Shown here in pieces: positions 1 through 64,000 of a stretch of 64,000 nucleotides of DNA. A model generated the notes under the pieces. That model did not search any database, was not told the DNA's origin, and saw only the letters and a list, made by a program, of their open reading frames with translations. Position numbers and translations under genes: made by a program. The stretch is from a bacterium. GTDB taxonomy: Bacteria > Elusimicrobiota > JBDRMW01 > JBDROU01. Every line of letters starts with the position of its first letter. The first letter of the stretch is position 1. Where the stretch lies: contig JBDROU010000046.1 of the NCBI GenBank assembly GCA_043809745.1, positions 1,733-65,732 on the forward strand, read 5' to 3'.

Positions 1-677
1 GAATAGGCTGCAGGAGAACAGCTGCATTTTATGGCTTTTTTATGCATTCCATTTGTCAGTTCAAGCACATCTATTCCAATTGCGATTTGAGGTTCTCTGC
101 CTTTCTCAAAGATTAAGCCTATTGGTTTCATGTTTTTTCCTTCAGAAATAACAAAAAAACCACCACCGACACGCTGACCCACATAGAGCATCGGTGCTTC
201 ATCACGTTCACCCTCACCATTTACTATCTCCGCTAAAAGCCATGTTAGCGCATTATAATATAACTCATACCAGTGCGCGGCTTCTCCATCAGCTTGTTCC
301 TTTGTAAACTTGTTTCCTGTATCATTAACCCACTTATAAAGGTGACAGGCAACAATACCGTGCACATGGATCAATTCTGGTATTCTTGATGCGATTGGCC
401 TGTTGTCTTCGTTCTCCGTAGTAATTCGTGGCACTGCAATCTCTTCGACTGATTTTATGCTCAAAAATAAGTCATCTTCTGGAATAAATCCTGCTCCATA
501 CTTTCTTTCTTCGTAAAAGAAATTATTGTTTACTCCCTTTAAACCATCTGCAATTCCTTCATTAGAACTTTGCGATATTGGCGGAGCAAGAAATATATTT
601 CCGCCAAAAACTCTAGTCGACAAATCCCCGCATAATAACCCAACAATACAAAGTAAACAAAAAATCCTTTTGCGCAT
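1..677 (-). CDS. Hypothetical secreted protein. Start codon is in the window; the 3' end is truncated by the window edge
   Basis: Minus-strand reading frame runs from ATG (revcomp at 675-677) to the window edge. Strong SD 'AAGGAGGG' lies 6 nt upstream. N-terminus 'MRKRIFCLLCIVGLLCG' is a signal peptide followed by 'GNIFLAPPISQ'. No recognisable catalytic family. The ORF track missed it because it is open at the edge. Confidence 0.6.
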   Translation of the reverse strand, partial: MRKRIFCLLCIVGLLCGDLSTRVFGGNIFLAPPISQSSNEGIADGLKGVNNNFFYEERKYGAGFIPEDDLFLSIKSVEEIAVPRITTENEDNRPIASRIPELIHVHGIVACHLYKWVNDTGNKFTKEQADGEAAHWYELYYNALTWLLAEIVNGEGERDEAPMLYVGQRVGGGFFVISEGKNMKPIGLIFEKGREPQIAIGIDVLELTNGMHKKAIKCSCSPAAY

Positions 678-974
678 AAAACCCTCCTTAAAATCATTCG
701 CTGAATGTGTCATATATTATATACAAAAAGCAAATTAATTTAATGTAAAATTCCTGTAAAATTTTTTAGATATCTAAAACGGTGGCCGCTCTAAAAGTAG
801 GGTATTTTCCCGTCGGAATTACGGACGTGAAATGGAATAGCCGGATAGGGACAGGTTCATTTTTTGGTTTTTTTTATTTTCAGGACAGAAGTTTTTTTTC
901 GACCACGGCCAGCCAATAGTTTAACAGATATAGACTTGACCAGTTAAAACATTCTCTAAAAATTAAGCGCTTTA

Positions 975-1406
975 TTACTCATAAATTGCATCTAAATTTA
1001 TTAAAAATATATTTATTTCCTTACCACCCTTTGAGCTGACACTCTGCCATTCTAGAATTATTCTATCTATATCGCCCGATTTTGAATTGCTTTTTTTCTC
1101 AAGTCCAAAATCCGAAAAAATATTCCTTAATTCCGTCGTGCTATACTGAGGAAATTCGCTCGCGTATTTTTGACTGTAAATCTTTTTTCTGCCTGAGTGA
1201 ATTCCATCACTATTAATTCCCCCATTTGGAATCAATTCAATTCTATCTGAATTAGCACTAAATGAATTCTTTACAGTATTATTGCCGGATGGTGGCGCAA
1301 GAAAAAAATAAAAGCTGGCAAAGCAGTACATGGAGAAATTAGAAAATGATATCAAAGCACTTATCAACAAAATAATCTCGAAGTATTTCATATTTTTATC
1401 ATACAT
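975..1406 (-). CDS. Small secreted hypothetical protein (143 aa, or 138 aa from the internal ATG at 1391)
   Basis: ORF carries a hydrophobic signal peptide 'MKYFEIILLISALISFSNFSMYCFA' followed by 'SFYFFLAPPSGNN'. A weak AGGGAA lies before the ATG at 1406. No family recognised. Confidence 0.45.
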   Translation of the reverse strand: MYDKNMKYFEIILLISALISFSNFSMYCFASFYFFLAPPSGNNTVKNSFSANSDRIELIPNGGINSDGIHSGRKKIYSQKYASEFPQYSTTELRNIFSDFGLEKKSNSKSGDIDRIILEWQSVSSKGGKEINIFLINLDAIYE

Positions 1407-1546
1407 ATGTTCCCTGATTGTATTGAAGACTTGTAATGAGTAAAATCAAAATATCGGTTCATTTAGAAATTCCAAATATCTGAAATAAGCTTATTAACTT
1501 CCTAAAAATATATCGGGCAAAGAAATAGATTTACAATGTAGTCTAT

Positions 1547-4468
1547 CTACAGAGATTGCTCAAAAAGGCGGCTACCGGAGCGAAAATTTGGGTTTTGAGG
1601 CGAAGCCAAGTTTTGCTCGGGAATAAATGGAGGAAGCACCCCATATTCGGCAAGTACCCGCAATACCTCGGCAATGCTCCAGGCCTGAGATCTCGTTCCG
1701 CCCGGCCGATGTGGAGCATTTCCATCAAAAACCTCAGGTAGCGATGATGCGTAAAAAGTCATTAAAAATTCTATAAGTGGTGTCATTTCTGTTTGAATGC
1801 TTTTTGTAATATTTCGGCGATCGACACTTTGATTAATTTGCACTTTAGCAAATGCATCAATATACGCACCCATTAGCCATGGCCATACCGTACCCTGATG
1901 GTAAGCTTTGTCTTTTATTTCAGGTCTTCGTTTAATATCATATTTCCCTTTATAATGTGAATCCCGGGGAGACAATGTTCGCAATCCATATGGCGTAAGC
2001 AAATCCTTTTGCACACATTCAAGCACTTTCTTTTGCCGTTCAGGACTCAGTAAGCTTCCTCCATGGCTTACTGCGAATATCATATTAGGACGTATCGCCC
2101 CTGAATGTTTGTCACGGTTATTTTTAACCGGTACAAAATCATACAGCGCCTGTTCATTCTCATTCCAGAATTTCTTATTAAAGGAATCTTTCACCTTCAA
2201 TGCAAGTATTTCATACTCCTCTACTTGTTTCTTATCACCTATAGTATCCTCAAGAAATGCAAGAAGCTTAAGATTGGCAAACCAGAGAGCATTAATTTCG
2301 ACACATTTTCCGTCGCGCGGAGTTACAGGATTATCATCCCCCCGGGGATCGGCATCCATCCATGTAGCCTGCGGGGGGCTTACGATGAGTCCGTCTTCAT
2401 CCATATAAATTCGCTGCTGTACACCATAACGCTCATATGCCGTACCCAGTTTGTAATGTCTCATAATATTTCTCATTGCATCAAAGAGTGTCTTGCCTTC
2501 ATCAATTTCTACGGTTAAAAAAGTTGTATCTCCGGGATTATACTCCATATATTTTTTTACCGCTTGAATGAACCAGAGGGAGCCATCAACCGTATTATAT
2601 TCATTCCTCTCCGGATGAGCAGGATCCGGTATTCTGTTAGGGATAATGCCGTTTTGCTCATACCGGGCGAAACGGTATATAATATCCTTTGCAACTTTAA
2701 AACGACTGGTTGCAAGCAGTATTCCCGGAAGTGATATAAATACATCCCTCCCCCACTCTTCAAAAAACCAATCCCAGCTTGCGGCCCACAGCTCCGGACT
2801 GCCATCAGTTTTATAGTTTACAAAAGTATCCGCAGCGTCAAGTAGAGTCTGACTGATAGCATCAGACGCCTGCCAGACATCTCCCTCATCAATAGCTTTT
2901 TGAGCAGCTAGGTAATTAGTAGCATCATACCGGACTCTGTTATGATAATCAGCATCTCTCTCCAAAGGAACTCTCCATTGCCAGTAGGATTTTCCGTCTT
3001 TTACATCTTTTACATTAAAGGGATCCCCCCACTGATCACCCAAGGTAAAGCTGATAAAGCGAGCGCTTTCCCCCGGGAACTTCTGCGAGTGCACATCACG
3101 AAATCTCTTCTTAAAGGCAACCACCGGGTGCTTAGCACCATTGTAGAAGCGGGGATCATCATGGTAACTCAGATGCTTCCAGTCACCCCCAACCGTTAAA
3201 AAACCTTGCTTCTGAACGATGCCAGATTTATTTTCATACGCTTCCGCAAGCGGTAACGCCCCATATTCTTCGGCAAGTGCCGCTAATGCAGCTACGAAAT
3301 CGTCACCTGGCTCATCGCCCGGTTTATCCCCCACATAACGTTTTCCGAAAAACGAGTACGCAAAATGCATCGCATCACACCGCATCCCGTCAAATCCCAT
3401 CGCCAGCCAGTACCGTACCTGATTCAAAATAAATGCATAATTATCTTTTTTGAGCTCTTTCCAGTTCCAACTCGCTAAATCCTGCCAAACCTCTACAATA
3501 TCGTCCCGCTCAATTCCCGGATGGCTATCACCATCAGCACCATTCAGAAAGTTTTGAGGATTCTTCCATACATCAACGCTGTGTTTGCACCGAAAGAAAG
3601 GCAAATCAAATAATACGTGACCTCTTAACTGTTTCGTTTCTTTCAGAGCAGATTGCAGCTGCTGAGAGGCAACCCACTGCTTATACTTGTACATCCAGCA
3701 CAATTCATCAAATGAAGAATCGCGTTTCGCCTGCGCTATTATTCCCTCAGTCCACTTATTTGCAGGTATAAAGGTATGATCTTTCAGGTTGACTAAACTA
3801 TCAATCGCCTTGAACTCAGCATATTCCTCAATCCAGAATTTGTTCTCTTCAACGTATGTCATAAACTCTGTATAGCGAGCATTATCCGTATAAAAAACAT
3901 TTTTAAATCTTTTGGATGCTAGTTTTGCAATTATGCCTTCTCTTGTCTCAATTTCACGGTAGTGAACTGATTGCTGTTCAGCATTTTGAGCGAAGAGTAA
4001 TTCCCTTAATGCATTATTTTCAAGTAATAGCTGCTTGACCTCGGGTATCTCAGACCAGTCAATATATAATTCATTTAAGGCATACATACTAATAGGAGCG
4101 TAAGGGCTTTCGTCAGATATGGCAAAATGTGGCAGCAGTAAAATAGTGTCTACACCCTGCGGTAAAAGCACCTCTCTATAATAACGCGGAAAATCCGTAA
4201 ATTTACCAATACCGGGATCATTACCCTCTTTGCGAAGCGAGTAGAGCGGCAGACTTACCGCAAGGTGATTTTTTGAGGGATCCTGCCACCAACGCTGATT
4301 ATTAACGGATGAGCTGGGAACTGACTGCATAAAAATATGTGCGCTATGCTTTAATACGGTATCACGCGCTCCCGCAGGCGCAAGCAAATTTCCCGCAGAA
4401 ATCCCGAGAGGATTAATAAGGCAAAGAAGAATAAGCAGTAAAAATGGTGTTTTAATTCTATTAAGCAT
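1547..4468 (-). CDS. Secreted bifunctional alpha-glucan debranching-type enzyme: N-terminal GH77 4-alpha-glucanotransferase (amylomaltase) domain fused to a C-terminal GH133/GDE_C amylo-alpha-1,6-glucosidase-like domain
   Basis: 973 aa with signal peptide 'MLNRIKTPFLLLILLCLINPLGISA'. GH77 hallmarks: 'LLLPHFAISDESPYAPISMYALNELYID' (the SPY...ALN.LYID amylomaltase motif), 'HVLFDLPFFRCKHSVDVWKNP' (cf. GDLPIYVA.DSADVW) and 'MRCDAMHF'. C-terminal ~400 aa 'WFFEEWGRDVFISLPGILLATSRFKVAKDIIYRFARYEQNGIIPN...NTVDGSLWFIQAV' matches the GDE_C (glycogen debranching enzyme C-terminal, GH133) pattern. Confidence 0.8.
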   Translation of the reverse strand: MLNRIKTPFLLLILLCLINPLGISAGNLLAPAGARDTVLKHSAHIFMQSVPSSSVNNQRWWQDPSKNHLAVSLPLYSLRKEGNDPGIGKFTDFPRYYREVLLPQGVDTILLLPHFAISDESPYAPISMYALNELYIDWSEIPEVKQLLLENNALRELLFAQNAEQQSVHYREIETREGIIAKLASKRFKNVFYTDNARYTEFMTYVEENKFWIEEYAEFKAIDSLVNLKDHTFIPANKWTEGIIAQAKRDSSFDELCWMYKYKQWVASQQLQSALKETKQLRGHVLFDLPFFRCKHSVDVWKNPQNFLNGADGDSHPGIERDDIVEVWQDLASWNWKELKKDNYAFILNQVRYWLAMGFDGMRCDAMHFAYSFFGKRYVGDKPGDEPGDDFVAALAALAEEYGALPLAEAYENKSGIVQKQGFLTVGGDWKHLSYHDDPRFYNGAKHPVVAFKKRFRDVHSQKFPGESARFISFTLGDQWGDPFNVKDVKDGKSYWQWRVPLERDADYHNRVRYDATNYLAAQKAIDEGDVWQASDAISQTLLDAADTFVNYKTDGSPELWAASWDWFFEEWGRDVFISLPGILLATSRFKVAKDIIYRFARYEQNGIIPNRIPDPAHPERNEYNTVDGSLWFIQAVKKYMEYNPGDTTFLTVEIDEGKTLFDAMRNIMRHYKLGTAYERYGVQQRIYMDEDGLIVSPPQATWMDADPRGDDNPVTPRDGKCVEINALWFANLKLLAFLEDTIGDKKQVEEYEILALKVKDSFNKKFWNENEQALYDFVPVKNNRDKHSGAIRPNMIFAVSHGGSLLSPERQKKVLECVQKDLLTPYGLRTLSPRDSHYKGKYDIKRRPEIKDKAYHQGTVWPWLMGAYIDAFAKVQINQSVDRRNITKSIQTEMTPLIEFLMTFYASSLPEVFDGNAPHRPGGTRSQAWSIAEVLRVLAEYGVLPPFIPEQNLASPQNPNFRSGSRLFEQSL

Positions 4469-4513
4469 AATTATAAAAAGTCTTCTAAATCTAAATCAGA
4501 ATATATATAAATA

Positions 4514-4540
4514 ATTATAGTTTTTTTATATTAAATGCAA
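4514..4540 (-). promoter_or_regulatory. Candidate sigma70-type promoter for the minus-strand GH77/GH133 gene (TTGCAT-N15-TATAAT)
   Basis: On the minus strand TTGCAT (revcomp of 4535-4540) and TATAAT (revcomp of 4514-4519) lie ~45 nt upstream of the ATG at 4468. The region is AT-rich, so chance matches are likely. Confidence 0.3.
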
Positions 4541-4654
4541 GTAAAATAATTGTAAATTTTTTCAAATATTTTAATCCGGAGATTGCTCATCGGACTACTG
4601 CTTTTTGAGAGAACTCTAATCAGAGATTTTGACATAATGTGCCTTAAAAAACAT

Positions 4655-4684
4655 TTGACTTATGATAGAATATTTTGTATAAAT
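4655..4684 (+). promoter_or_regulatory. Candidate sigma70 promoter of the T2SS operon: TTGACT-N17-TATAAAT
   Basis: TTGACT at 4655-4660, exact 17-nt spacer, TATAAA(T) at 4678-4684. It sits ~80 nt upstream of the first operon gene in the divergent intergenic region. Confidence 0.45.
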
Positions 4685-4690
4685 ATAGCC

Positions 4691-4710
4691 AGCTCTCTAC
4701 TCAGAGAGCT
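4691..4710. promoter_or_regulatory. Perfect 8-bp-arm palindrome AGCTCTCT-actc-AGAGAGCT just downstream of the -10 element; candidate operator or 5'-leader hairpin
   Basis: Seen directly in sequence. It lies between the predicted promoter and the small MerR-like HTH gene. Confidence 0.3.
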
Positions 4711-4764
4711 AATCTAAAATTAATTAATATATTTTATAGATAATTTGCACTTGCAGGAGGTAAA

Positions 4765-4983
4765 TTGAAGCAGTATTTTCTTGTAAAAGATCTGGCCAGA
4801 ACCACTGGGAACTCGGTTTATACCATTAAATATTATTACAAGCTCGGTCTTCTTAATGAGATAGGCCGGACTCCGCATACCAATTTCAAGATATTTGATT
4901 CCAAAGCAGTTTCCCAATTAAAAAAAATACGAGCTTTAAGGAAAAAAGGAAGATCACTGCAAGTGATCAAAAAACTATTATGA
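4765..4983 (+). CDS. Small MerR-family HTH protein (HTH only, 72 aa), first gene of the T2SS operon
   Basis: TTG start 5 nt after AGGAGG. 'LVKDLARTTGNSVYTIKYYYKLGLL' is a MerR/excisionase-type helix-turn-helix. Its stop overlaps the next gene as ATGA (4980), suggesting translational coupling. Confidence 0.55.
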   Translation: MKQYFLVKDLARTTGNSVYTIKYYYKLGLLNEIGRTPHTNFKIFDSKAVSQLKKIRALRKKGRSLQVIKKLL

Positions 4984-5807
4984 GCTATTTCAAAGCCTTG
5001 GGCCTGGAAAAAGAGCCGTTTTCAACAAGCCCGGACCCTGAATTTTTTTATAAATCCAAAGATCACCAATCAGCGCTTTCGCGCCTGGAGATTGCAATCA
5101 GGCTTAAACGCGGACTCAATTTAATACTTGGTGACGTAGGCACCGGTAAAACCACGCTGGGCAGGATACTCGTACAGCGTTTTAACAAGGAAGGTAATTT
5201 CATTTTTCATTTAATGCTTGATCCCGGGCACAAATCAGAATATTTATTCCTTCAAAATGTCTGCAAAATGTTTGGCATTAAAGGAAACTTAAGATCGAGC
5301 ATAGATTTTCAGGATGCCATAAAGGATTATCTGTTCGAAAAAGGAGTCAAGGAAAAGAAAACAATAGTACTGCTTATAGATGAGGGCCAGAAACTTTCAC
5401 TCCCCCTTCTCGAGATACTGCGCATATTTCTTAATTATGAAACCAATGAGTACAAACTTCTGCAATTGGTTATATTGGCCCAGCTTGAGATAATCCCAAA
5501 AGTAGAAAGGGTGAAGAATTTTAATGACAGAATAAATCTTAAATACAGCATAAATCCGTTCGATGAATCAGAAACTGCAGAGATGATATATTATAGGCTT
5601 AAAAAAGCAGGTTATAAAGGAAACTCACCATTATTTGAAAAAGATGCTGTACAATCAATCTATAATCACACCAAAGGCTATCCCAGACAGATTTCATTGC
5701 TCTGCCACAACTGCCTTGAATATCTGGTAATGCACGATAAATCATCCGTATCAAAGGATTTGGTAAAAATATTAATCGATGAGGATAGAAAAATTAATGG
5801 CAAATAA
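4980..5807 (+). CDS. gspA: Type II secretion ATPase-like protein ExeA/GspA (AAA_22 family)
   Basis: Walker A 'GDVGTGKTTL' and Walker B 'VLLIDEGQ'. The N-terminus 'FGL..EPF....DP.FFY.S..H..AL..L' is typical of ExeA/GspA. Position at the head of a gsp operon supports the call. Confidence 0.7.
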   Translation: MSYFKALGLEKEPFSTSPDPEFFYKSKDHQSALSRLEIAIRLKRGLNLILGDVGTGKTTLGRILVQRFNKEGNFIFHLMLDPGHKSEYLFLQNVCKMFGIKGNLRSSIDFQDAIKDYLFEKGVKEKKTIVLLIDEGQKLSLPLLEILRIFLNYETNEYKLLQLVILAQLEIIPKVERVKNFNDRINLKYSINPFDESETAEMIYYRLKKAGYKGNSPLFEKDAVQSIYNHTKGYPRQISLLCHNCLEYLVMHDKSSVSKDLVKILIDEDRKINGK

Positions 5808-6465
5808 ACCTTCCCCTGAAGAGAAGCTGCTTAATTTAATAAGAGGCAAAAATAGCAAAAAGGTCATATTTTCACATATTGGATCAATATCCATATCATT
5901 ATTAAATACATTAAAATCCAAATTTGCTCCTGTATTAAACAAAATTAAAAGTGCGAGCAATAGATTTTCATTAAAACTAAAAAACCGATTATTATTTTAT
6001 GTTAACCGGCTGCTTACAGCGATTGTATGCATACTACTCATTATAATGGCTCTAAACATATTCTCTACACCTCAAAATATAAGACTTCTTAAAAACATAG
6101 AGAATGAAGAAAGCGTCAAATCAGCAAAAAACACAGTTCAAACTGTTGAATCAAAACCTTTTCCTTATTACTTAAGCAGAATCAGCGGCAGGAAACTATT
6201 CAAGATATACAAAGCAAAACCTGAAATAAAAAAAATCGAGAAAAAAGAAAACCCGGTCCTGCTTGAGCTTACAAATGGTTTATTTTTAAGCGGTATAATC
6301 TCTGACGGCAGCAGATTACAGGCAGTTATAACAGATCAAAAACGGAACCAGACATATTTTCTTTATGACGGAGATTATATAGGTGAAATAAAAATTGAAA
6401 ATATTCTACAAAATGAAGTAGTTGTCAGCTATAGAGGCGAGACCACATCCATTAATATGCGCTAA
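5779..6465 (+). CDS. gspC: GspC/PilP-like inner-membrane protein: single TM plus a C-terminal HR (secretin-interacting) domain, no PDZ
   Basis: TM segment 'LLTAIVCILLIIMALNIF'. C-terminus 'LFLSGIISDGSRLQAVITDQ...YFLYDGDYIGEIKIENILQNEVVVSYRGETTSINM' fits the GspC HR / PilP beta-sandwich pattern. It lies immediately upstream of the secretin gene, as gspC normally does. Confidence 0.5.
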   Translation: MRIEKLMANKPSPEEKLLNLIRGKNSKKVIFSHIGSISISLLNTLKSKFAPVLNKIKSASNRFSLKLKNRLLFYVNRLLTAIVCILLIIMALNIFSTPQNIRLLKNIENEESVKSAKNTVQTVESKPFPYYLSRISGRKLFKIYKAKPEIKKIEKKENPVLLELTNGLFLSGIISDGSRLQAVITDQKRNQTYFLYDGDYIGEIKIENILQNEVVVSYRGETTSINMR

Positions 6466-6476
6466 GGAGGCAGAAT

Positions 6477-7916
6477 ATGTTGCGTTTAATTATTGCAGTA
6501 ATATTTATGTTGAGTATAGCTCCGGTTGATTATTCTTTTGCAACGGAAGAATTTCCCCCTTTACCTGAGCTGTTGTCGAATGAGGATGGGCCGGGTGAAG
6601 AAATTATACAAGAACCTCAAATATCACCTCCACCTCCTGCCGCAGTTTCGGAAAGTTATCGTAGCAAAATCGAAGCTCCAGACAGCCTGTCAAACAGGAA
6701 AATCTCGCTTGAGCTGCGCAGTATGGATATCATTAATGTTTTTAAAATACTTTCCGATAAAAGCGGCCTGAAAATAATAGCAGGCAAAAATGTTAGAGGT
6801 ACGGTTAGTTTGTTTCTAAAAGACGTAGATGTATTCAAGGCATTAACAATGATACTTGAAACTAACGAACTGGCCTATGAGCTCGATGACAGCATAATAA
6901 AAGTAACCACAGCGATGGAATACGAGAAAGCATACGGTAGAAAGTTCAATGACAAAAGGGACATACAGGTGGTAAAGCTTAATCACGCAAAAGCCGCTGA
7001 TTTATTAGCATTATTAAACAAATTAAAAACAAACGTCGGCGAAATAATACATGATGAAAGAATGAACAGTTTAGTGATAGTAGACCTGCCGGAAGCGATA
7101 GAAGAAATCATGAAAGTCATCAAAATGATCGATCACCCTGATAAACAGGTCTTGATAGAAGCCAAGATCGTTCAAATACTGCTTAATGATGATTTTAAGA
7201 TGGGTGTCGATTGGCAGTATGTATTCAGCGAGATAAACGAACGCAAAGTTGAAGGCGGCGTCAAAGGCAACTTTAATATACTTGCCAACAGCGCTCTCGG
7301 GGCGCAATTCGATATAGGAACAATTGAAATAGACAATTATGCAGCTATGCTTAAAGTCCTGGAAACAGTAGGAGAAACCAACCTCGTTTCCACACCTAGA
7401 ATAACTACCATCAACAATACTGAAGCAAGAATATTGGTAGGCACAAAAGAAGCTTATGTAACCTCTGAAACTACATCAACCGGCAGCGGGGTAGTTACCA
7501 CAGCAGAATCCGTCACATTTGTAGACGTAGGTGTTAAGCTCTTCGTAACCCCTACGATAGGTGAAGATAATTTTATAAAAATGAAGATCAGGCCGGAAGT
7601 AAGCTCGGTTGACAGGGAAATGACCACGGGGCAGGGCAACAGCATACCGATAGTGCGCACATCCGAAACCGAAACTACTGTATTAGTAAAAGACGGCGTT
7701 AGTATAGTTATCGCAGGATTGATTGAGGACAGAAAATTAGACACGCAAAGTCAGATCCCGATATTAGGGCATATACCTATATTAGGATATTTATTCAGAA
7801 GTACAAGCAAAGTAAAAGCAAAAACTGATCTCGTGGTTTTTTTAACCCCTCACATAGTAAATGGGAATATAAAATCAGAAGAATTTGACAAATATTTCCC
7901 TAAAGATAAAGAATAA
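6477..7916 (+). CDS. gspD: Secretin (type II secretion system protein D / PilQ-like), short form
   Basis: RBS GGAGG and a signal peptide. Secretin_N-like domain 'ISLELRSMDIINVFKILSDKSGLKIIAGKNVRGTVSLFLKDVDVFKALTMILE' and a canonical secretin C-domain ending '...DLVVFLTPHIV'. Confidence 0.85.
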   Translation: MLRLIIAVIFMLSIAPVDYSFATEEFPPLPELLSNEDGPGEEIIQEPQISPPPPAAVSESYRSKIEAPDSLSNRKISLELRSMDIINVFKILSDKSGLKIIAGKNVRGTVSLFLKDVDVFKALTMILETNELAYELDDSIIKVTTAMEYEKAYGRKFNDKRDIQVVKLNHAKAADLLALLNKLKTNVGEIIHDERMNSLVIVDLPEAIEEIMKVIKMIDHPDKQVLIEAKIVQILLNDDFKMGVDWQYVFSEINERKVEGGVKGNFNILANSALGAQFDIGTIEIDNYAAMLKVLETVGETNLVSTPRITTINNTEARILVGTKEAYVTSETTSTGSGVVTTAESVTFVDVGVKLFVTPTIGEDNFIKMKIRPEVSSVDREMTTGQGNSIPIVRTSETETTVLVKDGVSIVIAGLIEDRKLDTQSQIPILGHIPILGYLFRSTSKVKAKTDLVVFLTPHIVNGNIKSEEFDKYFPKDKE

Positions 7917-7936
7917 TTAAACGACTGGAGAAAACA

Positions 7937-9652
7937 ATGTTTACAGAAAGTGATATATACTTGGGCGAGATTTTAATAAATAACAAATTAATCTCCAGGG
8001 AACAACTTGATAAAGCATTAGAAGAACAAAAAAAAGCCGGCGGTTTTATAGGTGAAATCATAGTAAATCTGGGTTTTGCTGATGAAAAAGAGGTATTTGA
8101 ATTAATATCAAAGAAAATAAACATCCCTTATATCAGAATTAAAGAAACCAAGATTGAAGAGAGCATAACAAAATCCGTACCTGCAAGATACGCCTACCAT
8201 TATTCTGTAATCCCTGTTTCTAAAAAAGGCAAAACTCTCACAGTTGCAATGAGTGATCCGCTGGATGTTGCTGTAAGGGATGACCTTGAACTTTTGCTCG
8301 GTTTTTCAATTGAACCTGCTTTATCCAGAAAAAAAGACATCCTAGAAGAAATAAGCAGGTATTACGGCGTTGGAGCGGAAACCTTGGAACGCATGATAGA
8401 TCAATCCGCGCCAAAACAGAAAGAATCAACCCACACTCAACACGGAAGCGAAGAGATAAGAGATGTTTCTATAGACGCATCAATAAGCAGGCTTGTAAAC
8501 CAGATACTTCTTGAAGCGCACGAAAAAAGGGCTACCGATATTCATATCGAACCTTACGAGGGCGAGGTTAAGATAAGATACAGGATTGACGGCGTATTAT
8601 ATCAGGCTCCGGTTCCTGAGGAGTTGAAATATTTCAATCAGTCAATAATCTCCAGAATAAAAATAATGGCTTCATTGAATATCGCGGAAAAAAGACTCCC
8701 TCAGGACGGCAAGATCAAAGTGAAAATCGGCGGCGAAGATCTTAACTTAAGGGTTTCAATACTGCCAACCCCGTTCGGTGAAAGCGTCAATATAAGGCTG
8801 CTTAATACTGACATAAGGCTCGGACTAAAGAATTTAGGGTTCGCTGATAAAGACCTAACCATGCTGGAAAATATAATAAAAAAACCTCACGGTATAATCC
8901 TTGTAACCGGCCCCACAGGAAGCGGAAAGACCACTACTTTATATTCCTGCCTTGATAAAATAAATCAAGTGGACAGAAAGATAATTACCATAGAAGATCC
9001 TATAGAATATCAGCTGAAAGGCATAACCCAGATACAGATCCACCCTCAAATAGATCTGAGTTTTGCCCGGGGCTTAAGATCTATGCTAAGGCACGACCCT
9101 GATGTAATGATGGTCGGCGAGATACGAGACTATGAAACCGCCGAGATAGCCATAAGGGTAGCCTTAACAGGCCATCTGGTTTTCAGCACACTCCATACAA
9201 ACGATTCAGCCGGAGCAATAACAAGGCTGCTGGACATGGGGGTAGAACCCTATCTGATCGCTTCATCAGTGGAATGCATTGTAGCACAACGTCTAGTACG
9301 TGTCCTGTGCCCTCACTGCAAGTCCAAAGAAATTCCCAAACAAGAAGCCCTGGGAGAATTAGGAATAAAAACAACACAAAATATTCATATTTTTGAGAAC
9401 AAGAGCTGCAGCAAATGCAGATTCACAGGCTTTCTGGGCAGAACCGCTATATATGAAATACTTTCCTTAAACGAAGAAATCCGAGGGCTAATATTAAACC
9501 GCAGAGCTTCCAGCGATATTAAAAAAGCAGCCCTTAAAACAGGCATGAAAACCATGCGGGAAAACGGCTGGGATAAAATAAGAAAAGGCATCACAACAAT
9601 AAGCGAAGTCTTAAGGGTAACGCAGGAAGAGGGAGATCTGGAGTACAAATGA
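7937..9652 (+). CDS. gspE: Type II secretion ATPase GspE with N-terminal T2SSE_N/MshEN-like domain and tetracysteine zinc motif
   Basis: Walker A 'GPTGSGKTTTLYSCL', Asp box, His box and 'CPHC...CSKC'. N-terminus 'YLGEILINNKLISREQLDKALEEQ' plus 'FIGEIIVNLGFADEKEVFELISKK' resemble the tandem MshEN c-di-GMP-binding motifs. Confidence 0.9.
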   Translation: MFTESDIYLGEILINNKLISREQLDKALEEQKKAGGFIGEIIVNLGFADEKEVFELISKKINIPYIRIKETKIEESITKSVPARYAYHYSVIPVSKKGKTLTVAMSDPLDVAVRDDLELLLGFSIEPALSRKKDILEEISRYYGVGAETLERMIDQSAPKQKESTHTQHGSEEIRDVSIDASISRLVNQILLEAHEKRATDIHIEPYEGEVKIRYRIDGVLYQAPVPEELKYFNQSIISRIKIMASLNIAEKRLPQDGKIKVKIGGEDLNLRVSILPTPFGESVNIRLLNTDIRLGLKNLGFADKDLTMLENIIKKPHGIILVTGPTGSGKTTTLYSCLDKINQVDRKIITIEDPIEYQLKGITQIQIHPQIDLSFARGLRSMLRHDPDVMMVGEIRDYETAEIAIRVALTGHLVFSTLHTNDSAGAITRLLDMGVEPYLIASSVECIVAQRLVRVLCPHCKSKEIPKQEALGELGIKTTQNIHIFENKSCSKCRFTGFLGRTAIYEILSLNEEIRGLILNRRASSDIKKAALKTGMKTMRENGWDKIRKGITTISEVLRVTQEEGDLEYK

Positions 9653-10860
9653 CAACATTTTATTATAAAGCTAAAACAAAATCACATGAGCTTGTTGAAG
9701 GTTTCATTGAAGCCGCCAGCAGGCGACTGGCTATTTTAGATTTGGATTCAAAAGGGTTAATCCCCTTTAGTCTTACGGAAGAAGTTGTTAAGGATAACAA
9801 TTCAGGAATTAAAATAAGTCTATTTCGGCGAATCTCATCCCAGGAGATCACAATATTTACCCGTCAATTATCAGATTTATTATACGGCGGGGTACCAATT
9901 GTAAAAGCATTGATAATTCTTAATAACCAGTTAAGCAATAAAAAGTTTAAGAATATAACTGAAGAGATCGTGAAAAGCGTACAGGAAGGCGAAAGTTTTT
10001 CAAACAGCTTAAAGCATTATCCTGAATTATTTTCAGGATTTTTTATAAGCCTGGTGAAATCAGGCGAGATGAGCGGCAGATTAAATGAGATATTGGCCAG
10101 AATAGCAGATTTCAGGGAGAAGGAAGAGGAAGTAAAATTAAAGCTTAGCTCAGCTTTGACATACCCGGTTTTAATTTTACTTGTAGGCACATTAAGCATC
10201 GTATTCCTTCTGTCGGTAGTTATACCCAGAATAGTATCAATGTTTAACGAGATGGGACAGCTGCTGCCGCTGCCGACCCAAATATTGGTTGCAGTAAGCC
10301 GCTTATTCACTAATTACTGGTGGGCTGTAATACTTCTTATCGTATTTACAGCGCTGTCTATGCACAGAATACTGAAAACTGAAAAAGGAAAAACAGCAAT
10401 AAGCAGCTTCATACTGCATATACCCTTTTGGGGAAATCTTATAAAAAAAATTGAGATAACACGTTTTTCGGGTACTCTGGCCATGCTTCTCGAAAGCGGG
10501 GTTCCTGTGCTTTCTTCCGTACACCTTGTTAAGGGCGTACTAACAAATGAAACAATCAGGCGTGAATCAGACAGAATTTACAATTCAATAATACAGGGGT
10601 CATCGCTTTCAAAGAGCTTAAAAGAAAGCACAGTTTTCCCCGCTTCAGTGGTGGATATGATAGCGGTAGGCGAGGAAAGCAATATACTCGGCAGCACATT
10701 GGCAAAGATCGCAGCTTCTTGCGAAAAGGAATCCGACAGAACAATCAAAAAAGGTTTAACTATGCTCGAACCCGTAACCATACTCGTTATGGGATTGGTA
10801 ATCGGATTTATTGTAGTAGCTATGCTGCTGCCGATATTTCAGATGAATGTTATGAGGTAA
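9649..10860 (+). CDS. gspF: Type II secretion inner-membrane platform protein GspF
   Basis: 403 aa with two T2SSF repeats and three TM segments. Start overlaps the gspE stop. Confidence 0.9.
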   Translation: MTTFYYKAKTKSHELVEGFIEAASRRLAILDLDSKGLIPFSLTEEVVKDNNSGIKISLFRRISSQEITIFTRQLSDLLYGGVPIVKALIILNNQLSNKKFKNITEEIVKSVQEGESFSNSLKHYPELFSGFFISLVKSGEMSGRLNEILARIADFREKEEEVKLKLSSALTYPVLILLVGTLSIVFLLSVVIPRIVSMFNEMGQLLPLPTQILVAVSRLFTNYWWAVILLIVFTALSMHRILKTEKGKTAISSFILHIPFWGNLIKKIEITRFSGTLAMLLESGVPVLSSVHLVKGVLTNETIRRESDRIYNSIIQGSSLSKSLKESTVFPASVVDMIAVGEESNILGSTLAKIAASCEKESDRTIKKGLTMLEPVTILVMGLVIGFIVVAMLLPIFQMNVMR

Positions 10861-10895
10861 GTAAATATTTAGAGCTAATAATAGGAGGCTTCAAA

Positions 10896-11333
10896 ATGAA
10901 AAGAATTAAAACAAACAAAGGCTTTACCCTTATAGAATTAATGCTTGTTGTTGTTATACTCGGAATATTAGTTACTATGGTTATACCCAGATTGGTCGGC
11001 AGAAGCAAGGAAGCCCGGATATCAGCAGCTAAAGCAGATATCGAAGCCAACATAGCCATAGCCCTGGATTTGTATGAACTTGATAACGGGAACTACCCCT
11101 CAACAGAACAGGGATTGGAAGCACTCAGAATAAAACCTGAATCCCCTCCGCTTCCAAAAAAATGGAAAGGCCCTTATATAAAAAAGAAAGTCCCTGTAGA
11201 TCCATGGGGCAACAAGTATGTATACCAATGCCCGGGCTCGCATAATAAGGAAGATTATGATCTTTACTCACTGGGGGCTGACGGCGTAGAAGGCGGCGGG
11301 GATGATATCTCTAATTGGGAGCAGGAAGAATAA
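10896..11333 (+). CDS. gspG: Major pseudopilin GspG
   Basis: RBS AGGAGG before the ATG at 10896. Prepilin leader 'MKRIKTNKG|FTLIELMLVVVILGIL' (Gly-1, Glu+5). C-terminus 'DPWGNKYVYQCPGSHNKEDYDLYSLGADGVEGGGDDISNWE' is the GspG signature. The track ORF 10719..11333 is an in-frame N-terminal over-extension into gspF. Confidence 0.9.
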   Translation: MKRIKTNKGFTLIELMLVVVILGILVTMVIPRLVGRSKEARISAAKADIEANIAIALDLYELDNGNYPSTEQGLEALRIKPESPPLPKKWKGPYIKKKVPVDPWGNKYVYQCPGSHNKEDYDLYSLGADGVEGGGDDISNWEQEE

Positions 11334-11334
11334 T

Positions 11335-11811
11335 ATGCGGTTCAGAATTAAAGGTTTTACATTAATTGAGCTTATTATAGTCATATTAATACTCGCTGTA
11401 ATGAGCTCAATATCTATACCGCTGTTTAAGAGCTGGTACGGCTCAGCAAGTACCGAAGATACAGCATCAAGAATAACAGCACTGCTTAATTATGCCCATC
11501 AAAAAGCATTATTAGAGCGCAAATCAATAAGGTTCAATATAGATACAGCCAGCAGGAATTACTGGCTTACATATAAAGATAAATCTACCGGCAAATTCAG
11601 CAAAGAAAAAGGAAAACACAGCCGCGTTTTCTCATACTCAGATAAATTAACCGTTATTAGTAAAAACAGTTATTACGATTTCACAAAATACGGTGATCAT
11701 GATCTAATTAATATTAAAGTGTCCATTAACCAAAATAATGGTTTCGAGATACTTAGCAACGGCCGTTTCGAAACTGTTAAAGCCTTGCCGTTACAAGAAG
11801 AATCTGTATGA
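11335..11811 (+). CDS. gspH: Minor pseudopilin, GspH-like
   Basis: Prepilin N-terminus 'MRFRIKG|FTLIELIIVILILAV'. About 158 aa, placed after gspG. Confidence 0.6.
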   Translation: MRFRIKGFTLIELIIVILILAVMSSISIPLFKSWYGSASTEDTASRITALLNYAHQKALLERKSIRFNIDTASRNYWLTYKDKSTGKFSKEKGKHSRVFSYSDKLTVISKNSYYDFTKYGDHDLINIKVSINQNNGFEILSNGRFETVKALPLQEESV

Positions 11812-12182
11812 TGAAAAGCAAAGAAAAAGGGTTTTCGCTAATAGAAGTACTGGTTACACTGGTAGTTCTCTCTGTGGGTTTGGTTTATATAATTGGGTCT
11901 TTAAGGACATCTATTTACTCGGTTAAAGTATCAAAAGATTATTACGCTTCTTATCTTTTGCTCGAAAATAAAATGTGGGAGCTTAATGCTGAAGGCTCTT
12001 TTAGCATAGGAACAGAAGAATATTCATGCGATGAGGAAGATCCAATTGACTGTTCTTACAAGGCTGAAATTACCGAACCAAACGGCGAAATACTCAGTCA
12101 TCTGGTGCTTAAGCTAATTGATAAGCAAGAAAAAGAAATTTCCAGCTTAGAAACACTGGTAATCCTAAATGAGGATTTATGA
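11808..12182 (+). CDS. gspI: Minor pseudopilin, GspI-like
   Basis: 'MMKSKEKG|FSLIEVLVTLVV'. 124 aa, typical GspI size. ATGA overlap with gspH. Confidence 0.6.
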   Translation: MMKSKEKGFSLIEVLVTLVVLSVGLVYIIGSLRTSIYSVKVSKDYYASYLLLENKMWELNAEGSFSIGTEEYSCDEEDPIDCSYKAEITEPNGEILSHLVLKLIDKQEKEISSLETLVILNEDL

Positions 12183-12787
12183 TCTTAAATCAAATTGAAT
12201 CAGAAAATACTCAAAAGGCCTTTACTCTTATTGAGCTTCTCATTGCTTTATCCATATTTTCAATTGCGGCTGTGACAATTATTTCAGTATTTCAGAAGGG
12301 CCTGCTTGCCTGGAAGAAAGGCAGCAGTATAATAAGCTTAAACCAAAAAACAAGGGCTTTCTCAGAATTATTTTCAAGGGAATTAAGAAATATTAGGACT
12401 TTCTCCCCCATTAAGTTTTCCGGCGAAACAAGCAGCATCTCTTTCCCCAACCTTTCAACTGATAAAACTAAAGGTTGCTTCAACAAAACTACCTATTACT
12501 TTGATTCTATGAACAAAACAATAGTAAGGAACACAAAGAGTTTAAGTGATATATATCTAAATAATACGGGATCGGATGAACCTATGTTGACAGATGTTGA
12601 GGAATTTAAGTTGGAATACGCATATTCAAGCGCAGATCAAGGCCTTTCATGGAAAGAACTTTGGGACGCGGAAGACTCCGTCCCCAAAGGCCTTAAGATA
12701 CACTTAAAACTCCTGGATAATGAAAACAAAGAAGAAGTTTTCTCAAGATTTATATATATACCTGCAGGATATTCGCCACAAGGATGA
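12179..12787 (+). CDS. gspJ: Minor pseudopilin, GspJ-like
   Basis: '...TQKA|FTLIELLIALSIFSIAAV'. 202 aa. ATGA overlap with the previous gene. Confidence 0.55.
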   Translation: MILNQIESENTQKAFTLIELLIALSIFSIAAVTIISVFQKGLLAWKKGSSIISLNQKTRAFSELFSRELRNIRTFSPIKFSGETSSISFPNLSTDKTKGCFNKTTYYFDSMNKTIVRNTKSLSDIYLNNTGSDEPMLTDVEEFKLEYAYSSADQGLSWKELWDAEDSVPKGLKIHLKLLDNENKEEVFSRFIYIPAGYSPQG

Positions 12788-12790
12788 GAA

Positions 12791-13762
12791 ATGAATGCAA
12801 AAAATAAGGGATCAATATTAATATTAACACTCTGGATAATGGCAATTCTGTCTCTGCTGGCTATTAATATTGCAGGCAGTATGAGCTATGAACTGTATAT
12901 TACAGGAAGATTTATAGATTCAATAAAATCTTTTCAAATCCTCCAGGCAGGCATCAGAAAAGCAGCATTGCTAACTAGAATTGATGATGATACCGCAGAC
13001 AGCCTGAAGGATATATGGAGCAACAACCCTAAAGAATTTAAAAAAATACAGGTTGGGGAAGGTTATTTAACAATATCCAGGAAAAATAGCGGCGAAACAG
13101 AAGACATAGTTTACGGTTTGATTGATGAATCTAGAAAATTAAATATTAATACAGCATCTAAGGAAATTCTCAAGTCCGTAGATGGTCTGGAAGAGATTCA
13201 TGTTCATTCAATTATTGACTGGCGCGATGAGGATGATTTGTCGCTCCCAATGGGAGCTGAGAACTCTTACTATGAATCGTTACCCAATCCGTATAAGTGC
13301 AAGAATTCGCCCTTTGAAAGCCTGGATGAACTTCTTCTGGTAAGAGGATTTTCTCCTGAACTACTATCAAAAGTAAAAGACAAATTAACGGTTTTCAGTA
13401 GCGGACAGATCAATATAAACACCTGCACATTCGAAACATTGAAATCTATCGGGCTGGATGATAACACCATCCAGATAGTAATAGACTACAGGAATGGCAA
13501 TGACGCCGAAGAAGGCACCGAAGACGACAGGATATTCACTAATCCAAAATTAATACTGAGCGAACTCTTAACCGAGTATCAGCTCAGCGAAGGCGAATCT
13601 GCGCAGATTACGGGTATAATTGATAAAAATATATTATGCGCTAACACTGAATATTTTCAAATGAACATCGAAGTGGAGTTAAACAAAGAAATAACCAATA
13701 ACGCATATATAATATTTAACAGGAAAAACGGCGAGATAGTATATTGGGACGAGGAATATTAA
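12791..13762 (+). CDS. gspK: Minor pseudopilin GspK-like (no Glu+5)
   Basis: 'MNAKNKGSILILTLWIMAILSLLAI' lacks the Glu+5 residue, as is characteristic of GspK. 323 aa with helix-hairpin-helix-like repeats 'LDELLLVRGFSPELLSKV'. Confidence 0.6.
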   Translation: MNAKNKGSILILTLWIMAILSLLAINIAGSMSYELYITGRFIDSIKSFQILQAGIRKAALLTRIDDDTADSLKDIWSNNPKEFKKIQVGEGYLTISRKNSGETEDIVYGLIDESRKLNINTASKEILKSVDGLEEIHVHSIIDWRDEDDLSLPMGAENSYYESLPNPYKCKNSPFESLDELLLVRGFSPELLSKVKDKLTVFSSGQININTCTFETLKSIGLDDNTIQIVIDYRNGNDAEEGTEDDRIFTNPKLILSELLTEYQLSEGESAQITGIIDKNILCANTEYFQMNIEVELNKEITNNAYIIFNRKNGEIVYWDEEY

Positions 13763-15205
13763 ATGTTTCTAGGCAAATTTATTAAACCAAAAGGCACCAT
13801 AATTTCTAACATAATAGAATTCGAAGAGCACAGCATCCGACTTATTCAGTATTCCGAATCCAATGGAAAGAAGAATATACTGGGGATTTTTGAAGAGAAG
13901 GTTGATCCGGAATTAAATGAAGATTTATCAGTTAAGGTTTCTAAGCTTATAAGCAGAGCCGATTCCAAAGTGCAAGATGCCGGAATAATTATACCCAGGA
14001 GCCTAATTGCTGTTAAATATTTTACTTTCCCTTCTATCGATCCCGAAGAATTAATGGAGATGGTAAACCTTCAGCTTATTAAGGATATGCCAATCTCACA
14101 AAATGATATAAAAAGCGATTATACTGTAATATCACAAAATGGTTCAAATTCATTTGTTGAAGTATTCGCCGTGCAAAGATCGGTAACAGATCAATTTTGC
14201 AGTATATTAAAAGAAAACGACGTGCAGCCTAAATTCTGCACTGTAAGTTCATACGCGCTTTTTAGTCTAATAAAGCATTTTTATACAGAAAAGCTGGAAG
14301 ACAAAAAAATAATTGGATTAATTTATAAAAGCGTTCATAACATTGATTTTTTAATATTCAACAGCCGCGAACTGTTATTCAGCCGCAGTTTCTCATACGA
14401 AAACCAGTTAATGAACACAGATGTAACGCTCAAATTTATAAGCGACTCAATTGCATATTTCAAGAAAAAGATCACTAATAATAATTTTGATAAAATATTC
14501 ATTCTCAACGAATTAAATAAAGACGATGAGATGCATAACTCAATAAGGTTTCAATTGAACATACCAATAGATGAGCTTAACATAAAGGAACTCGCTTCAC
14601 ATTTCGTACAAACCGGGAATAAAGTCTTAGAGTTTGACGCTAAAACAGCAAAATTTGCAGGTTTGCTATTAACCGAAGATATTCATCTTGATTTCCTTAA
14701 AAGAGAGAGCCGCGCAAGGAAGGTATCGCTTTCAGTAAAAAAAGAAATTATCAAATTCATTGTATTATGCAGTTCTTCCTTAATACTCATACTGCTTATC
14801 ATCTTCTCCTGGTTCTGGAAGCAGAATCGATATCTAAATGCTCTTGAGAGCAAAATTAATTTGACTCAGCCGCTCTCTGACAGATTAAATTCCATGCGGT
14901 CAAAATCATCTATAATAAATAAATACTTAAACAGAAATAACTCAAGCATAGAGGTCCTGGCAGAAATATTTCACATGATTCCTAAAAGCGTAAATCTTTC
15001 AGGTTTTATGTACAACAGCGAAAACGAGCTTACTCTGCAGGGGACTTCTGCTAATATGTCAGATGTATTTAAGCTTGTATCTATCCTGGAAAAATCGAAA
15101 CAATTTGAAAAGGTGGAACTGAGATACGCAAGCAAAAGAGAGTTAACTGCAAAAACAATAACAGATTTTCAGATATTCTGTCATTTTGTGCCAAATGAGA
15201 GTTGA
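13763..15205 (+). CDS. gspL: GspL-like bitopic assembly protein (cytoplasmic actin-like domain, TM, periplasmic domain)
   Basis: 480 aa with a single TM 'IIKFIVLCSSSLILILLIIFSWFW' near residue 330. The gene-order position is that of gspL. Confidence 0.5.
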   Translation: MFLGKFIKPKGTIISNIIEFEEHSIRLIQYSESNGKKNILGIFEEKVDPELNEDLSVKVSKLISRADSKVQDAGIIIPRSLIAVKYFTFPSIDPEELMEMVNLQLIKDMPISQNDIKSDYTVISQNGSNSFVEVFAVQRSVTDQFCSILKENDVQPKFCTVSSYALFSLIKHFYTEKLEDKKIIGLIYKSVHNIDFLIFNSRELLFSRSFSYENQLMNTDVTLKFISDSIAYFKKKITNNNFDKIFILNELNKDDEMHNSIRFQLNIPIDELNIKELASHFVQTGNKVLEFDAKTAKFAGLLLTEDIHLDFLKRESRARKVSLSVKKEIIKFIVLCSSSLILILLIIFSWFWKQNRYLNALESKINLTQPLSDRLNSMRSKSSIINKYLNRNNSSIEVLAEIFHMIPKSVNLSGFMYNSENELTLQGTSANMSDVFKLVSILEKSKQFEKVELRYASKRELTAKTITDFQIFCHFVPNES

Positions 15206-15741
15206 ATATGATTATTAAACACCTATCAAAAAGAGAAAGAATATTGTTCTATATAACTTTGTTATTTATAGTTGGCGTGCTGTTTAACTTTTTAATTATT
15301 TCCCCTTTAGCAAACCTTAAAGAGAAGCTTTCTTTTGAAATTATCAGAAAAGAAATTGCTTTAAAGAAGAATATGTCAGTTATTAGCAAAAAAAAAGAAA
15401 TTCAAGAAAATTACAATATTCTTTCTAATTTCATAAAGAAGCAAGGCTCAGATGAAGAAGAATCGGCAAACTTGCTCAAAGAAATTGAAACTCTGGCCAG
15501 CAAATCAAAAATTTCACTTATTAATATAAAACCCAAGCCGCCAAAAGAAATGGAATTCTACAAAATATATTCAGTGGAAATAGAAGGCGAGGGTTACCTT
15601 GAACAGCTCGTAAGATTCATTTACAATCTTGAGCAATCAAAGCAATTACTCAAGGCCGAAAAGTTAAACATTTCCGTAAAGAGCAGCTCCTCCTCCACAC
15701 TCAAATTCTCCCTCCTAGTGGGGACGTTGTTTACAGATTGA
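15202..15741 (+). CDS. gspM: GspM/PilO-like protein
   Basis: 179 aa with N-terminal TM 'ILFYITLLFIVGVLFNFLIISPL' and a coiled-coil. Last gene of the operon; start overlaps the gspL stop. Confidence 0.45.
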   Translation: MNMIIKHLSKRERILFYITLLFIVGVLFNFLIISPLANLKEKLSFEIIRKEIALKKNMSVISKKKEIQENYNILSNFIKKQGSDEEESANLLKEIETLASKSKISLINIKPKPPKEMEFYKIYSVEIEGEGYLEQLVRFIYNLEQSKQLLKAEKLNISVKSSSSSTLKFSLLVGTLFTD

Positions 15742-15875
15742 CAGTTGAATAAACTAGTGGCACCCCCCACATCTATTTAATTTTTTTACAACTGAAGAAT
15801 AGGAACAAATATGGAAGTTGCTTTAATCTACTATTCTTCAATCTTTTAAACTGTCAATCTGTCATCAACGTCCCC
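15720..15875. repeat. Long-range imperfect inverted repeat with a nested hairpin at the 3' end of the T2SS operon. Outer 27-nt arms GGGGACGTTGTTTACAGATTGACAGTT / AACTGTCAATCTGTCATCAACGTCCCC; inner TGAAGAATAG / CTATTCTTCA
   Basis: Arms at 15720-15746 and 15849-15875 (25 of 27 complementary). Inner arms at 15793-15802 and 15831-15840. The left arm overlaps the gspM stop. Confidence 0.5.
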
Positions 15876-15937
15876 AAAATATTTTACAATAACTTTACAG
15901 CGAATTTTACATACTTGTGGTATACTTAATTAGGCCT

Positions 15938-17029
15938 ATGAATAGATTTATACGTCTAATTATTACTATATTTCTTTTATTCCAGATACCAGTTCAATCT
16001 TGGAGCAGGACTATGCTTGCTCCCCCGCATTCAATGGAACTAATTCGCAAAAAACAAGTGCAATCCTATCAAAATGCAGTACGGGATTTTATCCGGAAGC
16101 AATCGCAAATTTATGCCTGTGCAGCTGCAAAGAATATTTACCAGCTAAAAATATTAAATTTGCCAAACACTACAGCTAGATTATCAAATATACAAACAAA
16201 TATTCGTTCTCTTACACCAGAAAAACTTCTAGCTAAATTTATGGATTATGCTCAAGAAAAAGGCGGAGGAAATTACAAATCTTTGGACCCCAAAAATTTT
16301 GATCCTGGAGATTTTCAGGACTTTATAGGAAATAAATTTATGGTTCTTGATAATATTTTTGAACTGCTTAAGCTACATATTGAAAATAATGACCAGGATA
16401 AGATTGAAGATAAATTTTCTAAAATATGCAATTATTATGAGCTAATTTCAATTGTCTTAGCCAATATTTTAGGCATAGAGGAATTTTCCACCATCTTCCA
16501 ATCGGCAGAATGGCTGGAAGAAATTCAATGGTACAAGGCCATTTTAAGCAAAACAACCAACCAAACATCTGAGGTTAAAGATTATTTAAAAGAACTTCAA
16601 AGTAAATTCACAGCTGCAGATGAGGAAATACTCGGAATGGATAATGAACAATTAGAAGAGGAATTTAAAAGAATTAACGAAGGTTATAATGTGCCAGATT
16701 ACTCTCATAAATTGTCTTATGAATTTGATTACCAAGAATTTTACGATTTCTGCTCGAATATAGGAGTAGGTACTGTTATAATGATCTTTAGTGGGTTTTA
16801 CGATAAGCTTTTACGTGGAGAACAAATAAATTTAATTTACTTTAACAAAATAACTCTAAATCTGCCTGAATATTACAGAAAAGGCATGATTCTTTTGTGC
16901 TGTTTCATTGGTAAAGATTTAGTTTACCCAAACAAGGGGGTCGTTGGTGGGATAATTAAACTTCCCCAACCTACAAAACCAGCTATTGAACAAATTGATA
17001 ATCCCTCATACTATGAAAACTCTTTATAG
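15938..17029 (+). CDS. Hypothetical secreted alpha-helical protein (candidate T2SS substrate)
   Basis: Signal peptide 'MNRFIRLIITIFLLFQIPVQSWS' then 'RTMLAPPHSMEL'. No family recognised. The track ORF begins at GTG 15917; the ATG at 15938 gives a canonical n-region. Confidence 0.5.
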   Translation: MNRFIRLIITIFLLFQIPVQSWSRTMLAPPHSMELIRKKQVQSYQNAVRDFIRKQSQIYACAAAKNIYQLKILNLPNTTARLSNIQTNIRSLTPEKLLAKFMDYAQEKGGGNYKSLDPKNFDPGDFQDFIGNKFMVLDNIFELLKLHIENNDQDKIEDKFSKICNYYELISIVLANILGIEEFSTIFQSAEWLEEIQWYKAILSKTTNQTSEVKDYLKELQSKFTAADEEILGMDNEQLEEEFKRINEGYNVPDYSHKLSYEFDYQEFYDFCSNIGVGTVIMIFSGFYDKLLRGEQINLIYFNKITLNLPEYYRKGMILLCCFIGKDLVYPNKGVVGGIIKLPQPTKPAIEQIDNPSYYENSL

Positions 17030-17065
17030 GGACTAACCACATATTTATTAAAATCGCGTTATTGT

Positions 17066-17098
17066 AGTTACTGAAAAGTAATGAGTAACTTGGTTTTT
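17066..17098. terminator. Candidate bidirectional rho-independent terminator between convergent genes
   Basis: Hairpin AGTTACT-(11 nt)-AGTAACT followed by TGGTTTTT on the plus strand. It sits between the 15938..17029 gene (+) and the response regulator (-). Confidence 0.4.
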
Positions 17099-17135
17099 AA
17101 GGAAGTGTAAAATAAATATGGAGGTTGTTCCGATT

Positions 17136-17846
17136 TTACTCTTCGAATTTGTAACCCATGCCTTCTACGGTGGAAATTTTGCTTGCGTATTTACCGAGTT
17201 TTTTTCTCAAACTTTTAATATGGACATCTACGGTTCTTGTAGTGCCAAAATACTCATAACCCCAGATACTCTCGATTATAAACGACCTATCCAGGACTTT
17301 CCCTTTCTTCTTCAACAGCACACAGAGCAGCCCGAATTCCTTTTTGGTGAGTTCTATAGGAGTATTTTTCAGGTTTACTGTATGTTTATTCAGGTTCACA
17401 ACAAGATCATCGCATTTAAGAATTTGCTTGTCTTCATCTTTGAACTGATTCTTTCTTAAAGAGGCTTTTACACGGGCAACCAGCTCACCCGGGCTAAATG
17501 GCTTGGTCATATAATCATCCGCACCTATCTCCAAACCGAGAATCTTATCTGAATCATCAGATTTTGTACTGAGCATTATAACGGTAATTCCGGCTAAGCG
17601 CTCGTCACCCTTTACTGTTTTGCAGATGTCAATTCCGCTCGGACCGGGCAGTTTTACGTCAAGAATCATTAAATCCGGTTTGGTTTCCCTTAATTTCTTA
17701 AATGCTTCGTTAGCGTTTTTAGCCAAGGATACTATATAGCCCTCATTTTCAAGTATATCCTTTACCACCCTTAGTATATCCGCCTCATCATCTACTACAA
17801 GAACTCTTTGTTTTATAGTAACAGACATAATTCCTCCTAAAATCAA
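17136..17846 (-). CDS. OmpR/PhoB-family response regulator (REC plus winged-helix), orphan
   Basis: Receiver motifs 'VLVVDDE', 'LMILDVKLPG', 'MLSTKSD' and a trans_reg_C domain 'ELTKKEFGLLCVLL...TRTVDVHIKSLRKKL'. No histidine kinase is adjacent. Confidence 0.85.
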   Translation of the reverse strand: MILGGIMSVTIKQRVLVVDDEADILRVVKDILENEGYIVSLAKNANEAFKKLRETKPDLMILDVKLPGPSGIDICKTVKGDERLAGITVIMLSTKSDDSDKILGLEIGADDYMTKPFSPGELVARVKASLRKNQFKDEDKQILKCDDLVVNLNKHTVNLKNTPIELTKKEFGLLCVLLKKKGKVLDRSFIIESIWGYEYFGTTRTVDVHIKSLRKKLGKYASKISTVEGMGYKFEE

Positions 17847-17918
17847 CTCTCACTAATTTAATTATAAATGACAATACAAAATTGCGCAAGGGGGTATGTG
17901 AATTTTCAAATCTTAAAT

Positions 17919-19919
17919 TTATCTGTCTGCTTTTTTTCTTCTGGGCATCATCTCCCTTATCTGGAAGATTTTATCCCTAATTGAAGCGGCAGTTTCAAAA
18001 TCCAGGTTATCAGCGGCTTCACGCATCTGTTTTTCTAAATCCCTGAGCAGAGATTTCATATTCCCTTTTAGAGCATAAGGCAGTCCATAATCCTTAATCA
18101 GCGAAAGAACTTCATGTTTAGCTTTATATTGAAACTCTTCCAACTCCTGGACTTCTTTTTCAATAGTTTTGGGGGTAATATTGTTTATATTATTATACTC
18201 AAGCTGTTTTAATCTTCGCCTGCTCATCTCGTCTATGGCCCTTTTCATGGATCCTGTTATATTATCCGCATAAAGTACTACTCTGCCGTTAACATTTCTG
18301 GCAGCCCTGCCGCACACCTGTATCAGTGTGGTCTCAGATCTTAAGAAACCTTCCTTATCCGCATCCAGAACAGCTACAAGCGATACTTCGGGCAGATCAA
18401 GGCCTTCCCTCAATAGATTTATGCCAACCAGCACATCAAACTCCCCTTTTCTGAGCGCATTAAGAATATCAACGCGCTTTAAAGCATCAATATCGGAATG
18501 AAGATATTGAACCTTAAATTTCTTGCTAAGGTATTCTGCCAAATCCTCGGCCATCTTCTTTGTTAAAGTGGTTACCAATACGCGTTCTTTATTAGTAATG
18601 GTTTTCTGAATCTCATTAATCAAATCTTCTATTTGTCCCTTTATAGGCCTTACATCAACCTCGGGATCCACTAATCCAGTAGGTCTTATGACCTGCTCAA
18701 TAACGCTTCCTTTTACCTTTTGAAGTTCGTATTTGCCGGGAGTTGCTGAGATACACACCATCTGTGAAACAAGCGATTCAAACTCATTAAATTTTAATGG
18801 CCTGTTATCTAACGCGCTGGGCAACCTGAAACCGTAATCCACCAATGTCTTCTTTCTTGCATAATCACCCTGGTACATCCCGTTAATTTGAGGTATTGTT
18901 ACATGCGATTCATCAATAAAAATTAGAAAATCCTTCGGGAAAAAATCTATAAGGCAAAACGGCCTTTCGCCCGGCGCTCTCCCGGTCAGATGCCTGGAGT
19001 AATTCTCTATACCATGGCAAAAACCTGTTTCCAGCATCATTTCCATATCAAACCTTGTCCTCTGTTCCAACCGCTGGGCTTCAAGCAGTTTATTTTTGCT
19101 CTTAAGGAAAGTAAGTCTATCCGTCAACTCTTCCTCTATGGACTTAAGAGCTTCATTCATTTTATCCTGAGTTGTAACAAAGTGTCTTGCCGGATATATG
19201 AATGATTTATTATGCTCTTCAAGTATTTCACCGGTAAGGGGGTTCACATAGGATATATTTTCAACTGAATCCTCAGGCAGTTCAACTCTTATAAGTTTAT
19301 CCATATATGAAGGAAATATATCAATCACCCCGCCTTTTGCCCGGAACTTACCCCTGGATAAATCCAAATCATTTCTTTCATATTGAATGCTTATAAGCTG
19401 TTCTAAAAGACTCTTTCTGGAAATTTTCATCCCTTTTTCTATATAAACGCACATGTCTTTATAATCCTGAGGCGAGCCTAATCCGTAAATGCACGATACG
19501 CTGGCCACAACTATAATATCGCTGCGTTCGAGCAGTGTAGATGTTGCTTTAAGCCTTAACCTGTCTATATGCTCATTAATTGAGGCATCTTTATCTATGT
19601 ATGTATCGCTCTGCGGCACATATGCCTCGGGTTGATAGTAATCATAATAAGATATGAAATACTCGACAGCATTTTCAGGGAAGAATGACTTAAACTCGGC
19701 ATAAAGCTGCGCTGCAAGTATTTTATTGTGGGAGATAATTAAAACCGGCTTATTCAGCTCTTTTATCACATTTGCTACGGTAAAAGTCTTTCCGGAACCT
19801 GTTACACCAAGCAAAACCTGTATTCTTTCTTCAGCCTTAAGGCCGTCAACGATTGATTTAACAGCTTCAGGCTGATCACCTGAAAGCTTAAACTGGGATA
19901 CAAGCTTAAATTTTTTCAT
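17919..19919 (-). CDS. uvrB: Excinuclease ABC subunit B
   Basis: 666 aa. 'GVTGSGKTFTVANVI', a beta-hairpin region, helicase motifs, and a C-terminal UVR domain 'LDFETAASIRDKI'. Confidence 0.95.
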   Translation of the reverse strand: MKKFKLVSQFKLSGDQPEAVKSIVDGLKAEERIQVLLGVTGSGKTFTVANVIKELNKPVLIISHNKILAAQLYAEFKSFFPENAVEYFISYYDYYQPEAYVPQSDTYIDKDASINEHIDRLRLKATSTLLERSDIIVVASVSCIYGLGSPQDYKDMCVYIEKGMKISRKSLLEQLISIQYERNDLDLSRGKFRAKGGVIDIFPSYMDKLIRVELPEDSVENISYVNPLTGEILEEHNKSFIYPARHFVTTQDKMNEALKSIEEELTDRLTFLKSKNKLLEAQRLEQRTRFDMEMMLETGFCHGIENYSRHLTGRAPGERPFCLIDFFPKDFLIFIDESHVTIPQINGMYQGDYARKKTLVDYGFRLPSALDNRPLKFNEFESLVSQMVCISATPGKYELQKVKGSVIEQVIRPTGLVDPEVDVRPIKGQIEDLINEIQKTITNKERVLVTTLTKKMAEDLAEYLSKKFKVQYLHSDIDALKRVDILNALRKGEFDVLVGINLLREGLDLPEVSLVAVLDADKEGFLRSETTLIQVCGRAARNVNGRVVLYADNITGSMKRAIDEMSRRRLKQLEYNNINNITPKTIEKEVQELEEFQYKAKHEVLSLIKDYGLPYALKGNMKSLLRDLEKQMREAADNLDFETAASIRDKIFQIREMMPRRKKADR

Positions 19920-19964
19920 TTTTACTTATGTTATTTTGGAAGGTTTTTGAGCGATCTCTTTTAC

Positions 19965-20966
19965 CTACATTTTTATATTTATACTATCCTGAGAAAGTTC
20001 AAGGTTAGCACCGAAATCACCTGAGATATCTTTCAGCAGGTCAAATATCCTGAGTTTTTCTTTATCATCCGGCCTTCTTAAGAATGCGTCACCTATTACT
20101 ATCGGGTAAAATACGTATTCAAACCCTGATTTATTTATAATGACCCGTAAAACACCGGTATCATAGCATTTTTTTGACTTGGATAGAAAAAGAAAATTAC
20201 CAAGGCTGTAAAATATCAGTTTGCCATTATAGACTTCAATACCCTGCAGTACATGGGGATGATGTCCGACAACAGCATCTGCTCCGTTATCTATAGCGGT
20301 ATGAGCTATATCCTTCTGCACCTGCTTGGGATAATAAGACCTCTCATCACCGCCGTGATATACAACAAATACATAATCAGCTTTACTTTTAGCTTTTCTC
20401 ACATCCTGCTTTATGTATTCGAGAAACGCTGGGGTTATACCGGGCTTTTCTTTTTTAGCCCACTGTTCAGCCGGCAGGGTGTTAGAAAACCCCAGAAAGG
20501 CAACTTTTACATCGCCAACCGTTACTATTTCCGAATTTCTTGACTCGTAAAGTGAAGGCCCGCCTCCGAAATATTTTATATTATTTTTTTTAAGATTTTC
20601 TAAAGTGTCATTAAACGCTTCATGACCAAAATCCCCAGTATGATTGTTAGCAATATTTACAATATTGATATTAGATTTAACAAGAACCTCCAGCATCTGA
20701 GGATCCGCTTTAAAACGATAAGTCTTCTCTATAGCCTCACCTCTTTTACTCACAGCGGTTTCAAGATTTACGCAGTTTACATGCGAATCCTTAAACAAAT
20801 CACTGATCCGTGAAAATGGATAATCATAGCCGTTTTGTTCGGCCTTTTCTGCTATATAACCGTCCAATCTGACATCACCGGCGAAATTGATTATAACATC
20901 TTGTGAATATAAGGGGCAAACACCCAAGAATATTGTTAGAATGAGAATTGTATTTTTTTTAACCAT
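19965..20966 (-). CDS. CapA/PgsA-type metallophosphoesterase (poly-gamma-glutamate capsule-synthesis family), secreted
   Basis: Signal peptide. 'FAGDVRL', 'GNHTGDFG', 'VVYHGGDE' and 'GHHPHVLQGIE' are calcineurin-like/CapA motifs. Confidence 0.65.
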   Translation of the reverse strand: MVKKNTILILTIFLGVCPLYSQDVIINFAGDVRLDGYIAEKAEQNGYDYPFSRISDLFKDSHVNCVNLETAVSKRGEAIEKTYRFKADPQMLEVLVKSNINIVNIANNHTGDFGHEAFNDTLENLKKNNIKYFGGGPSLYESRNSEIVTVGDVKVAFLGFSNTLPAEQWAKKEKPGITPAFLEYIKQDVRKAKSKADYVFVVYHGGDERSYYPKQVQKDIAHTAIDNGADAVVGHHPHVLQGIEVYNGKLIFYSLGNFLFLSKSKKCYDTGVLRVIINKSGFEYVFYPIVIGDAFLRRPDDKEKLRIFDLLKDISGDFGANLELSQDSINIKM

Positions 20967-21745
20967 ATTAAACTGTTCTTTATACTTTTTAGTTTTTTAC
21001 CATTTAGAGTAATCGGAGTCAACGATATATCCCCTTTCTTTACAGTTTCCACATCACTCCCTTTGCCATTTGATGTATTTTTAACCTCTCCCAACAATGT
21101 ATAATGAAATGCCGCATTATTTATAATTCTTTTTATAAAGTTTCTGCCGTACTCACGGTTCCCGATTGCTGCAACTGTAATTCTGGATTTCGTAAAATTA
21201 ACTTTAGCAGGAATATTTACATTTAGATAGACTCCCTTTGGCAGAGCATTTTCCAATATACCCTTGCATATTTTATAAGAAATTATCTGAGCTTTTGACA
21301 GATTCATCTTATTTTTATCACATATCTGCGAGATTGCAACAGAAGGGATGCCTGCTATTGAAGCTTCCCTGGCGCAGGCCACGGTAGCGGAATAAATTGT
21401 ATCTATCCCTAAATTGGGCCCTTTATTGATGCCAGCCGCAACCAGATCAATCTTGCTCTTCACAACTGCTGTATAACCCAGCCGAACGCAATCAGCCGGT
21501 GTGCCGGAAACCGTAAAAAATCTGCCTTTAATCTTTTCCATTATATATTTTTGAAACGAATTAAAGGTTCTTTTATATCTTTTAACTAATATTGGCCTAT
21601 CTAAGGTTATAGCATGACTTAAGGCAGAACAATCCCTGTCCGGAACAACAACAAAAACATTCCCCAACGGAATAAGAGCTTCTACTAATGGGAATAATCC
21701 CTCGCCAAGATACCCATCATCATTTGTTATTAATATATTTTTCAT
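20936..21745 (-). CDS. surE: 5'/3'-nucleotidase SurE
   Basis: 'MKNILITNDDGYLGEGL' is the SurE N-terminal signature. 269 aa. Confidence 0.85.
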   Translation of the reverse strand: MKNILITNDDGYLGEGLFPLVEALIPLGNVFVVVPDRDCSALSHAITLDRPILVKRYKRTFNSFQKYIMEKIKGRFFTVSGTPADCVRLGYTAVVKSKIDLVAAGINKGPNLGIDTIYSATVACAREASIAGIPSVAISQICDKNKMNLSKAQIISYKICKGILENALPKGVYLNVNIPAKVNFTKSRITVAAIGNREYGRNFIKRIINNAAFHYTLLGEVKNTSNGKGSDVETVKKGDISLTPITLNGKKLKSIKNSLIWLKKIQFSF

Positions 21746-22838
21746 TTAATCTATTCAGTTCAGAATTAATGGTTGACAATGGATTAAGGTTGTATTCAGG
21801 AAGCAGCTCAAATCTCCGCTCATAAGAAACTAACAGTTTTTTATTTTTAGCGAACCTCATTAATATCTCAAAGAGCTTGTCTTTATCCATATTATTTTCC
21901 TCTTCAAGTATAATGCACTCTTGTTCTGCCAGATAACCGGCATTTATAAACTGGTGATTGTTAGCGGCATGTAAAAATGGAATTAACAATGCCGGCTTAC
22001 GCAAAGCGATTATTTCTGCGATTGTTGTTGCCCCGGCTCTTGCTATTAAAAAATCTGATTCGTGATATAACTGCTCAACCTGATAGTGATATGAGTACAC
22101 TTCCGCATTAATTCCTATTTGATTGTAACAACTTTTTACCATAGAATAATCATTCTTCCCTGTTATATGCTTTATATAAAATTTGCCTTTCTGATCCTTT
22201 AACAGCTCTAAAGATGAGACCATGAGTTTATTTAAGAAATGAGCTCCCTGGCTGCCACCCAATATCAAAATCCTTAAGGCTAGCGAATGCATGCTTGGCT
22301 TATCACGGATATCCAAAACTTCCTTTCTTATCGGATTACCGCTTAAAAAAACCTTACTTTTAGGAAAGCAGCCTATACTGTTATTAAAACTTACTGCAAT
22401 CCTGGAAGCAAACCTGCTTAGCACTGTGTTTGCCAAACCCGGCCGCACATTTTGTTCGTGCAGTATTATTGGGATTTTCTTAAAATAGCCGGATATCACC
22501 GGCGCAAATGACATGAAACCTCCTGTTGAAATAATCACATCCGGCCTTATTTCAGACATTACTCGCCATGACTTAAATATACTCATTAAATTAACAAGAA
22601 TGAACGGTATATATTTTAAGATATTCATTTTAGGGAAAGCATATCCGGGAACTGTTTGATATCTATAATTTTCTTTTTTTAATATTGCTTGGACAATAGG
22701 CCGCTCACCAATAATAAATGATATTTGCCAGCTGTACTCTAAAGATTTCGCAATCGCAATACCTGGATACAGATGCCCCCCTGTATCACCCCCTATAATC
22801 AGCAACCGTTTATTATTTCCTTTTATTGACTCATTCAT
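21720..22838 (-). CDS. murG: UDP-N-acetylglucosamine--N-acetylmuramyl-(pentapeptide)-pyrophosphoryl-undecaprenol GlcNAc transferase
   Basis: 'LIIGGDTGGHLYPGIAIAKSL' and a C-terminal GT28 domain 'ARAGATTIAEI'. Confidence 0.9.
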   Translation of the reverse strand: MNESIKGNNKRLLIIGGDTGGHLYPGIAIAKSLEYSWQISFIIGERPIVQAILKKENYRYQTVPGYAFPKMNILKYIPFILVNLMSIFKSWRVMSEIRPDVIISTGGFMSFAPVISGYFKKIPIILHEQNVRPGLANTVLSRFASRIAVSFNNSIGCFPKSKVFLSGNPIRKEVLDIRDKPSMHSLALRILILGGSQGAHFLNKLMVSSLELLKDQKGKFYIKHITGKNDYSMVKSCYNQIGINAEVYSYHYQVEQLYHESDFLIARAGATTIAEIIALRKPALLIPFLHAANNHQFINAGYLAEQECIILEEENNMDKDKLFEILMRFAKNKKLLVSYERRFELLPEYNLNPLSTINSELNRLNEKYINNK

Positions 22839-23932
22839 AATTTCGATTGTCTGGAAATATTCAGTATCATGCCGACGGCAGCCATTGTCAGTACAAGCGA
22901 TGACCCTCCAAATGAAAGAAATGGAAGAGAAATCCCTTTTGTTGGAAGCATACCGGTAGACACCGCCATATTAATTAATGCCTGAAATGATATCGCGAAT
23001 ACCAATCCAGCGCATACCAGTGAACCAAACAAAGTGTCAGCCTTCCTTGCAACTGCAAGCCCTCTTATAGAAAAGAACACAAACAGCACTATTAATCCTA
23101 AACACCCTACGAATCCAAGTTCTTCACCAATTATAGGAAAAATAAAATCAGTATAAGGGGTAGGCAGATAAAGCAGCTTCATGGTACTGCCGCCTAAACC
23201 TTTACCGGCAAAACCTCCGGAACCAAACGCCAGAAGCGATTGAATGATCTGGTATCCTGAACCCTGAGGATCATCCCAAGGATTTATGAAAGAAATAAGC
23301 CTTTTCCAACGATAAGAATAAACAAAAATTAAGCCTAATAAGAAAGGGGCCGAAACAACAACTATACCGGATAGATGTACAAAACGAGCCCCTCCGATGA
23401 AAAGCATTACTAAACCCACCGAGGCTATGATGAACGGTATTCCCAAATCCGGTTCAGCTAGAATTAGAACTATTGGCAAACCCATTATGATCAAACCGGG
23501 TATGATGCCTTTTGAAAGTGTATCCATTTTGCTTCTCTTTCTATCTATAAAATATGCCAGCATCAGAATAGTGCTTATTTTAGCAAGTTCCGAAGGCTGA
23601 AAATTGACAGCCCCTAAACTGAGCCATCGCTGAGCGCCTCCGACACTCTTTCCAACAAAAAGGACCAACACCAAAAGTATTATTGTAAGCATATAAATAG
23701 GTATTACAGCTTGCTTCCACTGCTTGTAATCAACATTAATAAAAATAAACATCAGCACACTTCCAAGTAAAACCCAAATAATCTGCTTTTTCAGAAAATA
23801 GGAAAAATCATTATAAGAATCATTGGCAACGATTGCGCTTGATGAATATATCATAATAAGGCCAAAAAATATCAGGAAAAACACAGCAAACATCATGCTC
23901 AAATCCGGACTATGATATCGTTTTGCTTTCAT
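22835..23932 (-). CDS. ftsW: SEDS-family cell division protein FtsW
   Basis: 365 aa, about 10 TM segments. 'QPSELAKI' and 'PDLGIPFI' are FtsW/RodA motifs. Located between murD and murG. Confidence 0.9.
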   Translation of the reverse strand: MKAKRYHSPDLSMMFAVFFLIFFGLIMIYSSSAIVANDSYNDFSYFLKKQIIWVLLGSVLMFIFINVDYKQWKQAVIPIYMLTIILLVLVLFVGKSVGGAQRWLSLGAVNFQPSELAKISTILMLAYFIDRKRSKMDTLSKGIIPGLIIMGLPIVLILAEPDLGIPFIIASVGLVMLFIGGARFVHLSGIVVVSAPFLLGLIFVYSYRWKRLISFINPWDDPQGSGYQIIQSLLAFGSGGFAGKGLGGSTMKLLYLPTPYTDFIFPIIGEELGFVGCLGLIVLFVFFSIRGLAVARKADTLFGSLVCAGLVFAISFQALINMAVSTGMLPTKGISLPFLSFGGSSLVLTMAAVGMILNISRQSKL

Positions 23933-23934
23933 AA

Positions 23935-25284
23935 TTATAATGCCTTAATTAATTTTTTAAAGTGCTCACCGCGTTCTTCAAAATTCTTGTACTGATCAAA
24001 TGATGCGCATGCGGGAGACAAAAGCACAATATCATTATATTTCGCGCGCGAAAACGCGCATTTAACCGCCTTTTCCATATTAATACACTTAAATATTGGG
24101 ACAGTATTTCTTAAATCCCTTTCTATTTTCTTTGATGCTTCCCCAATAAGATAAATACTTTTCACTGTTGGGACAACATAATCGCACAACGGCTTATATG
24201 GGAAACCCTTATCCTCTCCACCGAGAATTAAATGCACATCACTATTGAAAGACTTTAGAGCCACTACAGTTGATTCAACATTGGTTGCTTTAGAGTCATT
24301 AATAAAGCAAACACCGTTTATAACACCCGCATTTTCCAACCTGTGCTCTAAACCCGGAAATGAGTTTATACCTTTAATAATTTTGTTTTTATGCATCCCG
24401 CTTAATTCGCCGATTCCGCATGCCGCAAGAGCGTTTTCTATATTATGCATACCAGGCATCTTCAAATCAGGCATAAAACTATATTTTTTTTCATTTATAT
24501 TTACACATATTCTATGGTTTTTAAACCATATGCCATTTTTTAATTCATCTCTGGAGCTAAAATAAAATATGCCGCTTTTTAAGTGTTTTGATATTTTCTT
24601 TAATACCGGATCGTTAAAATTCAATAATGCATAATCAGAAGCAGTTTGATTCTTAAATATATTCATCTTAGCTATAATATAGTTATTCATTGTTTTATGA
24701 CGGTATAAATGGTCTGGCGTAATATTAGTTATAACACTCATATGCGCCTTAAATTCTTTCAGGATTTCTAATTGATAGCTGGAAACCTCTAATACTATCC
24801 AAGTTTCTTTTTTAGCAACAGGGAGTATATCAAAAACAGGTTTGCCGATATTTCCCGCCACAATTACACTAGGAAATTCTTGTTTCAGAATATGTCCTAT
24901 CATGCTTACAACGGTTGATTTACCATTAGTTCCAGTTACCGCAATAACCTTGGAACTATCCAGATATTTAGCGGCCAGATCAATATCTGTTACAACCGGT
25001 ATTTTCTTTAGTCTTGCTTTTTTTAGTATTGGCATATCCGGCGGTATGCCTGGAGACTTAACTATCAACTCCGCTGAAAGTATCTTATTTCCATGTCTTC
25101 CCCATTCAAACTCGATATTGGAATTATATCGTTTCAATGATTGTTCAATTTCTTCATCCTTATTAATATCACTGACTATAAGATTAATTCCCTTTTTTGA
25201 CAAAAAATTGGCAACTGATTTTCCAGATAAGCCGAGACCCACAACCGCTATTTTTTTATATGGCAAACAAGCTGAGTCTTTCAT
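23935..25284 (-). CDS. murD: UDP-N-acetylmuramoylalanine--D-glutamate ligase
   Basis: 'VAVTGTNGKST' and 'LILGGEDKG'. Mur ligase fold. Confidence 0.9.
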   Translation of the reverse strand: MKDSACLPYKKIAVVGLGLSGKSVANFLSKKGINLIVSDINKDEEIEQSLKRYNSNIEFEWGRHGNKILSAELIVKSPGIPPDMPILKKARLKKIPVVTDIDLAAKYLDSSKVIAVTGTNGKSTVVSMIGHILKQEFPSVIVAGNIGKPVFDILPVAKKETWIVLEVSSYQLEILKEFKAHMSVITNITPDHLYRHKTMNNYIIAKMNIFKNQTASDYALLNFNDPVLKKISKHLKSGIFYFSSRDELKNGIWFKNHRICVNINEKKYSFMPDLKMPGMHNIENALAACGIGELSGMHKNKIIKGINSFPGLEHRLENAGVINGVCFINDSKATNVESTVVALKSFNSDVHLILGGEDKGFPYKPLCDYVVPTVKSIYLIGEASKKIERDLRNTVPIFKCINMEKAVKCAFSRAKYNDIVLLSPACASFDQYKNFEERGEHFKKLIKAL

Positions 25285-25290
25285 TTAATA

Positions 25291-26376
25291 TTACCGGACT
25301 TTTAGGGAACTCAATGCTAACAAAGCCAATATTATGCCTATAATCCAAAACCGAATGGTAATTTTAGGCTCGCTTAATCCGCACAACTCAAAATGATGAT
25401 GCAGGGGCGCCATCTTGAATATGCGCTTCCTGCGCAGCTTAAAGCTGCCTACCTGTAATATTACAGAGATAACCTCAAGAACAAACACACCTCCAACGAT
25501 TATTAAAAGCAACTCCTGCTTTATTATAACCGCCACTACCCCTATGGCGCCTCCCAGAAATAATGACCCCGTATCCCCCATAAAAACCTCTGCAGGATAA
25601 CTATTGTACCACAGAAATCCTAATCCCGCCCCAACCATGGTTGCAAGAAATACAGATAACTCGCCGGCTCCCGCAATAGGGATTATGCGCAGATAACTGG
25701 AGAATTTAACATGTCCCGCTAAATATGCGATAACCGAATAAGTTAATGCAGCAATTATTAAATTACCTATGGCAAGCCCGTCCAATCCATCGGTAAGATT
25801 GACGGCATTTGATGACCCAACTATAACCAGCATCATAAAAAGCAGATAGAATGCACCCAGATTAATATACAGCTCTTTGAAATAGGGGATATTAATATCA
25901 TTTGCGTGACTGATGTTGCTGGGCATGTGATAAAGGAATAATGCTATGGCAAAAGCCAGCAGGCACTGAATTAAAAATTTATATTTTGCTGGTAAACCTT
26001 TAGAATTCTTTTTTACCCATTTGAGATAATCATCCAAAAACCCAACAATACCAAGGAAAATTACCGCTCCTAACACCATGAGTATGTACCGATTGTTTAT
26101 TCTAGCCCACAACAATGTTGATACCACCATGGAAAGCAGGATTGACACCCCTCCCATAGTTGGTATGTACTTCTTATTTATATGGCTTTTAGGGCCATCA
26201 CTCCTTATTTCCTGCGAAATATTTCTCTCCCTGAAATATTTTATCAGCACAGGCGTGAATAAATAACTCAAAATAATTGCTGTAATAATAGCTCCGCCGG
26301 ATCGGAAAGAAATATACTGGAATATATTCAACGGTGAATAATATTCCTTTAACGGAAAAAATAAGTGATAAAGCAT
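25291..26376 (-). CDS. mraY: Phospho-N-acetylmuramoyl-pentapeptide transferase
   Basis: 'PTMGG', 'NAVNLTDGLDGLA' and 'VFMGDTGSL' are MraY signatures. Confidence 0.95.
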   Translation of the reverse strand: MLYHLFFPLKEYYSPLNIFQYISFRSGGAIITAIILSYLFTPVLIKYFRERNISQEIRSDGPKSHINKKYIPTMGGVSILLSMVVSTLLWARINNRYILMVLGAVIFLGIVGFLDDYLKWVKKNSKGLPAKYKFLIQCLLAFAIALFLYHMPSNISHANDINIPYFKELYINLGAFYLLFMMLVIVGSSNAVNLTDGLDGLAIGNLIIAALTYSVIAYLAGHVKFSSYLRIIPIAGAGELSVFLATMVGAGLGFLWYNSYPAEVFMGDTGSLFLGGAIGVVAVIIKQELLLIIVGGVFVLEVISVILQVGSFKLRRKRIFKMAPLHHHFELCGLSEPKITIRFWIIGIILALLALSSLKVR

Positions 26377-26423
26377 AATAAACCTCTTGTCAAACTATAT
26401 ATTATTTTCGGCCTAAATAATTA

Positions 26424-27833
26424 CTAACAAGGCTTATATCTATCCTTAACAGCCTCAACAATTTCCTCGAATTTATTTAATCTTGAAGCCTTAAACAACA
26501 TGGCGCAGGGATTATTTAACTCCTTAACCAGAGCATCTACAAGTTCATGATGGGAATCATAAATCTTTATTCTGTCACTAGAAGAAAATTGGTCGCAAAA
26601 TCCCTTAGCTACATACTCACCGAATTCACCGTACCAGAATATCTTATCCAGCGCCTGGGAAGCTAAAACCTTGCCAAGATCATAATGTTCCTGCATAGAA
26701 GCTTTACCCAGCTCATTCATTGTACCTAACACGACAACCTTTCTTTTTATAGCAAACATTGTCGCAAATGCCAGTATTGATTCACGCATTGATTTTGGAT
26801 TAGCATTATATGCGTCATTAATTAAGACATTTGTATTAGACAAACGAATTAAGCTCATATGCATTGGAGGCACCGAAAACTCTTCAAGCCCCTTGATAAT
26901 ATCCTCAATTCTTTTTCCCAGGCGCCATGCAGCCGCTGCTGCTGCCAGCGCATTATATACATTAAATTTACCTATTACCGGAATTTGTACACGATAACGT
27001 TTTCTGTCAATTACCAATGTGAATTGAGTAGCAGGCCAAAGATTTACGCTTTCTGCGGTTACATCAGCAATGTTATCTATCCCAAAAGTAGTAACCCTGC
27101 ATCTTGGTTCTCCCAATTTTTTGGATAACAAAGGATCATCAGCATTTAATATTACTTCGCCATCTTTTTGAATAGAATCAACCAACTCCCATTTAGCCCT
27201 CAGAATATTCTCTATAGAACCAAAACCCTCTAAATGCGCTGCTGACACATTTGTAATAATTGCCATTTTTGGTTTACACAACGAAGCAAGTTTTTCTATC
27301 TCGCCTAAACTTGATGCGCCTAACTCGAAAATAGCATATTCATGATCGGTTTCCAACTCAAGCATCATAAGCGGCAAACCAATCTGGTTATTCATATTAC
27401 CTCGCGTACTAAGGACAGAATGACCCTGAGCCAGTATAGAGGCAAGCATCTCCTTGGTAGTTGTTTTTCCATTCGTACCTGTAATACCCACGCTGAATAC
27501 ATTGAATTTATTATGATGAAACAGTGCAAAGTTTTGCAACGCTTCTAATGTATCTTCAACTCTTACGATATGCGGCAGCTGAACTAAAGACCAAGGATTT
27601 TTTTCTATACCAAGCCTGATATCTTTAACTAAAAGCCCCTGCGCGCCTTTTTCTAAAGCTTCATCAAGATACATATGCGCGTCTTTTTTATCTCCTTTTA
27701 AGGCTATAAAGAAGTCACCTTTTTTTAGCGTTCTGGTATCTATACAAACACGATTTACCAGGGCATTCGGATCCCCAATAATCAAATCGCCTTTTACAGC
27801 TTTTACTAATTGCGCAATGCTTATACCTAACAT
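26424..27833 (-). CDS. murF: UDP-MurNAc-tripeptide--D-alanyl-D-alanine ligase
   Basis: 'GITGTNGKTTTKEM' and 'DAYNANPKSM'. Confidence 0.9.
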   Translation of the reverse strand: MLGISIAQLVKAVKGDLIIGDPNALVNRVCIDTRTLKKGDFFIALKGDKKDAHMYLDEALEKGAQGLLVKDIRLGIEKNPWSLVQLPHIVRVEDTLEALQNFALFHHNKFNVFSVGITGTNGKTTTKEMLASILAQGHSVLSTRGNMNNQIGLPLMMLELETDHEYAIFELGASSLGEIEKLASLCKPKMAIITNVSAAHLEGFGSIENILRAKWELVDSIQKDGEVILNADDPLLSKKLGEPRCRVTTFGIDNIADVTAESVNLWPATQFTLVIDRKRYRVQIPVIGKFNVYNALAAAAAAWRLGKRIEDIIKGLEEFSVPPMHMSLIRLSNTNVLINDAYNANPKSMRESILAFATMFAIKRKVVVLGTMNELGKASMQEHYDLGKVLASQALDKIFWYGEFGEYVAKGFCDQFSSSDRIKIYDSHHELVDALVKELNNPCAMLFKASRLNKFEEIVEAVKDRYKPC

Positions 27834-29299
27834 TTTTTTATATATTTTCTAGCTATCAAGCGGTCATCAAAATCAATCCTCTTGTCCCCTATGATCTGAC
27901 AAGTCTCATGCCCTTTGCCTGCTAATAGTATTATGTCCCCGCACTTAGCATTATTAATAGCGCATTTTATAGCTTCCTCTCTATCTTCTATTAATGAGTA
28001 GTTATTTTTATTTATTGACTTTATCCCCTGTTCAATTTGATTCATTATCAATCTCGGATCTTCATCCCGCGGATTATCAGAAGTTACCACAACCCAATCA
28101 CTTAACTTGCTGGCTATTATACCCATCCGCGGCCTTTTATCTGTGTCCCTATTCCCGCCGCAGCCAAAAACAGTTATTATCCTTGCCGGCTTCAAACTCC
28201 TTATACATTTTAGTGCTTTTCCCAACGCATCATCAGTATGGGCATAATCCACTATAACATCATATTTATCTTTATTTGTAATCCTCTCCATCCTGCCCGG
28301 GATGCTCTGGAGCTTGCGCAGTCCCGGTATTGCTTCTTTAGGCTGTAAACCTAATTTAATACTGGCTCCTAATGCGGCTAAAACATTGTAAACGTTATGC
28401 TCGCCGAGCAGTTTAATATGCAACTGGTATTTCTTTTTATTGTATTCAATCTCAAGAGAAACACCCCGCACATCAGAATGAGCAATGTGAGCGCAAAGCT
28501 CAGAACCTTTATGGATGCCATACGACAAATGAGGTATAGTTATTGATGCGATCAGCTTTTTGCCCCATTCATCATCGGAATTTATTATAGCACATTTATT
28601 GATTTTTTTTGAATTTTTTGCATTCATCGCAAGATATTTTGTAAACAAGCTTTTTTTTGCATTAAAGTAGTCATCCATCGTTTTATGAAAATCCAGATGC
28701 TCGCCGGTTAGATTTGTAAAAACTGCCAAATCAAAATCCACTCCTGAAACCCTGTTTAAGCTCAATGCATGCGATGATACTTCCATAAATACATTTGAAA
28801 CAGAATTATCATGCATTTCTTTCAACAGACTCTGCAAATCGGCTGATTGCGGCGTTGTGTTAGGAGCAGCAACTATTTTATTGCCATACCTGTAATTAAT
28901 CGTGCCGATTACCCCTGTGTTTTTACCGATAGCCTTAAAAACGGATTCAAGCAAATAACAAACCGTAGTCTTTCCGTTAGTACCAGTAATCCCGACAACA
29001 TTCATTTTTTTCGATGGATTATCGTACACCCTATTAGCTAATGTTGCCATTACAGAAGACAAACTGGATGTACTTAGTATTGGAACTGTGTTGATTGAAT
29101 GGAATTTATCTTTACTGTATTGCTTCTTATCTATAAGAACAGCAGCTGCACCTTTAGAAATTGCGTCTTTTATAAAACTTGCACCGTCATGATGCTCTCC
29201 TATAATGGCAACAAAAATATCCCCGCGGGATATTTTTCTGGAATCCGCCTTAATTCCGGTTATCTCATTATTATTAGAATGCTTAACACTTAACGACAA
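27827..29299 (-). CDS. murE: UDP-MurNAc-L-alanyl-D-glutamate--2,6-diaminopimelate ligase
   Basis: 'GITGTNGKTTV' and 'DYAHTDDAL'. The 'GCGGNRDTDKRPRM' DNPR-type motif suggests meso-DAP specificity. Confidence 0.9.
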   Translation of the reverse strand: MSLSVKHSNNNEITGIKADSRKISRGDIFVAIIGEHHDGASFIKDAISKGAAAVLIDKKQYSKDKFHSINTVPILSTSSLSSVMATLANRVYDNPSKKMNVVGITGTNGKTTVCYLLESVFKAIGKNTGVIGTINYRYGNKIVAAPNTTPQSADLQSLLKEMHDNSVSNVFMEVSSHALSLNRVSGVDFDLAVFTNLTGEHLDFHKTMDDYFNAKKSLFTKYLAMNAKNSKKINKCAIINSDDEWGKKLIASITIPHLSYGIHKGSELCAHIAHSDVRGVSLEIEYNKKKYQLHIKLLGEHNVYNVLAALGASIKLGLQPKEAIPGLRKLQSIPGRMERITNKDKYDVIVDYAHTDDALGKALKCIRSLKPARIITVFGCGGNRDTDKRPRMGIIASKLSDWVVVTSDNPRDEDPRLIMNQIEQGIKSINKNNYSLIEDREEAIKCAINNAKCGDIILLAGKGHETCQIIGDKRIDFDDRLIARKYIKKC

Positions 29300-29315
29300 G
29301 CCTTTAATAAGTTCT

Positions 29316-31040
29316 TTAAGTTTTATCCGGTTTCTCCTTTATAATAACATTATCTACATAATCAACTTCATCGGGCAGGATATTCATATAACTCACCACC
29401 TGTCTAGCTATTCTGGAAAAAACAGGAGCGGCTATAACACCTCCCCAATATGAGGTCTTGGGTTCATCCAGCACTACAATAATAGCTATTTTAGGCCTGC
29501 TCGACGGCAAGAATCCGCAGAATGAGGCCACGTAATTCCTATCAGAATATCTATCTAATTCCTTATCAAATTTTTGTGCTGTGCCTGTTTTGCCGGCTAT
29601 TCTATATCCGCTTACTTGCGCCATTGTCCCTGTTCCTGTTTTTATTACACCTTCCAAAATCTTTTTCAGGTTTTCTGCCGTAGCTTTAGATATTATATTT
29701 CTAACCTTTGTAGGATTAGATTCCCATAAAATATTGTTCTTTTCATCAACCACCCTTTTAATTATTTTAGGCTCAAGTAATACTCCCTGATTGGCAATAG
29801 CGGAATAGGCACAAAGGACTTGAATACTGGTAACACCCACTTCCTGGCCAAATGAAATCATCGGAAGAGAGATTTTGGACCAGTATTTGGGCTTTCTTAG
29901 TATGCCTGATGACTCCCCTGGAAGCTTGATACCGGTTCGATTGCCAAACCCAAAAGCTCTTGCGTAGTAATAAGTTTTTTTCTTTCCTACCAACTCACCT
30001 ATCTGAGCCACCCCGATATTAGATGAATACTCGAATACCTGTTTGAAATTAAGCATGCCCCTTGGCTCGTGGTCATGTATTGTATTTGCCATAATTGTAT
30101 ACTTACCGTTATGGCAATTAAACATAGTGTTCATATCGCAGATTTTTTCTTCCAATGCGGCGGCGGCGGTTACTATCTTGAAAGTAGAACCTGGCTCGAA
30201 AACCTGACCTATAGCAAGATTATGCAGTTGACTAACCTGTTGAATATCTTGAGGAGAGTTATTTGAGAATTTTGGGCACATAGCCATAGCAAGGATCTCT
30301 CCAGTGCTTATGTCCTGCACTATAGCACATCCCCACTTGGATTTTGTAGACTCAAAAACACTGCTTAATTCTTTTTCTGCTATATATTGGATAGTCTTAT
30401 CAATTGTTAGATACACAGATCCATTTGACATCTCGTCAGATATTGCTCCATCCCAGTTAATCATCCTCCCCTTTGCATCTCTACCAAATACTTTTTCTTC
30501 TCCATGAGTCTTAAATATATTGCTTACCGTTAACTCAATACCGGACAACGGTTTATCATCCAGTCCTACTATTCCTAACAATGGGGAAGCTAACCCATCT
30601 TCAGGATAGTACCTCTTCCTCTCTTTTATACAGCCAATGCCCTTCAAATTTTCTAATTTTAGTTTTTCTGCTTTTGATTGTTCAACCATTCTCTTAAGCC
30701 ATATAAAGCTTTTGGTGGAATCTCTCACGCTATTTATATATTGCGCCTCATCTAATTCTAGAATTTCACATACTTTTTTCATAGTTGACTTAACATTCTC
30801 TAATTTTTTAGGATTTACAAAAAATGAGTCCGCATAGCTGGAAAATGCAAGCAACCTACCCTTTCTATCATAAATGGAACTCTTCAGAGGTTTTGTGTGC
30901 GAGACCTTCATCCACTGCTTTTTAGCTTTGTAAGACAACTCCGCGCGCTTCCATATTTGGAGGTAATACAGTCTGAAACTGAGCAATACATACAGCATAA
31001 ACATACTTATAAACGCTAATGTTAGTCTTTTATGTTTCAA
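29316..31040 (-). CDS. ftsI: Penicillin-binding protein 3 (FtsI) transpeptidase
   Basis: N-terminal TM, PBP dimerisation domain. 'STFK', 'SSN' and 'KTGT' active-site motifs. Confidence 0.9.
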   Translation of the reverse strand: MKHKRLTLAFISMFMLYVLLSFRLYYLQIWKRAELSYKAKKQWMKVSHTKPLKSSIYDRKGRLLAFSSYADSFFVNPKKLENVKSTMKKVCEILELDEAQYINSVRDSTKSFIWLKRMVEQSKAEKLKLENLKGIGCIKERKRYYPEDGLASPLLGIVGLDDKPLSGIELTVSNIFKTHGEEKVFGRDAKGRMINWDGAISDEMSNGSVYLTIDKTIQYIAEKELSSVFESTKSKWGCAIVQDISTGEILAMAMCPKFSNNSPQDIQQVSQLHNLAIGQVFEPGSTFKIVTAAAALEEKICDMNTMFNCHNGKYTIMANTIHDHEPRGMLNFKQVFEYSSNIGVAQIGELVGKKKTYYYARAFGFGNRTGIKLPGESSGILRKPKYWSKISLPMISFGQEVGVTSIQVLCAYSAIANQGVLLEPKIIKRVVDEKNNILWESNPTKVRNIISKATAENLKKILEGVIKTGTGTMAQVSGYRIAGKTGTAQKFDKELDRYSDRNYVASFCGFLPSSRPKIAIIVVLDEPKTSYWGGVIAAPVFSRIARQVVSYMNILPDEVDYVDNVIIKEKPDKT

Positions 31041-31067
31041 ATTTTCCTCGTCCCCATCTTAAATTAA

Positions 31068-31385
31068 TTATAATTTAGAAATATATTTTTTAGTTTTTAT
31101 TGTTGAATACCTAATTAAAATGACCTCATCTTTGGTGGGGAATCTTAAACCTAATTTCTGTCTAGCAATGGTATCAAGTCTCTCCAGAGAGGTAAATTCG
31201 TTGTATTTCATGCTAAGGACATCGTTCTCCAATTTATATTTAAAATATATTTCATTTTTTTGCTGCAGCTGGTATCCAAGCTTTATCACGTAAATATTTT
31301 CATATACATAGGCAAATAAAGATACCATTAAAAATATAAGTAAAACAAAATATAATCTGTAGTTGGCAGTATTTTTTTTTGCCAT
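31068..31385 (-). CDS. ftsL: Cell division protein FtsL
   Basis: 'MAKKNTANYRLYFVLLIFLMVSLFAYVY' (short cytoplasmic tail plus TM) followed by a coiled-coil. Located between rsmH and ftsI. The track ORF starting at TTG 31508 adds a junk 41-aa extension that reads through a GC hairpin. Confidence 0.6.
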   Translation of the reverse strand: MAKKNTANYRLYFVLLIFLMVSLFAYVYENIYVIKLGYQLQQKNEIYFKYKLENDVLSMKYNEFTSLERLDTIARQKLGLRFPTKDEVILIRYSTIKTKKYISKL

Positions 31386-31467
31386 AATTCTTTTTATGAA
31401 CAATAACTTAATAAAGTAAAAAACTATTAATATATGCGGTGGAATAAAGGTAGATGTGCAAATCGTA

Positions 31468-31503
31468 GGGTGGGCGTCCCGCCGAGTAAAGACGCCCACT
31501 CCT
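31468..31503 (-). promoter_or_regulatory. GC-rich hairpin in the rsmH-ftsL intergenic region: GTGGGCGTC-(12 nt)-GACGCCCAC, extendable to 12 bp with one bulge
   Basis: 9 of 9 perfect complementarity, at 31470-31478 and 31491-31499. GC-rich stem in an AT-rich genome. No U-tract follows on the transcribed strand. Confidence 0.4.
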
Positions 31504-31511
31504 ATCAAATC

Positions 31512-32465
31512 TTATACTTTTTCAGCAACTCTTAGTCTTGCGCTTCGCGCTCTGGGATTAAATCTAATCTCTTTTTCTTTAGGCTTAATAACCTTCGGAA
31601 GTATAATGTTAAACCTCTTCTGATATCCGCATACACATCGCGGCACAAATGGTGAACATGTGCAGCCGCGCGAGTTGTTGAATATATACTTTTTAACCAT
31701 CCTATCTTCTGCAGAATGGAAGCTGATAACCGCCATTCGGCCCTTCGATAGTAGTGAATCTGCTATCTCAATCATTGCCGCCTCCAAATGCTTTAACTCT
31801 TCATTTATAAAAATCCTTATAGCCTGGAAAGTCTTTGTGGCTGGATGAATATGACTCCTCCCATAAAATCTTCCCACTGATGTACTGATAATTTCAGCAA
31901 CTTCTTTTGTCGTTTCAATTTGTTTTTTTTCTCTATATCTTATTATTGCTTTTGCAATACGCCTGCTAAATCGTTCTTCTCCGTAAACATATAAGCAATG
32001 GGATAATTCACTATAAGAAACATACGATAGATACTCAGCCGCAGTAATACCCTTAGATCTGTCAAAACGCATATCGAGCGGCCCGTTATTAGTAAAACTG
32101 AAGCCTCTTTCAGCGCTATCTATCTGTAAAGAAGAAAAACCAAGATCCAAAAGCACGCCATTCACATGCTTTACCTTAAAATCCTTTAGTACAGATCTTA
32201 TTTGCGAGTATTCGCTATGGACGAAGTGAATCCTGCTTTTATACTCTTTCAAACGCTCCTTGGCTACCGAAAGCGCTTCATTATCCCTATCAATTGCAAT
32301 CAGCCGCGCTCTTGGCCCTAATGCGCGCATTAAATGAAAGGCATGCCCGCCAACACCCACAGTGCCGTCAACATAAACCCCATTACGATCTGTAATAAGA
32401 CACTTTTTAACTTCATCAACCATTACCGGCTGATGACATTCGCAGATTTTCAAAGAACTCTCCAT
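31512..32465 (-). CDS. rsmH: 16S rRNA (cytosine1402-N4)-methyltransferase
   Basis: 'GTVGVGGHA' SAM-binding motif, 'DLGFSSLQID' and 'ISFHSAEDRMVK'. Confidence 0.9.
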   Translation of the reverse strand: MESSLKICECHQPVMVDEVKKCLITDRNGVYVDGTVGVGGHAFHLMRALGPRARLIAIDRDNEALSVAKERLKEYKSRIHFVHSEYSQIRSVLKDFKVKHVNGVLLDLGFSSLQIDSAERGFSFTNNGPLDMRFDRSKGITAAEYLSYVSYSELSHCLYVYGEERFSRRIAKAIIRYREKKQIETTKEVAEIISTSVGRFYGRSHIHPATKTFQAIRIFINEELKHLEAAMIEIADSLLSKGRMAVISFHSAEDRMVKKYIFNNSRGCTCSPFVPRCVCGYQKRFNIILPKVIKPKEKEIRFNPRARSARLRVAEKV

Positions 32466-32472
32466 AAAAGGA

Positions 32473-32910
32473 CTATATCTCTAACTTAGAAGCTATATTG
32501 TTAAAGGTTTTATCGGCATATTGCTTATATTTTCTCCACCTGCTCTCTTCCCATAACTCAATTCTATCCCACACACCCAATATCACAACTTCTTCTTTTA
32601 ATACCGCGTGATCTACTAAATGATGCGGTATCAGAATCCTTCCCTGTGAATCCGGCACAACTTCTGTTGCCCCGGATAGCAGCAGCCTCTTAAAGGCTCT
32701 TTCCTCCATTTTGTCAGCAACCGGCAAATTCTTAAATTTGTCTGAGATATTTATAAATGTTTTCGGATCATATAAGTAGAGGCAACCATCAAGTCCGCGG
32801 GTTAGTATGAAACTTTTGAATCTTTGTTGGAAGGATTTTTTGCGGAAATTTGACGGGATAAATAACCTATTCTTTTTATCCAAGGAATGTTTAAATTCAC
32901 CCATGAACAT
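32473..32910 (-). CDS. mraZ: Transcriptional regulator MraZ
   Basis: 'MFMGEFKHSLDKKNRLFIP' and a second SpoVT/AbrB-like repeat 'DSQGRILIP'. 145 aa, first gene of the dcw cluster. Confidence 0.9.
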   Translation of the reverse strand: MFMGEFKHSLDKKNRLFIPSNFRKKSFQQRFKSFILTRGLDGCLYLYDPKTFINISDKFKNLPVADKMEERAFKRLLLSGATEVVPDSQGRILIPHHLVDHAVLKEEVVILGVWDRIELWEESRWRKYKQYADKTFNNIASKLEI

Positions 32911-33020
32911 TGAGGTTGCCTCTTTATCTTTCGATTATCCCAACTTATTTTTATTCGCTTTTACTCTTTTATTAACAAAATTGCTTTTGAAACGCCTTAA
33001 GTCAAAAAAGAACATTTCGA

Positions 33021-33080
33021 CACTTAAACTCACTATGCTACACTTTCAAACACTATTCACCACTATCCACCACCTATAGT
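33021..33080 (-). promoter_or_regulatory. Candidate MraZ operator: six exactly 10-bp-phased repeats (plus strand CACT at 33021/31/41/51/61 and CACC at 33071; minus strand AGTG five times and GGTG once) just downstream of the mra promoter
   Basis: Phasing read directly from sequence. MraZ is known to bind phased direct repeats (TGGGN in E. coli, AAAGTG[T/G] in mollicutes) overlapping the transcription start of its own operon. Confidence 0.5.
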
Positions 33081-33081
33081 A

Positions 33082-33110
33082 AATATATAATCTAATTGAC
33101 CAATTGTCAA
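33082..33110 (-). promoter_or_regulatory. Pmra candidate sigma70 promoter (minus strand TTGACA-N17-TATATT)
   Basis: TTGACA is the revcomp of 33105-33110 and TATATT the revcomp of 33082-33087, with an exact 17-nt spacer. It lies ~170 nt upstream of mraZ. Confidence 0.5.
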
Positions 33111-33303
33111 GAAAAAATTATATATTTTTTATTTTTTATTTATTAAGTCAGGTTTTATCGAGAGAAATCAGAATATTACTAATCAATAAATATTTATACT
33201 TGCTTAACAACTTCTTCGCCAATTACGCCTTGCAAATTGTTTTCTTTTATATTTTTTACAACCAAACACTTTGCCATAACATCATGCAACCTTAGCTTAA
33301 AAA

Positions 33304-33766
33304 AATGGGAGAAGTATCGGTACACCGAATTCTGTCCTCAATAATAAATATTGAGTGGAGATCATTAAACTAAGACCTAAACTTCAGGCCTTCGTCAATC
33401 TTAAACACTTGCATGTTTAAAATCCAACGTGCGATAAACCTGAAAGGTTTCCAAATCTCTTTGGAAAAGGAAAGAGCATCCATCCTTTCACCTAATTTTA
33501 TCTTGCTCCCTATGGGGTTTGCCGTGCCCTCTCGGTTACCCTTGAGGCGGTAAGCTCTTAACTCACCTTTTCACCCTTACCCACCTTTAAAACGGCGGGC
33601 GGTTTATTTTCTGTGGCACTTTCCGTATTCAAATTCCCCAAAACCTAGATTCTGGAAAAATATTGAATCCCTAGATTAACTCTAGGCATAGCGCTCTTAG
33701 GAGTTCGGACTTTCCTCTCTAAAACACAGTTGTTCTAGAGCGATCCCCTGATACATTCTCCCATTC
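33304..33766 (-). ncRNA. rnpB: RNase P RNA (bacterial type A)
   Basis: Minus-strand sequence contains 'GAGAGGAAAGUCCGAAC' (P4/CR-I), 'AGUGCCACAGAAAAUAAACCGCC' (cf. E. coli GUGCAACAGAGAGCAAACCGCC) and 'GGUAAGGGUGAAAAGGUGAGUUAAGAGCUUACCGCC' (P10-P12 region). P1 pairs 33750-33765 with 33304-33319. There is no long ORF in this region. Confidence 0.85.
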
Positions 33767-34205
33767 AAAAAAGATCTTGTACACCATTGTTTTTATCTTT
33801 GAAAGATTGGTTCGCAAGAAAATCAGCTTCCTTGTTCTTGCTTCGGCTTATATGAGAAATTTCGAATTTTTTGAATTTATTCTTTAATCTTATAACTTCT
33901 TGCAGCAACAATAAAAGAGTCGGTTCTTTTACTTTATAGTAGCCATTAAGCTGCTTAACCATTAACTCTGAATCTGAAAAAACCTTAACTTCTTTTTCCC
34001 CTGATATTTTTTCTATGCTCATTAGGCCAAAAATGAGTGCTTTATATTCAGCAATATTATTTGTGGCAACACCTATGCTTTCAGAAAACTTTAATAGATT
34101 CTCCCCGGAAACATCCTTGACTACCCCTCCAATCCCTGCAGGCCCAGGATTACCTCTACAAGCACCATCACAGAATAAATGCAAAGACTTTTTAACTTTC
34201 GGCAT
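33765..34205 (-). CDS. rnhA: Ribonuclease HI
   Basis: 'LFCDGACRGNPGPAGIG' (DGAC..NPG), 'TNNIAEYKAL' and 'SDSELMV' are RNase H catalytic motifs. Confidence 0.9.
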   Translation of the reverse strand: MPKVKKSLHLFCDGACRGNPGPAGIGGVVKDVSGENLLKFSESIGVATNNIAEYKALIFGLMSIEKISGEKEVKVFSDSELMVKQLNGYYKVKEPTLLLLLQEVIRLKNKFKKFEISHISRSKNKEADFLANQSFKDKNNGVQDLF

Positions 34206-34917
34206 CTTTTACAGCCTTTTCAGTATAAAGGATGCGCGAGCAAGTCTCACAAATAACCAAATCCTTATTTGTTAAGGCCACGTTTAATGTATGAGGCGGC
34301 AGTTCCATATGGCATCCGCCGCACATATTATTATTAATAGGGACTACGGCTGTCCCCTTCTCTGCTTTTCTAATGTATTGATATCTTTGCAAAGCCGCGC
34401 CATTTATAGTTTTGGAAAACTCTCCACATTCCTTAATTTTCGTTTCTCTTTCCAAAGTCTTTGATTTTATGGTATTCTCAAGTTCACCAATTTTCCTCTG
34501 GGAATCTGCTTCATCTTTTTTTAACCCCTGCTCACGCTTCTTTACTTCCTTGTTAAATGTATCTATGCCTTCCATTAATGTAAGTATTTCCTCTTCTAAA
34601 ATGTCTTTTTGCTGTTTGCACTTATCAATTTCCTTTAATATTGCCCTGTAAGCTTCGTTTGTCTTTACAGTATTTAGCTCTTGGTTATGTTTTATAATTT
34701 CCTTCTCCTTACCGTCCAGCTCGCCTTCCTTTGATTTCTTTCCAACTAATCTTTGATTATTCTCTTTCTTAAAATCTTCAAATTCTTTGCGCCTGACTTC
34801 CAACTCAGATTTCAGATTCTCAATCTCAACCGGAAGGTCCTCTAATTCTTCGGTAAGACTATCTATATATAAATCCTTCTGCTGCAGATCCAATAATTGC
34901 TTCAGGCTGTCTTTCAT
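34192..34917 (-). CDS. COG1579/DUF164 zinc-ribbon coiled-coil protein
   Basis: Long coiled-coil followed by a C4 zinc ribbon 'CGGCHMELPP...CETCSRILY'. Architecture of the zf-RING_7 family. Confidence 0.7.
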   Translation of the reverse strand: MKDSLKQLLDLQQKDLYIDSLTEELEDLPVEIENLKSELEVRRKEFEDFKKENNQRLVGKKSKEGELDGKEKEIIKHNQELNTVKTNEAYRAILKEIDKCKQQKDILEEEILTLMEGIDTFNKEVKKREQGLKKDEADSQRKIGELENTIKSKTLERETKIKECGEFSKTINGAALQRYQYIRKAEKGTAVVPINNNMCGGCHMELPPHTLNVALTNKDLVICETCSRILYTEKAVKDAES

Positions 34918-34970
34918 ACTTTAAGTCTCCATTCCTTCCTAGATTAACGTATGTCTTTCAATGTTTGCAA

Positions 34971-35042
34971 TGGGCAATGTAGGGATTGAACCTACGGCCT
35001 TTCGCATGTGAAGCGAACGCTCTACCACTGAGCCAATTGCCC
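34971..35042 (-). tRNA. tRNA-Val (anticodon CAC)
   Basis: Minus-strand 72 nt folds as a cloverleaf: acceptor GGGCAAT/ATTGCCC, D-arm GCTC-AGTGGTA-GAGC, anticodon arm TTCGC-TTCACAT-GCGAA, T-arm GTAGG-TTCAATC-CCTAC, discriminator A. No CCA is encoded. Confidence 0.85.
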
Positions 35043-35142
35043 ACCTTCTGGGAAATTTTTGTGAAGATAAGTACCCTTTAATCTATGAATTGAACTAAAT
35101 AGTTTAATGGCGTCTTTTGCTGTAATCCGTGAATAATCAGAA

Positions 35143-35436
35143 CTAGTCAATTTTTTCTAATTCGTATTTAGAAAATTTCTCAAGAGACTCTTTTCTTATC
35201 CTAATTTTTAATCCTACAAATTTATCTTCATTGTTTTTTCTTAACGGTTCCAGCTTCTCTGCTAATGATTTCGGAGCGATATACAGTTTATTTATCGAAT
35301 CAGATTTCCCAACTTTAACAAGTAAAACTGGGGTATACCCTTTTACAGTCAGGATTATCTCAGGACCGCCAATCACTTCAATAATAGTCCATTCCGTGTT
35401 CATCTTTACTACAGGCGTTGTGTCAAGATTAGGCAT
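35143..35436 (-). CDS. Hypothetical small protein (97 aa)
   Basis: ORF with a reasonable context; no recognisable motif. Confidence 0.35.
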   Translation of the reverse strand: MPNLDTTPVVKMNTEWTIIEVIGGPEIILTVKGYTPVLLVKVGKSDSINKLYIAPKSLAEKLEPLRKNNEDKFVGLKIRIRKESLEKFSKYELEKID

Positions 35437-35609
35437 ATTTCCTCCCTTAATCCAATATATACTGCATTTAGTTAGATTCTAACTAATAATTTAATAAGTT
35501 TCAATAATTATTCTGATGGATGATGGAGTTTCCCCAATTTATTTTTTAACTTTGCAAAGCCCTTATAAAAACAGTAGAAAATATTTTTTGCAACGACTTG
35601 CAAATTTTA

Positions 35610-35723
35610 GGGTTTCGAAGAAAATATTCTGAAACTTTTGCCGACATGTTTGAGCCGCAAAAAGTCGTCGACTTTTTGCGAGTGAGTTGTCGGCAAACCG
35701 AATATTTTCGTTTATCGAAACCC
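35610..35723. repeat. 114-nt nested imperfect palindrome. Outer arms GGGTTTCGAAGAAAATATTC / GAATATTTTCGTTTATCGAAACCC; middle arms CTTTTGCCGACA / TGTCGGCAAA; central perfect 11-bp-arm palindrome GCAAAAAGTCG-T-CGACTTTTTGC
   Basis: Outer arms 35610-35629 and 35700-35723, middle 35635-35646 and 35688-35697, centre 35657-35679. It lies downstream of the barrel gene, near tRNA-Val. Confidence 0.5.
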
Positions 35724-35845
35724 GTAAAGAATTTTGCATTAGAGTGAAAAAAATGTTTTCTGCTGTTTCCACTTGTTATACCAAACCTTTGTTTATTTTT
35801 ATGGATAAAATTAACAAATGAATTAAAATTCTGGGGAAACTATTG

Positions 35846-36844
35846 TTATTCTGCCGGGGTGCTTTTTTTGTCTTTCTTCGGTGTGCCGAATCTGCAAAGT
35901 AAGCTTACTCTATGCGACCCGGTTGTTTCTAGAATCTCCAACGGCCATATAAACGCGTAATCTATCTGTATGCCAAAGTCACCTGTATCAAACAGATAAC
36001 CCAACCCTAATGTTAACTCCCTGGTATTTCCTCCCAAACGAAGCCCCATAACTTTATCAAAGAAGAAGTTTTCCCATCCTAAATGAACATTTAGATCATC
36101 GTCCCTGTATGTAAGATCGACCGCGGCTAACGCTTCAGTCAGCAGCCATATATCCCCAAACAGATAACAGAATCCTAATTTATATTCTCTCGGAATCCTA
36201 TCAGTCTCAAGCAATCCTATATCGGGTTCATTAAGCATCTTAACGCTGAATCCAACACTCTCTGATTCAAAATTAGCCAGTACGCCTAAATCAACCGCAA
36301 GAGCACTGCTATACCTGCCTTTGGCAAACACAGGATCAGATCTTGTACGATCATCAAGCGTATAACCGTTGCGCAGGAATTTAATATTACCGCCTATATA
36401 TATATCCGCATTTACTTGCTGATAGACATCCAGATCATGAGCATAGTTTATTGTTGCCGTATCCTCCCTATAGAGTCCGTTAGCTATAAAGTTAGCCCAG
36501 CTTATACCCCAGGCTCCGCCGTTATCCATTGGATGAGCATACGCAAAGTAATTTAACCCCAGTTTTACCGCGGACAGCCCTGTATAAAGACGTGAGTACA
36601 TGAAGCTGCCCTCAGGCCGCTCAAGCTGGCCGATACCTGCAGGATTATAAAGTATGGAATTCACGTCATCCGCAACCGCGGTAAAAGCGCCGCCCATTCC
36701 CGCGGGCCGCGCGCCCCACCCGGAATCTTTGAACGCGCACCATACCGGCGGCGAAATCAAAAACAAGACGCTTAAGATTCCTAGAACCTTTATAATTTTT
36801 CTATGAATTTTGAGTTTCATGCTAACCACGTCCTTAAAAACCAC
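35846..36844 (-). CDS. Outer-membrane beta-barrel protein, FadL/OmpP1/PorV-like (possibly a PorP/SprF-type partner of the adjacent CTD protein)
   Basis: Signal peptide then 'GWGARPAGMGGAFTAVADDVNSILYNPAGIG', which matches the N-terminal motif of FadL/PorV-family barrels (..GRA.sG.GA.ADDA....NPA). Beta-rich with an aromatic C-terminal region. 332 aa is shorter than FadL proper. Confidence 0.5.
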   Translation of the reverse strand: MVFKDVVSMKLKIHRKIIKVLGILSVLFLISPPVWCAFKDSGWGARPAGMGGAFTAVADDVNSILYNPAGIGQLERPEGSFMYSRLYTGLSAVKLGLNYFAYAHPMDNGGAWGISWANFIANGLYREDTATINYAHDLDVYQQVNADIYIGGNIKFLRNGYTLDDRTRSDPVFAKGRYSSALAVDLGVLANFESESVGFSVKMLNEPDIGLLETDRIPREYKLGFCYLFGDIWLLTEALAAVDLTYRDDDLNVHLGWENFFFDKVMGLRLGGNTRELTLGLGYLFDTGDFGIQIDYAFIWPLEILETTGSHRVSLLCRFGTPKKDKKSTPAE

Positions 36845-36848
36845 ACTC

Positions 36849-38138
36849 TTATTTTGCTACAGCAATCACTCCGCTTATTAATTCATTATCGACCTTTAGC
36901 TGATATATATATACACCATTTTCCACACGGCTGCCATCATCATCCCGTCCATCCCATTCATGGGGCTGACCCCGAATAGTGCGAATCTTTCTTCCTGTTA
37001 CATCAAATATATTAATATTAATATTTCTGTCAGCCAGACCGTCAAACTGAGCAAAATCATTGTATCCGTCGCTGTTTGGTGTTATTATACGTTCCTTAGG
37101 CCTGTATACGCTCGGCCCCAAAGCACCAAGAGGAAACACACCATAAATGCCAAACCGATTAATTGAAGTGCTTATAAGATTTTTTTCAGTATCTATAACT
37201 CCGCCAACCAGACGCCATTCAAAACCATCCCACCAGCAGATTTTCAAATCAGTTTCTTTAAATCCGGTATAATCTTCTATACCGAAGGGTTCAACGGTAT
37301 CGTAATATAACAGAGTCAGCTTGGCTTGCTTTTGAAGCGCGGTATTGTTCGGGCCGAGTTCATATACCATCACTGGCGGCAATCCGCCTATTCCCGCGCC
37401 ATAAATCAGCGATTCGGCATTTTTTAAAATTCTCAAAGTTAAATCAGTCTTGCTCTGAAGAGCCCCGACAGGCAAATCCAATGAATTTTCACCATCAAAA
37501 GGATTAGCATCAGGGAATATAACCATACCGCCTGAAGCGCTCGCGGATCTAGTTATTTTTCTGCTGATCATTATTGATATATACTCCAACTGCTTTACCG
37601 AACCGCCTGACTGCCCTAAATATTGAATGTTGTTTGAAGCATCCTCAACAGACAGATAGAAATTTATACCCGGCTCTTCTACCATCACTCTCGGAATTTT
37701 AACCTGCCAGGAAAATTCTTTTATGCCTTCGCCTAAAGGGCCCAAAGTAAAGGTCTGCGTCATATTAGCTGCAGCACCTTTACTCTTTCCTGCAATCGAA
37801 GGTGCCCCTGATTTTGATTGTTCTACAGCTAAATTACCATTGCTGGCAACCAACTCCGCGCCCAAAAGTGATTTGTTATCGGATAATGATATGTCTAATA
37901 TAATTTCGTTTACCAGTACACCCTCTTGGGGTATGCCTGAAACACTGACCAACGGAAAGATCGGATCTTCATGGCCCAGCGGAAACAAGACTCCCTCTGA
38001 TATGATAAAACCGGCAGTAAAAGTCAACTTCTGGAGAGATTGAAAATCTCCATGCAATCTAGCATTATTCATAAAGAAAATAATTACAAACGCGACCGAA
38101 GCTGCGGTTATTTTATTCATAATTGTTTTTTTATGCAT
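36849..38138 (-). CDS. Secreted protein with a C-terminal T9SS type-B-like / CHU_C sorting domain
   Basis: Signal peptide. C-terminus 'ITPNSDGYNDFAQFDGLADRNININIFDVTGRKIRTIRGQPHEWDGRDDDGSRVENGVYIYQLKV' matches the TPNGDG.ND ... F.R.G..V ... WDG ... G.Y.Y type-B C-terminal domain. It ends 4 nt before the barrel gene. Confidence 0.55.
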   Translation of the reverse strand: MHKKTIMNKITAASVAFVIIFFMNNARLHGDFQSLQKLTFTAGFIISEGVLFPLGHEDPIFPLVSVSGIPQEGVLVNEIILDISLSDNKSLLGAELVASNGNLAVEQSKSGAPSIAGKSKGAAANMTQTFTLGPLGEGIKEFSWQVKIPRVMVEEPGINFYLSVEDASNNIQYLGQSGGSVKQLEYISIMISRKITRSASASGGMVIFPDANPFDGENSLDLPVGALQSKTDLTLRILKNAESLIYGAGIGGLPPVMVYELGPNNTALQKQAKLTLLYYDTVEPFGIEDYTGFKETDLKICWWDGFEWRLVGGVIDTEKNLISTSINRFGIYGVFPLGALGPSVYRPKERIITPNSDGYNDFAQFDGLADRNININIFDVTGRKIRTIRGQPHEWDGRDDDGSRVENGVYIYQLKVDNELISGVIAVAK

Positions 38139-38157
38139 GCTTTATCACCCGCTTGCA

Positions 38158-38913
38158 CTACTTTACTACTTCGCCGTTTTCATCTATCTTGAACCTGCAG
38201 GAATCTTTTAATACCATCCCTTTATGTAAAAGATTTACTTCAAATTTTGCGGTATACCTGCCTTTATCCAATAACATGTCATCCCACCTGGCAAAAAATG
38301 CCCTTTCCTGATTAGGATATACCGGCCAGCCGTAAGAAATAGGGACCGTTTTAACAACCTTTTTTCCTTTTAATACAGTTACTTTTCCCGTAGGTCTAAT
38401 ATGAACATTCCCTTCATTTTTCAGAACTACAGCAGCAGTGTACCCATCTTTCTCTCTACGTACAACACTTTTAGCAATTTCGACTATAGGTTCTTCTGTG
38501 CCTTCAATAAAAACATATAGAGAAACACTCATCATTACGATAAGCTGTGCTTCAGATATTGTTGGCGTAAAAGATATTTTTTCAGCCAACTCGCCCTTTG
38601 CTTCCTTAGGCACCTTAATCTTATATTTAACCACTCGAACTTCATTTGACTTTAAGTTAAATACAGGCGGATCAAAAGACAACCAATCCTTTGCCTCTAT
38701 ACCCTTATTATCTTCCAAAACAAACCAATCGTTTACCTCAATAGCAACTTCCATATCGGAATCTGTAATGTTCTTAACCGAATACTCACCCGCGTATTCG
38801 CCTTCGGGAGGTATTCTCAACTCCAATCTCAAAGGCGATATCTCCAGTTGCTGTGAAGCAAACAGCGATAAAGAACAGGATATCAATATAGTAAAAATTA
38901 ATAATTTTTTCAT
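38158..38913 (-). CDS. Periplasmic hypothetical protein, possibly PapD/MSP-like beta-sandwich (chaperone-like)
   Basis: Signal peptide. 'LEISPLRLELRIPPEGEYAGEYSVKNITDSDMEVAIEVNDW' loosely resembles the PapD N-domain pattern. No usher gene is present. Overlaps the upstream GH gene by 4 nt. Confidence 0.3.
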   Translation of the reverse strand: MKKLLIFTILISCSLSLFASQQLEISPLRLELRIPPEGEYAGEYSVKNITDSDMEVAIEVNDWFVLEDNKGIEAKDWLSFDPPVFNLKSNEVRVVKYKIKVPKEAKGELAEKISFTPTISEAQLIVMMSVSLYVFIEGTEEPIVEIAKSVVRREKDGYTAAVVLKNEGNVHIRPTGKVTVLKGKKVVKTVPISYGWPVYPNQERAFFARWDDMLLDKGRYTAKFEVNLLHKGMVLKDSCRFKIDENGEVVK

Positions 38914-41900
38914 GGCACAAAAAACTCCAATATTAACTTGGTTGTTTTATACTCATTGGGTGTTGAAGCCCTTTTGAAATCAGCCGCAATGTAAAGATAG
39001 TTAGGTGAAGTTGCCAAACCATGCTCTAAAGCTTGTCCTCCAAACTGAATACCTTCATTATCCCATATGGTCTGGTAATAATCACCATTAATAAAAGCTT
39101 CGTTTAAATCTGTTTGGGGATTATCTTTTGTATTAATGTCTTTGAACCATAAAAAGCCGTTCTCAAAATAAGAACTGTTTGTTGCTAGGTCAAGCCTCTG
39201 GTCGGGGATTTCCACCGGCACAACTTCCAGTTCATCAGTTATCTTCCAGCAAACAGGCAGTTTAGCCATAGAATTTGCACTTACTATCCCTGACGGATCT
39301 TGTATATTGTCCAGATCACCGGGATCTAAAGGGTATGGCGGCGAAGAATTTACATTATCGGTGTAAATCTGAATCCCCCAGGTAAGAGCTCCAGGGTCAG
39401 TTTCAATTTGAATATACTGGTTTGCAACAGTCCATGCAGAAGTCATCGTACTATTCCAGGTAATCTCATCTGCTTCTAAGTTATCGCTGACATTCTTTAT
39501 CGTGAATTTAACTGCATTGGGATTCCAAAGATCCATAAGCATATTATATGCTTCCCTAACCTCCCTGTAACCTAAAGGGGAGCTGTTGGTTTTTGTAATA
39601 CCCCACCACTCCTCATTCATATTATTCCCGCCGGCATCAAATGTATAGAATAGGTTTGTCCAATCACCCGTTTCATCATGAACATTTATATCACCGGAAC
39701 TTTTCCACCACTCATCAACCCATTCAAACACACAACCGCCGGCGCATACTTTACCAATATTGTCTTCACTTAAGTTTGACGAAATCTCTGCCCACTGCTG
39801 CTGTATATAACTGGCCTGTATGCTCTGAACCTCTTCTTTCGTTATATTATTCAGCCGGTCGCAGCCGAACTCGGTAATCACCAGCGGCTTGTCAGATTTA
39901 GCCGCGTAATTAGTAAATGAAGTCAGAAAAGAAGGGCCGTAATAAATATTCACCGACCAAAGATCTGGATCAGCAACCGCTTCATTTACAAATGATACTT
40001 CAGTAACAGATGTTGAAACCGGGTGTGAGACAACACCTTCTTCCGCATGAGCAGCTGAAACACAACTATTAAAGAAAGTATACCACCCATTAACATCCCC
40101 TGTTTGCTTGCTCACTTCATTACCAAGCTGCCAGAACAAAACAGCAGGATGGTTTTTGTACTTGTTCACGATATTTAAAAAGTCATCGCGGATAGGGTCG
40201 GTTTGCACCGGATTACCCCAATTCGTATTGGGATCAACACTGTGATTAATAATCACAAATAAACCCAGCTCATACAAAACATCTAAAGCAGGGAAAGGCC
40301 CGCCGGTTTGAGCCGGATAAGGATCCGCGAACAATCTTATGGAATTCGCTCCCATTACTTTTATCAAATTAAAATCCGTTTCATAAATATCCGGATTGTT
40401 AGCCCAATCATATCCAAATGTAAAACCGGGAGGCACCGGAGAATAATTAACACCCTTAACCGTAAATGGCTGCCCGTTGACTATAAGCCTGTAACCGTCA
40501 ACATTCACTGAAGCTGCACCTGTCTGTGTGGCTTCTACCTCAATTCGGACATTATCTACATAAAACTTCAAGCCGTTATAAACATCGGGATTGACCATAG
40601 TATCATCCCATGGACTTATAAGAAAAACTATGTCTGTTTTAGAAAAATCCAACCAATCAAACTCAAACGAAGATAAGGGAATGGAAATCTCATGCCACTC
40701 ATTTCTTACGACACCGGTATTATCTCCCTTCATCGGATAGCCGAATAGGCTCACACGTTTTTCCGGACTTTCTATGAAAATTCCCGGATTAAACCTATCC
40801 TCAGCTTTCATTTTAATAACAAAATCCCTAACATAAACATTCGGGACCACATCTCCGACCAAAAGCGAAAATTTCAGTTCACCGGATTTAAAATCTGTGA
40901 GATCAACCGGATCATTCGGCTGAATAAATATGCCGCCGTAATTTGCAGTACCCACTATAATCTCTAAACAATTATCTCCTTCAGGCATAACGGAGCCTAC
41001 ACCAGGCACGATTGTTACGGTATTAGCTACAGGTCCGCCAAAAGCAGGGTCCGGAAAGACTCTTAATTCACTTGAAACAGGAATACCAACATCGCTTAGT
41101 ATGTTATATTTAAAAATCTCAGTAGCAGAATTTACAAAAATCGGGACTGTGTCTGAACCTCCTCCTTGAGCTGCCGTAAGGAAATCAGATCCTATGGTAT
41201 TAGCAGTAACAGAAATAGAAGCCCCTGTTGCAGGATTAATTGATGCTAACCCGTTTATGACCGACCAGGAGGGATTAGCTGAAACCAGCTCATTGTTGAT
41301 GTCGAAACCCCAGGCTTTAAAATCTTTAGATTGACCCGGCGTAAAATATCCCCTCCCCGGAATTATAACAATATCAGTTGGAGATCCCAGATTATAAGAA
41401 GAATATCTTAAATCATCTATATTAAAACTCAGTCCCTCAATGACGCCGGAATATGGAGGTTGGGTATCATTGATAATGTAGAAGAATGAATGTATACGAG
41501 TAAAGTTTACGCCTGTAAAATGCGCCAGCGGTATAGAAATCTGGCGCCATACATTGTCGTCCCTAACACCATAATCGTATAATCTAAGGTTTTTTTCTTG
41601 TATAGTACCTGAAAGATTTTTGCTCTGTATGCCGATTTTAAGCATGCTGACATTATCCAGCGTGTGATGGAGGTCAGACTTAACCCAGAACTTTATGTAG
41701 CTATAAGCTGACATATCCTTAATATCCGATAATTCTTCCGTTCCGTTTCCGTTAGCATCGCTTCTAACAGCCATGCCGAACCAGGTTCCTCCGCTTATAT
41801 TTACACCTTTGAAGCTATGTCCTCCCTGCATATAATCGACATTATCACCGGTGGTATATGCGCTTGTTACAAGATTCCACCAAAACTGAAACTGAGCATT

Positions 41901-42053
41901 TGCTTCTGGCCCACCTAGAATTGCGCCGGCATGTCCGCTGCTCAAGACACCATAATTATCAGCAAATGCAATACTTATTAGAGGGGAATAAAAAAAACCT
42001 AACCCCAGAATTAGCCAAAAATAACGGATTTTATTACGGGTGTAGGTTTTCAT
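38910..42053 (-). CDS. Large secreted clan GH-A (TIM-barrel) glycoside hydrolase with an unknown N-terminal region and an unknown ~220-aa C-terminal domain
   Basis: Signal peptide 'MKTYTRNKIRYFWLILGLGFFYSPLISIAFA'. Central 'VKGVNYSP...ANSIRLF...FWQLGNEV' (acid/base NE) and 'PLVITEFGCD' (nucleophile TE.G) are GH-A hallmarks (GH2/GH5-like). C-terminus '...LYIAADFKRASTPNEYKTTKLILEFFVP' is homologous to the 42279..43025 protein. Confidence 0.65.
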   Translation of the reverse strand: MKTYTRNKIRYFWLILGLGFFYSPLISIAFADNYGVLSSGHAGAILGGPEANAQFQFWWNLVTSAYTTGDNVDYMQGGHSFKGVNISGGTWFGMAVRSDANGNGTEELSDIKDMSAYSYIKFWVKSDLHHTLDNVSMLKIGIQSKNLSGTIQEKNLRLYDYGVRDDNVWRQISIPLAHFTGVNFTRIHSFFYIINDTQPPYSGVIEGLSFNIDDLRYSSYNLGSPTDIVIIPGRGYFTPGQSKDFKAWGFDINNELVSANPSWSVINGLASINPATGASISVTANTIGSDFLTAAQGGGSDTVPIFVNSATEIFKYNILSDVGIPVSSELRVFPDPAFGGPVANTVTIVPGVGSVMPEGDNCLEIIVGTANYGGIFIQPNDPVDLTDFKSGELKFSLLVGDVVPNVYVRDFVIKMKAEDRFNPGIFIESPEKRVSLFGYPMKGDNTGVVRNEWHEISIPLSSFEFDWLDFSKTDIVFLISPWDDTMVNPDVYNGLKFYVDNVRIEVEATQTGAASVNVDGYRLIVNGQPFTVKGVNYSPVPPGFTFGYDWANNPDIYETDFNLIKVMGANSIRLFADPYPAQTGGPFPALDVLYELGLFVIINHSVDPNTNWGNPVQTDPIRDDFLNIVNKYKNHPAVLFWQLGNEVSKQTGDVNGWYTFFNSCVSAAHAEEGVVSHPVSTSVTEVSFVNEAVADPDLWSVNIYYGPSFLTSFTNYAAKSDKPLVITEFGCDRLNNITKEEVQSIQASYIQQQWAEISSNLSEDNIGKVCAGGCVFEWVDEWWKSSGDINVHDETGDWTNLFYTFDAGGNNMNEEWWGITKTNSSPLGYREVREAYNMLMDLWNPNAVKFTIKNVSDNLEADEITWNSTMTSAWTVANQYIQIETDPGALTWGIQIYTDNVNSSPPYPLDPGDLDNIQDPSGIVSANSMAKLPVCWKITDELEVVPVEIPDQRLDLATNSSYFENGFLWFKDINTKDNPQTDLNEAFINGDYYQTIWDNEGIQFGGQALEHGLATSPNYLYIAADFKRASTPNEYKTTKLILEFFVP

Positions 42054-42278
42054 ATTATCGCTCCATTAGCAACTGATATCAAAAAACTCTCTAGAGATCA
42101 CTCTACTGCTAAAACGCTCATTATATGTCGCTGCCGCGATATTGAGCGCACCACAAGCATCCCGCACTTCAGCAAGCTCAATATCAAGACTATCCAAAAG
42201 GATCTCTACCGGGCATTTCTTCTACCCCAATTTTTGGAATCGAGGTAGAAGATAAAACCCAATATTTTTCAAACTAAA

Positions 42279-43025
42279 TTACTGCCAGAACAACTCCATC
42301 GTTAGAGTGTTGGTCTTATACGTGTTTGGAGTTGATGCGTTTTGAAACTTAGCGGCTAAGTATACAAATGCTGTATTATCAGCCGGTTGAAAATAATCAA
42401 ATGTAGCTTCCGCATGGTGAATTCCGCCATACTGATTCCAAACTGTAATATAATCCTCACCGTCAAGAAACGCGGTTGATCCGCCTACAGCCAATGTGGC
42501 TCTATCCTTCATCCACAGAAACGGGTAGTAATCTGCCGCGAAACCATCTAGTGTAAGATTGTTTGTAGCATTTTGAGTAATATTAAGAGCATCTGTTGTG
42601 TCGTCAACCACTCTCCAGGCTAAAGGCAGCATTCCCGCATTCGGATTATCAACAGTCAACAAACCGGCAGGATTGATATCAGCCGGATCTCCAGTAAACT
42701 GAGGGTTTGCTATAGCACTCGTGTTGTTTGTGAAAATCTGGACTCCCCAGCCCGATCTGTTATAAGTGTTGGTGACTTCCAAGTACTGATCTGCGGCCTT
42801 CCAGTCAGTGACCCCAAGAGTAACATCACTCCAGCTCAACTCAGTAGTTGCGGCATCACCTATCCTATTGCGGATTACAACACTCAAAGTTCCGCTGGGT
42901 GCTTCATTGAATACCACGCTGGCAGTGTTAGTCGATCTCAATATTGGCGTAAACGCTGCCAATAACGCGCTTGGTAAAGCAGCTACAAAAGCAAACAAAC
43001 TAACTAAGAAAAGTAACTTCTTCAT
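42279..43025 (-). CDS. Secreted stand-alone paralog of the C-terminal domain of the 1047-aa glycosidase
   Basis: RBS AAGGAGGA, signal peptide 'MKKLLFLVSLFAFVAALPSALLA'. 'WGVQIFTNN...LPLAWRVVDD...VYLAAKFQNASTPNTYKTNTLTMELFWQ' aligns with 'WGIQIYTDN...LPVCWKITDE...LYIAADFKRASTPNEYKTTKLILEFFVP'. Confidence 0.6.
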   Translation of the reverse strand: MKKLLFLVSLFAFVAALPSALLAAFTPILRSTNTASVVFNEAPSGTLSVVIRNRIGDAATTELSWSDVTLGVTDWKAADQYLEVTNTYNRSGWGVQIFTNNTSAIANPQFTGDPADINPAGLLTVDNPNAGMLPLAWRVVDDTTDALNITQNATNNLTLDGFAADYYPFLWMKDRATLAVGGSTAFLDGEDYITVWNQYGGIHHAEATFDYFQPADNTAFVYLAAKFQNASTPNTYKTNTLTMELFWQ

Positions 43026-43422
43026 TTAACTATCCTCCTTAATAATTATTTGTAATTTCACTTCTAAAAACTAAACTTATCCCCCCTTTCATAATATAAT
43101 ATTCTGTATTTCTTTACTATAGTGTACAATAGCGATATTAAGAAAATGTAAAAAAATTGTAAAGTTTTTGTAAAATCTAAAATAACGAAAAACCAGGCCC
43201 AAACATTTTTATGTGGTTGAATCAAGTTTAAATGGGAAGCAGCATATCCTAAAAATACAGGGAACCACATAAAAATAACTTATGTTCTTATAAGATCTCT
43301 ACTACACTCGGCAGGTCTATTAAAATGATCTTTTGGAACCTTAATTATAGTTAATTTAGCTAGGAAGTGTCAAGCATTTTTGATTCTAATTTTAAGCATT
43401 TTTTAGGGAACCCAGAGAAGCT

Positions 43423-44511
43423 TTACAGCAACTCTCTCAATATCTGGTTAGCAAGCATTATCCCCTTTGAAGTTAATGCTACTCTTTCGTTTTTAAAGGC
43501 AACTAATCCCTTCGGCATAAATTCAGAAAGCTTTTCTTTGAGCATATTTTTTTCTTTTTTACTGCAGCGCACACCCTCGGTTAATCTCAACCCTAAAAAG
43601 AATTTCTCTTTGTTCTTACTTTCCTGAGTGATTGTTACAACATCCTCATTCTGGAATTTACCTTCTTGAGCCTGAGAAATATACGCCTTGATATCATTTG
43701 AATTCCTGAACCTCCTGCCCTTTATGTAAGAGCTTGCGCCAACACCTAATCCAGCATATTCTCCGTTCAGCCAGTAATTCAAGTTATGTTTACATTCGCA
43801 CCCGGGCTTAGAAAAATTGGATATTTCGTAATGCAAATATCCATTGCTTAGCAGTAGATCTATTCCCTCTTTATACATATCTGCGGCTAAATCCTGGTCA
43901 ACATGCTGTTTTAGTTCACACATCGGGGAGTCAGGCTCCATTGTTAACTCATATATTGATATATGATTTGGGGCTAAGTTTAATACATTTTTTAAATCAC
44001 TTATCCACTCCCTTAAAGTCTGAAATGGCAATCCAAATATTAAATCAATATTTACAAAATCGAAGCCAAGTATTTTAGCTGTATTAAATGCATTGAGCGC
44101 ATCCTCATTTGAATGAATCCTTCCTAGTATTTTAAGATATTTAGCTTTGCAGCTTTGGAAGCCTAAACTAACTCTATTAACGTTGTTATCCTTCAATAAA
44201 GAGAACTTATCTTTATTTATGCTTTCCGGGTTTGCTTCAAAACTAATTTCTTTTATCCTGCTTAAATCGAATTTGCAATTAAGTATACTGAACAATTTTT
44301 GCAGCTGTTTATTAGAAAGTAAGGAAGGCGTCCCGCCGCCTATATAAATTGTATCCGGCCGAATACACTTCACAGCTCCTGCTTCAATTTCTAAAGCTTT
44401 TAAATAGGGATCAATTAAATATTCTTTTTCTCCGAATGAGGAGTAGGAAGTAAAATCACAATAATTACAGCGCTTTTTGCAAAACGGAATGTGTATATAT
44501 AAACCAACCAT
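43423..44511 (-). CDS. hemW: Radical SAM heme chaperone HemW (HemN-like)
   Basis: 'YIHIPFCKKRCNYCDF' (CxxxCxxC) and an HemN_C region. 362 aa is typical of HemW rather than HemN. Confidence 0.8.
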   Translation of the reverse strand: MVGLYIHIPFCKKRCNYCDFTSYSSFGEKEYLIDPYLKALEIEAGAVKCIRPDTIYIGGGTPSLLSNKQLQKLFSILNCKFDLSRIKEISFEANPESINKDKFSLLKDNNVNRVSLGFQSCKAKYLKILGRIHSNEDALNAFNTAKILGFDFVNIDLIFGLPFQTLREWISDLKNVLNLAPNHISIYELTMEPDSPMCELKQHVDQDLAADMYKEGIDLLLSNGYLHYEISNFSKPGCECKHNLNYWLNGEYAGLGVGASSYIKGRRFRNSNDIKAYISQAQEGKFQNEDVVTITQESKNKEKFFLGLRLTEGVRCSKKEKNMLKEKLSEFMPKGLVAFKNERVALTSKGIMLANQILRELL

Positions 44512-44514
44512 CTC

Positions 44515-45273
44515 TTATTTTATAATTCTAATTCTTTTTAACGGCCAGTAAAGGAGTAATGCTTCTCCCCTGAGCTTCTTAAAATCCAGAGGCCCCCAGA
44601 AACGGCTGTCGAAAGACCTATCACGGTTATCACCCATTACAAAGTAGTGATTATCAGGAACAATAACCGGACCAAAATTATCCCTTATTAAATAATACGG
44701 GAGTTTTTCAAATTTATCATCTTCCCATGCTTTTTGGTATTCTGCGCTATCATAGTAGGGCATCTGTGCCGGAAATGTTTTATCATCCAAATGCTGTTTG
44801 TATTTCTCATCAACAGCCTCTCCGTTTACAAAAAGCTGTTTATTCCTAATCTCAATTTTATCTCCCGGCAAACCCAAAGCTCTTTTGATAAAATCCTTGC
44901 CGTAATGAGGATTATCTTTATCTTTAGCAGGATATCTGAATATTACAATATCACCGCGTTTTATTTTTTTAAGCTTTAAAATCTTTTTTTCAGTGAACGG
45001 TATTCTTGTGCCATAAACAAACTTGTTCACAAATAAATGATCGCCTTCAAGCAGCGTCGAAGCCATTGAAAGAGATGGTATCTTAAATGCTTGAATGAAA
45101 AAATACATAATAAAAGCAGCCATAAATATGGCTGAGAATCCGGTATCAAGCCATTCAACTACTTCAGCATATATTTTTCTCCATCGATCATTATCAAACC
45201 GTTTCTTAAAACGCCTTAATATTATATTCACCAAAAGTATTACGCATCCAGCATAGAAAAGTTTTGCTTCCAT
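44515..45273 (-). CDS. lepB: Signal peptidase I
   Basis: 'SMASTLLEGD' (Ser nucleophile), 'IKRALGLPGDKIEI' (Lys) and 'GDNRDRSFDSRFWG' box E. Confidence 0.9.
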   Translation of the reverse strand: MEAKLFYAGCVILLVNIILRRFKKRFDNDRWRKIYAEVVEWLDTGFSAIFMAAFIMYFFIQAFKIPSLSMASTLLEGDHLFVNKFVYGTRIPFTEKKILKLKKIKRGDIVIFRYPAKDKDNPHYGKDFIKRALGLPGDKIEIRNKQLFVNGEAVDEKYKQHLDDKTFPAQMPYYDSAEYQKAWEDDKFEKLPYYLIRDNFGPVIVPDNHYFVMGDNRDRSFDSRFWGPLDFKKLRGEALLLYWPLKRIRIIK

Positions 45274-45301
45274 ATTTAATCACAACCTCCTTTAATATTT
45301 T

Positions 45302-47077
45302 TTACTTTTGTTCCAAATTAAGAACCGTTAAGAAAGCCTCCTGAGGCAACTCTACATTTGCAAATTGCTTCATTTTCTTCTTTCCCTCTTTTTGTTTTTC
45401 CAGTAATTTCCGTTTTCTGCTGATATCACCGCCGTAGCATTTTGCTATAACATCCTTGCGTAAAGGCGGAATGTTCTCCCTTGCAATGATTTTATTATTG
45501 ACTCGCGATTGAATAGCTATCTGAATCATCTGTCTGGGGATTACTTCTTTAAGCCTTTCTACAAGTTTCTTGCTTACATAATACGCCCTCTCCTTGTGTA
45601 CCACGCTTGATAATGCATCTACCACCTTGCCTTGAACTAAAATTTCAACTTTCATCAAATCGCTTGGCTTCCAACCGCTATGCTCATAGTCGAGAGAAGC
45701 ATAACCCTTAGATATTGATTTTAACTGGTCATAGAAATCAACTATAACCTCCCCCAATGGCAGTAAATAATTAAACATAAGCTTTTTGGATGTGATATAG
45801 TGCATCTGCTTCATCTGCCCCCTCTTCTCCTGGCACAACTGCATAACTCCTCCAACAAACTCTTTCGGCGTTATAATACGGGCCGCTATATACGGCTCAT
45901 CAACAGCCTCCACCTTGCGCGATGGGAAATTAGCCGGGTTTAATATCTCTTCAATCTCATCGTGTTCATTTAATATCCTGTAAACGACGTTAGGAGCTGT
46001 AACAATTATCTCAAGCTGAAACTCTCTCTTTAACCTTTCCTTTATTATATCCATATGCAGTAATCCGAGAAAACCGCATCTAAAACCAAAACCCAATGCC
46101 TGGGATGTTTCTGGTTCGAAATGAAACGACGAATCTGAAAGATGCAATTTGTCAATAGCTCCCCTTAAGAAGCCGTAGTCGGCCGGATTTATTGGATATA
46201 ATCCAACAAAGATATACGGTTTCAACTCTTTGTAGCCGGGATGAGGCTTTTTTGTTGGATTTTTTACCGTTGTAATTGTATCACCGATCTTAACCGCATG
46301 TATATCCTTGATGCCTGTAACCAGAAATCCAACCTCTCCTGAAGTCAATATTTTGGAACTCACCATCTTCGGAGTCAGATAACCAACATCAATGCACTCA
46401 ACCTCCAATTTTGAAGACATCATACACAGTAAATCATTCACTTTCAGCGTACCTTCCAGTATCTTTATATAAATAATCACACCTCTATATGGATCGTATA
46501 ATGAATCAAATATCAAGGCGGATAAAGGAGCATGCGAGTCCTGCTTATATGGAGGTATTTTTTTAACAATGGCCTCTAAAACCTTTTCAACACCCTTCCC
46601 CTCTTTCGCGCTGACGAGAATCGGCTCCTCGCCTAAATGCAGGACTTCCTTTAATTGAACTTTAACTCCTTCAGGATCTGATGCAGGAAGGTCAATTTTA
46701 TTAATTACCGGGATTATAGTTAGATTCGTCTCCTGAGCCAGATAAGCATTTGCAACTGTTTGCGCCTCAACACCCTGTGTTGCATCCACCACTAATATTG
46801 CCCCTTCACACGCAGCAAGCGCCCTGCTTACCTCATAAGTAAAATCTACATGACCGGGTGTATCAATCAAATTAAGAATATACTTCTTCTTATAGATCAT
46901 GCGAACCGCTTTAGCCTTAATTGTGATACCGCGTTCCCGCTCAAGTTCCATATCATCCAAAACCTGGTCGCGCATATCTCTTTTAGAGACAGTACTTGTT
47001 AACTCAAGCAAACGGTCAGCTAAAGTGGACTTCCCATGATCGATATGCGCTATTATAGAAAAATTTCTTATTTCCAA
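45302..47077 (-). CDS. lepA: Elongation factor 4 (LepA)
   Basis: 'IRNFSIIAHIDHGKSTLADRLL', 'DTPGHVDF', 'NKID' and a LepA C-terminal domain. Confidence 0.95.
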   Translation of the reverse strand: MEIRNFSIIAHIDHGKSTLADRLLELTSTVSKRDMRDQVLDDMELERERGITIKAKAVRMIYKKKYILNLIDTPGHVDFTYEVSRALAACEGAILVVDATQGVEAQTVANAYLAQETNLTIIPVINKIDLPASDPEGVKVQLKEVLHLGEEPILVSAKEGKGVEKVLEAIVKKIPPYKQDSHAPLSALIFDSLYDPYRGVIIYIKILEGTLKVNDLLCMMSSKLEVECIDVGYLTPKMVSSKILTSGEVGFLVTGIKDIHAVKIGDTITTVKNPTKKPHPGYKELKPYIFVGLYPINPADYGFLRGAIDKLHLSDSSFHFEPETSQALGFGFRCGFLGLLHMDIIKERLKREFQLEIIVTAPNVVYRILNEHDEIEEILNPANFPSRKVEAVDEPYIAARIITPKEFVGGVMQLCQEKRGQMKQMHYITSKKLMFNYLLPLGEVIVDFYDQLKSISKGYASLDYEHSGWKPSDLMKVEILVQGKVVDALSSVVHKERAYYVSKKLVERLKEVIPRQMIQIAIQSRVNNKIIARENIPPLRKDVIAKCYGGDISRKRKLLEKQKEGKKKMKQFANVELPQEAFLTVLNLEQK

Positions 47078-48819
47078 TTTGATCTAGCAACTCCCCTTTT
47101 GACAACGCGCGATATAGAATCCCTATCGCTCAACCGCATTATCTCTTTTACTAATTCCTGTGATTTGCGAAAGTTCGATGTGCGAATAAAACTCTTAATG
47201 CGCGGCACATCAACCGGAGATATGCTCAACTCGTCCAAACCCAATCCCAACAATACTGCATTTAAGTTCGGATCGGCCGCCATCTCACCGCACATGCCTA
47301 CCCATTTCCCGGCAGCGTGTGTTGAATCCACCACAAATTTAATCAAACGCAATATAGAAAGGTTTAACGGATCGTAAAGTGTCGCAACATCTTCGTTAAC
47401 TCTGTCCACTGCAAGTGTATATTGAATTAGATCATTTGTGCCAATTGAGATGAAATCTGATTCCTTTGCCAAAATGTCTGTTATCAAAGCGGCACTGGGT
47501 ACCTCAATCATGATCCCGATCTCGATATCACCGTCAAAATCAATTCTTTCTCTGGTTAGCTCAAGCTTAACCTCTTTCACTAACTCCTGAACCTGTCTTA
47601 ACTCTTCCAGGGTGCTAATCATGGGAAACATCATCTTTACCTTTCCTTCTGATGATGCGCGCAGTATAGCCCGAATCTGGGGTTTAAGCAGTTCTGGGTG
47701 GTGCAGACATAAGCGAATTCCCCTCAATCCCATAAATGGATTACGCTCCTGCTTTCCAACTCCGTATCCCTGCTTTGCCAATTTGTCACCACCCAGATCC
47801 AATGTGCGGATAATAACACTATAAGGAAGCAGAGATTTAACAACATTAGTATAATGCCTGTATTGTTCCTCCTCTGTTGGAAGCGAGTTTCTGTCTAAAA
47901 ATAAAAATTCTGTTCTAAATAATCCGACGCCCTCTGCCCCATGCGATAGCACTGACTTTACTTCATCTGAAGAATCAATATTGGCAGCCAACACTATTCG
48001 GTGTCCATCAACAGTTTGAGCAGGGAGGTCTTTTAACTTCTCCAACTCTCTTAATTCTGCCATATGTATCTCTTTTGCCCTTCTATAGCTGGAGATTGTA
48101 TCCCTATCCGGATTTATAATAACCAATCCCGCATTACCGTCTATAATCACATCATCACCGGATCTAATAAATTTGGAAATGGCTTTTAATCCAACAACAG
48201 CCGGTATCTCTAAGATGCGGGCAACAATAGCCGTATGAGAAGTTTTTCCTCCAATATCTGTTGCAAATGCCTTAACCATCTGATCACGCATATGAACTGT
48301 ATCCGAAGGACTTAAACTGTGGGCTATAATGAGAACCTCATCTTTAAGCTTGGTCATATCTTTCTTCTTTCTGCCCAATAGGTTCTGCATTATTTTCTTT
48401 CCGACATCTATTACATCATTCTTTCTTTCTCTAAAATACTCGTCATCAAGTTTTTCGAACTTTTTAACAATCTTATCAATACTCTGCTTTAATGCATATT
48501 CTGCCTTTACCCACTCACGGTTTATAGTCTGGATTACATCTTCAGTCAATATTGGATCGCTTAATATAAGCAAATAAGCTTCTATAAGACGAGCATGGCT
48601 CTTTCCAAGGGTTTTAAGTATTTTTTCCTGGGTTTGCAGCATCTCATTTTTTGTTTTGCTTAATGCAGTCTGAAAACGCAATATTTCATCCTTAACACCG
48701 CTCCTTTGCACTGTTGCTTCCGGGAAGTAATCGCTCTCTTCTTCAATAACAAATGCCTTACCTATAGCTATACCTGGGGAAGCAGCTATGCCCTTAAATA
48801 CACTTTTCTTTTTTTCCAT
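47068..48819 (-). CDS. ptsI: PTS Enzyme I (phosphoenolpyruvate-protein phosphotransferase)
   Basis: 'GGKTSHTAIVARILEIPAVVG' (His carrier), a PEP-utilising C-domain 'GMCGEMA', and the EI N-terminal HPr-binding domain. Confidence 0.9.
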   Translation of the reverse strand: MEKKKSVFKGIAASPGIAIGKAFVIEEESDYFPEATVQRSGVKDEILRFQTALSKTKNEMLQTQEKILKTLGKSHARLIEAYLLILSDPILTEDVIQTINREWVKAEYALKQSIDKIVKKFEKLDDEYFRERKNDVIDVGKKIMQNLLGRKKKDMTKLKDEVLIIAHSLSPSDTVHMRDQMVKAFATDIGGKTSHTAIVARILEIPAVVGLKAISKFIRSGDDVIIDGNAGLVIINPDRDTISSYRRAKEIHMAELRELEKLKDLPAQTVDGHRIVLAANIDSSDEVKSVLSHGAEGVGLFRTEFLFLDRNSLPTEEEQYRHYTNVVKSLLPYSVIIRTLDLGGDKLAKQGYGVGKQERNPFMGLRGIRLCLHHPELLKPQIRAILRASSEGKVKMMFPMISTLEELRQVQELVKEVKLELTRERIDFDGDIEIGIMIEVPSAALITDILAKESDFISIGTNDLIQYTLAVDRVNEDVATLYDPLNLSILRLIKFVVDSTHAAGKWVGMCGEMAADPNLNAVLLGLGLDELSISPVDVPRIKSFIRTSNFRKSQELVKEIMRLSDRDSISRVVKRGVARSNWK

Positions 48820-48849
48820 TATAATCCTCCGCTATTTGAGTTTTTTTAT

Positions 48850-49116
48850 TCACTCTTCGCCAAATTTCGAATCGAACAACCTTTCCAATTCCTCAATTGC
48901 AGCTTGTTCGTCTTCACCATCTAATAGTATCGTGAGTTCAGAAAGTTGTTCAGCGGCAAGCATGAGTATGCCCATTATGCTCTTGCCATTAACCTCCTGA
49001 TCACCCTTTATAACTTTTACCTCTGATTTAAATTTATTTGTAGTTTGCACAAGAAGGGCAGCTGGACGGGCATGAAGTCCCAATTTGTTTTTTACCTGTA
49101 ATATTTTTTCTATCAT
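48850..49116 (-). CDS. ptsH: Phosphocarrier protein HPr (carries both His15 and Ser46)
   Basis: 'GLHARPAA' (His15 site) and 'NGKSIMGILML' (Ser46 site for HprK). The track ORF's first 11 aa are an over-extension. Confidence 0.85.
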   Translation of the reverse strand: MIEKILQVKNKLGLHARPAALLVQTTNKFKSEVKVIKGDQEVNGKSIMGILMLAAEQLSELTILLDGEDEQAAIEELERLFDSKFGEE

Positions 49117-49919
49117 TATAATAATCCTATCGCGGTCAGAATGACACATAAAACCAGACCACTTATAAATATTTTTATTGTGGATTGCTCCAATATTTTT
49201 AAGCTGACAAACAGAATCAAAAACAACGCGCTGAAAAGCTTTAGTTTAACAGTTGGAACATTACAAATAATAAAGAATAAAATGAGAAAAGATGTTATTG
49301 CCAAACCTATCAAACATAACACATGATGAATCTTTGCCAAAGGTATTTTCTTTAAATACTGCAAAACAGCTTCCTTGTAACGTATACCGGCTGCTCCGCA
49401 TAAAAAACGCACATTTAAGGTTACGCTATTATACAAAAGTAAATAGAGTATAATTGACAAAACTATATAATTTGAAGTAATATTCTTAAAACAAACAAAA
49501 AATAACATACATCCGATTATAGAATTAAACGGCCTTAAACACCCCCAAATAAAACTATCTCCTATAGCAGCTAGTGAGGATGAAAGATATTTTTTTATCA
49601 TAGGAATCTCTTTATCCATATTCCTTTCTGAAGTTAAACTGCTTTCCTCTTTATCTATTACAAGCGCTGCGACAAGAGGGACCAAATATGGGTTAGTGAC
49701 AAAATAATCAAGATGTCTGGTAATTGCAGCGTTCAACTTTTCCGAATTCTTACTATAAATCTTTGTAAGAAAAGGCAGGATAGTAAAAGCAAATCCAATA
49801 TTTTGCAGCCCTTCTCTATTCCAATATGCCTGTATAAAAAATGAACGAAAGAAAAGTATCCAAGCCTTCTTTAATTTAAACAACGAAGCAAAATCAGCAA
49901 GTTTTGAATATATTGTCAT
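49116..49919 (-). CDS. PTS mannose-family EIID component
   Basis: 'FFRSFFIQAYWNREGLQNIGFAFTILPFLTKIY....LNAAITRHLDYFVTNPY' matches the EIID-Man N-terminal consensus. Multiple TM segments. Confidence 0.75.
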   Translation of the reverse strand: MTIYSKLADFASLFKLKKAWILFFRSFFIQAYWNREGLQNIGFAFTILPFLTKIYSKNSEKLNAAITRHLDYFVTNPYLVPLVAALVIDKEESSLTSERNMDKEIPMIKKYLSSSLAAIGDSFIWGCLRPFNSIIGCMLFFVCFKNITSNYIVLSIILYLLLYNSVTLNVRFLCGAAGIRYKEAVLQYLKKIPLAKIHHVLCLIGLAITSFLILFFIICNVPTVKLKLFSALFLILFVSLKILEQSTIKIFISGLVLCVILTAIGLL

Positions 49920-49942
49920 ATCTGTTCTCACTACGAGCAATC

Positions 49943-50575
49943 TCACCAAACTCTTATTTTTTTAAACTTATCTAAATTAAAGGCAATCACAAGGCTCAGC
50001 AAAGGCAAAAAAACATCAAAAGCGATAAACCCATTTAGAATCATATCCGGTAAAAAAGTAAAAATTATATCTCTTAAGAAACATGCAAATCCCAAGGATA
50101 AAGCAATAAATACAAAATTACGAATTACAATAATAATAATATTCCCAACAATTACACCTGTAACCGCTCGATCAAGATGCTTATATATTGCCTGGAAATA
50201 ATCAAAAAATATAGACGACTTCTTTTTAAACCAAAGATCATATACATGGAAACTCATAGCAACAATAAAAGCGAAGAGTATTGCAATTGTCTTATTATGA
50301 ACAACCGGAGATGCAACTCCTATAAAAAAAACTCCTGCTGTAATTGAAGACATAATCGCGGCATCTAATGGAATAACAACTCCCAAAGGAAGCATATCGA
50401 TGCATATAAGCTCCAGGATAACACCCAAAGTAAACCCTTCAACAGGGGCATTGAAGCAAAATCCAAATACTGTTAAAAGAACCAGCGGCCTTGAAAGCAA
50501 CATCTGTCCTACAAATGTAACGTCTAGCGAAAACACCGAACCGATTAATGAAATTAATAATATTTGTTCAACCAT
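49943..50575 (-). CDS. PTS mannose-family EIIC component
   Basis: Polytopic membrane protein immediately upstream of EIID. The ATG at 50575 overlaps the upstream GH57 gene's stop; the track's TTG at 50626 gives an N-terminal extension. Confidence 0.65.
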   Translation of the reverse strand: MVEQILLISLIGSVFSLDVTFVGQMLLSRPLVLLTVFGFCFNAPVEGFTLGVILELICIDMLPLGVVIPLDAAIMSSITAGVFFIGVASPVVHNKTIAILFAFIVAMSFHVYDLWFKKKSSIFFDYFQAIYKHLDRAVTGVIVGNIIIIVIRNFVFIALSLGFACFLRDIIFTFLPDMILNGFIAFDVFLPLLSLVIAFNLDKFKKIRVW

Positions 50576-52688
50576 TGGCAAGTGTGGAAGCCGAAATTCT
50601 CCATTCCCATAAAAATGAAGAGTCAATATCTAAACCAAACTTACAGTGGGGAGTAATACTTATTCCCTGAAAGGTTTTCTCAAAACCATCTTCAGATTGT
50701 GATACAGTTTCTATAGGGAACTGCCATATATTTACTAAATTATTAAAACACATTTTTACCTGCGTATTTTTTTCAGCGGCGTTCCACAAAAACTCATTTG
50801 AAAATAACTCTTTTTTCTCTTTATATTCGCTGCCAAGCAGCAAATTTAGCTCAACTCCAAACCACAAGTCTACTTTTTGCTTACAGCAGTTCTTTATTGT
50901 ATATAGTACCTTAACCTCACTATCAGGTAAAAATTCAAACCTTTTGCTTACAAATATAGGACAATGGCAGTCTCCTACCCAAACATTCCCTCTGTTTGAC
51001 AGCTCTAATATGATATTACTATCCTTTTCCTCATGTACGCTCCATTTATATTGGGCGAGCACAAAATCCCCCTGCTCCCCGTACTGACTTTTTTCATACT
51101 CATCAAGCCTGGCAAATGGATGGAAAAAGTGATCCAAAAAAGTCAATCTATCGTACCAATCATAAAATAAGCTTTCCTTCAAATCACTTTGCTTAGTTTT
51201 TACTAAACCATGTATAGTTTTAACTTCACCATCTCCCTTATTCTCGCCTTTATCCACAACAACAAGTTTTTCTAACTTTTCATGGTATGCTTCTTTACGC
51301 CTAGTAATCACATTTGTAAGATTTACAGAGTTAGGTTTATAATCCCATTCTATAACAGATCCACCGCGATGAGGAGCAAAATAGAAATTCTGCTGCTTAC
51401 CTTCAATAAGGACCTCCTCAAAACCATCACAATTAAAGTCTTCTATTAGATGCCAGTAATTCTTGCTTTTTGAAGAAGCTATCCCATTATCCGTTAAGCT
51501 TTCTGCTTTTATCAGGTTGCTGTATATGGCCTCCCTAAGATGAGGAAGATACAATCCTCCAAAAACACCATGCCAGTAAGCGCAGTTGCATTGTCCGGCC
51601 CATAGATGGTTGACAGCATCCGAAATAAAATTCTTGTTTCCTTCAACTGATTCAAGCTTATGGACCTTTTGGCTTACCAAAAGCATTTTTTTGTGCATAG
51701 CATTTGATTCAGGATATTTATACAAAAAATTTCTCCAAAGCGCGCCGCGCAAAAATGACATATCTTCTTCTGACATGTCGTTCATGTTCATACGCTTCAA
51801 AAAATGCTCAAATTTTATTTCCATATCCGAGGGCAGCGTCCACTCGGACATCTCAAAATAAGAAGCTGTTGGTATATAAAGCATACCCTTGCCGGGAAAA
51901 GACTTTGAAAAATCGCTGAATTTCCAGGTCTTTATCCATTCCTGGTTTTCATCGAGTAGAGTAAAGAACTTATCCAGCCATCCTTTTTCGTACACATGCT
52001 TATAAGTCCCAGGCCAAAGCCCAAACTTCTCCCCATCATCAGCCATTACAAGAAGTCCCTGATCATGTTTTTCAGCGTACTGCCTGAAATAATCAATGCA
52101 TTTTTCCGCAGTACTGAATGGTATCATGTACCTTAACATTTTGTTAATTGGGAACAGTTTGACAGTAACTCCTTGTTCCTCAGTTACAAAATAACCTGTC
52201 AATTTATCACATGAAATTCCTGCTGCCTGAAAATGCGCATCATCCAGAATGGTATACTCTACACCGGCCTCAGCTAATACCTTGGGAAGGTGCGGTTCCC
52301 ACACACGTTCTGTTAGCCAAAGACCTTTAGGCATAAATCCAAAACAATCTTTAATAAACTTACTTTGTTTTTTTATTTGACCTATCTTATCGCTATCCGG
52401 AAGCGAAGAAAGTATCGGTTCATAATATCCGCCTGTTAGAAGCTCAAGCCTTCCCGTGGAAACCATATTTTTAAGTTTCGCAAGAAACTCAGGCTTATAT
52501 ACTTTTAGCCAATCAAACAAAACCCCGCTAACATGCAGATTCCAGTTTATACGCGGATGCTTCTCCAGAACCTCTAATAAAGGCTGGTATGAACTGGCAA
52601 AAGCTTTTTCCAGGACCTCACTAAAATTACCGACAGGCTGGTGGTTATGGATGCCAAAAATAAAATTTACTGTTCCCATATTTGACAA
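50568..52688 (-). CDS. GH57 4-alpha-glucanotransferase (Thermococcus-type)
   Basis: 'NFIFGIHNHQPVGNF...WLTERVWEP...GVEYTILDDAHF' is near-colinear with the N-terminus of characterised GH57 4-alpha-glucanotransferases (HxHQP motif). Confidence 0.8.
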   Translation of the reverse strand: MSNMGTVNFIFGIHNHQPVGNFSEVLEKAFASSYQPLLEVLEKHPRINWNLHVSGVLFDWLKVYKPEFLAKLKNMVSTGRLELLTGGYYEPILSSLPDSDKIGQIKKQSKFIKDCFGFMPKGLWLTERVWEPHLPKVLAEAGVEYTILDDAHFQAAGISCDKLTGYFVTEEQGVTVKLFPINKMLRYMIPFSTAEKCIDYFRQYAEKHDQGLLVMADDGEKFGLWPGTYKHVYEKGWLDKFFTLLDENQEWIKTWKFSDFSKSFPGKGMLYIPTASYFEMSEWTLPSDMEIKFEHFLKRMNMNDMSEEDMSFLRGALWRNFLYKYPESNAMHKKMLLVSQKVHKLESVEGNKNFISDAVNHLWAGQCNCAYWHGVFGGLYLPHLREAIYSNLIKAESLTDNGIASSKSKNYWHLIEDFNCDGFEEVLIEGKQQNFYFAPHRGGSVIEWDYKPNSVNLTNVITRRKEAYHEKLEKLVVVDKGENKGDGEVKTIHGLVKTKQSDLKESLFYDWYDRLTFLDHFFHPFARLDEYEKSQYGEQGDFVLAQYKWSVHEEKDSNIILELSNRGNVWVGDCHCPIFVSKRFEFLPDSEVKVLYTIKNCCKQKVDLWFGVELNLLLGSEYKEKKELFSNEFLWNAAEKNTQVKMCFNNLVNIWQFPIETVSQSEDGFEKTFQGISITPHCKFGLDIDSSFLWEWRISASTLANG

Positions 52689-52698
52689 TAGCTAGAAA

Positions 52699-54453
52699 CT
52701 AAATTTTAACCGCTTCCAGTTTTTGAGGCTCTACTCTTTTAAACGTTTTATAATCTATATCTGGGAAAGGGTTGTTTTTGTTCCTAATAGCGCTCAATAT
52801 TTCTTTGGCCTTATCATCATCTTTGTTTGATTTGATTAGGTGTATTATTTTCTTAAAGTATTGATAGTGCTCCATGAACCTTTCACGGGCATAGTCGCGT
52901 GCCTGACCGGTAGTGATAAGGAACGGCCAATCAGAAGACTGCATCAATACTAACTCCCTGGCTGCCTGCTGCAGTAATTCCAGCTTAAAACCATTCGCAT
53001 CAGGATACTCACTGACAACATTTTCCATCTCCTCTTCCGATGCATGAATGTAAGGCCAGATCCATTCGGTATCCGGGTTGTTCCATACATAATGACCGCC
53101 GCCATTGCCCCATGACGACTCCAGCAGCTCTATAACCCTGGGAGGTTGAACAGAATCCACAAATTCGCCTATAGTACGTCTGCGTACATAAGGATTTGCG
53201 TTAATCTTTTCTACTACCTTTTCTATCCAGGAAATACCTTCAAACCACCAATGCCCGAATAGTTCGGTATCATATGGAGCGAGAATAACACCTTCCTCCC
53301 TATTATTTGCATAAAAATTCTTCAACAATTCTTCAACCAGTTTGTTAAAATGATCGGAATTTTCGTTTACTCTTGGAATTGTATTATCCAGAGAATAAAT
53401 ATCCTTATATCCAAGATCCGTATCGCGTCCTGTAATCTTCCAGTACTGTAATCCTGATTGAGAATCTTTCTTATGAAACTCTCTATAGTTGCCATCTCCA
53501 GGGTAACCCCATTCTCCGCTCCACACCTGCAATCCTGTTTCCTTATTTCTGCCTAACGCAATACATCCGGACTTAAGAAGGTATGGAAAATATGTTGATG
53601 CAGATCTCTTCTGAGAATAATCTATTTTAGGCGGGAGTATTTCCTTATATAGTCCCATCATCTTCCCTCCCCAGAAAGCTGATCCACCTTCAATCGCATG
53701 TGAATCTGTAATGAAATATTCAATACCATTAGCCACTAAAAATTCGTCTATCCCTTTTTTCCAGTAACTCTCATTCTCACCCAATCTGTTAAGATATCCA
53801 GGCCTATAAGCGCACTCCGGCAACCAGATGCCCCTGGGTTTTCTATTGAAATGCCTTTGATAAGTTTTGACTCCAAGTTCAATCTGAGCTTGGATGGAAG
53901 AATCCCTATTAAGCAAAGGGAGATAAGCATGTGTGGCAGCTGAGGTCAATAACTCTATATGCCCTTCTTCTTGAAGAAGCCCAAAAGCCTTTACTAAATC
54001 CCTCCTGAATTTCTCAAAATATACATACTGAAGATTTTTAAAATAATTAACATAAAAATTACTCAAAGCATAAAACTTTTTTTCACCTGAACGTTCGAAT
54101 CTCTTGCAATCCATCTCAGCCCTTGACAGCCTGTCATTAAGATAATTTTCAAAATTCGCTAGCATATACGGATCGTTTAATTGTTCAAGCAGAACAGGTG
54201 TTAATCCAAAAGTTAATTTTGGAGATATATTTTTTTCTTTTAATCGATACAGCATATCAAGCATCGGGAGATAAGTTTCTAGAATGCCTTCATATACCCA
54301 TTCTTCCCCAAATGGCCAGTATCCTGCTTTCCTTACATACGGGAAGTGGCTGTGAAAAACAAAGCAAAAGCTCCCAAACTTTTCGGTTTCCGGGTTATTA
54401 ACTCTCATAAATCGCTCCTTTCCCTTACAAAATAAAAATTGGCGCCAAAACAA
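52699..54453 (-). CDS. GH57 1,4-alpha-glucan branching-enzyme-like protein (GH57 plus DUF1957 architecture)
   Basis: 'FCFVFHSHFPYVRKAGYWPFGEEW' (GH57 HxHxPY motif) and 'GLTPVLLEQL'. 584 aa with an alpha-helical C-terminal half, typical of GH57 glycogen branching enzymes. Confidence 0.7.
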   Translation of the reverse strand: MFWRQFLFCKGKERFMRVNNPETEKFGSFCFVFHSHFPYVRKAGYWPFGEEWVYEGILETYLPMLDMLYRLKEKNISPKLTFGLTPVLLEQLNDPYMLANFENYLNDRLSRAEMDCKRFERSGEKKFYALSNFYVNYFKNLQYVYFEKFRRDLVKAFGLLQEEGHIELLTSAATHAYLPLLNRDSSIQAQIELGVKTYQRHFNRKPRGIWLPECAYRPGYLNRLGENESYWKKGIDEFLVANGIEYFITDSHAIEGGSAFWGGKMMGLYKEILPPKIDYSQKRSASTYFPYLLKSGCIALGRNKETGLQVWSGEWGYPGDGNYREFHKKDSQSGLQYWKITGRDTDLGYKDIYSLDNTIPRVNENSDHFNKLVEELLKNFYANNREEGVILAPYDTELFGHWWFEGISWIEKVVEKINANPYVRRRTIGEFVDSVQPPRVIELLESSWGNGGGHYVWNNPDTEWIWPYIHASEEEMENVVSEYPDANGFKLELLQQAARELVLMQSSDWPFLITTGQARDYARERFMEHYQYFKKIIHLIKSNKDDDKAKEILSAIRNKNNPFPDIDYKTFKRVEPQKLEAVKI

Positions 54454-54468
54454 AGATTGCTAAAATCA

Positions 54469-54972
54469 TTATTTTTCTTTTAAGACCACTTGGATCTTCC
54501 TTATTTCCTCAACTACATCAAGCCGCTTATCATTAGGCAGAACCCTGCTTTCAATCATTACATTATAATCAGCTATCTTCTCAAACAATATGCAATCATC
54601 CTGATCGACGTAAAGCGCGTCATTGATCGCAACTTTACCTTTTGCAAAATGAAGCCCTCCAACATTAATTGACTCAAGCTTTACGCCATTTTCAAGCAAC
54701 TGTAAAATTTCTCTAGGGCTCTCAACCAAGATCAGGACATGATCATTTTTATAATCATCATTTTTAAGAGCTTCAACAGCTTTCTGAACATGCAGATAGT
54801 CTACAGTAACTCCCACAGGAACAGCAAGCGAAAACAGTATTTTCTCATTCTCTTTTTCAGCAAGTTCATCAGAAATTATAACGATTTTATCCGCGCCGAT
54901 AACTCTAAGCCATCCTTCAACAACCTGCCCATGAATTAAACGGTCGTCAATCCTGATTAAATTTATTGCCAT
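54469..54972 (-). CDS. PTS mannose-family EIIB component
   Basis: 'INLIRIDDRLIHGQVVEGW' is the PTS_IIB (sorbose/mannose) phospho-His signature. Confidence 0.85.
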   Translation of the reverse strand: MAINLIRIDDRLIHGQVVEGWLRVIGADKIVIISDELAEKENEKILFSLAVPVGVTVDYLHVQKAVEALKNDDYKNDHVLILVESPREILQLLENGVKLESINVGGLHFAKGKVAINDALYVDQDDCILFEKIADYNVMIESRVLPNDKRLDVVEEIRKIQVVLKEK

Positions 54973-54981
54973 AATTACACC

Positions 54982-55389
54982 TCATTTCAATTTATCCATA
55001 AACATACCTTTTGCATTTATCATAGATTTTTTTGCGTCCTCCAGAGTTTTATTTGCTAACTCCTTCAATCCCATCCTCTGCCTGTTTATCAATGCTGAAA
55101 TCAGCATAGGCAAACTTAAGCCTGTTAAGATCTCAAGCGAGAAATCATTTATCAGCCCCAGACACGCGTTAGAAGCACTCCCTCCAAGCATATCGGTCAT
55201 TATCAGTATACCGCTGCCATCATCAAGCTTATTCAATGAACCGCGGCATCGCTCTTTTATACTCAAAAGACTATCTTTTGCAGTAATCGCGACTACTACC
55301 ACTTTTTCCTGAGGGCCTACTATGCTTTCGGCTGCTCTCAAAATCTCAACTCCGAGTTGTCTATGTGTAAAGAGCGCTATCCCAACCAA
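54982..55389 (-). CDS. PTS mannose-family EIIA component
   Basis: TTG start with a GGAG RBS. '(M)VGIALFTHRQLGVEILRAAESIVG' fits EIIA-Man (His10 region). Confidence 0.75.
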   Translation of the reverse strand: MVGIALFTHRQLGVEILRAAESIVGPQEKVVVVAITAKDSLLSIKERCRGSLNKLDDGSGILIMTDMLGGSASNACLGLINDFSLEILTGLSLPMLISALINRQRMGLKELANKTLEDAKKSMINAKGMFMDKLK

Positions 55390-55401
55390 TTATTTCTCCA
55401 C

Positions 55402-56265
55402 TTATTTTTTTATGTCTCTATGTAATAAACTCACATTAAAACCCAGCTTCTTAGTTATTTTTGCTAATTCTTCCATTACAAAAACACTTCTGTGTCTGCC
55501 GCCGGTACAACCAATACCTACTGTAAAATAAGATTTTCCTTCTTTAACATATAAAGGAAGAATCATTTTAAAAAGTTCTTTTAACAAGTTTAAAAAGCGC
55601 TTGGCCTGTCTATTCTTAAGTATAAATCTCATTACTCTCTCATTCTTCCCGGTTAAACGGCGCAACTCAGTAACGTAATTAGGATTAGGCAGAAACCTAA
55701 CATCTAAAAGCATATCAACATCCATGGGCACCCCGTGTTTATACCCGAAAGATACCAGATGCATATGCATACCAGGTTTATCTAAGGATTCAGCTAAAGA
55801 AATTAATTCCTGCTTAAGCTCGCTTAAAGAAAGATTACTAGTGTTAATTATCTTTTCTGCGCTGGATTTTATCTCAGAAAACTTCTTTCTCTCCAATCTT
55901 ATCCCTTTTATAATACTCCTTCCAAGGGGATGCCTTCTCCTGGTTTCAGAATATCTCCTTAACAAAATTTGATCATCGGCATCAAGAAATATAATTTTAT
56001 ATTGTAATCCAGCCGACTTTAATTCTCTCAAAGAGCTGAAGAATTCCTTAAAAAATCCACCTTCTCTAATATCGATACCCAGCGCAACTTTCGCAAATTT
56101 TTTTCTAAGCCTTTTAGTCAACTCCACAAATCTAGGAAGAATAGCTAAAGGCAGATTATCAACGCAAAAAAAACCAAAATCCTCCAAACACTTTAGTGTT
56201 TGGGTTTTCCCGGCTCCGGACATACCGGTCACAATAATAAAACGCACTGGTTCAGACATCAACAT
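55402..56265 (-). CDS. rapZ: RNase adapter protein RapZ (YhbJ)
   Basis: 'IIVTGMSGAGKTQTLKCLEDFGFFCVDNLP' and the C-terminal 'GCTGGRHRSV' motif. Confidence 0.9.
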   Translation of the reverse strand: MLMSEPVRFIIVTGMSGAGKTQTLKCLEDFGFFCVDNLPLAILPRFVELTKRLRKKFAKVALGIDIREGGFFKEFFSSLRELKSAGLQYKIIFLDADDQILLRRYSETRRRHPLGRSIIKGIRLERKKFSEIKSSAEKIINTSNLSLSELKQELISLAESLDKPGMHMHLVSFGYKHGVPMDVDMLLDVRFLPNPNYVTELRRLTGKNERVMRFILKNRQAKRFLNLLKELFKMILPLYVKEGKSYFTVGIGCTGGRHRSVFVMEELAKITKKLGFNVSLLHRDIKK

Positions 56266-57247
56266 CTGCCTTATTATTATTATTCCGCGACTTCGATATA
56301 GATGAATATTTCATTATATCCAGTAATTTTTTGTTTAATTCCCTGCCTGTGAACAGCCCCTTATTGCGCAAACGTTGATTGAGAGCAGCAATCTCAATGA
56401 GTACTGCCAGATTCCTGCCCGGATATATTGGGATGTTCAGTATTGGAACTTTTATTCCCAGAATCTCTGTTTCTTTTTGCTCCAGCCCTAAACGATCATA
56501 TTCTTTCTTTGGATTCCACATCTCCAGATGTACCACAAGTTCAATTTTATAAGAATCAAGTATTGTTCCAACACCAAATATATTTCTAATGTCAATTATT
56601 CCTAACCCTCTTACTTCCATATGATGCCGTATTACTTCATCACCCGAACCAATCAAAAGCCCTCCTGAACGATGTCTGATCTCTACTACATCGTCCGCAA
56701 CTATCATATGCCCTCTTTTTAACAGCTCAAGAGCACATTCAGATTTGCCTATCCCGGATACACCTGTTATCAGCACTCCCAGTCCATATATGTAGACCAG
56801 AACACCGTGAATAGTGGTAAACGGAGCCAGATTTTCTTCAAGGAATACAGTGACCTCGCTTACAAAATTAGCGGTATCTAACGACGTTTTAAATATTGGC
56901 ACATTTTTTTTATTGCAAATTTGTATTACTTCCCAATGCGGTCTCAGATTGCGGGTGAAGAACAGACATGGCAGGGCATCATAATTGAGCATCATGCTGA
57001 AAACTTCTCTGACCTTTTTTTTAGGCAGAGAGTTTATGTATGAATGCTCTCCTTTTCCAAATACCTGAACGCGCTCTGCGCGAAAAAAATCAAAAAAACC
57101 AGCCAGGACCAAGCCGGGCCTATTAATTTCAGAAACTGTTATTTTGCGCTTTAGCCCCTTAGATCCTCCGATAAGCTGCAATTTTAACTGATCTTTTTTA
57201 TCCGCGCTATACAACTTACTAACAGTTAGAACATTTTCCCCTAGCAT
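56252..57247 (-). CDS. hprK: HPr kinase/phosphorylase
   Basis: 'GVLITGVSGIGKSECALEL' P-loop and 'GHMIVADD' / 'LEVRGLGIIDI' HprK C-domain motifs. Confidence 0.9.
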   Translation of the reverse strand: MLGENVLTVSKLYSADKKDQLKLQLIGGSKGLKRKITVSEINRPGLVLAGFFDFFRAERVQVFGKGEHSYINSLPKKKVREVFSMMLNYDALPCLFFTRNLRPHWEVIQICNKKNVPIFKTSLDTANFVSEVTVFLEENLAPFTTIHGVLVYIYGLGVLITGVSGIGKSECALELLKRGHMIVADDVVEIRHRSGGLLIGSGDEVIRHHMEVRGLGIIDIRNIFGVGTILDSYKIELVVHLEMWNPKKEYDRLGLEQKETEILGIKVPILNIPIYPGRNLAVLIEIAALNQRLRNKGLFTGRELNKKLLDIMKYSSISKSRNNNNKADVDV

Positions 57248-57699
57248 TCATCCTCTTCTTTAATTATTTTAAGTATCTCTTCACTGCTCTTTGCTTCCCT
57301 CAAAGCCTGCCTAAAAAACTTATCCTTTAGCAACCTCGAAATTTTTGCCAACGCCTTCAAATGAACTCCGGCTGAATCATGAGGAGCAACGAGCAGAAAG
57401 ATTAGGTTTACGGGTTCCCCATCGAGCGCATCGAAATCTATACCTTTTTTTGATATTCCAAACGCAGCTAGTATATTAGCTATAGAATCAGATTTACCGT
57501 GAGGAATGGCTATTCCCTGCCCGATCCCGGTTGAACCCAAACTCTCCCGATCCATCAATATCTTAACTATCTTATCGGTATCCTTAATCTTTTTTCCCTT
57601 TGACAGCAACTGAACAAGCTCTTTTATGGATTCTTTTTTAGTCTGACATTGAAGATCCACAGAAATCGAATCAACATTTAAAAAATCTCTAATTTTCAT
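57241..57699 (-). CDS. ptsN: PTS EIIA-Ntr (fructose-family EIIA, PtsN)
   Basis: 'GIAIPHGKSD' active-site His region. 152 aa. Confidence 0.85.
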   Translation of the reverse strand: MKIRDFLNVDSISVDLQCQTKKESIKELVQLLSKGKKIKDTDKIVKILMDRESLGSTGIGQGIAIPHGKSDSIANILAAFGISKKGIDFDALDGEPVNLIFLLVAPHDSAGVHLKALAKISRLLKDKFFRQALREAKSSEEILKIIKEEDEC

Positions 57700-57857
57700 A
57701 GTTTAATCCCTCCCAGGAGTGTCTATTATAAGTTATTTTTTTATAACGTTATTAACAGAAAATATATAAAATTTAGCGCCTATAGTCAATGAAGTTAAAA
57801 TTCAAAAAAATATATTAGAATTTATCTAGTAATTTAATTTAGTGTAATTAAGCGAAC

Positions 57858-58574
57858 TTACATGCGAAATTTTTGGCCTAGATATACCCTTCTCGCCTCA
57901 GAATTTGAAAGCAAATCCTTAGAAGTCCCCTCCAGAAGCACCCTGCCCTCATATACTATATATGCTCTATCGATTATCTCCAAAGTTTCACGCACATTAT
58001 GATCAGTGATAAGTATCCCAAGTCCTTTATCCCTTAATTGCGCAATTATCGATTGTATATCATGCACAGCTATAGGATCTATACCAACAAATGGCTCGTC
58101 CAAAAGTAAAAAAGAAGGCTGGGTAACCAAAGTCCTTGCAATTTCGCAACGCCTCTTTTCACCGCCCGAAAGCGTCGCAGATTTCTGGTCTGCCAGATGA
58201 GTAAGCCCGAGTTCACTTAAGAGCATATCCGCCCTCTTTAACTTTTCATCTTTAGGAATATTGCTAAATTCCAAAATAGCCATTAGATTATCTCTTACAC
58301 TGAGATTTCTGAAAATTGATGGTTCCTGAGAAAGATAACCTATTCCAAGCCTAGATCTCATATACATTGGTATGTCATTAATTATTTTATCATCCAAAAG
58401 CACATTCCCTTTTAGTGATTTAAGAAGTCCTACAATCATATAGAATGTGGTTGTTTTACCCGCACCGTTGGGACCAAGCAGGCCTACAATTTCACCTCTG
58501 TTAACGAACATGCTTACTTCATTAACAACTCTCTTACGCCCATAATATTTACTTAATTTTTCCGCTCGAAGCAC
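57858..58574 (-). CDS. lptB: LPS export ABC transporter ATPase LptB
   Basis: 'GLLGPNGAGKTTTF', 'LSGGEKRR' and 'LLLDEPF'. The GTG start at 58574 with a GGGGAGGAAAG RBS avoids the 68-nt overlap with lptA that the track ORF implies. Confidence 0.9.
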   Translation of the reverse strand: MLRAEKLSKYYGRKRVVNEVSMFVNRGEIVGLLGPNGAGKTTTFYMIVGLLKSLKGNVLLDDKIINDIPMYMRSRLGIGYLSQEPSIFRNLSVRDNLMAILEFSNIPKDEKLKRADMLLSELGLTHLADQKSATLSGGEKRRCEIARTLVTQPSFLLLDEPFVGIDPIAVHDIQSIIAQLRDKGLGILITDHNVRETLEIIDRAYIVYEGRVLLEGTSKDLLSNSEARRVYLGQKFRM

Positions 58575-59256
58575 TTTTCTTTCCTCCCCAAACAATACCT
58601 TCCACGCTGCGATCAAGCAGCAGTGTTTCTGTATTTAGAAGAATTGTTATCTTGTCGCTGTTAAAATAATTAACACCGCTGTCATCTATCATAACAATCA
58701 ACGGTTTATCGCCTGTCATTACAACCACTTCTTTTTTCTGATCGTATTCGGCGCGATCCGACCAAATGTCCATATTGCTGTTTGCTAAATACACATTACC
58801 CAAAGCCTTTACATATCCTTTTTTCTCATAAAACTTTATCTCATCTGCATACAAGAACAACGCATCAGCGTCTTCTCCACTGCCTCTAATTATTGCCTTT
58901 GGGAATCCATAAAGAGTTCCCTGCTGTGAGCTTCTGTCGTAACGAGCGCTTGAACCAAAGGCTTCAATTACATCTCCTTCTTCCTGAACAAAAAATATTC
59001 TAATATTCCCTTCTATAATAATCTCTTCTGTTTCCTCATTGTATATAGCTTCTGAGGCTTTTAACCAACTCTTTCCTTTTTTCATCAAAACACCATCTTT
59101 GTAAATAGTAAGCATTCCCTTATGTCTGAATTCCATATTGTTTCCGGTAATAACAGCCTTCTCTTCCTCCTTTGCGTGCAAGAATAAATTGGACTGAAGA
59201 CTAAACATCAACGCGATCAACATCAATACAAATTTTGTCAGCATATTACTTTTCAT
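58549..59256 (-). CDS. lptA: LPS transport periplasmic protein LptA
   Basis: Signal peptide and OstA_N-like beta-jellyroll 'ITGNNMEF...IIEGNIRI'. Located between lptC and lptB. Confidence 0.75.
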   Translation of the reverse strand: MKSNMLTKFVLMLIALMFSLQSNLFLHAKEEEKAVITGNNMEFRHKGMLTIYKDGVLMKKGKSWLKASEAIYNEETEEIIIEGNIRIFFVQEEGDVIEAFGSSARYDRSSQQGTLYGFPKAIIRGSGEDADALFLYADEIKFYEKKGYVKALGNVYLANSNMDIWSDRAEYDQKKEVVVMTGDKPLIVMIDDSGVNYFNSDKITILLNTETLLLDRSVEGIVWGGKKSASSGKIK

Positions 59257-59818
59257 TACTAATCTCGGTAATATTATCCTTTATTTCAATAACCTGTAAT
59301 CCTACATCGGATTCGAACCCAACCCCATTAGTTATCATATTGTGCCTGATAATAGATACAGGCTTATCAGAATATATTTGCTTCTTTTCAATATCGTAAT
59401 ACACTTCTTCCGTTTTGATAACAGTTCCTTCTTTCTTGGAATCTATTACAACATCTCCCCACATAATTATTTCATTTTTATCCTGATCAACCTTACCGGA
59501 TTTGGCGGAAACCATGGAACCTTCTTTATCTTCTTCAAAGAAACGTATCGAAGGCATCTCTAAGAGCGCCACACTACTTTGTTCATAAAGGCGCGCTTTT
59601 GCGGCTGTTAAAACCCAAACCTTTTTGCCGCCTTCTCGATTAGCCATAGTAAATTCTTTGATTACCTGCTTAGGCTTCTCTCCATTTTTATATAGAGTAT
59701 TGCTGCCTTTCTCCTGACAAGAGATTAAAAGAAAAAGCAGTAAGCAGAATCCCAGAATAGCAATTGGACACATGCCAATTACGGTTCTAAGGTAAAAATT
59801 TATTCCTTTGTTTTCCAT
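59246..59818 (-). CDS. lptC: LPS export system protein LptC
   Basis: N-terminal TM anchor, about 190 aa periplasmic beta-jellyroll. Canonical position upstream of lptA. Confidence 0.7.
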   Translation of the reverse strand: MENKGINFYLRTVIGMCPIAILGFCLLLFLLISCQEKGSNTLYKNGEKPKQVIKEFTMANREGGKKVWVLTAAKARLYEQSSVALLEMPSIRFFEEDKEGSMVSAKSGKVDQDKNEIIMWGDVVIDSKKEGTVIKTEEVYYDIEKKQIYSDKPVSIIRHNMITNGVGFESDVGLQVIEIKDNITEISNEK

Positions 59819-60723
59819 CGATTATGCATCCATACCCATTGATCCGGGAATTCTCTAACAATATCCTCAACTATGTTTGTGAAGTTCTGCGTATTAATAA
59901 GTACATCTTGTTCTCTGTCCCCGGTTCTAACTAAATGCAATGGAGAGCTTACTCTTAATGTATGCTTCTTATCTCCTCTAATTAAAAATCCGCTTACCAC
60001 TGGCGTATTACTTCTTAATGCTAAAGTCGCTAATCCTATTGTGGTATGCGCTTTTCTGTTGAAATAATTTACAAAGATTCCTGCGACTTTTGTGTCCTGA
60101 TCAATCAGTATACCAATTACCTCGTTTTTCTTTAATGCTCTAATAATATCCCGCGGTGAGCTTTCTTGAGATCTTAATATAACTTTCATGCCAACCGTTT
60201 CTCTAAGCGAAACAAGCAGCTTATTTATACCCTCAATATAAATCTTCCGCGCGATAACATTAATCGGAAATCCCCAAATGGACAAACTCCCGCCCATTAA
60301 CTCCCAGTTGCCGAAATGCGCTGTAAGGTATAATACCCCCTTGCCAAAAGACAGCGCCTTTTCAAGATTAGCCCTATCAGGAAAATCAACAAGACTGTTA
60401 ACCTTATTGAGATTTAACGAAGGAAACTTAAAAAGTTCAAAAAGGTTTTTCCCCTGATTAACAAAACTTTTTTTTGCGATCTGCTTTATCCTTTCCAACT
60501 TAAAATCCGGAAAGGCAATACTTAAATTATTTATGGCCTGCTTTCTAGCATTTGCTATTAAATAGTAAATTAATAATCCTAATGCCCCTCCGACTTTTGA
60601 ACAAAAACGAAAAGGAAACAAGAAACAGATATAAAAAGCCCCCCAAGCAAGAACAGCAAGAATATGCCTAAAAATTAATCTCAAAAATCTCACTTTAAAT
60701 ATTCTTTCACAATACGGCGCCAT
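59800..60723 (-). CDS. Lipid A biosynthesis late acyltransferase (LpxL/HtrB family)
   Basis: N-terminal TM. '...NLSIAFPDFKLERIKQI...' and 'THFGNWELMG' (H(X)4E-like acyltransferase motif). Confidence 0.75.
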   Translation of the reverse strand: MAPYCERIFKVRFLRLIFRHILAVLAWGAFYICFLFPFRFCSKVGGALGLLIYYLIANARKQAINNLSIAFPDFKLERIKQIAKKSFVNQGKNLFELFKFPSLNLNKVNSLVDFPDRANLEKALSFGKGVLYLTAHFGNWELMGGSLSIWGFPINVIARKIYIEGINKLLVSLRETVGMKVILRSQESSPRDIIRALKKNEVIGILIDQDTKVAGIFVNYFNRKAHTTIGLATLALRSNTPVVSGFLIRGDKKHTLRVSSPLHLVRTGDREQDVLINTQNFTNIVEDIVREFPDQWVWMHNRWKTKE

Positions 60724-61226
60724 TTTCCCTGGCTTTTAAGTATTACCTCAAGGACCTCGCGAAAAACACCTCTGCCCCCTTTGCAATCAGAAACAAAATG
60801 CACATTATTTTTGACCTCGCTAACCGCATCTGAAGGAGAAGCGGCAAAACCCACCTTTGTAAGCAACGGCAAATCAATTAAATCATCTCCAATATATGCA
60901 ATGTCTTGGGGTGATAGAGAAAATCTCTCACACAAATTATCCAATATCTGTCCTTTATTCAGCACATTCTTATAAAGAGCGTCGATACCTATCTCATCTG
61001 CTCTGTCTCTGATCTGCTGGGAGCTTCTTCCGGTAATCCAGGCAAATCTTAAATTCAAATCAAACACCTTCGCAAAGTGAAAAGCTATTCGATCTTTGAC
61101 ATTCCAAAATTTAACTTCCTGGCCGTCCTGAAGAATTATAATCTCTCCGCCGGTTAAAACACCATCTATATCCATGGCAATCAGTTTAATCTTTTTGGCG
61201 CGTTTAACGATTTCTTTTTTATTCAT
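60690..61226 (-). CDS. kdsC: 3-deoxy-D-manno-octulosonate 8-phosphate phosphatase
   Basis: 'IKLIAMDIDGVLTGG' HAD motif I and 'YIGDDLIDLP' motif III. Confidence 0.85.
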   Translation of the reverse strand: MNKKEIVKRAKKIKLIAMDIDGVLTGGEIIILQDGQEVKFWNVKDRIAFHFAKVFDLNLRFAWITGRSSQQIRDRADEIGIDALYKNVLNKGQILDNLCERFSLSPQDIAYIGDDLIDLPLLTKVGFAASPSDAVSEVKNNVHFVSDCKGGRGVFREVLEVILKSQGKWRRIVKEYLK

Positions 61227-61292
61227 ATCAAATCCAAAACTTTAATATTTATTTTTACTTGAAACCCCGGAACCGAAATTGGTCTAGTAACT

Positions 61293-61535
61293 TTATTTTA
61301 GCCAAGGGGTCATTTCAGGAGATATCTGCCTTTGATTATATGGAGGCGGTAATCTTTCCAGCGCAAAACAGGTAGCAAAATAGCCTATGATCACCGCAAC
61401 GTAAATAATTAGGAGTGTCTTAATGTGCCATCTCCAAGTAGGCATCCATAATGTTTCATAAATAAATTCTCTGCCGCATTTTTTGCAGTTTTTTGCGCTC
61501 TCTTTATTCTCAGTTCCACATTTTTCACATTTCAT
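61293..61535 (-). CDS. Small zinc-ribbon membrane protein (80 aa)
   Basis: 'MKCEKCGTENKESAKNCKKCG' (CxxC...CxxC) then TM 'LLIIYVAVIIGYFATCFAL'. Its start overlaps the kdsA stop (ATGA). Confidence 0.4.
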   Translation of the reverse strand: MKCEKCGTENKESAKNCKKCGREFIYETLWMPTWRWHIKTLLIIYVAVIIGYFATCFALERLPPPYNQRQISPEMTPWLK

Positions 61536-62323
61536 TTTATTCCCCCAGTCCTTAATCTATCAAGTTTTACTACTTGCTGTAAAAGTGTTTTAAACTCCTT
61601 TAGATTTAGTGTTGTTGCGGCGTCTGACAAGGCTTTGTCGGGTTCGGGATGCACCTCAATAAAGAAACCATCTACCCCTACACCCGTGGCAGCTCTAGAA
61701 AGAGCAAACGCAAACTCTCTCTGCCCGCCGGAAGAATTTCCCATACCACCGGGCAGCTGCAGAGAATGCGTAACATCAAATATCACTTTACAATTGAATC
61801 TTTTCATATATTCGAGCGAAACCATATCCACAATCAGGCGATTATAGCCGAAGCTGCTGCCTCTCTCTGTAACCCAAATACTCTTACTCCCAACAGATCG
61901 TGCTTTTTCTACAATATGTTCCATATCCCAGGGCGCTAAAAACTGTCCCTTTTTAATGTTAACAGTTTTTTTTGTAGAGGCTGCGGCAACTATTAAGTCC
62001 GTCTGCCTGCAAAGGAAAGCCGGAATTTGCAAAATATCAACCACATTTGAAACCTCTCTAACCTGAGCGGTTTCATGAACATCGGTAATTAATTTACAGC
62101 AAAATGTTGATTTTATTTTTTCCAGTATTTTAAGCCCCTGCTTTAATCCCGGACCTCTAAATGAATCCTTTGATAATCTATTTGCTTTATCAAAAGAAGC
62201 TTTGAATACCCATTCTACATTAAAACCTGCAAGTATATCCTTTAACCTTTTTGCAATTTCCATTGTCCTTTTCTCATTCTCAATAACGCAGGGCCCGCAT
62301 ATTACAGTAAGCTTTTTACTCAT
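61532..62323 (-). CDS. kdsA: 2-dehydro-3-deoxyphosphooctonate aldolase (KDO-8-P synthase)
   Basis: 'VICGPCVIENE' and 'KASFDKANR' are DAHP/KDO8P synthase family signatures. Confidence 0.9.
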   Translation of the reverse strand: MSKKLTVICGPCVIENEKRTMEIAKRLKDILAGFNVEWVFKASFDKANRLSKDSFRGPGLKQGLKILEKIKSTFCCKLITDVHETAQVREVSNVVDILQIPAFLCRQTDLIVAAASTKKTVNIKKGQFLAPWDMEHIVEKARSVGSKSIWVTERGSSFGYNRLIVDMVSLEYMKRFNCKVIFDVTHSLQLPGGMGNSSGGQREFAFALSRAATGVGVDGFFIEVHPEPDKALSDAATTLNLKEFKTLLQQVVKLDRLRTGGIK

Positions 62324-63072
62324 TAGTTCCCTCTCAAATGTTTTTTTACCTTACTTAAATCACCATAAACATCAACTCCGATGGAATCGAAACTGCCTCT
62401 TATCACATTTATATTCTTGCCCGAGTACAAATACTTTAACTGCTCAAGTTTTTCAGCTTCGCCGATCCATGATTCAGCGAAATCATTCGTCTTTAAGAGA
62501 AATTCTTTTTTATACGCGTAAATACCTATATGCTTTAAGTACCTTTTCTTTTTTAAATATTCTGATATTTTTTTTCTATCCCTTGAATACGGTATCGCCC
62601 AGCGCGAGAAATATAACGCGCAGTCATTACTGTCCAGAATTACTTTAACTATATTTGGATCATTCAAATCTTTCATAGAAATTAAAGGGCAAGCAAGCGT
62701 AGCAAATTCAACATTCTTATTATTCTTAACGAATTCTATCAGCATCTTAACACCCTTTATTGAAAAGTTTGGTTCGTCCGCCTGTATGTTAATAATCCAG
62801 TCTGCTGATATCTTTCGAGCTACTTCTCTCACCCTCGCTGTTCCATCAGCGCACTTCTTTGAAGTAAGCTCAACGCAAGCACCATACTTCTCCATTATAT
62901 TCTTTACCTTAACATCATCAACAGCCAGTATAACATCTTCGCTATTTGATAAAACCCTGACCGCTCGTTTCCAAGTCCACCACAACATAGGTTTCCCAAA
63001 AATATCAGCTAAGATCTTTTTCGGAAGACGTGTTGATCCAAGTCTTGCAGGAATAACAATTTTAAGCTTCAT
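62323..63072 (-). CDS. kdsB: 3-deoxy-manno-octulosonate cytidylyltransferase
   Basis: 'IVIPARLGSTRLPKK' and 'IINIQADEP'. Confidence 0.9.
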   Translation of the reverse strand: MKLKIVIPARLGSTRLPKKILADIFGKPMLWWTWKRAVRVLSNSEDVILAVDDVKVKNIMEKYGACVELTSKKCADGTARVREVARKISADWIINIQADEPNFSIKGVKMLIEFVKNNKNVEFATLACPLISMKDLNDPNIVKVILDSNDCALYFSRWAIPYSRDRKKISEYLKKKRYLKHIGIYAYKKEFLLKTNDFAESWIGEAEKLEQLKYLYSGKNINVIRGSFDSIGVDVYGDLSKVKKHLRGN

Positions 63073-63099
63073 CTGTTAACGCTTATCTTTCGAGATCTC

Positions 63100-64000
63100 T
63101 CAATTCATCCAATCTATTAATTCTTTCTGCGTTGCAGTCGCAGTCCCGATCTTTCCAACAACTATACCGCCGGCAATATTGCTTAAATAAGCGCTTTCTG
63201 TAAGTGTAGCCCCACTGACAAATGCCAATGTAAAAACACTTATTACCGTATCCCCTGCACCAGTTACATCGAATACTTCCTTTGCCACAGTAGGCAGATG
63301 CGATACACGGTTCCCACTATCGAAAAGGCTCATCCCATGTTCGCCCCTGGTTATCAATACAGATTTTGCCTTCAGTTTTTTAACAATTAACCGCCCCAAC
63401 TGTTCAAGATCTTTCTTATTTGATACGCTCCTGAAAAACATACCTTCTAATGCTTCTTTAAGATTAGGTGTTATGCAAGTAACATGTTTATACATTTGAA
63501 AGTGTTCTATCTTGGGATCAACCATAATAGGTATCTGCTTTTTTCTGCATAGGGGCAGTATTACAGACAAAACATCCTTATTTATTACACCTTTTCCATA
63601 ATCCGATATAATTACCGCATCAACAGAATGAATTTCGGACTTAAATTTATCGATAATATTATTAATCAATTTTTTTGAAGATCCCCTTGTCTTCTCCCAA
63701 TCAACCCTAACAAGCTGCTGGCTTCCCGCAATAATCCTTGTTTTCTGAATTGTCGTTGAACCTGAATCTTCGTAAAGAGTCTGCGGTTTTACACCCCTGC
63801 TTTTTAGATTTTCTTTGAGAAATCTTCCGTATAAATCCTTTCCTATAACACCCACTATTGAACAACTTGATCCTAAAGCAACCAGATTATTGACTACATT
63901 CCCGGCGCCACCCAAATGCAAAGTCTCCTTCTCAACCTTTACAACAGGCACAGGCGCTTCCGGGGATATCCTGCTGACCTTTCCCCAAATGAAACGATCA
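63100..64000 (-). CDS. hldE: D-glycero-beta-D-manno-heptose-7-phosphate kinase (HldE/RfaE domain I), 5' end beyond the window
   Basis: Frame is open to the window edge: '...DRFIWGKVSRISPEAPVPVVKVEKE...GGAGNVVNNL...DVTGAGDT'. Ribokinase-like fold. The track's GTG start at 63951 is internal. Confidence 0.8.
   Translation of the reverse strand, partial: DRFIWGKVSRISPEAPVPVVKVEKETLHLGGAGNVVNNLVALGSSCSIVGVIGKDLYGRFLKENLKSRGVKPQTLYEDSGSTTIQKTRIIAGSQQLVRVDWEKTRGSSKKLINNIIDKFKSEIHSVDAVIISDYGKGVINKDVLSVILPLCRKKQIPIMVDPKIEHFQMYKHVTCITPNLKEALEGMFFRSVSNKKDLEQLGRLIVKKLKAKSVLITRGEHGMSLFDSGNRVSHLPTVAKEVFDVTGAGDTVISVFTLAFVSGATLTESAYLSNIAGGIVVGKIGTATATQKELIDWMN

Follow-up and report, generated by a model that had tools for sequence, protein, structure and literature searches.

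At this locus the C-terminal part of a secreted glycosidase is found a second time as a separate secreted protein encoded upstream, which raises the question of what the duplicated part is and what it does for the two proteins that carry it. We analysed the window, that is, the whole 64,000-nt stretch of DNA. The features that define the duplication are as follows.

43344..43373, minus strand: sigma-70 promoter-like site, assigned by consensus match only (perfect consensus TTGACA-18-TATAAT), ~320 nt upstream of the free-subunit gene.
42282..43025, minus strand: free 248-aa secreted paralogue of the small subtype, with a signal peptide, an N-terminal extension of ~25 aa and the domain.
38913-42053, minus strand: 1047-aa open reading frame, the secreted glycosidase (GH).
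39501..42053, minus strand: cargo part of the GH, made up of a Sec signal peptide, repeats resembling CBMs and the clan GH-A TIM barrel.
39801-40520, minus strand: clan GH-A TIM barrel, GH residues 512-751, with GNE and TEFG catalytic-type motifs.
38913..39500, minus strand: fused-subtype copy of an unannotated, predicted beta-sandwich domain, GH residues 852-1047, ~197 aa (BLASTP, family HMM).

A preliminary description of this DNA had proposed that ~220 residues at the GH C-terminus align with the whole mature 248-aa protein. The duplication was borne out, but the size and the full coverage were not, the true unit being ~197 residues. By BLASTP, GH residues 852-1047 aligned with free-protein residues 51-246 at 29% identity and 51% positives (82.8 bits, E = 5e-22); the similarity thus survives pairwise scoring, and the conserved blocks on which the proposal had drawn, WG[VI]QI[FY]T[ND]N, LP.xW[RK][VI] and Y[LI]AAxFxxASTPNxYKTxxLxxE[LF]F, all lie inside the aligned region. 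Chance similarity is excluded by the family HMM, which matched the GH C-terminus with an E value of 5e-59 and the free protein with 1e-83. The alignment covers less than the entire mature free protein because its first ~25 mature residues form an N-terminal extension that has no counterpart in the GH; among free members this extension has the consensus KSTxTAxVxFTxxPSG. The GH copy shares 44-46% identity with its fused counterparts in three other loci (L001, L004 and L005) but only 27% with the free paralogue of its own locus. Free and fused forms are two ancient orthologous subtypes conserved across loci, and the duplication is both real and old. No further paralogue of the domain besides these two was found within the 64-kb window.

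The absence of any recognisable known domain, also noted beforehand, was confirmed. Neither Pfam nor NCBIfam gave a match in the domain region of the 30 members examined, and PDB sequences were not matched by phmmer or by a profile search (hmmsearch). Foldseek comparison of two AF2 models against the PDB returned nothing at E < 0.04 (best E 0.04-0.06, TM about 0.3-0.46). Across Pfam, NCBIfam, the PDB and Foldseek there was no confident assignment to a CBM or Ig family, and the CBM30/CBM11 matches of some members sit in N-terminal modules outside the domain. The AF2 model of the free protein (pLDDT 74.3, pTM 0.72) is all-beta with 13 strands, and the shared ~200-aa unit is, as modelled, a previously unannotated beta-sandwich domain. 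The suggestion that its conserved tail could be a sorting or anchoring signal found no support, since the tail is modelled as the final beta-strand of the sandwich (pLDDT about 86), with Y236, T238 and E244 invariant. A C-terminal sorting signal was rejected because the same motif is internal in a third subtype, in which the domain is N-terminal and 200-750 further residues follow; the tail therefore needs no free C-terminus.

An exhaustive metagenome search (E <= 1e-3) gave a domain family of 873 clusters at 50% identity, with 317 representatives at E <= 1e-30. Members are free proteins of 230-300 aa, proteins of ~400 aa that combine a CBM-like domain with the domain, or proteins of 650-1480 aa with the domain at the C-terminus. 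Among the top 172 representatives the domain is free in 132, C-terminal in 35 and not C-terminal in five. The public names of family members, that of the free 248-aa protein included, are all 'hypothetical protein', and no homologues were found on sequenced plasmids.

Four further features, downstream of the GH, complete the cassette.

38161..38913, minus strand: p251, a 251-aa secreted protein with two Ig domains, a WxLIP (DUF916+DUF3324) homologue without a TM helix (hhalign).
36852..38138, minus strand: p429, a secreted protein of 429 aa with a C-terminal T9SS type-B sorting domain (CHU_C, TIGR04131).
36882-37091, minus strand: the type-B sorting domain, p429 residues 350-419.
35849..36844, minus strand: p332, a 332-aa PorP/SprF-PorV-like predicted outer-membrane beta-barrel (PF11751).

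The start codon of the p251 gene overlaps the stop codon of the GH gene (ATGA), and 0-19 nt separate the GH, p251, p429 and p332 genes from one another, which indicates that these four genes form one operon. Signal peptides are visible in the sequences of all five cassette proteins. At least two domain genes adjoin one p251 homologue in 13/14 loci having adequate flanks; the positive loci are the window, L001, L004-L011 and L020-L022, with L022 reached from the p251 side. In L012 (Endomicrobia) the domain is present and no p251 occurs within 10 kb. The hosts in which the domain and p251 are coupled belong to Elusimicrobiota, Omnitrophota, Firestonebacteria, Goldbacteria and related uncultured diderm lineages. 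This conservation across phyla of a small free and a large C-terminal copy, with a WxLIP homologue nearly always alongside, supports the anchoring or scaffold logic of the preliminary description, whereas the cohesin/dockerin and SLH systems it had invoked serve as analogies only. They share with the cassette the attachment of enzymes to a cell-bound scaffold via a dedicated non-catalytic module, but there is no sequence or fold similarity (cohesin structures, E about 0.9, TM about 0.2) and, unlike in the cohesin-dockerin system, both partners here carry the same domain and a third, WxLIP-like protein is nearly always present.

The relationship of p251 to canonical WxLIP is clear from hhalign (probability 97.8%, E = 1.2e-12), with 219 aligned columns covering both Ig domains, and the tandem Ig domains are homologous to PGBD then HBD in the same order as in WxLIP. 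Six of 11 p251 family members match PF06030 WxLIP_PGBD (best E = 1.3e-7), and the best PDB match of p251 is 9i1y EfmWxLIP1. Canonical WxLIPs are 338-360 aa long and end in a helix; by comparison, p251 ends at residue 251 (...KIDENGEVVK) with no C-terminal TM helix, and its close homologues (247-269 aa) have no hydrophobic tail. The NQIDKxxxYFDLK strand of WxLIP falls in an 11-residue gap of the hhalign alignment, where only 'LELRI', equivalent to 'FDLKM', remains in p251. Since the TM helix and part of this strand are absent, the role of p251 may differ from that of WxLIP. We rejected p251 as a lipoprotein because the L-I-S-C motif of its signal peptide is not conserved among homologues. Comparisons by hhalign did not link the domain to p251, to the N-terminal region of p429 or to the PorP-like barrel (E 0.02-0.13), and in the literature available to us nothing tied DUF916 or WxLIP to these candidate phyla.

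WxL/Csc clusters are regarded as a trait of thick-walled Firmicutes, in which the function of WxL and WxLIP is largely predicted rather than demonstrated. More than 91% of WxL sequences come from Firmicutes (PMC9772566), and by its operational definition a WxL cluster holds one or more WxLIP and two or more WxL (PMC10599100). The same composition was found in 13/14 loci, with the unannotated domain occupying the WxL slot. The WxL/Csc clusters of Lactobacillales/Bacillales comprise a small WxL, a large WxL, a WxLIP and an LPXTG protein, and the cassette repeats the first three roles: a small secreted protein consisting of the domain only, a large protein with the same domain C-terminal behind functional modules, and one two-Ig WxLIP-type protein per, typically, two domain genes. 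Small and large copies belong to separate subtypes, as has been reported for WxL (PMC9772566), and the carbohydrate-related cargo parallels the proposal of Csc clusters as a 'carbohydrate utilisation surface complex' (PMC1534035). The two systems differ in that the hosts here are diderm candidate phyla, not Firmicutes, and in that an LPXTG protein and sortase are replaced by the T9SS type-B CTD protein and PorP/PorV-like barrel or by PKD and GspC-like genes. Its almost constant position beside a WxLIP relative makes the domain a probable docking module, serving an enzyme-display complex of these uncultured diderms that has not been described before. We give a probability of roughly one half to the reading that it is a docking/assembly module of a multi-protein cell-envelope complex, the diderm counterpart of WxL in function and architecture.

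That p251 is a WxLIP homologue also fits a domain that is an extremely diverged true WxL, binding peptidoglycan in a complex that sits periplasmically on the sacculus and not at the surface, although we regard this as highly improbable. The segment 'Y[LI]EVTxxxxxxGWG[VI]QI' resembles 'YVQVTDxRGxxxGWxLxV' of WxL, the tail 'YxTxxLT[MVL]EL' resembles 'YxTTLTWxL', and the cassette proteins bear only Sec signals. The tail is, however, the only segment that hhalign aligns to canonical WxL (12 columns, E = 0.14, with a 30-sequence profile); the 172-sequence profile gave E 0.09-0.76, whereas the positive control, a CscB-like profile against Enterococcus WxL, gave 1.1e-5, and WxL homology by profile-profile comparison is thus negative. 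None of 30 domain members matches Pfam WxL (PF13731) at E <= 10. Canonical WxL proteins have the motifs GW[ST]L and LTW[NVL]L, whereas here the first site is a near-invariant W93-G94-[VI]95 (W-x-V/I) and the second Trp-x-Leu motif is absent, the tail, L-T-[MVLI]-E-[LFA], having no Trp. The best 50 Foldseek matches of the domain do not include 9i25, a solved WxL structure. A 1047-aa multi-CBM glycosidase and a type-B-CTD/PorP-like pair also favour a surface location over a periplasmic one. An apparent enrichment of WxL/CscB open reading frames among weak HMM matches was discarded as an effect of signal-peptide and N-terminal composition.

If the domain is a docking module, all five cassette proteins would be exported by Sec, with the synthesis of p251 translationally coupled to that of the glycosidase via the ATGA overlap. 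By analogy with the WxLIP-WxL pair, for which AlphaFold2 predicts beta-strand addition (PMC10599100), p251 would bind both copies of the domain, the free one and that in the glycosidase, and would probably do so by contributing a beta-strand to complete the sandwich. Together with the WxLIP-like protein, free and fused domains may then build a heteromeric platform bearing CBM and clan GH-A glycosidase cargo. Lineage-specific modules would hold this platform at the cell surface, here the T9SS type-B-CTD protein and the PorP/PorV-like barrel and, in some Omnitrophota-type loci, a PKD protein and a GspC-like protein. Overall, the cell would in this way display modules that bind and degrade polysaccharides.

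The surface-holding module in this operon was assigned from profile matches. For p429, Pfam CHU_C (PF13585) gave 1.2e-11 (45 bits against a cutoff of 27) and TIGR04131 gave 37.5 bits against a curated cutoff of 35, and homologues occur in L001, L004, L005, L006, L020 and L021. The p332 protein matched Pfam PorP_SprF (PF11751) at 1.9e-9 (37.9 bits against a gathering cutoff of 22.3) and fell below the NCBIfam cutoffs of both the PorP family (TIGR03519, 41.3 against 90.55) and PorV/PorQ (58.5 against 90); judged by these scores p332 is a member of the PorP/PorV superfamily, and it has homologues in L001, L004, L006, L008, L009 and L020. In some Omnitrophota-type loci PKD and GspC-like genes replace this pair. 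A type-B CTD protein encoded next to, and paired with, a PorP-like anchor is a known arrangement (PMC9143113), and p429 with the directly following p332 shows the same adjacency as SprB-SprF and PG1035-PorP of the T9SS (PMC9143113). The hosts here differ in lying outside Bacteroidota, and the likeness concerns p429 and p332, not the domain. The T9SS is regarded as a Bacteroidota/FCB trait. No T9SS core genes were found among the open reading frames scanned within the 64-kb window, and the GH and the free protein carry no T9SS CTD.

In these uncultured diderm lineages, then, a WxLIP homologue is coupled to an unannotated domain family other than WxL, which numbers at least 873 clusters, and is accompanied by cargo of glycosidase and CBM type and by accessory genes of T9SS or T2SS type. 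The docking model, if true, would define a new Pfam-level family, give a role to hundreds of 'hypothetical proteins' and provide a testable mechanism for the display of polysaccharide-degrading enzymes in poorly known candidate phyla. WxLIP would then be a general strand-donating adaptor and not a Gram-positive binder of peptidoglycan or host.

The same gene set can be read, more doubtfully, as a chaperone-assisted, pilus-like surface fibre, in which the free protein would be the polymerising major subunit with its N-terminal extension as donor strand, the glycosidase a two-part 'tip' subunit like FimH/PapG, whose C-terminal subunit domain has no extension, and p251 a soluble periplasmic two-Ig chaperone that caps subunits via strand complementation. 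The cassette resembles chaperone-usher pili (FimC/PapD, FimA/PapA, FimH/PapG) in pairing a soluble two-Ig partner with beta-sandwich subunits, and in having a 'tip' in which a functional part precedes a C-terminal subunit domain lacking the extension found in the free subunit. That extension is conserved among free members, has alternating hydrophobics (A-x-V-x-F), is missing from fused copies and is modelled by AF2 at lower confidence than the core. The top Foldseek PDB matches of both AF2 models are donor-strand-complemented fibre subunits (the TasA fibre 8aur, PapE 1n12, CfaB 4y2l, FimA, FimI, PapA and CanA), but all of these fold matches are non-significant (E 0.04-0.4, TM 0.26-0.46), and the domain, at ~200 aa, is some 50 residues larger than chaperone-usher pilins (~150 aa). 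Mature p251 (about 230 aa, two Ig domains, no TM or lipid anchor) is like PapD-type chaperones and one of its homologues has been named 'P pilus assembly chaperone PapD' by JGI; however, PapD_N (PF00345) and PapD_C (PF02753) matched 0/11 p251 members at E <= 1. Gene order is consistent with a fibre, since the free gene opens the series, preceded by a long leader of its own and a strong promoter-like site, and in L006 every free gene has its own p251 directly after it. Against it, there is no usher-sized (~800-aa) outer-membrane protein, the only barrel being the 332-aa PorP/PorV-like protein.

A rather unlikely reading does without an usher: the cassette would encode a surface structure of diderm candidate phyla that is assembled with a chaperone and represents a new class. 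The novel ~200-aa beta-sandwich subunit would polymerise or form a platform by strand complementation, the soluble WxLIP-derived two-Ig protein would be the periplasmic chaperone/adaptor, glycosidases and CBMs would be 'tip' subunits attached via the same domain, and the T9SS-B CTD protein with the PorP/PorV-like barrel, or PKD with GspC-like proteins, would be interchangeable modules for outer-membrane passage and anchoring. Were this so, Gram-positive WxL/WxLIP would be one branch of a wider, ancient family of strand-complemented envelope assembly.

The assignment of the 1047-aa protein as a glycosidase stands, with a Pfam Glyco_hydro_2_C TIM barrel at residues 516-751 (E = 1.6e-10). The GH also matches Pfam GH72 (8e-8) and PDB beta-glucuronidases (2e-8), and further cargo matches were to a PDB beta-galactosidase and in NCBIfam. 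The cargo of the large family members is carbohydrate-related, with GH2_C/GH72-like barrels, CBM11/CBM30-like, SGBP-like, fn3 and Ig domains. Attachment of the domain to GH and CBM-like modules would also suit a new carbohydrate-binding (lectin/CBM-type) module that targets the glycosidase to its glycan substrate, the free copy being a soluble or surface glycan-binding protein and the neighbours co-functional but not physical partners. The predicted beta-sandwich is rich in conserved aromatics (W65, W75, Y81, W93, W137, W171, Y192, Y222 and Y236), and weak Foldseek matches include legume-type lectins and GH11/GH12 jelly rolls. We nevertheless consider this reading unlikely, as no CBM match in Pfam or the PDB falls inside the domain region and a CBM does not normally come with a two-Ig partner gene dedicated to it, as the domain does in 13/14 loci; the ancient free/fused split and the near-constant 2:1 ratio to p251 suit protein-protein assembly better. 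As a separate observation, the N-terminal repeats of the GH look like those of the ~400-aa family members that match CBM30 and CBM11.

The unit common to the two secreted proteins lies on the minus strand of the window, together with a small WxLIP-like neighbour, p251:

42282-43025, minus strand, free 248-aa secreted protein
38913-42053, minus strand, 1047-aa secreted glycosidase (GH), beginning 225 nt downstream of the free gene
38913-39500, minus strand, shared unit of ~197 aa within the GH
38161-38913, minus strand, p251 (251 aa)

Residues 852-1047 of the GH aligned by BLASTP with residues 51-246 of the free protein (E = 5e-22, 29% identity, 51% positives). All motif blocks quoted in the preliminary description fall inside this alignment, bearing out the duplication proposed there; the unit, which had been put at ~220 aa over the entire mature free protein, is ~197 aa, and an N-terminal extension of ~25 residues in the free protein has no counterpart in the GH. 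The GH contains a clan GH-A TIM barrel (Pfam: Glyco_hydro_2_C, residues 516-751, E = 1.6e-10; GH72, 8e-8), and its PDB matches were beta-glucuronidases and beta-galactosidases (~1e-8).

The domain family is unannotated and possibly represents a new fold. No Pfam model matched the domain region in any member scanned, NCBIfam gave no match on the domain, and the PDB sequence search was empty even with a profile query, in agreement with the initial failure to recognise a known domain. By word-indexed search nine relatives were found, and 29 when a profile was used, none of them named. Exhaustive HMMER searching with a 30-sequence profile, against representatives clustered at 50% identity, gave 873 representatives at E ≤ 1e-3 and 317 at E ≤ 1e-30, and every named member in public records is a 'hypothetical protein'. 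Among the top 172 representatives, 132 are free proteins of 230-300 aa, 35 carry the domain C-terminally (protein lengths ~400 to 1478 aa) and five carry it N-terminally, straight after the signal peptide. Matches to CBM30, CBM11 and Exop_C fell on N-terminal modules of family members, outside the domain; that the domain is itself a new CBM or lectin module seems improbable. Species-representative genomes with the family belong to Elusimicrobiota/Endomicrobia, Omnitrophota, Firestonebacteria and Goldbacteria, plus two MAGs labelled Clostridia.

Identity of the window's fused copy is 44-46% to the fused copies of other loci, compared with 27% to its own free paralogue; judged by sequence, the free and the fused forms are distinct subtypes of long standing, and a like difference has been reported between small and large WxL domains. 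A third, N-terminal subtype occurs in Omnitrophota-type loci:

L007, 9923-15358
L011, 3884-10477
L022, 7413-14200

The conserved tail forms the final strand in the predicted fold (pLDDT ~86). In the N-terminal subtype it is internal, followed by G[IV]SPFPxYxYKD and 200-750 more residues, and it is therefore not the C-terminal sorting signal once suggested. Separately, the two paralogues of locus L001, free and fused, have in common a ~150-nt patch, 88.7% identical in DNA, that codes for the loop 'NCAADANPQFYIVNPSSVNPAGL(V/L)ATD':

L001, 8432-8581, compared with the C-terminal domain of L001, 9074-13057

Outside this patch almost nothing in the two genes aligns by blastn. Its distribution is mosaic: L001 has it in both free and fused copies, L004 in the free copy alone and L005 in the fused copy alone. 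Such a pattern resembles gene conversion between paralogues, acting on a surface loop.

Genomic context is the decisive evidence on the domain. The five cassette proteins of the window were mapped onto the loci compared by tblastn, blastp and HMM. The order free, GH-fused, p251, CHU_C protein and PorP-like barrel is common to the window, L001 and L004, and L005 follows it through the CHU_C protein, where the contig ends. Two Elusimicrobiota loci read free-p251-free-p251-fused-CHU_C-PorP (L006) and free-free-p251-fused-CHU_C-PorP (L020); L008 and L009 read free-p251-free and have a PorP-like gene farther downstream. Of the 14 loci with sufficient flanks, 13 had one p251 homologue together with two or more domain genes, L012 being the single exception; L022 was found independently, starting from the p251 side. 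In the window, the start of p251 overlaps the GH stop (ATGA, 38910-38913), suggesting translational coupling, and gaps of 19 nt and 4 nt separate p251 from p429 and p429 from p332. No terminator-like site was found within the 225-nt gap between the free and GH genes. A candidate promoter with a perfect 12/12 sigma-70 consensus (TTGACA-18-TATAAT; 43344-43373, minus strand) lies ~320 nt upstream of the free gene, so a long leader is implied. A Ser/Thr/Ile-rich 179-aa ORF on the plus strand (38438-38977), antisense to p251 and the GH 3' end, is most likely spurious.

This arrangement has a precedent in Firmicutes. A small WxL protein is a signal peptide plus the domain alone, and in large WxL proteins the domain is always C-terminal, preceded by functional modules; a cluster has one WxLIP, often an LPXTG protein too, and minimally at least one WxLIP and at least two WxL proteins (PMC9772566; PMC10599100; PMC1534035). 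A WxLIP hairpin strand is predicted by AF2 to make the beta-sandwich of WxL complete, and Csc clusters are proposed to form surface complexes for plant polysaccharide utilisation (PMC9772566; PMC10599100; PMC1534035). The cassette grammar here is exactly alike: our domain takes the place of WxL, and the cargo is glycosidase plus CBM.

p251 is a homologue of WxLIP. Six of 11 p251 homologues matched PF06030 (WxLIP_PGBD, formerly DUF916; best E = 1.3e-7), and the best PDB sequence match of the p251 profile was 9i1y, 'EfmWxLIP1'. Reference clusters were taken from Enterococcus, Lactiplantibacillus and Levilactobacillus plasmids, plus a Clavibacter plasmid DUF916 gene; the p251 and canonical WxLIP alignments matched over 219 columns spanning both Ig domains (hhalign 97.8%, E = 1.2e-12). 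Two features of WxLIP are missing from p251: the TM helix at the C-terminus, and 11 residues from the conserved segment NQIDKxxxYFDLK. The literature searched gave no description of WxLIP-type clusters outside Gram-positives.

By sequence, the domain is not WxL. No family member matched PF13731 (WxL) at E ≤ 10, a 172-sequence profile had no significant match to WxL, CscB-like or combined sets (E = 0.09-0.76), and hhalign against six canonical WxL sequences paired the last 12 columns only (YkTn-LtvEL with Y-T-TLTWxL, E = 0.14). As a positive control, three CscB-like 'hypothetical' proteins matched Enterococcus WxL (81.7%, E = 1.1e-5). The solved WxL protein 9i25 was absent from the best 50 Foldseek matches. 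The domain is therefore either analogous to WxL or a homologue so diverged that it escapes detection. Similarities in short stretches (GWG[VI]QI with GWxLxV, and the tail) prove nothing, and signal peptides account for WxL ORFs seeming to be enriched in the weak HMM matches. A very diverged peptidoglycan-binding WxL domain working in the periplasm is highly improbable.

We favour, at a probability of about 0.5, a docking or assembly module of a cell-envelope enzyme-display complex, an interaction and a localisation that we infer; p251 would bind and complete the domain, and free and fused copies would make up the platform. Alternatively, the proteins could form a strand-exchange fibre in which p251 serves as a soluble chaperone and the tip subunit is the GH. 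The non-significant fold neighbours, the extension specific to free copies and the missing TM helix of p251 fit such a fibre; an usher and PapD signatures are absent, and we consider it unlikely.

The proposed docking module is accompanied by an export or anchor module that is interchangeable. In the window, p429 carries a T9SS type-B sorting domain (45 bits for CHU_C; TIGR04131 at 37.5 bits, where the cutoff is 35) and is followed by a PorP/SprF-PorV-like barrel, p332; type-B cargo is anchored at the surface by such pairing of a CTD protein with a PorP-like one (PMC9143113). In L007, L011 and L022 this pair is replaced by a ~850-900-aa PKD protein and a ~230-aa T2SS-C/PDZ (GspC-like) protein, which leaves the domain genes and the WxLIP-like protein as the core. 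The window also has a type IV pilus/T2SS-like gene set, including a PilB/GspE ATPase (7937-9649) and a PilN-domain protein (13763-15202), and a glycogen/alpha-glucan set with two GH57 genes, GH77+GDE (1550-4468) and PTS genes:

4980-17029, plus strand, and 47068-54453, minus strand, window regions with these two sets

A T2SS-type machine of the organism's own might bear on how the cassette proteins are exported.

Several further neighbourhoods were noted. On a Clavibacter phaseoli plasmid (L014, NZ_CP040796.1, 2764-11460), an actinobacterial DUF916 gene (WxLIP_PGBD, 1.6e-8) is flanked by two GH43 genes and adjoined by one for a 208-aa hypothetical protein without a Pfam match; here a WxLIP-type protein linked to glycosidases may have a further partner system that is not WxL. 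L013 (Logan SRR31189232, 497-9790) is a divergent WxLIP neighbourhood without recognisable WxL proteins, with two WxLIP_PGBD-like genes (355 and 340 aa) beside a gene for a sortase and several secreted proteins with no Pfam match. An unannotated stretch of CP069367.1 (102149-102283), a plasmid labelled Klebsiella pneumoniae, shares 95.6% identity with a fragment of Enterococcus faecium WxLIP1 (PDB 9i1y sequence), odd for Klebsiella, and the record may be mislabelled or chimeric. Downstream of the window cassette lie a class A RNase P RNA (33305-33760, 202.6 bits) and a tRNA (34971-35042), both on the minus strand. Just downstream of the L020 cassette (Elusimicrobia JAPLKM010000006.1), a gene for a giant protein, called at 11,756 residues, begins and runs off the locus (15552-21272).

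Follow-up and report, generated by a model that had tools for sequence, protein, structure and literature searches.

The window, a stretch of 64,000 nucleotides, carries on its minus strand a compact block of genes in the order ptsN-hprK-rapZ-IIA(Man)-IIB(Man)-BE57-GT57-IIC-IID-ptsH-ptsI, where GT57 stands for a GH57 4-alpha-glucanotransferase and BE57 for a GH57 branching enzyme. Every gene scores above the Pfam gathering thresholds, which bears out the gene order, both GH57 assignments and the complete mannose-class phosphotransferase system (PTS) that had been proposed in an earlier note on this DNA. The features are the following:

57858..62323, minus strand: upstream LPS genes kdsA, kdsC-like, lipid A acyltransferase, lptC, lptA and lptB (profile calls; anchor also found in relatives)
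57700..57857, minus strand: candidate promoter region, 158 AT-rich nt that separate lptB from ptsN (gap size and sequence)
57241..57699, minus strand: stand-alone EIIA type 2, 152 aa, PtsN-like, EIIA-Ntr by position (PF00359, 144.7 bits; His in the IPHGK motif)
56252..57247, minus strand: HprK, HPr(Ser) kinase/phosphorylase, 331 aa (Hpr_kinase_N and Hpr_kinase_C; P-loop GVSGIGKSE)
55402..56265, minus strand: RapZ, 287 aa (RapZ-like_N and PapZ_C; P-loop GMSGAGKT)
54982..55389, minus strand: EIIA of the mannose class, 135 aa (PF03610, 64.7 bits; phospho-His9 in LFTHRQ)
54469..54972, minus strand: EIIB of the mannose class, 167 aa (PF03830, 148.6 bits; phospho-His14 in RIDDRLIHGQ)
52699..54408, minus strand: BE57, glycogen branching enzyme homologue, 569 aa from ATG 54408 (PF03065 and PF09210 BE_C)
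50568..52688, minus strand: GT57 of the Thermococcus litoralis type, cytoplasmic, 706 aa from TTG or 703 aa from ATG 52679 (PF03065, PF09094, PF09095)
49943..50575, minus strand: EIIC of the mannose class, divergent and short, 210 aa (PF03609, 35 bits against a cut-off of 26.3)
49116..49919, minus strand: EIID of the mannose class, divergent, 267 aa (PF03613, 101 bits; family motifs WN.E..QN and FxTNPY)
48850..49116, minus strand: HPr, 88 aa from ATG 49116 (PF00381)
47068..48819, minus strand: Enzyme I, 583 aa, without GAF domain (PEP-utilisers_N, PEP-utilizers, PEP-utilizers_C)
43423..47077, minus strand: lepA, lepB and hemW, co-directional downstream of EI (lepA overlaps EI by 10 nt)

The regulator HprK reaches 364 bits with TIGR00679 (cut-off 240) and RapZ 332.8 bits with NF003828 (cut-off 244). 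The putative ptsN is assigned from its domain and position: the fruA-type IIA domain passes, and the NCBIfam PtsN equivalog cut-off is unmet (110.7 against 138.7), so that the description of the block as being under EIIA-Ntr goes too far. The translation of HPr contains both His15 and Ser46, as previously noticed. The phospho-histidine of EIIA(Man) is kept in all orthologues, and so is the histidine motif of EIIB(Man), including those of the FCB loci (Ignavibacteria/Zixibacteria) and of the relatives' locus L164. The permease pair misses the NCBIfam subfamily cut-offs by a wide margin. EIIC lies far under them and compares with ManY only at E 0.8; all 17 of its 17 orthologues match PF03609 (best E 6e-38). 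EIID, which is identical to the NCBI MAG protein P0001, matches ManZ (6K1H) with an E value of 2.4e-20.

BE57 matches the structures 5WU7 (E 1.7e-149), 3N8T (E 5e-137) and 1UFA (E 4e-125), its catalytic motifs WLPECAY and APYDTELFGHWW align with those of the solved enzymes, and it is predicted to be cytoplasmic, with no signal peptide. GT57 has the GH57, AmyA middle and AmyA C-terminal domains and aligns over its full length with 1K1W (E 2.9e-151), where E123 and D214, invariant in 27 homologues, correspond to E127 and D218. Both proteins pass the HMM thresholds and are full-length homologues of solved enzymes with intact catalytic residues. Moreover, no residue was found that separates 34 PTS-embedded from 52 non-PTS enzymes, and therefore no new specificity is indicated. 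A weak GH38N Pfam match was also seen; GH57 and GH38 have the (beta/alpha)7 fold in common. GC and GC3 of the GH57 genes match those of the neighbouring genes, and there is no sign of a recent transfer.

Neighbouring genes are spaced by -14 to +60 nt, and between ptsN and lepA five starts overlap the preceding stop, so that the structural case for co-transcription made earlier is sustained. The overlap quoted at 50568/50575 is real: the GT57 stop (50570-50568) and the IIC ATG (50575-50573) share 8 nt. The others are ptsN/hprK (-7), hprK/rapZ (-14), IID/HPr (-1) and EI/lepA (-10), the last of which means that lepA, lepB and hemW may share the transcript of the block. The widest gap inside the block, of 60 nt between IIB and BE57, holds a ribosome binding site (GGAG). 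These distances follow corrected starts, since the mechanical ORF starts (TTG 54453, 50626 and 49949; ATG 49149) were set too far upstream, as indicated by the lengths of homologues and by the gene calls of NCBI (P0001, 267 aa; P0008, 703 aa). No terminator-like site was found in any intergenic gap, and no sigma-54 promoter signal. The lptB-ptsN gap, a position that holds hpf in relatives and in some of them rpoN too, contains a promoter-like TTGACT-17-TATATT (57789-57761, minus strand), which is weak evidence because shuffled sequences contain such sites at least as often. The whole block is probably read as a single transcript.

The position of GT57 is not peculiar to this genome and is the norm in Elusimicrobiota. 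GT57 lies in the PTS block in all 14 loci recovered from GTDB species labelled Elusimicrobiota, directly downstream of IIB in 13 of them; the contig of L007 begins just upstream of GT57 and only GT57-IIC-IID-HPr is visible. The same placement was observed in a Firestonebacteria MAG, in two unclassified MAGs and in 24 IID-seeded metagenome loci. Recurring in dozens of independent genomes and contigs, it is beyond chance. The IID proteins of relatives are 23-40% identical to that of the window, and the presence of GT57 between IIB and IIC where IID is about 25-40% identical indicates an old, conserved arrangement. The possibility of a recent lineage-specific insertion thus falls for GT57. BE57 is a rare lineage-specific addition, found only in the window and in L009 (53% identity, equal position). 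In five independently called relatives GT57 is separated by -4 to +26 nt from IIB on one side and, on the other, from the gene that follows, which is HPr in L164 and IIC otherwise.

The block is an rpoN-cluster mannose-class PTS of Gram-negative type, lptB-(rpoN)-(hpf)-ptsN-hprK-rapZ-IIA-IIB-IIC-IID-ptsH-ptsI; its Elusimicrobiota version carries GT57 between IIB and IIC, and this genome adds BE57. The rpoN-cluster "regulatory" PTS of Gram-negative bacteria comprises EI-R, HPr, HprK, PtsN and IIA-Man, to which Desulfovibrio vulgaris adds a putative mannose-class transporter (Comas et al. 2008, PMC2405797). The window shares with it ptsN, hprK, IIA(Man), ptsH and a GAF-less ptsI, with D. vulgaris the full IIA-IIB-IIC-IID set, and a location directly behind lptC/lptA/lptB, the LPS genes being the usual anchor of this block and also its anchor in relatives. 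However, the cluster in the window lacks rpoN and hpf and has between IIB and IIC two GH57 alpha-glucan enzymes that are not mentioned in PMC2405797. The neighbourhood survey that had been suggested gave two results, a GT57 placement conserved in Elusimicrobiota and a wider PTS family contiguous without GH57: among 60 informative IID-seeded loci, 24 have GT57 and 36 do not, so the plain contiguous block is the wider form. These 36 GT57-free metagenome loci show the rpoN-cluster PTS in contiguous form, mostly with rpoN and hpf.

In Endomicrobiaceae, passages of PMC11257099 describe glucose uptake through a mannose-type PTS, which makes up for the loss of glucokinase. Gene block and phylum are those of the window, and the system is regarded there as a real glucose uptake system, unlike a purely regulatory rpoN-cluster PTS. 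The window differs in its deep-branching lineage (best LepA of a named organism 62% identical) and in the extra branching enzyme. For both GT57 and LepA, the best matches from named organisms are Elusimicrobiota/Endomicrobiales. In the passages of PMC11257099 and bioRxiv 10.1101/765248 found by term searches, PTS and glycogen genes are given as separate traits and no GH57 gene is placed inside a PTS operon. The searchable literature yielded no paper describing GH57 genes within a PTS operon, in line with the earlier note, which knew of none; the plain contiguous block is the already known rpoN-cluster PTS and the GH57 placement seems so far undescribed.

The phylum-wide placement of GT57 suggests a hard-wired link from sugar phosphotransfer to alpha-glucan turnover, and we give about an even chance to a coupling of this turnover to a glucose-type PTS at the level of the operon. 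One transcript starting in the lptB-ptsN gap would keep in fixed proportion four products: the phosphorelay (EI, HPr, IIA, IIB), the regulators (HprK, RapZ, PtsN-like IIA), the permease (IIC/IID) and the alpha-glucan enzymes. The PTS would bring in a hexose, glucose according to the literature, as hexose-6-phosphate, and BE57 would serve glycogen synthesis out of this pool. GT57, in a MalQ-like role, would disproportionate maltodextrins from glycogen breakdown or uptake and release free glucose, which the PTS could phosphorylate in lineages without glucokinase. That the substrate is glucose, that GT57 works like MalQ and that the glucose it releases passes to the PTS are inferences. The stronger claim that the arrangement directly links phosphotransfer state to glycogen metabolism was drawn from synteny, and the enzymes look like ordinary orthologues. 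Several observations count against operon-level coupling: the IIC/IID pair diverges widely from the NCBIfam subfamilies, some loci described below have GT57 and no permease, 36 of the 60 informative IID-seeded blocks work without GT57, and no glgA, glgC or glgP was seen within the window. In its favour, a glycogen debranching-type enzyme is encoded in the window.

Further alpha-glucan genes joined the operon, BE57 in the window and L009 and, between rapZ and IIA in L009, DUF4912 with a second GH57 branching enzyme. GT57 sits beside DUF4912 and a GH57 branching enzyme in L020, L025, L041, L070 and L078 as well, which places it in alpha-glucan metabolism. This recruitment argues against the absence of any functional link, that is, a GH57 gene that inserted a single time into a stable, strongly expressed operon of an Elusimicrobiota ancestor and was tolerated unselected. 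We consider this quite unlikely. The distribution does largely track organismal phylogeny: the PTS-embedded enzymes make up the section of the GT57 tree that belongs to Elusimicrobiota, so that as few as one or two independent events may have taken place; moreover, four Elusimicrobiota-type blocks (L108, L110, L126, L130) lack GT57, and the housekeeping flanks lptB and lepA, the latter directly behind EI as a common signature of Elusimicrobiota-type loci, show the whole region to be syntenically frozen. Nevertheless, the exact junction and translationally coupled spacing were kept while IID diverged to about 25-30% identity, GT57 was kept where IIC/IID are gone (L164), and it is independently associated with hprK-IIA-IIB in FCB phyla.

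These last loci also bear on the manner of the coupling. L164 has IIA-IIB-GT57-HPr-EI without IIC/IID in the locus, and in Ignavibacteria L017 and Zixibacteria L014 the order is hprK-IIA-IIB-MlaD-GT57, neither a permease nor HPr or EI being encoded within 10 kb; all three keep the histidines of IIA and IIB. A pure logic of import plus storage would not call for such loci, which fit better a direct relation of IIB to the enzyme. The phosphorylation state of IIB(Man)/IIA(Man) might control GT57 by binding, or IIB~P might phosphorylate the enzyme, the released glucose or the glucan; in both cases a cytoplasmic enzyme of alpha-glucan metabolism would be an end point of this PTS branch in addition to a transported sugar. 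The constant neighbour of GT57 is IIB, not the permease, and hprK-MlaD-GT57 recurs in L042 and L052. Precedents exist: glycogen phosphorylase of E. coli becomes active on binding HPr, EIIA-Glc acts as an inhibitor of MalK and GlpK, and the EIIA-Man-type domain DhaM powers the phosphorylation of a soluble substrate. We regard direct coupling of this kind as a serious rival, though an unlikely one. IIB-GH57 fusions were absent among the 120 best homologues, no residue was found that is specific to PTS-linked enzymes and could mark a docking or phospho-acceptor site, and IIC/IID could sit elsewhere in the genomes concerned. In addition, the MlaD-GT57 pair of FCB genomes also occurs away from hprK (L076, L080, L167), so the hprK adjacency may be one inherited accident. 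The E. coli link, like the coupling proposed here, ties phosphotransfer state to alpha-glucan turnover; it is a protein-protein interaction between products of unlinked genes, whereas that of the window is genomic and involves a different enzyme, a GH57 transferase.

Glycoside hydrolase genes are common inside PTS operons, and mannose-class systems can take disaccharides. IIC/IID, a divergent subfamily to which homology assigns no substrate, might import maltose, a maltooligosaccharide or another alpha-glucoside whose (phosphorylated) product GH57 would process, in the manner of the phospho-glycosidases encoded with PTS permeases in E. coli mngA-mngB (GH38) and treB-treC (GH13) or of GH4 phospho-alpha-glucosidases. 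Glycoside PTS are covered by the review PMC13543919. This reading seems to us very improbable. The embedded enzymes match non-PTS orthologues at conserved positions and keep the entire three-domain architecture of the T. litoralis transferase, with no sign of phospho-sugar specificity, and the PTS is of the mannose class. GH57 is not known to have a phospho-sugar member. Moreover, 36 loci have the same IIC/IID subfamily and no GT57, L164 and the FCB loci retain GT57 in the absence of IIC/IID, and what the operon gained in the window and L009 is a gene for a branching enzyme, of synthetic function.

A mannose-class PTS and a polysaccharide hydrolase also share one operon in Bacillus subtilis, the levanase operon levDEFG-sacC, where IIA, IIB, IIC and IID are co-transcribed, as they probably are in the window, with an enzyme acting on a polymer of the transported sugar. 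SacC is a secreted enzyme that supplies the transporter from outside the cell and whose gene comes behind that of IID, whereas the window enzymes are predicted cytoplasmic storage-glucan transferases encoded between IIB and IIC, in an operon that also has HprK, RapZ, PtsN, HPr and EI.

Genes in the window were assigned by ORF listing and Pfam scans, and all of the calls lie above the gathering scores. From kdsA to hemW they form an unbroken minus-strand series, which bears out the gene order, the complete mannose-class PTS and the pair of GH57 genes reported in the earlier note. The listed ORF starts were too long for four genes and were corrected using the lengths of homologues and NCBI models (P0001, a IID protein of 267 aa, and P0008, a GH57 4-alpha-glucanotransferase of 703 aa).

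Genes of the PTS/GH57 block and its flanks, in order along the minus strand (Pfam assignments)
61532-62323, minus: kdsA
after kdsA, in order, minus: kdsC-like HAD hydrolase, lipid A acyltransferase, lptC, lptA
57858-58616, minus: lptB
57241-57699, minus: stand-alone EIIA type 2, PtsN-like, with IPHG histidine
56252-57247, minus: HprK, passing the NCBIfam equivalog cut-off
55402-56265, minus: RapZ, passing the NCBIfam equivalog cut-off
54982-55389, minus: EIIA-Man (PF03610, 64.7 bits against a cut-off of 21.4), His9 in LFTHRQ
54469-54972, minus: EIIB-Man (PF03830, 148.6 bits), His14 in RIDDRLIHGQ
52699-54408, minus: GH57 + BE_C protein, 569 aa (PF03065 146.5 bits, PF09210 105.3 bits)
50568-52688, minus: GH57 + AmyA-middle + AmyA-C protein, 706 aa (PF03065 184, PF09094 120.6, PF09095 208.2 bits)
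49943-50575, minus: EIIC-Man (PF03609, 35 bits against 26.3)
49116-49919, minus: EIID-Man (PF03613, 101 bits)
48850-49116, minus: HPr, with His15 and Ser46
47068-48819, minus: EI, GAF-less
after EI, minus: lepA, lepB, hemW

The N-terminal phospho-histidine of IIA-Man is kept across an alignment of 18 orthologues, and the phospho-acceptor of IIB-Man is a histidine (His14) and not a cysteine, as seen in both the sequence and the orthologue alignment. The two control residues of HPr to which the earlier note drew attention, His15 and Ser46, were both read in the translation. The name PtsN (EIIA-Ntr) for the stand-alone IIA rests only on its position and domain: the protein passes the generic fructose-type IIA domain and misses the cut-off of the PtsN equivalog TIGR01419 (110.7 versus 138.7 bits).

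The permease has separate IIC and IID membrane subunits, as in the Mannose-class PTS (TC 4.A.6). IID aligns with ManZ of the solved ManYZ complex (6K1H; E 2.4e-20) and keeps the family motifs; IIC is barely recognisable in a pairwise comparison with ManY (E 0.8), and all 17 IIC orthologues match PF03609. The curated NCBIfam subfamilies (TIGR00822/NF011647, TIGR00828/NF008315) are missed by far (IIC 22 versus 278 bits, IID 101 versus 293). Judged from sequence, IIC and IID are thus mannose-class proteins of a divergent subfamily, one which curated models overlook in annotation.

The GH57 4-alpha-glucanotransferase (GT57) aligns over its full length, residues 6-680, with the Thermococcus litoralis enzyme 1K1W (E 2.9e-151) and has the domains of that type, EC 2.4.1.25: GH57, AmyA middle and C-terminal. 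The nucleophile Glu123 of 1K1W corresponds to E127 (WLTERVW) and the acid/base Asp214 to D218 (ADDGEKFG), both invariant in 27 homologues. The second protein, the GH57 branching enzyme (BE57), matches structures 5WU7 (E 1.7e-149), 3N8T (E 5e-137) and 1UFA (E 4e-125), and its GH57 and BE_C domains are those of the TK1436/PH1386/TTHA1902 type, EC 2.4.1.18. It retains intact, in alignment with 5WU7, WLPECAY (Glu) and YDTELFGHWW (Asp), which we take to be the catalytic motifs of GH57 branching enzymes. BE57 scores below the NCBIfam equivalogs for Thermococcales (NF041133, 576 versus 1000 bits) and Thermus (NF041566, 516 versus 920); as these are narrow clade models, it is a homologue outside the two clades. 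No signal peptide was found in either protein, so both are predicted to be cytoplasmic. By their motifs and domains the two appear to be orthodox alpha-glucan enzymes.

A specialisation of GT57 as a phospho-glycosidase was considered and rejected. No alignment column is shared by at least 85% of 34 PTS-embedded enzymes and at most 15% of 52 non-PTS enzymes, and the architecture is identical to that of the T. litoralis transferase; these comparisons give no sign of a new specificity in the PTS-embedded enzyme. No fusion of IIB with GH57 occurs among the 120 best homologues. Elsewhere in the window (1547-4468, minus) lies a 973-aa fusion of an N-terminal GH77 domain (amylomaltase-type 4-alpha-glucanotransferase) with a C-terminal amylo-alpha-1,6-glucosidase (GDE_C), for which all NCBIfam matches are sub-cut-off. 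It is laid out like the eukaryotic glycogen debranching enzyme, transferase plus glucosidase, with GH77 as the transferase part, and clearly indicates that the organism handles storage glucan.

From ptsN to hemW all gaps are of 60 nt or less, and several neighbours overlap: ptsN/hprK by 7 nt, hprK/rapZ by 14, IID/HPr by 1 and EI/lepA by 10. The start/stop overlap between GT57 and IIC quoted in the earlier note is real and measures 8 nt. The widest internal gap (60 nt), from IIB to BE57, contains a GGAG ribosome-binding site. The sole sizeable gap is the AT-rich stretch of 158 nt between lptB and ptsN (57700-57857); the TTGACT-17-TATATT match inside it is weak evidence of a promoter, as shuffled sequence is equally rich in such matches. 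None of the intergenic gaps of the block holds a terminator-like site, counts of promoter-like and terminator-like sites are close to the shuffle expectation, and the sigma-54 promoter pattern gave no signal above chance. At Rfam gathering thresholds there is no regulatory RNA in the block, the matches in the window being RNase P RNA and one tRNA. The short or overlapping junctions, terminator-free gaps and lack of a sigma-54 signal make co-transcription of the block structurally well supported. An independent promoter or terminator within the block was rejected, given the terminator-free gaps and the near-shuffle promoter counts. A recent horizontal insertion of the GH57 genes was also discarded, since their base composition (GC, GC1-3) is in line with that of their neighbours and the placement is common to distant relatives.

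The extent of that placement was determined by scanning GTDB for GT57, with each species represented by a single genome; the 80 loci obtained were mapped by tblastn with the window proteins and extra queries. All 14 Elusimicrobiota-labelled loci (Endomicrobiales, Elusimicrobiales, Ruminimicrobiellum, Endomicrobiellum, Proendomicrobium and Parendomicrobium included) carry GT57 in the block, in the order lptB-hpf-ptsN-hprK-rapZ-(CofD/YvcK)-IIA-IIB-GT57-IIC-IID-HPr-EI(-lepA). The same placement occurs in a Firestonebacteria MAG (L053) and in two loci with uninformative labels, L029 ('bacterium') and L028 ('uncultured Clostridia'). In five further contigs the spacing on either side of GT57, towards IIB and towards the following gene (HPr in locus L164, otherwise IIC), ranges from -4 to +26 nt. 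In other phyla GT57 sits elsewhere, often (Margulisbacteria, Firmicutes) with DUF4912 and a branching enzyme of family GH57 as neighbours, company that fits an alpha-glucan role. In a neighbour-joining tree the PTS-embedded enzymes group with the Elusimicrobiota part; the tree tracks taxonomy and is alone no proof of co-evolution with the PTS. Neutral hitch-hiking of a GH57 gene in a conserved operon is rather unlikely to account for these observations, as it sits poorly with such deep and precise conservation of placement and with the accretion of further glucan genes to the operon.

The branching enzyme has another distribution. An orthologue at the IIB-GT57 junction was found only in locus L009 (53% identity), and the blocks of all other GT57-positive loci in both surveys are free of branching enzymes; BE57 is the lineage-specific part of the arrangement. 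The PTS operon of L009 itself (4754-10004; Elusimicrobiota MAG) contains three GH57 genes: one of branching type, accompanied by DUF4912, separates rapZ from IIA, and another of branching type stands with GT57 between IIB and IIC. Nearly all relatives have hpf between lptB and ptsN, and some have rpoN; the window has neither. Most also have CofD/YvcK between rapZ and IIA, where the window has a 12-nt gap.

A metagenome scan with a IID profile, unbiased as to GH57, gave 80 loci, with the IIB-IIC interval visible in 60. GT57 lies in that interval in 24; in the remaining 36, IIA-IIB-IIC-IID are contiguous inside an lptB-rpoN-hpf-ptsN-hprK-rapZ...HPr-EI block. In the IID tree the GH57-free loci mostly form separate clades with rpoN. 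Four of them (metagenome loci L108, L110, L126 and L130), with IIB followed by IIC and, in three cases, lepA after EI, fall in or beside Elusimicrobiota-type GH57-positive clades, a nesting that indicates secondary loss or repeated gain of GT57. The neighbourhood survey proposed in the earlier note thus shows the GT57 insertion to be old and to characterise a large clade, not the window's genome alone, with the plain contiguous block as the still wider, older form. This plain block corresponds to the PTS of the 'ancestral rpoN gene cluster', which includes a putative mannose-class transporter of Desulfovibrio vulgaris (Comas et al. 2008, PMC2405797). The window has the series lptC-lptA-lptB-ptsN-hprK, with neither rpoN nor hpf in it. 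What it shares with that cluster is the joint presence of HprK, an EI that lacks the GAF domain and an HPr bearing His15 and Ser46.

As for the organism, the best LepA and GT57 matches with organism names are from Elusimicrobiota/Endomicrobiales (60-62% and 44-48% identity, respectively), and the continuation EI-lepA-lepB is common to the window and the Elusimicrobiota loci, which together point to a deep-branching Elusimicrobiota-related lineage. The window's IID and GT57 have identical counterparts among the proteins of an NCBI MAG; an exact-sequence look-up of IID gave no record. The contigs of the nearest relatives by LepA (77% and 69% identity) end before the GH57 genes.

Some loci keep GT57 next to PTS proteins without a permease. 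In L164 (ENA ERZ1761208, the 423-kb contig JX_farmland_Scaff06041879; 6086-11160) the order is IIA-IIB-GT57-HPr-EI-lepA, followed by lepB, with no IIC or IID in the locus; the IIA and IIB histidines are kept, and the IIB motif reads RLVHVQ in place of RLIHGQ. It is the sole such case among the loci examined. In Ignavibacteria (L017, 3680-12169; MAG CAZPOP01) and Zixibacteria (L014, 239-8859; MAG JBARPX01), here called FCB loci, the genes run lptB-rpoN-hpf-hprK-IIA(Man)-IIB(Man)-MlaD-like-GT57. Two others (L042, L052) have hprK-MlaD-GT57, and the 'Bacteroides sp. SM23_62' MAG is among the carriers. None of these four has a gene for IIC, IID, HPr or EI within 10 kb; the Ignavibacteria and Zixibacteria cases may represent a single inherited event. 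Taken with L164, these variants indicate that the constant neighbour of GT57 is the soluble IIA/IIB (or hprK) side and not the permease. A catabolic unit for alpha-glucosides is very unlikely in view of the 36 GT57-free IID loci, the retention of GT57 without IIC/IID in L164 and the lack of PTS-specific GT57 residues.

Caution in reading these FCB neighbourhoods is called for, as MlaD and GT57 are also paired at loci remote from hprK (L076, L080, L167). In L167 (6099-9202), L076, L080 and L059 an MlaD/MCE-domain gene lies immediately upstream of the cytoplasmic GT57, which puts a protein of the envelope lipid-transport type beside a glucan enzyme; the L167 protein has a 'Helical_needle' domain and its stop overlaps the GT57 start.

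The best-supported reading, which we hold with moderate confidence, is a coupling of the PTS and the alpha-glucan enzymes at the level of the operon. One transcript would yield the regulators, phosphorelay, permease and alpha-glucan enzymes; the PTS would provide hexose-6-phosphate, the branching enzyme would serve glycogen synthesis, and GT57 would act as a MalQ analogue, releasing free glucose that needs phosphorylation with the PTS at hand. The arrangement put forward in the earlier note is confirmed, and its proposed direct link between phosphotransfer state and glycogen metabolism is supported only in part. L164 and the FCB loci speak for a rival reading, that IIB~P or IIA~P directly controls GT57 or passes phosphate to it or to its substrates; we regard it as unlikely. 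Less probable still is the broader proposition, suggested by the IIA-IIB-GT57-HPr-EI order of L164 and the hprK-IIA-IIB-MlaD-GT57 order of Ignavibacteria and Zixibacteria, that the IIA/IIB(Man) proteins of the rpoN-cluster PTS target GT57 or its glucose/glucan substrate directly; IIB~P would then either bind and switch GT57 or, with no membrane permease involved, transfer phosphate to the glucan or to the product of GT57. If true, this would be a PTS branch ending in the cytoplasm, on storage-glucan metabolism, and would assign a role to the IIA/IIB(Man) proteins that Gram-negative bacteria carry as orphans.

To our knowledge, the mannose-class PTS proteins attached to rpoN/lptB in Gram-negatives have no known substrate or target in most phyla. 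Their role is a long-standing loose end for which GT57 is a cheaply testable candidate partner: its placement is phylum-wide and translationally coupled, persists where the locus has no permease genes and recurs beside hprK-IIA-IIB in the FCB phyla. If the coupling is merely transcriptional, it shows how Elusimicrobiota may tie glycogen/maltodextrin turnover to their main route of glucose entry. Many of them are glucokinase-poor fermenters with small genomes, and their metabolic reconstructions should in that case treat the PTS and glucan turnover as one unit.

The components are all of known kinds, namely a mannose-class PTS of apparent rpoN-cluster type and two GH57 enzymes, a transferase and a branching enzyme, and glycoside-active genes in PTS operons are familiar from the lev operon and mngAB. 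What is new is that a storage-glucan transferase is embedded, as a conserved trait, immediately behind IIB. Our literature search found no paper joining GH57 with HprK, the one GH57 paper listed being the characterisation of an unrelated enzyme, and no description of a glucanotransferase inside such a mannose PTS operon, a passing mention in the E. minutum genome paper being possible. A study of Endomicrobiaceae describes a mannose-type PTS for glucose uptake that compensates for glucokinase loss (PMC11257099), and in a survey of Elusimicrobia the PTS is scored separately from the glycogen genes (bioRxiv 10.1101/765248).

Other genes of the window deserve mention. A complete-looking type II secretion/type IV pilus-like cluster (4980-15741, plus) comprises an AAA ATPase, a secretin, a GspE-type ATPase, GspF, a GspG pseudopilin, three more N-methyl pseudopilins and GspK-, PilN- and PilO/GspM-like proteins. 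At 35846-38138 (minus) a PorP/SprF-like membrane protein adjoins a CHU_C type IX secretion signal protein (Pfam E 1e-9 to 1e-11, modest); components of this kind are characteristic of Bacteroidota, which makes the pair unexpected in an Elusimicrobiota-related genome. A 1047-aa protein (38910-42053, minus) has as its sole match a weak GH2 TIM-barrel (E 1.6e-10), and the ORFs beside it (38158-38913 and 42279-43025) match no Pfam family. The RNase P RNA (33305-33760, minus; bacterial class A, 202.6 bits in Rfam) is 456 nt long against a model of 367 positions, implying insertions; an RNase H/RVT_3 protein (33765-34205) lies directly upstream of it and tRNA-Val(CAC) nearby (34970-35043, minus).
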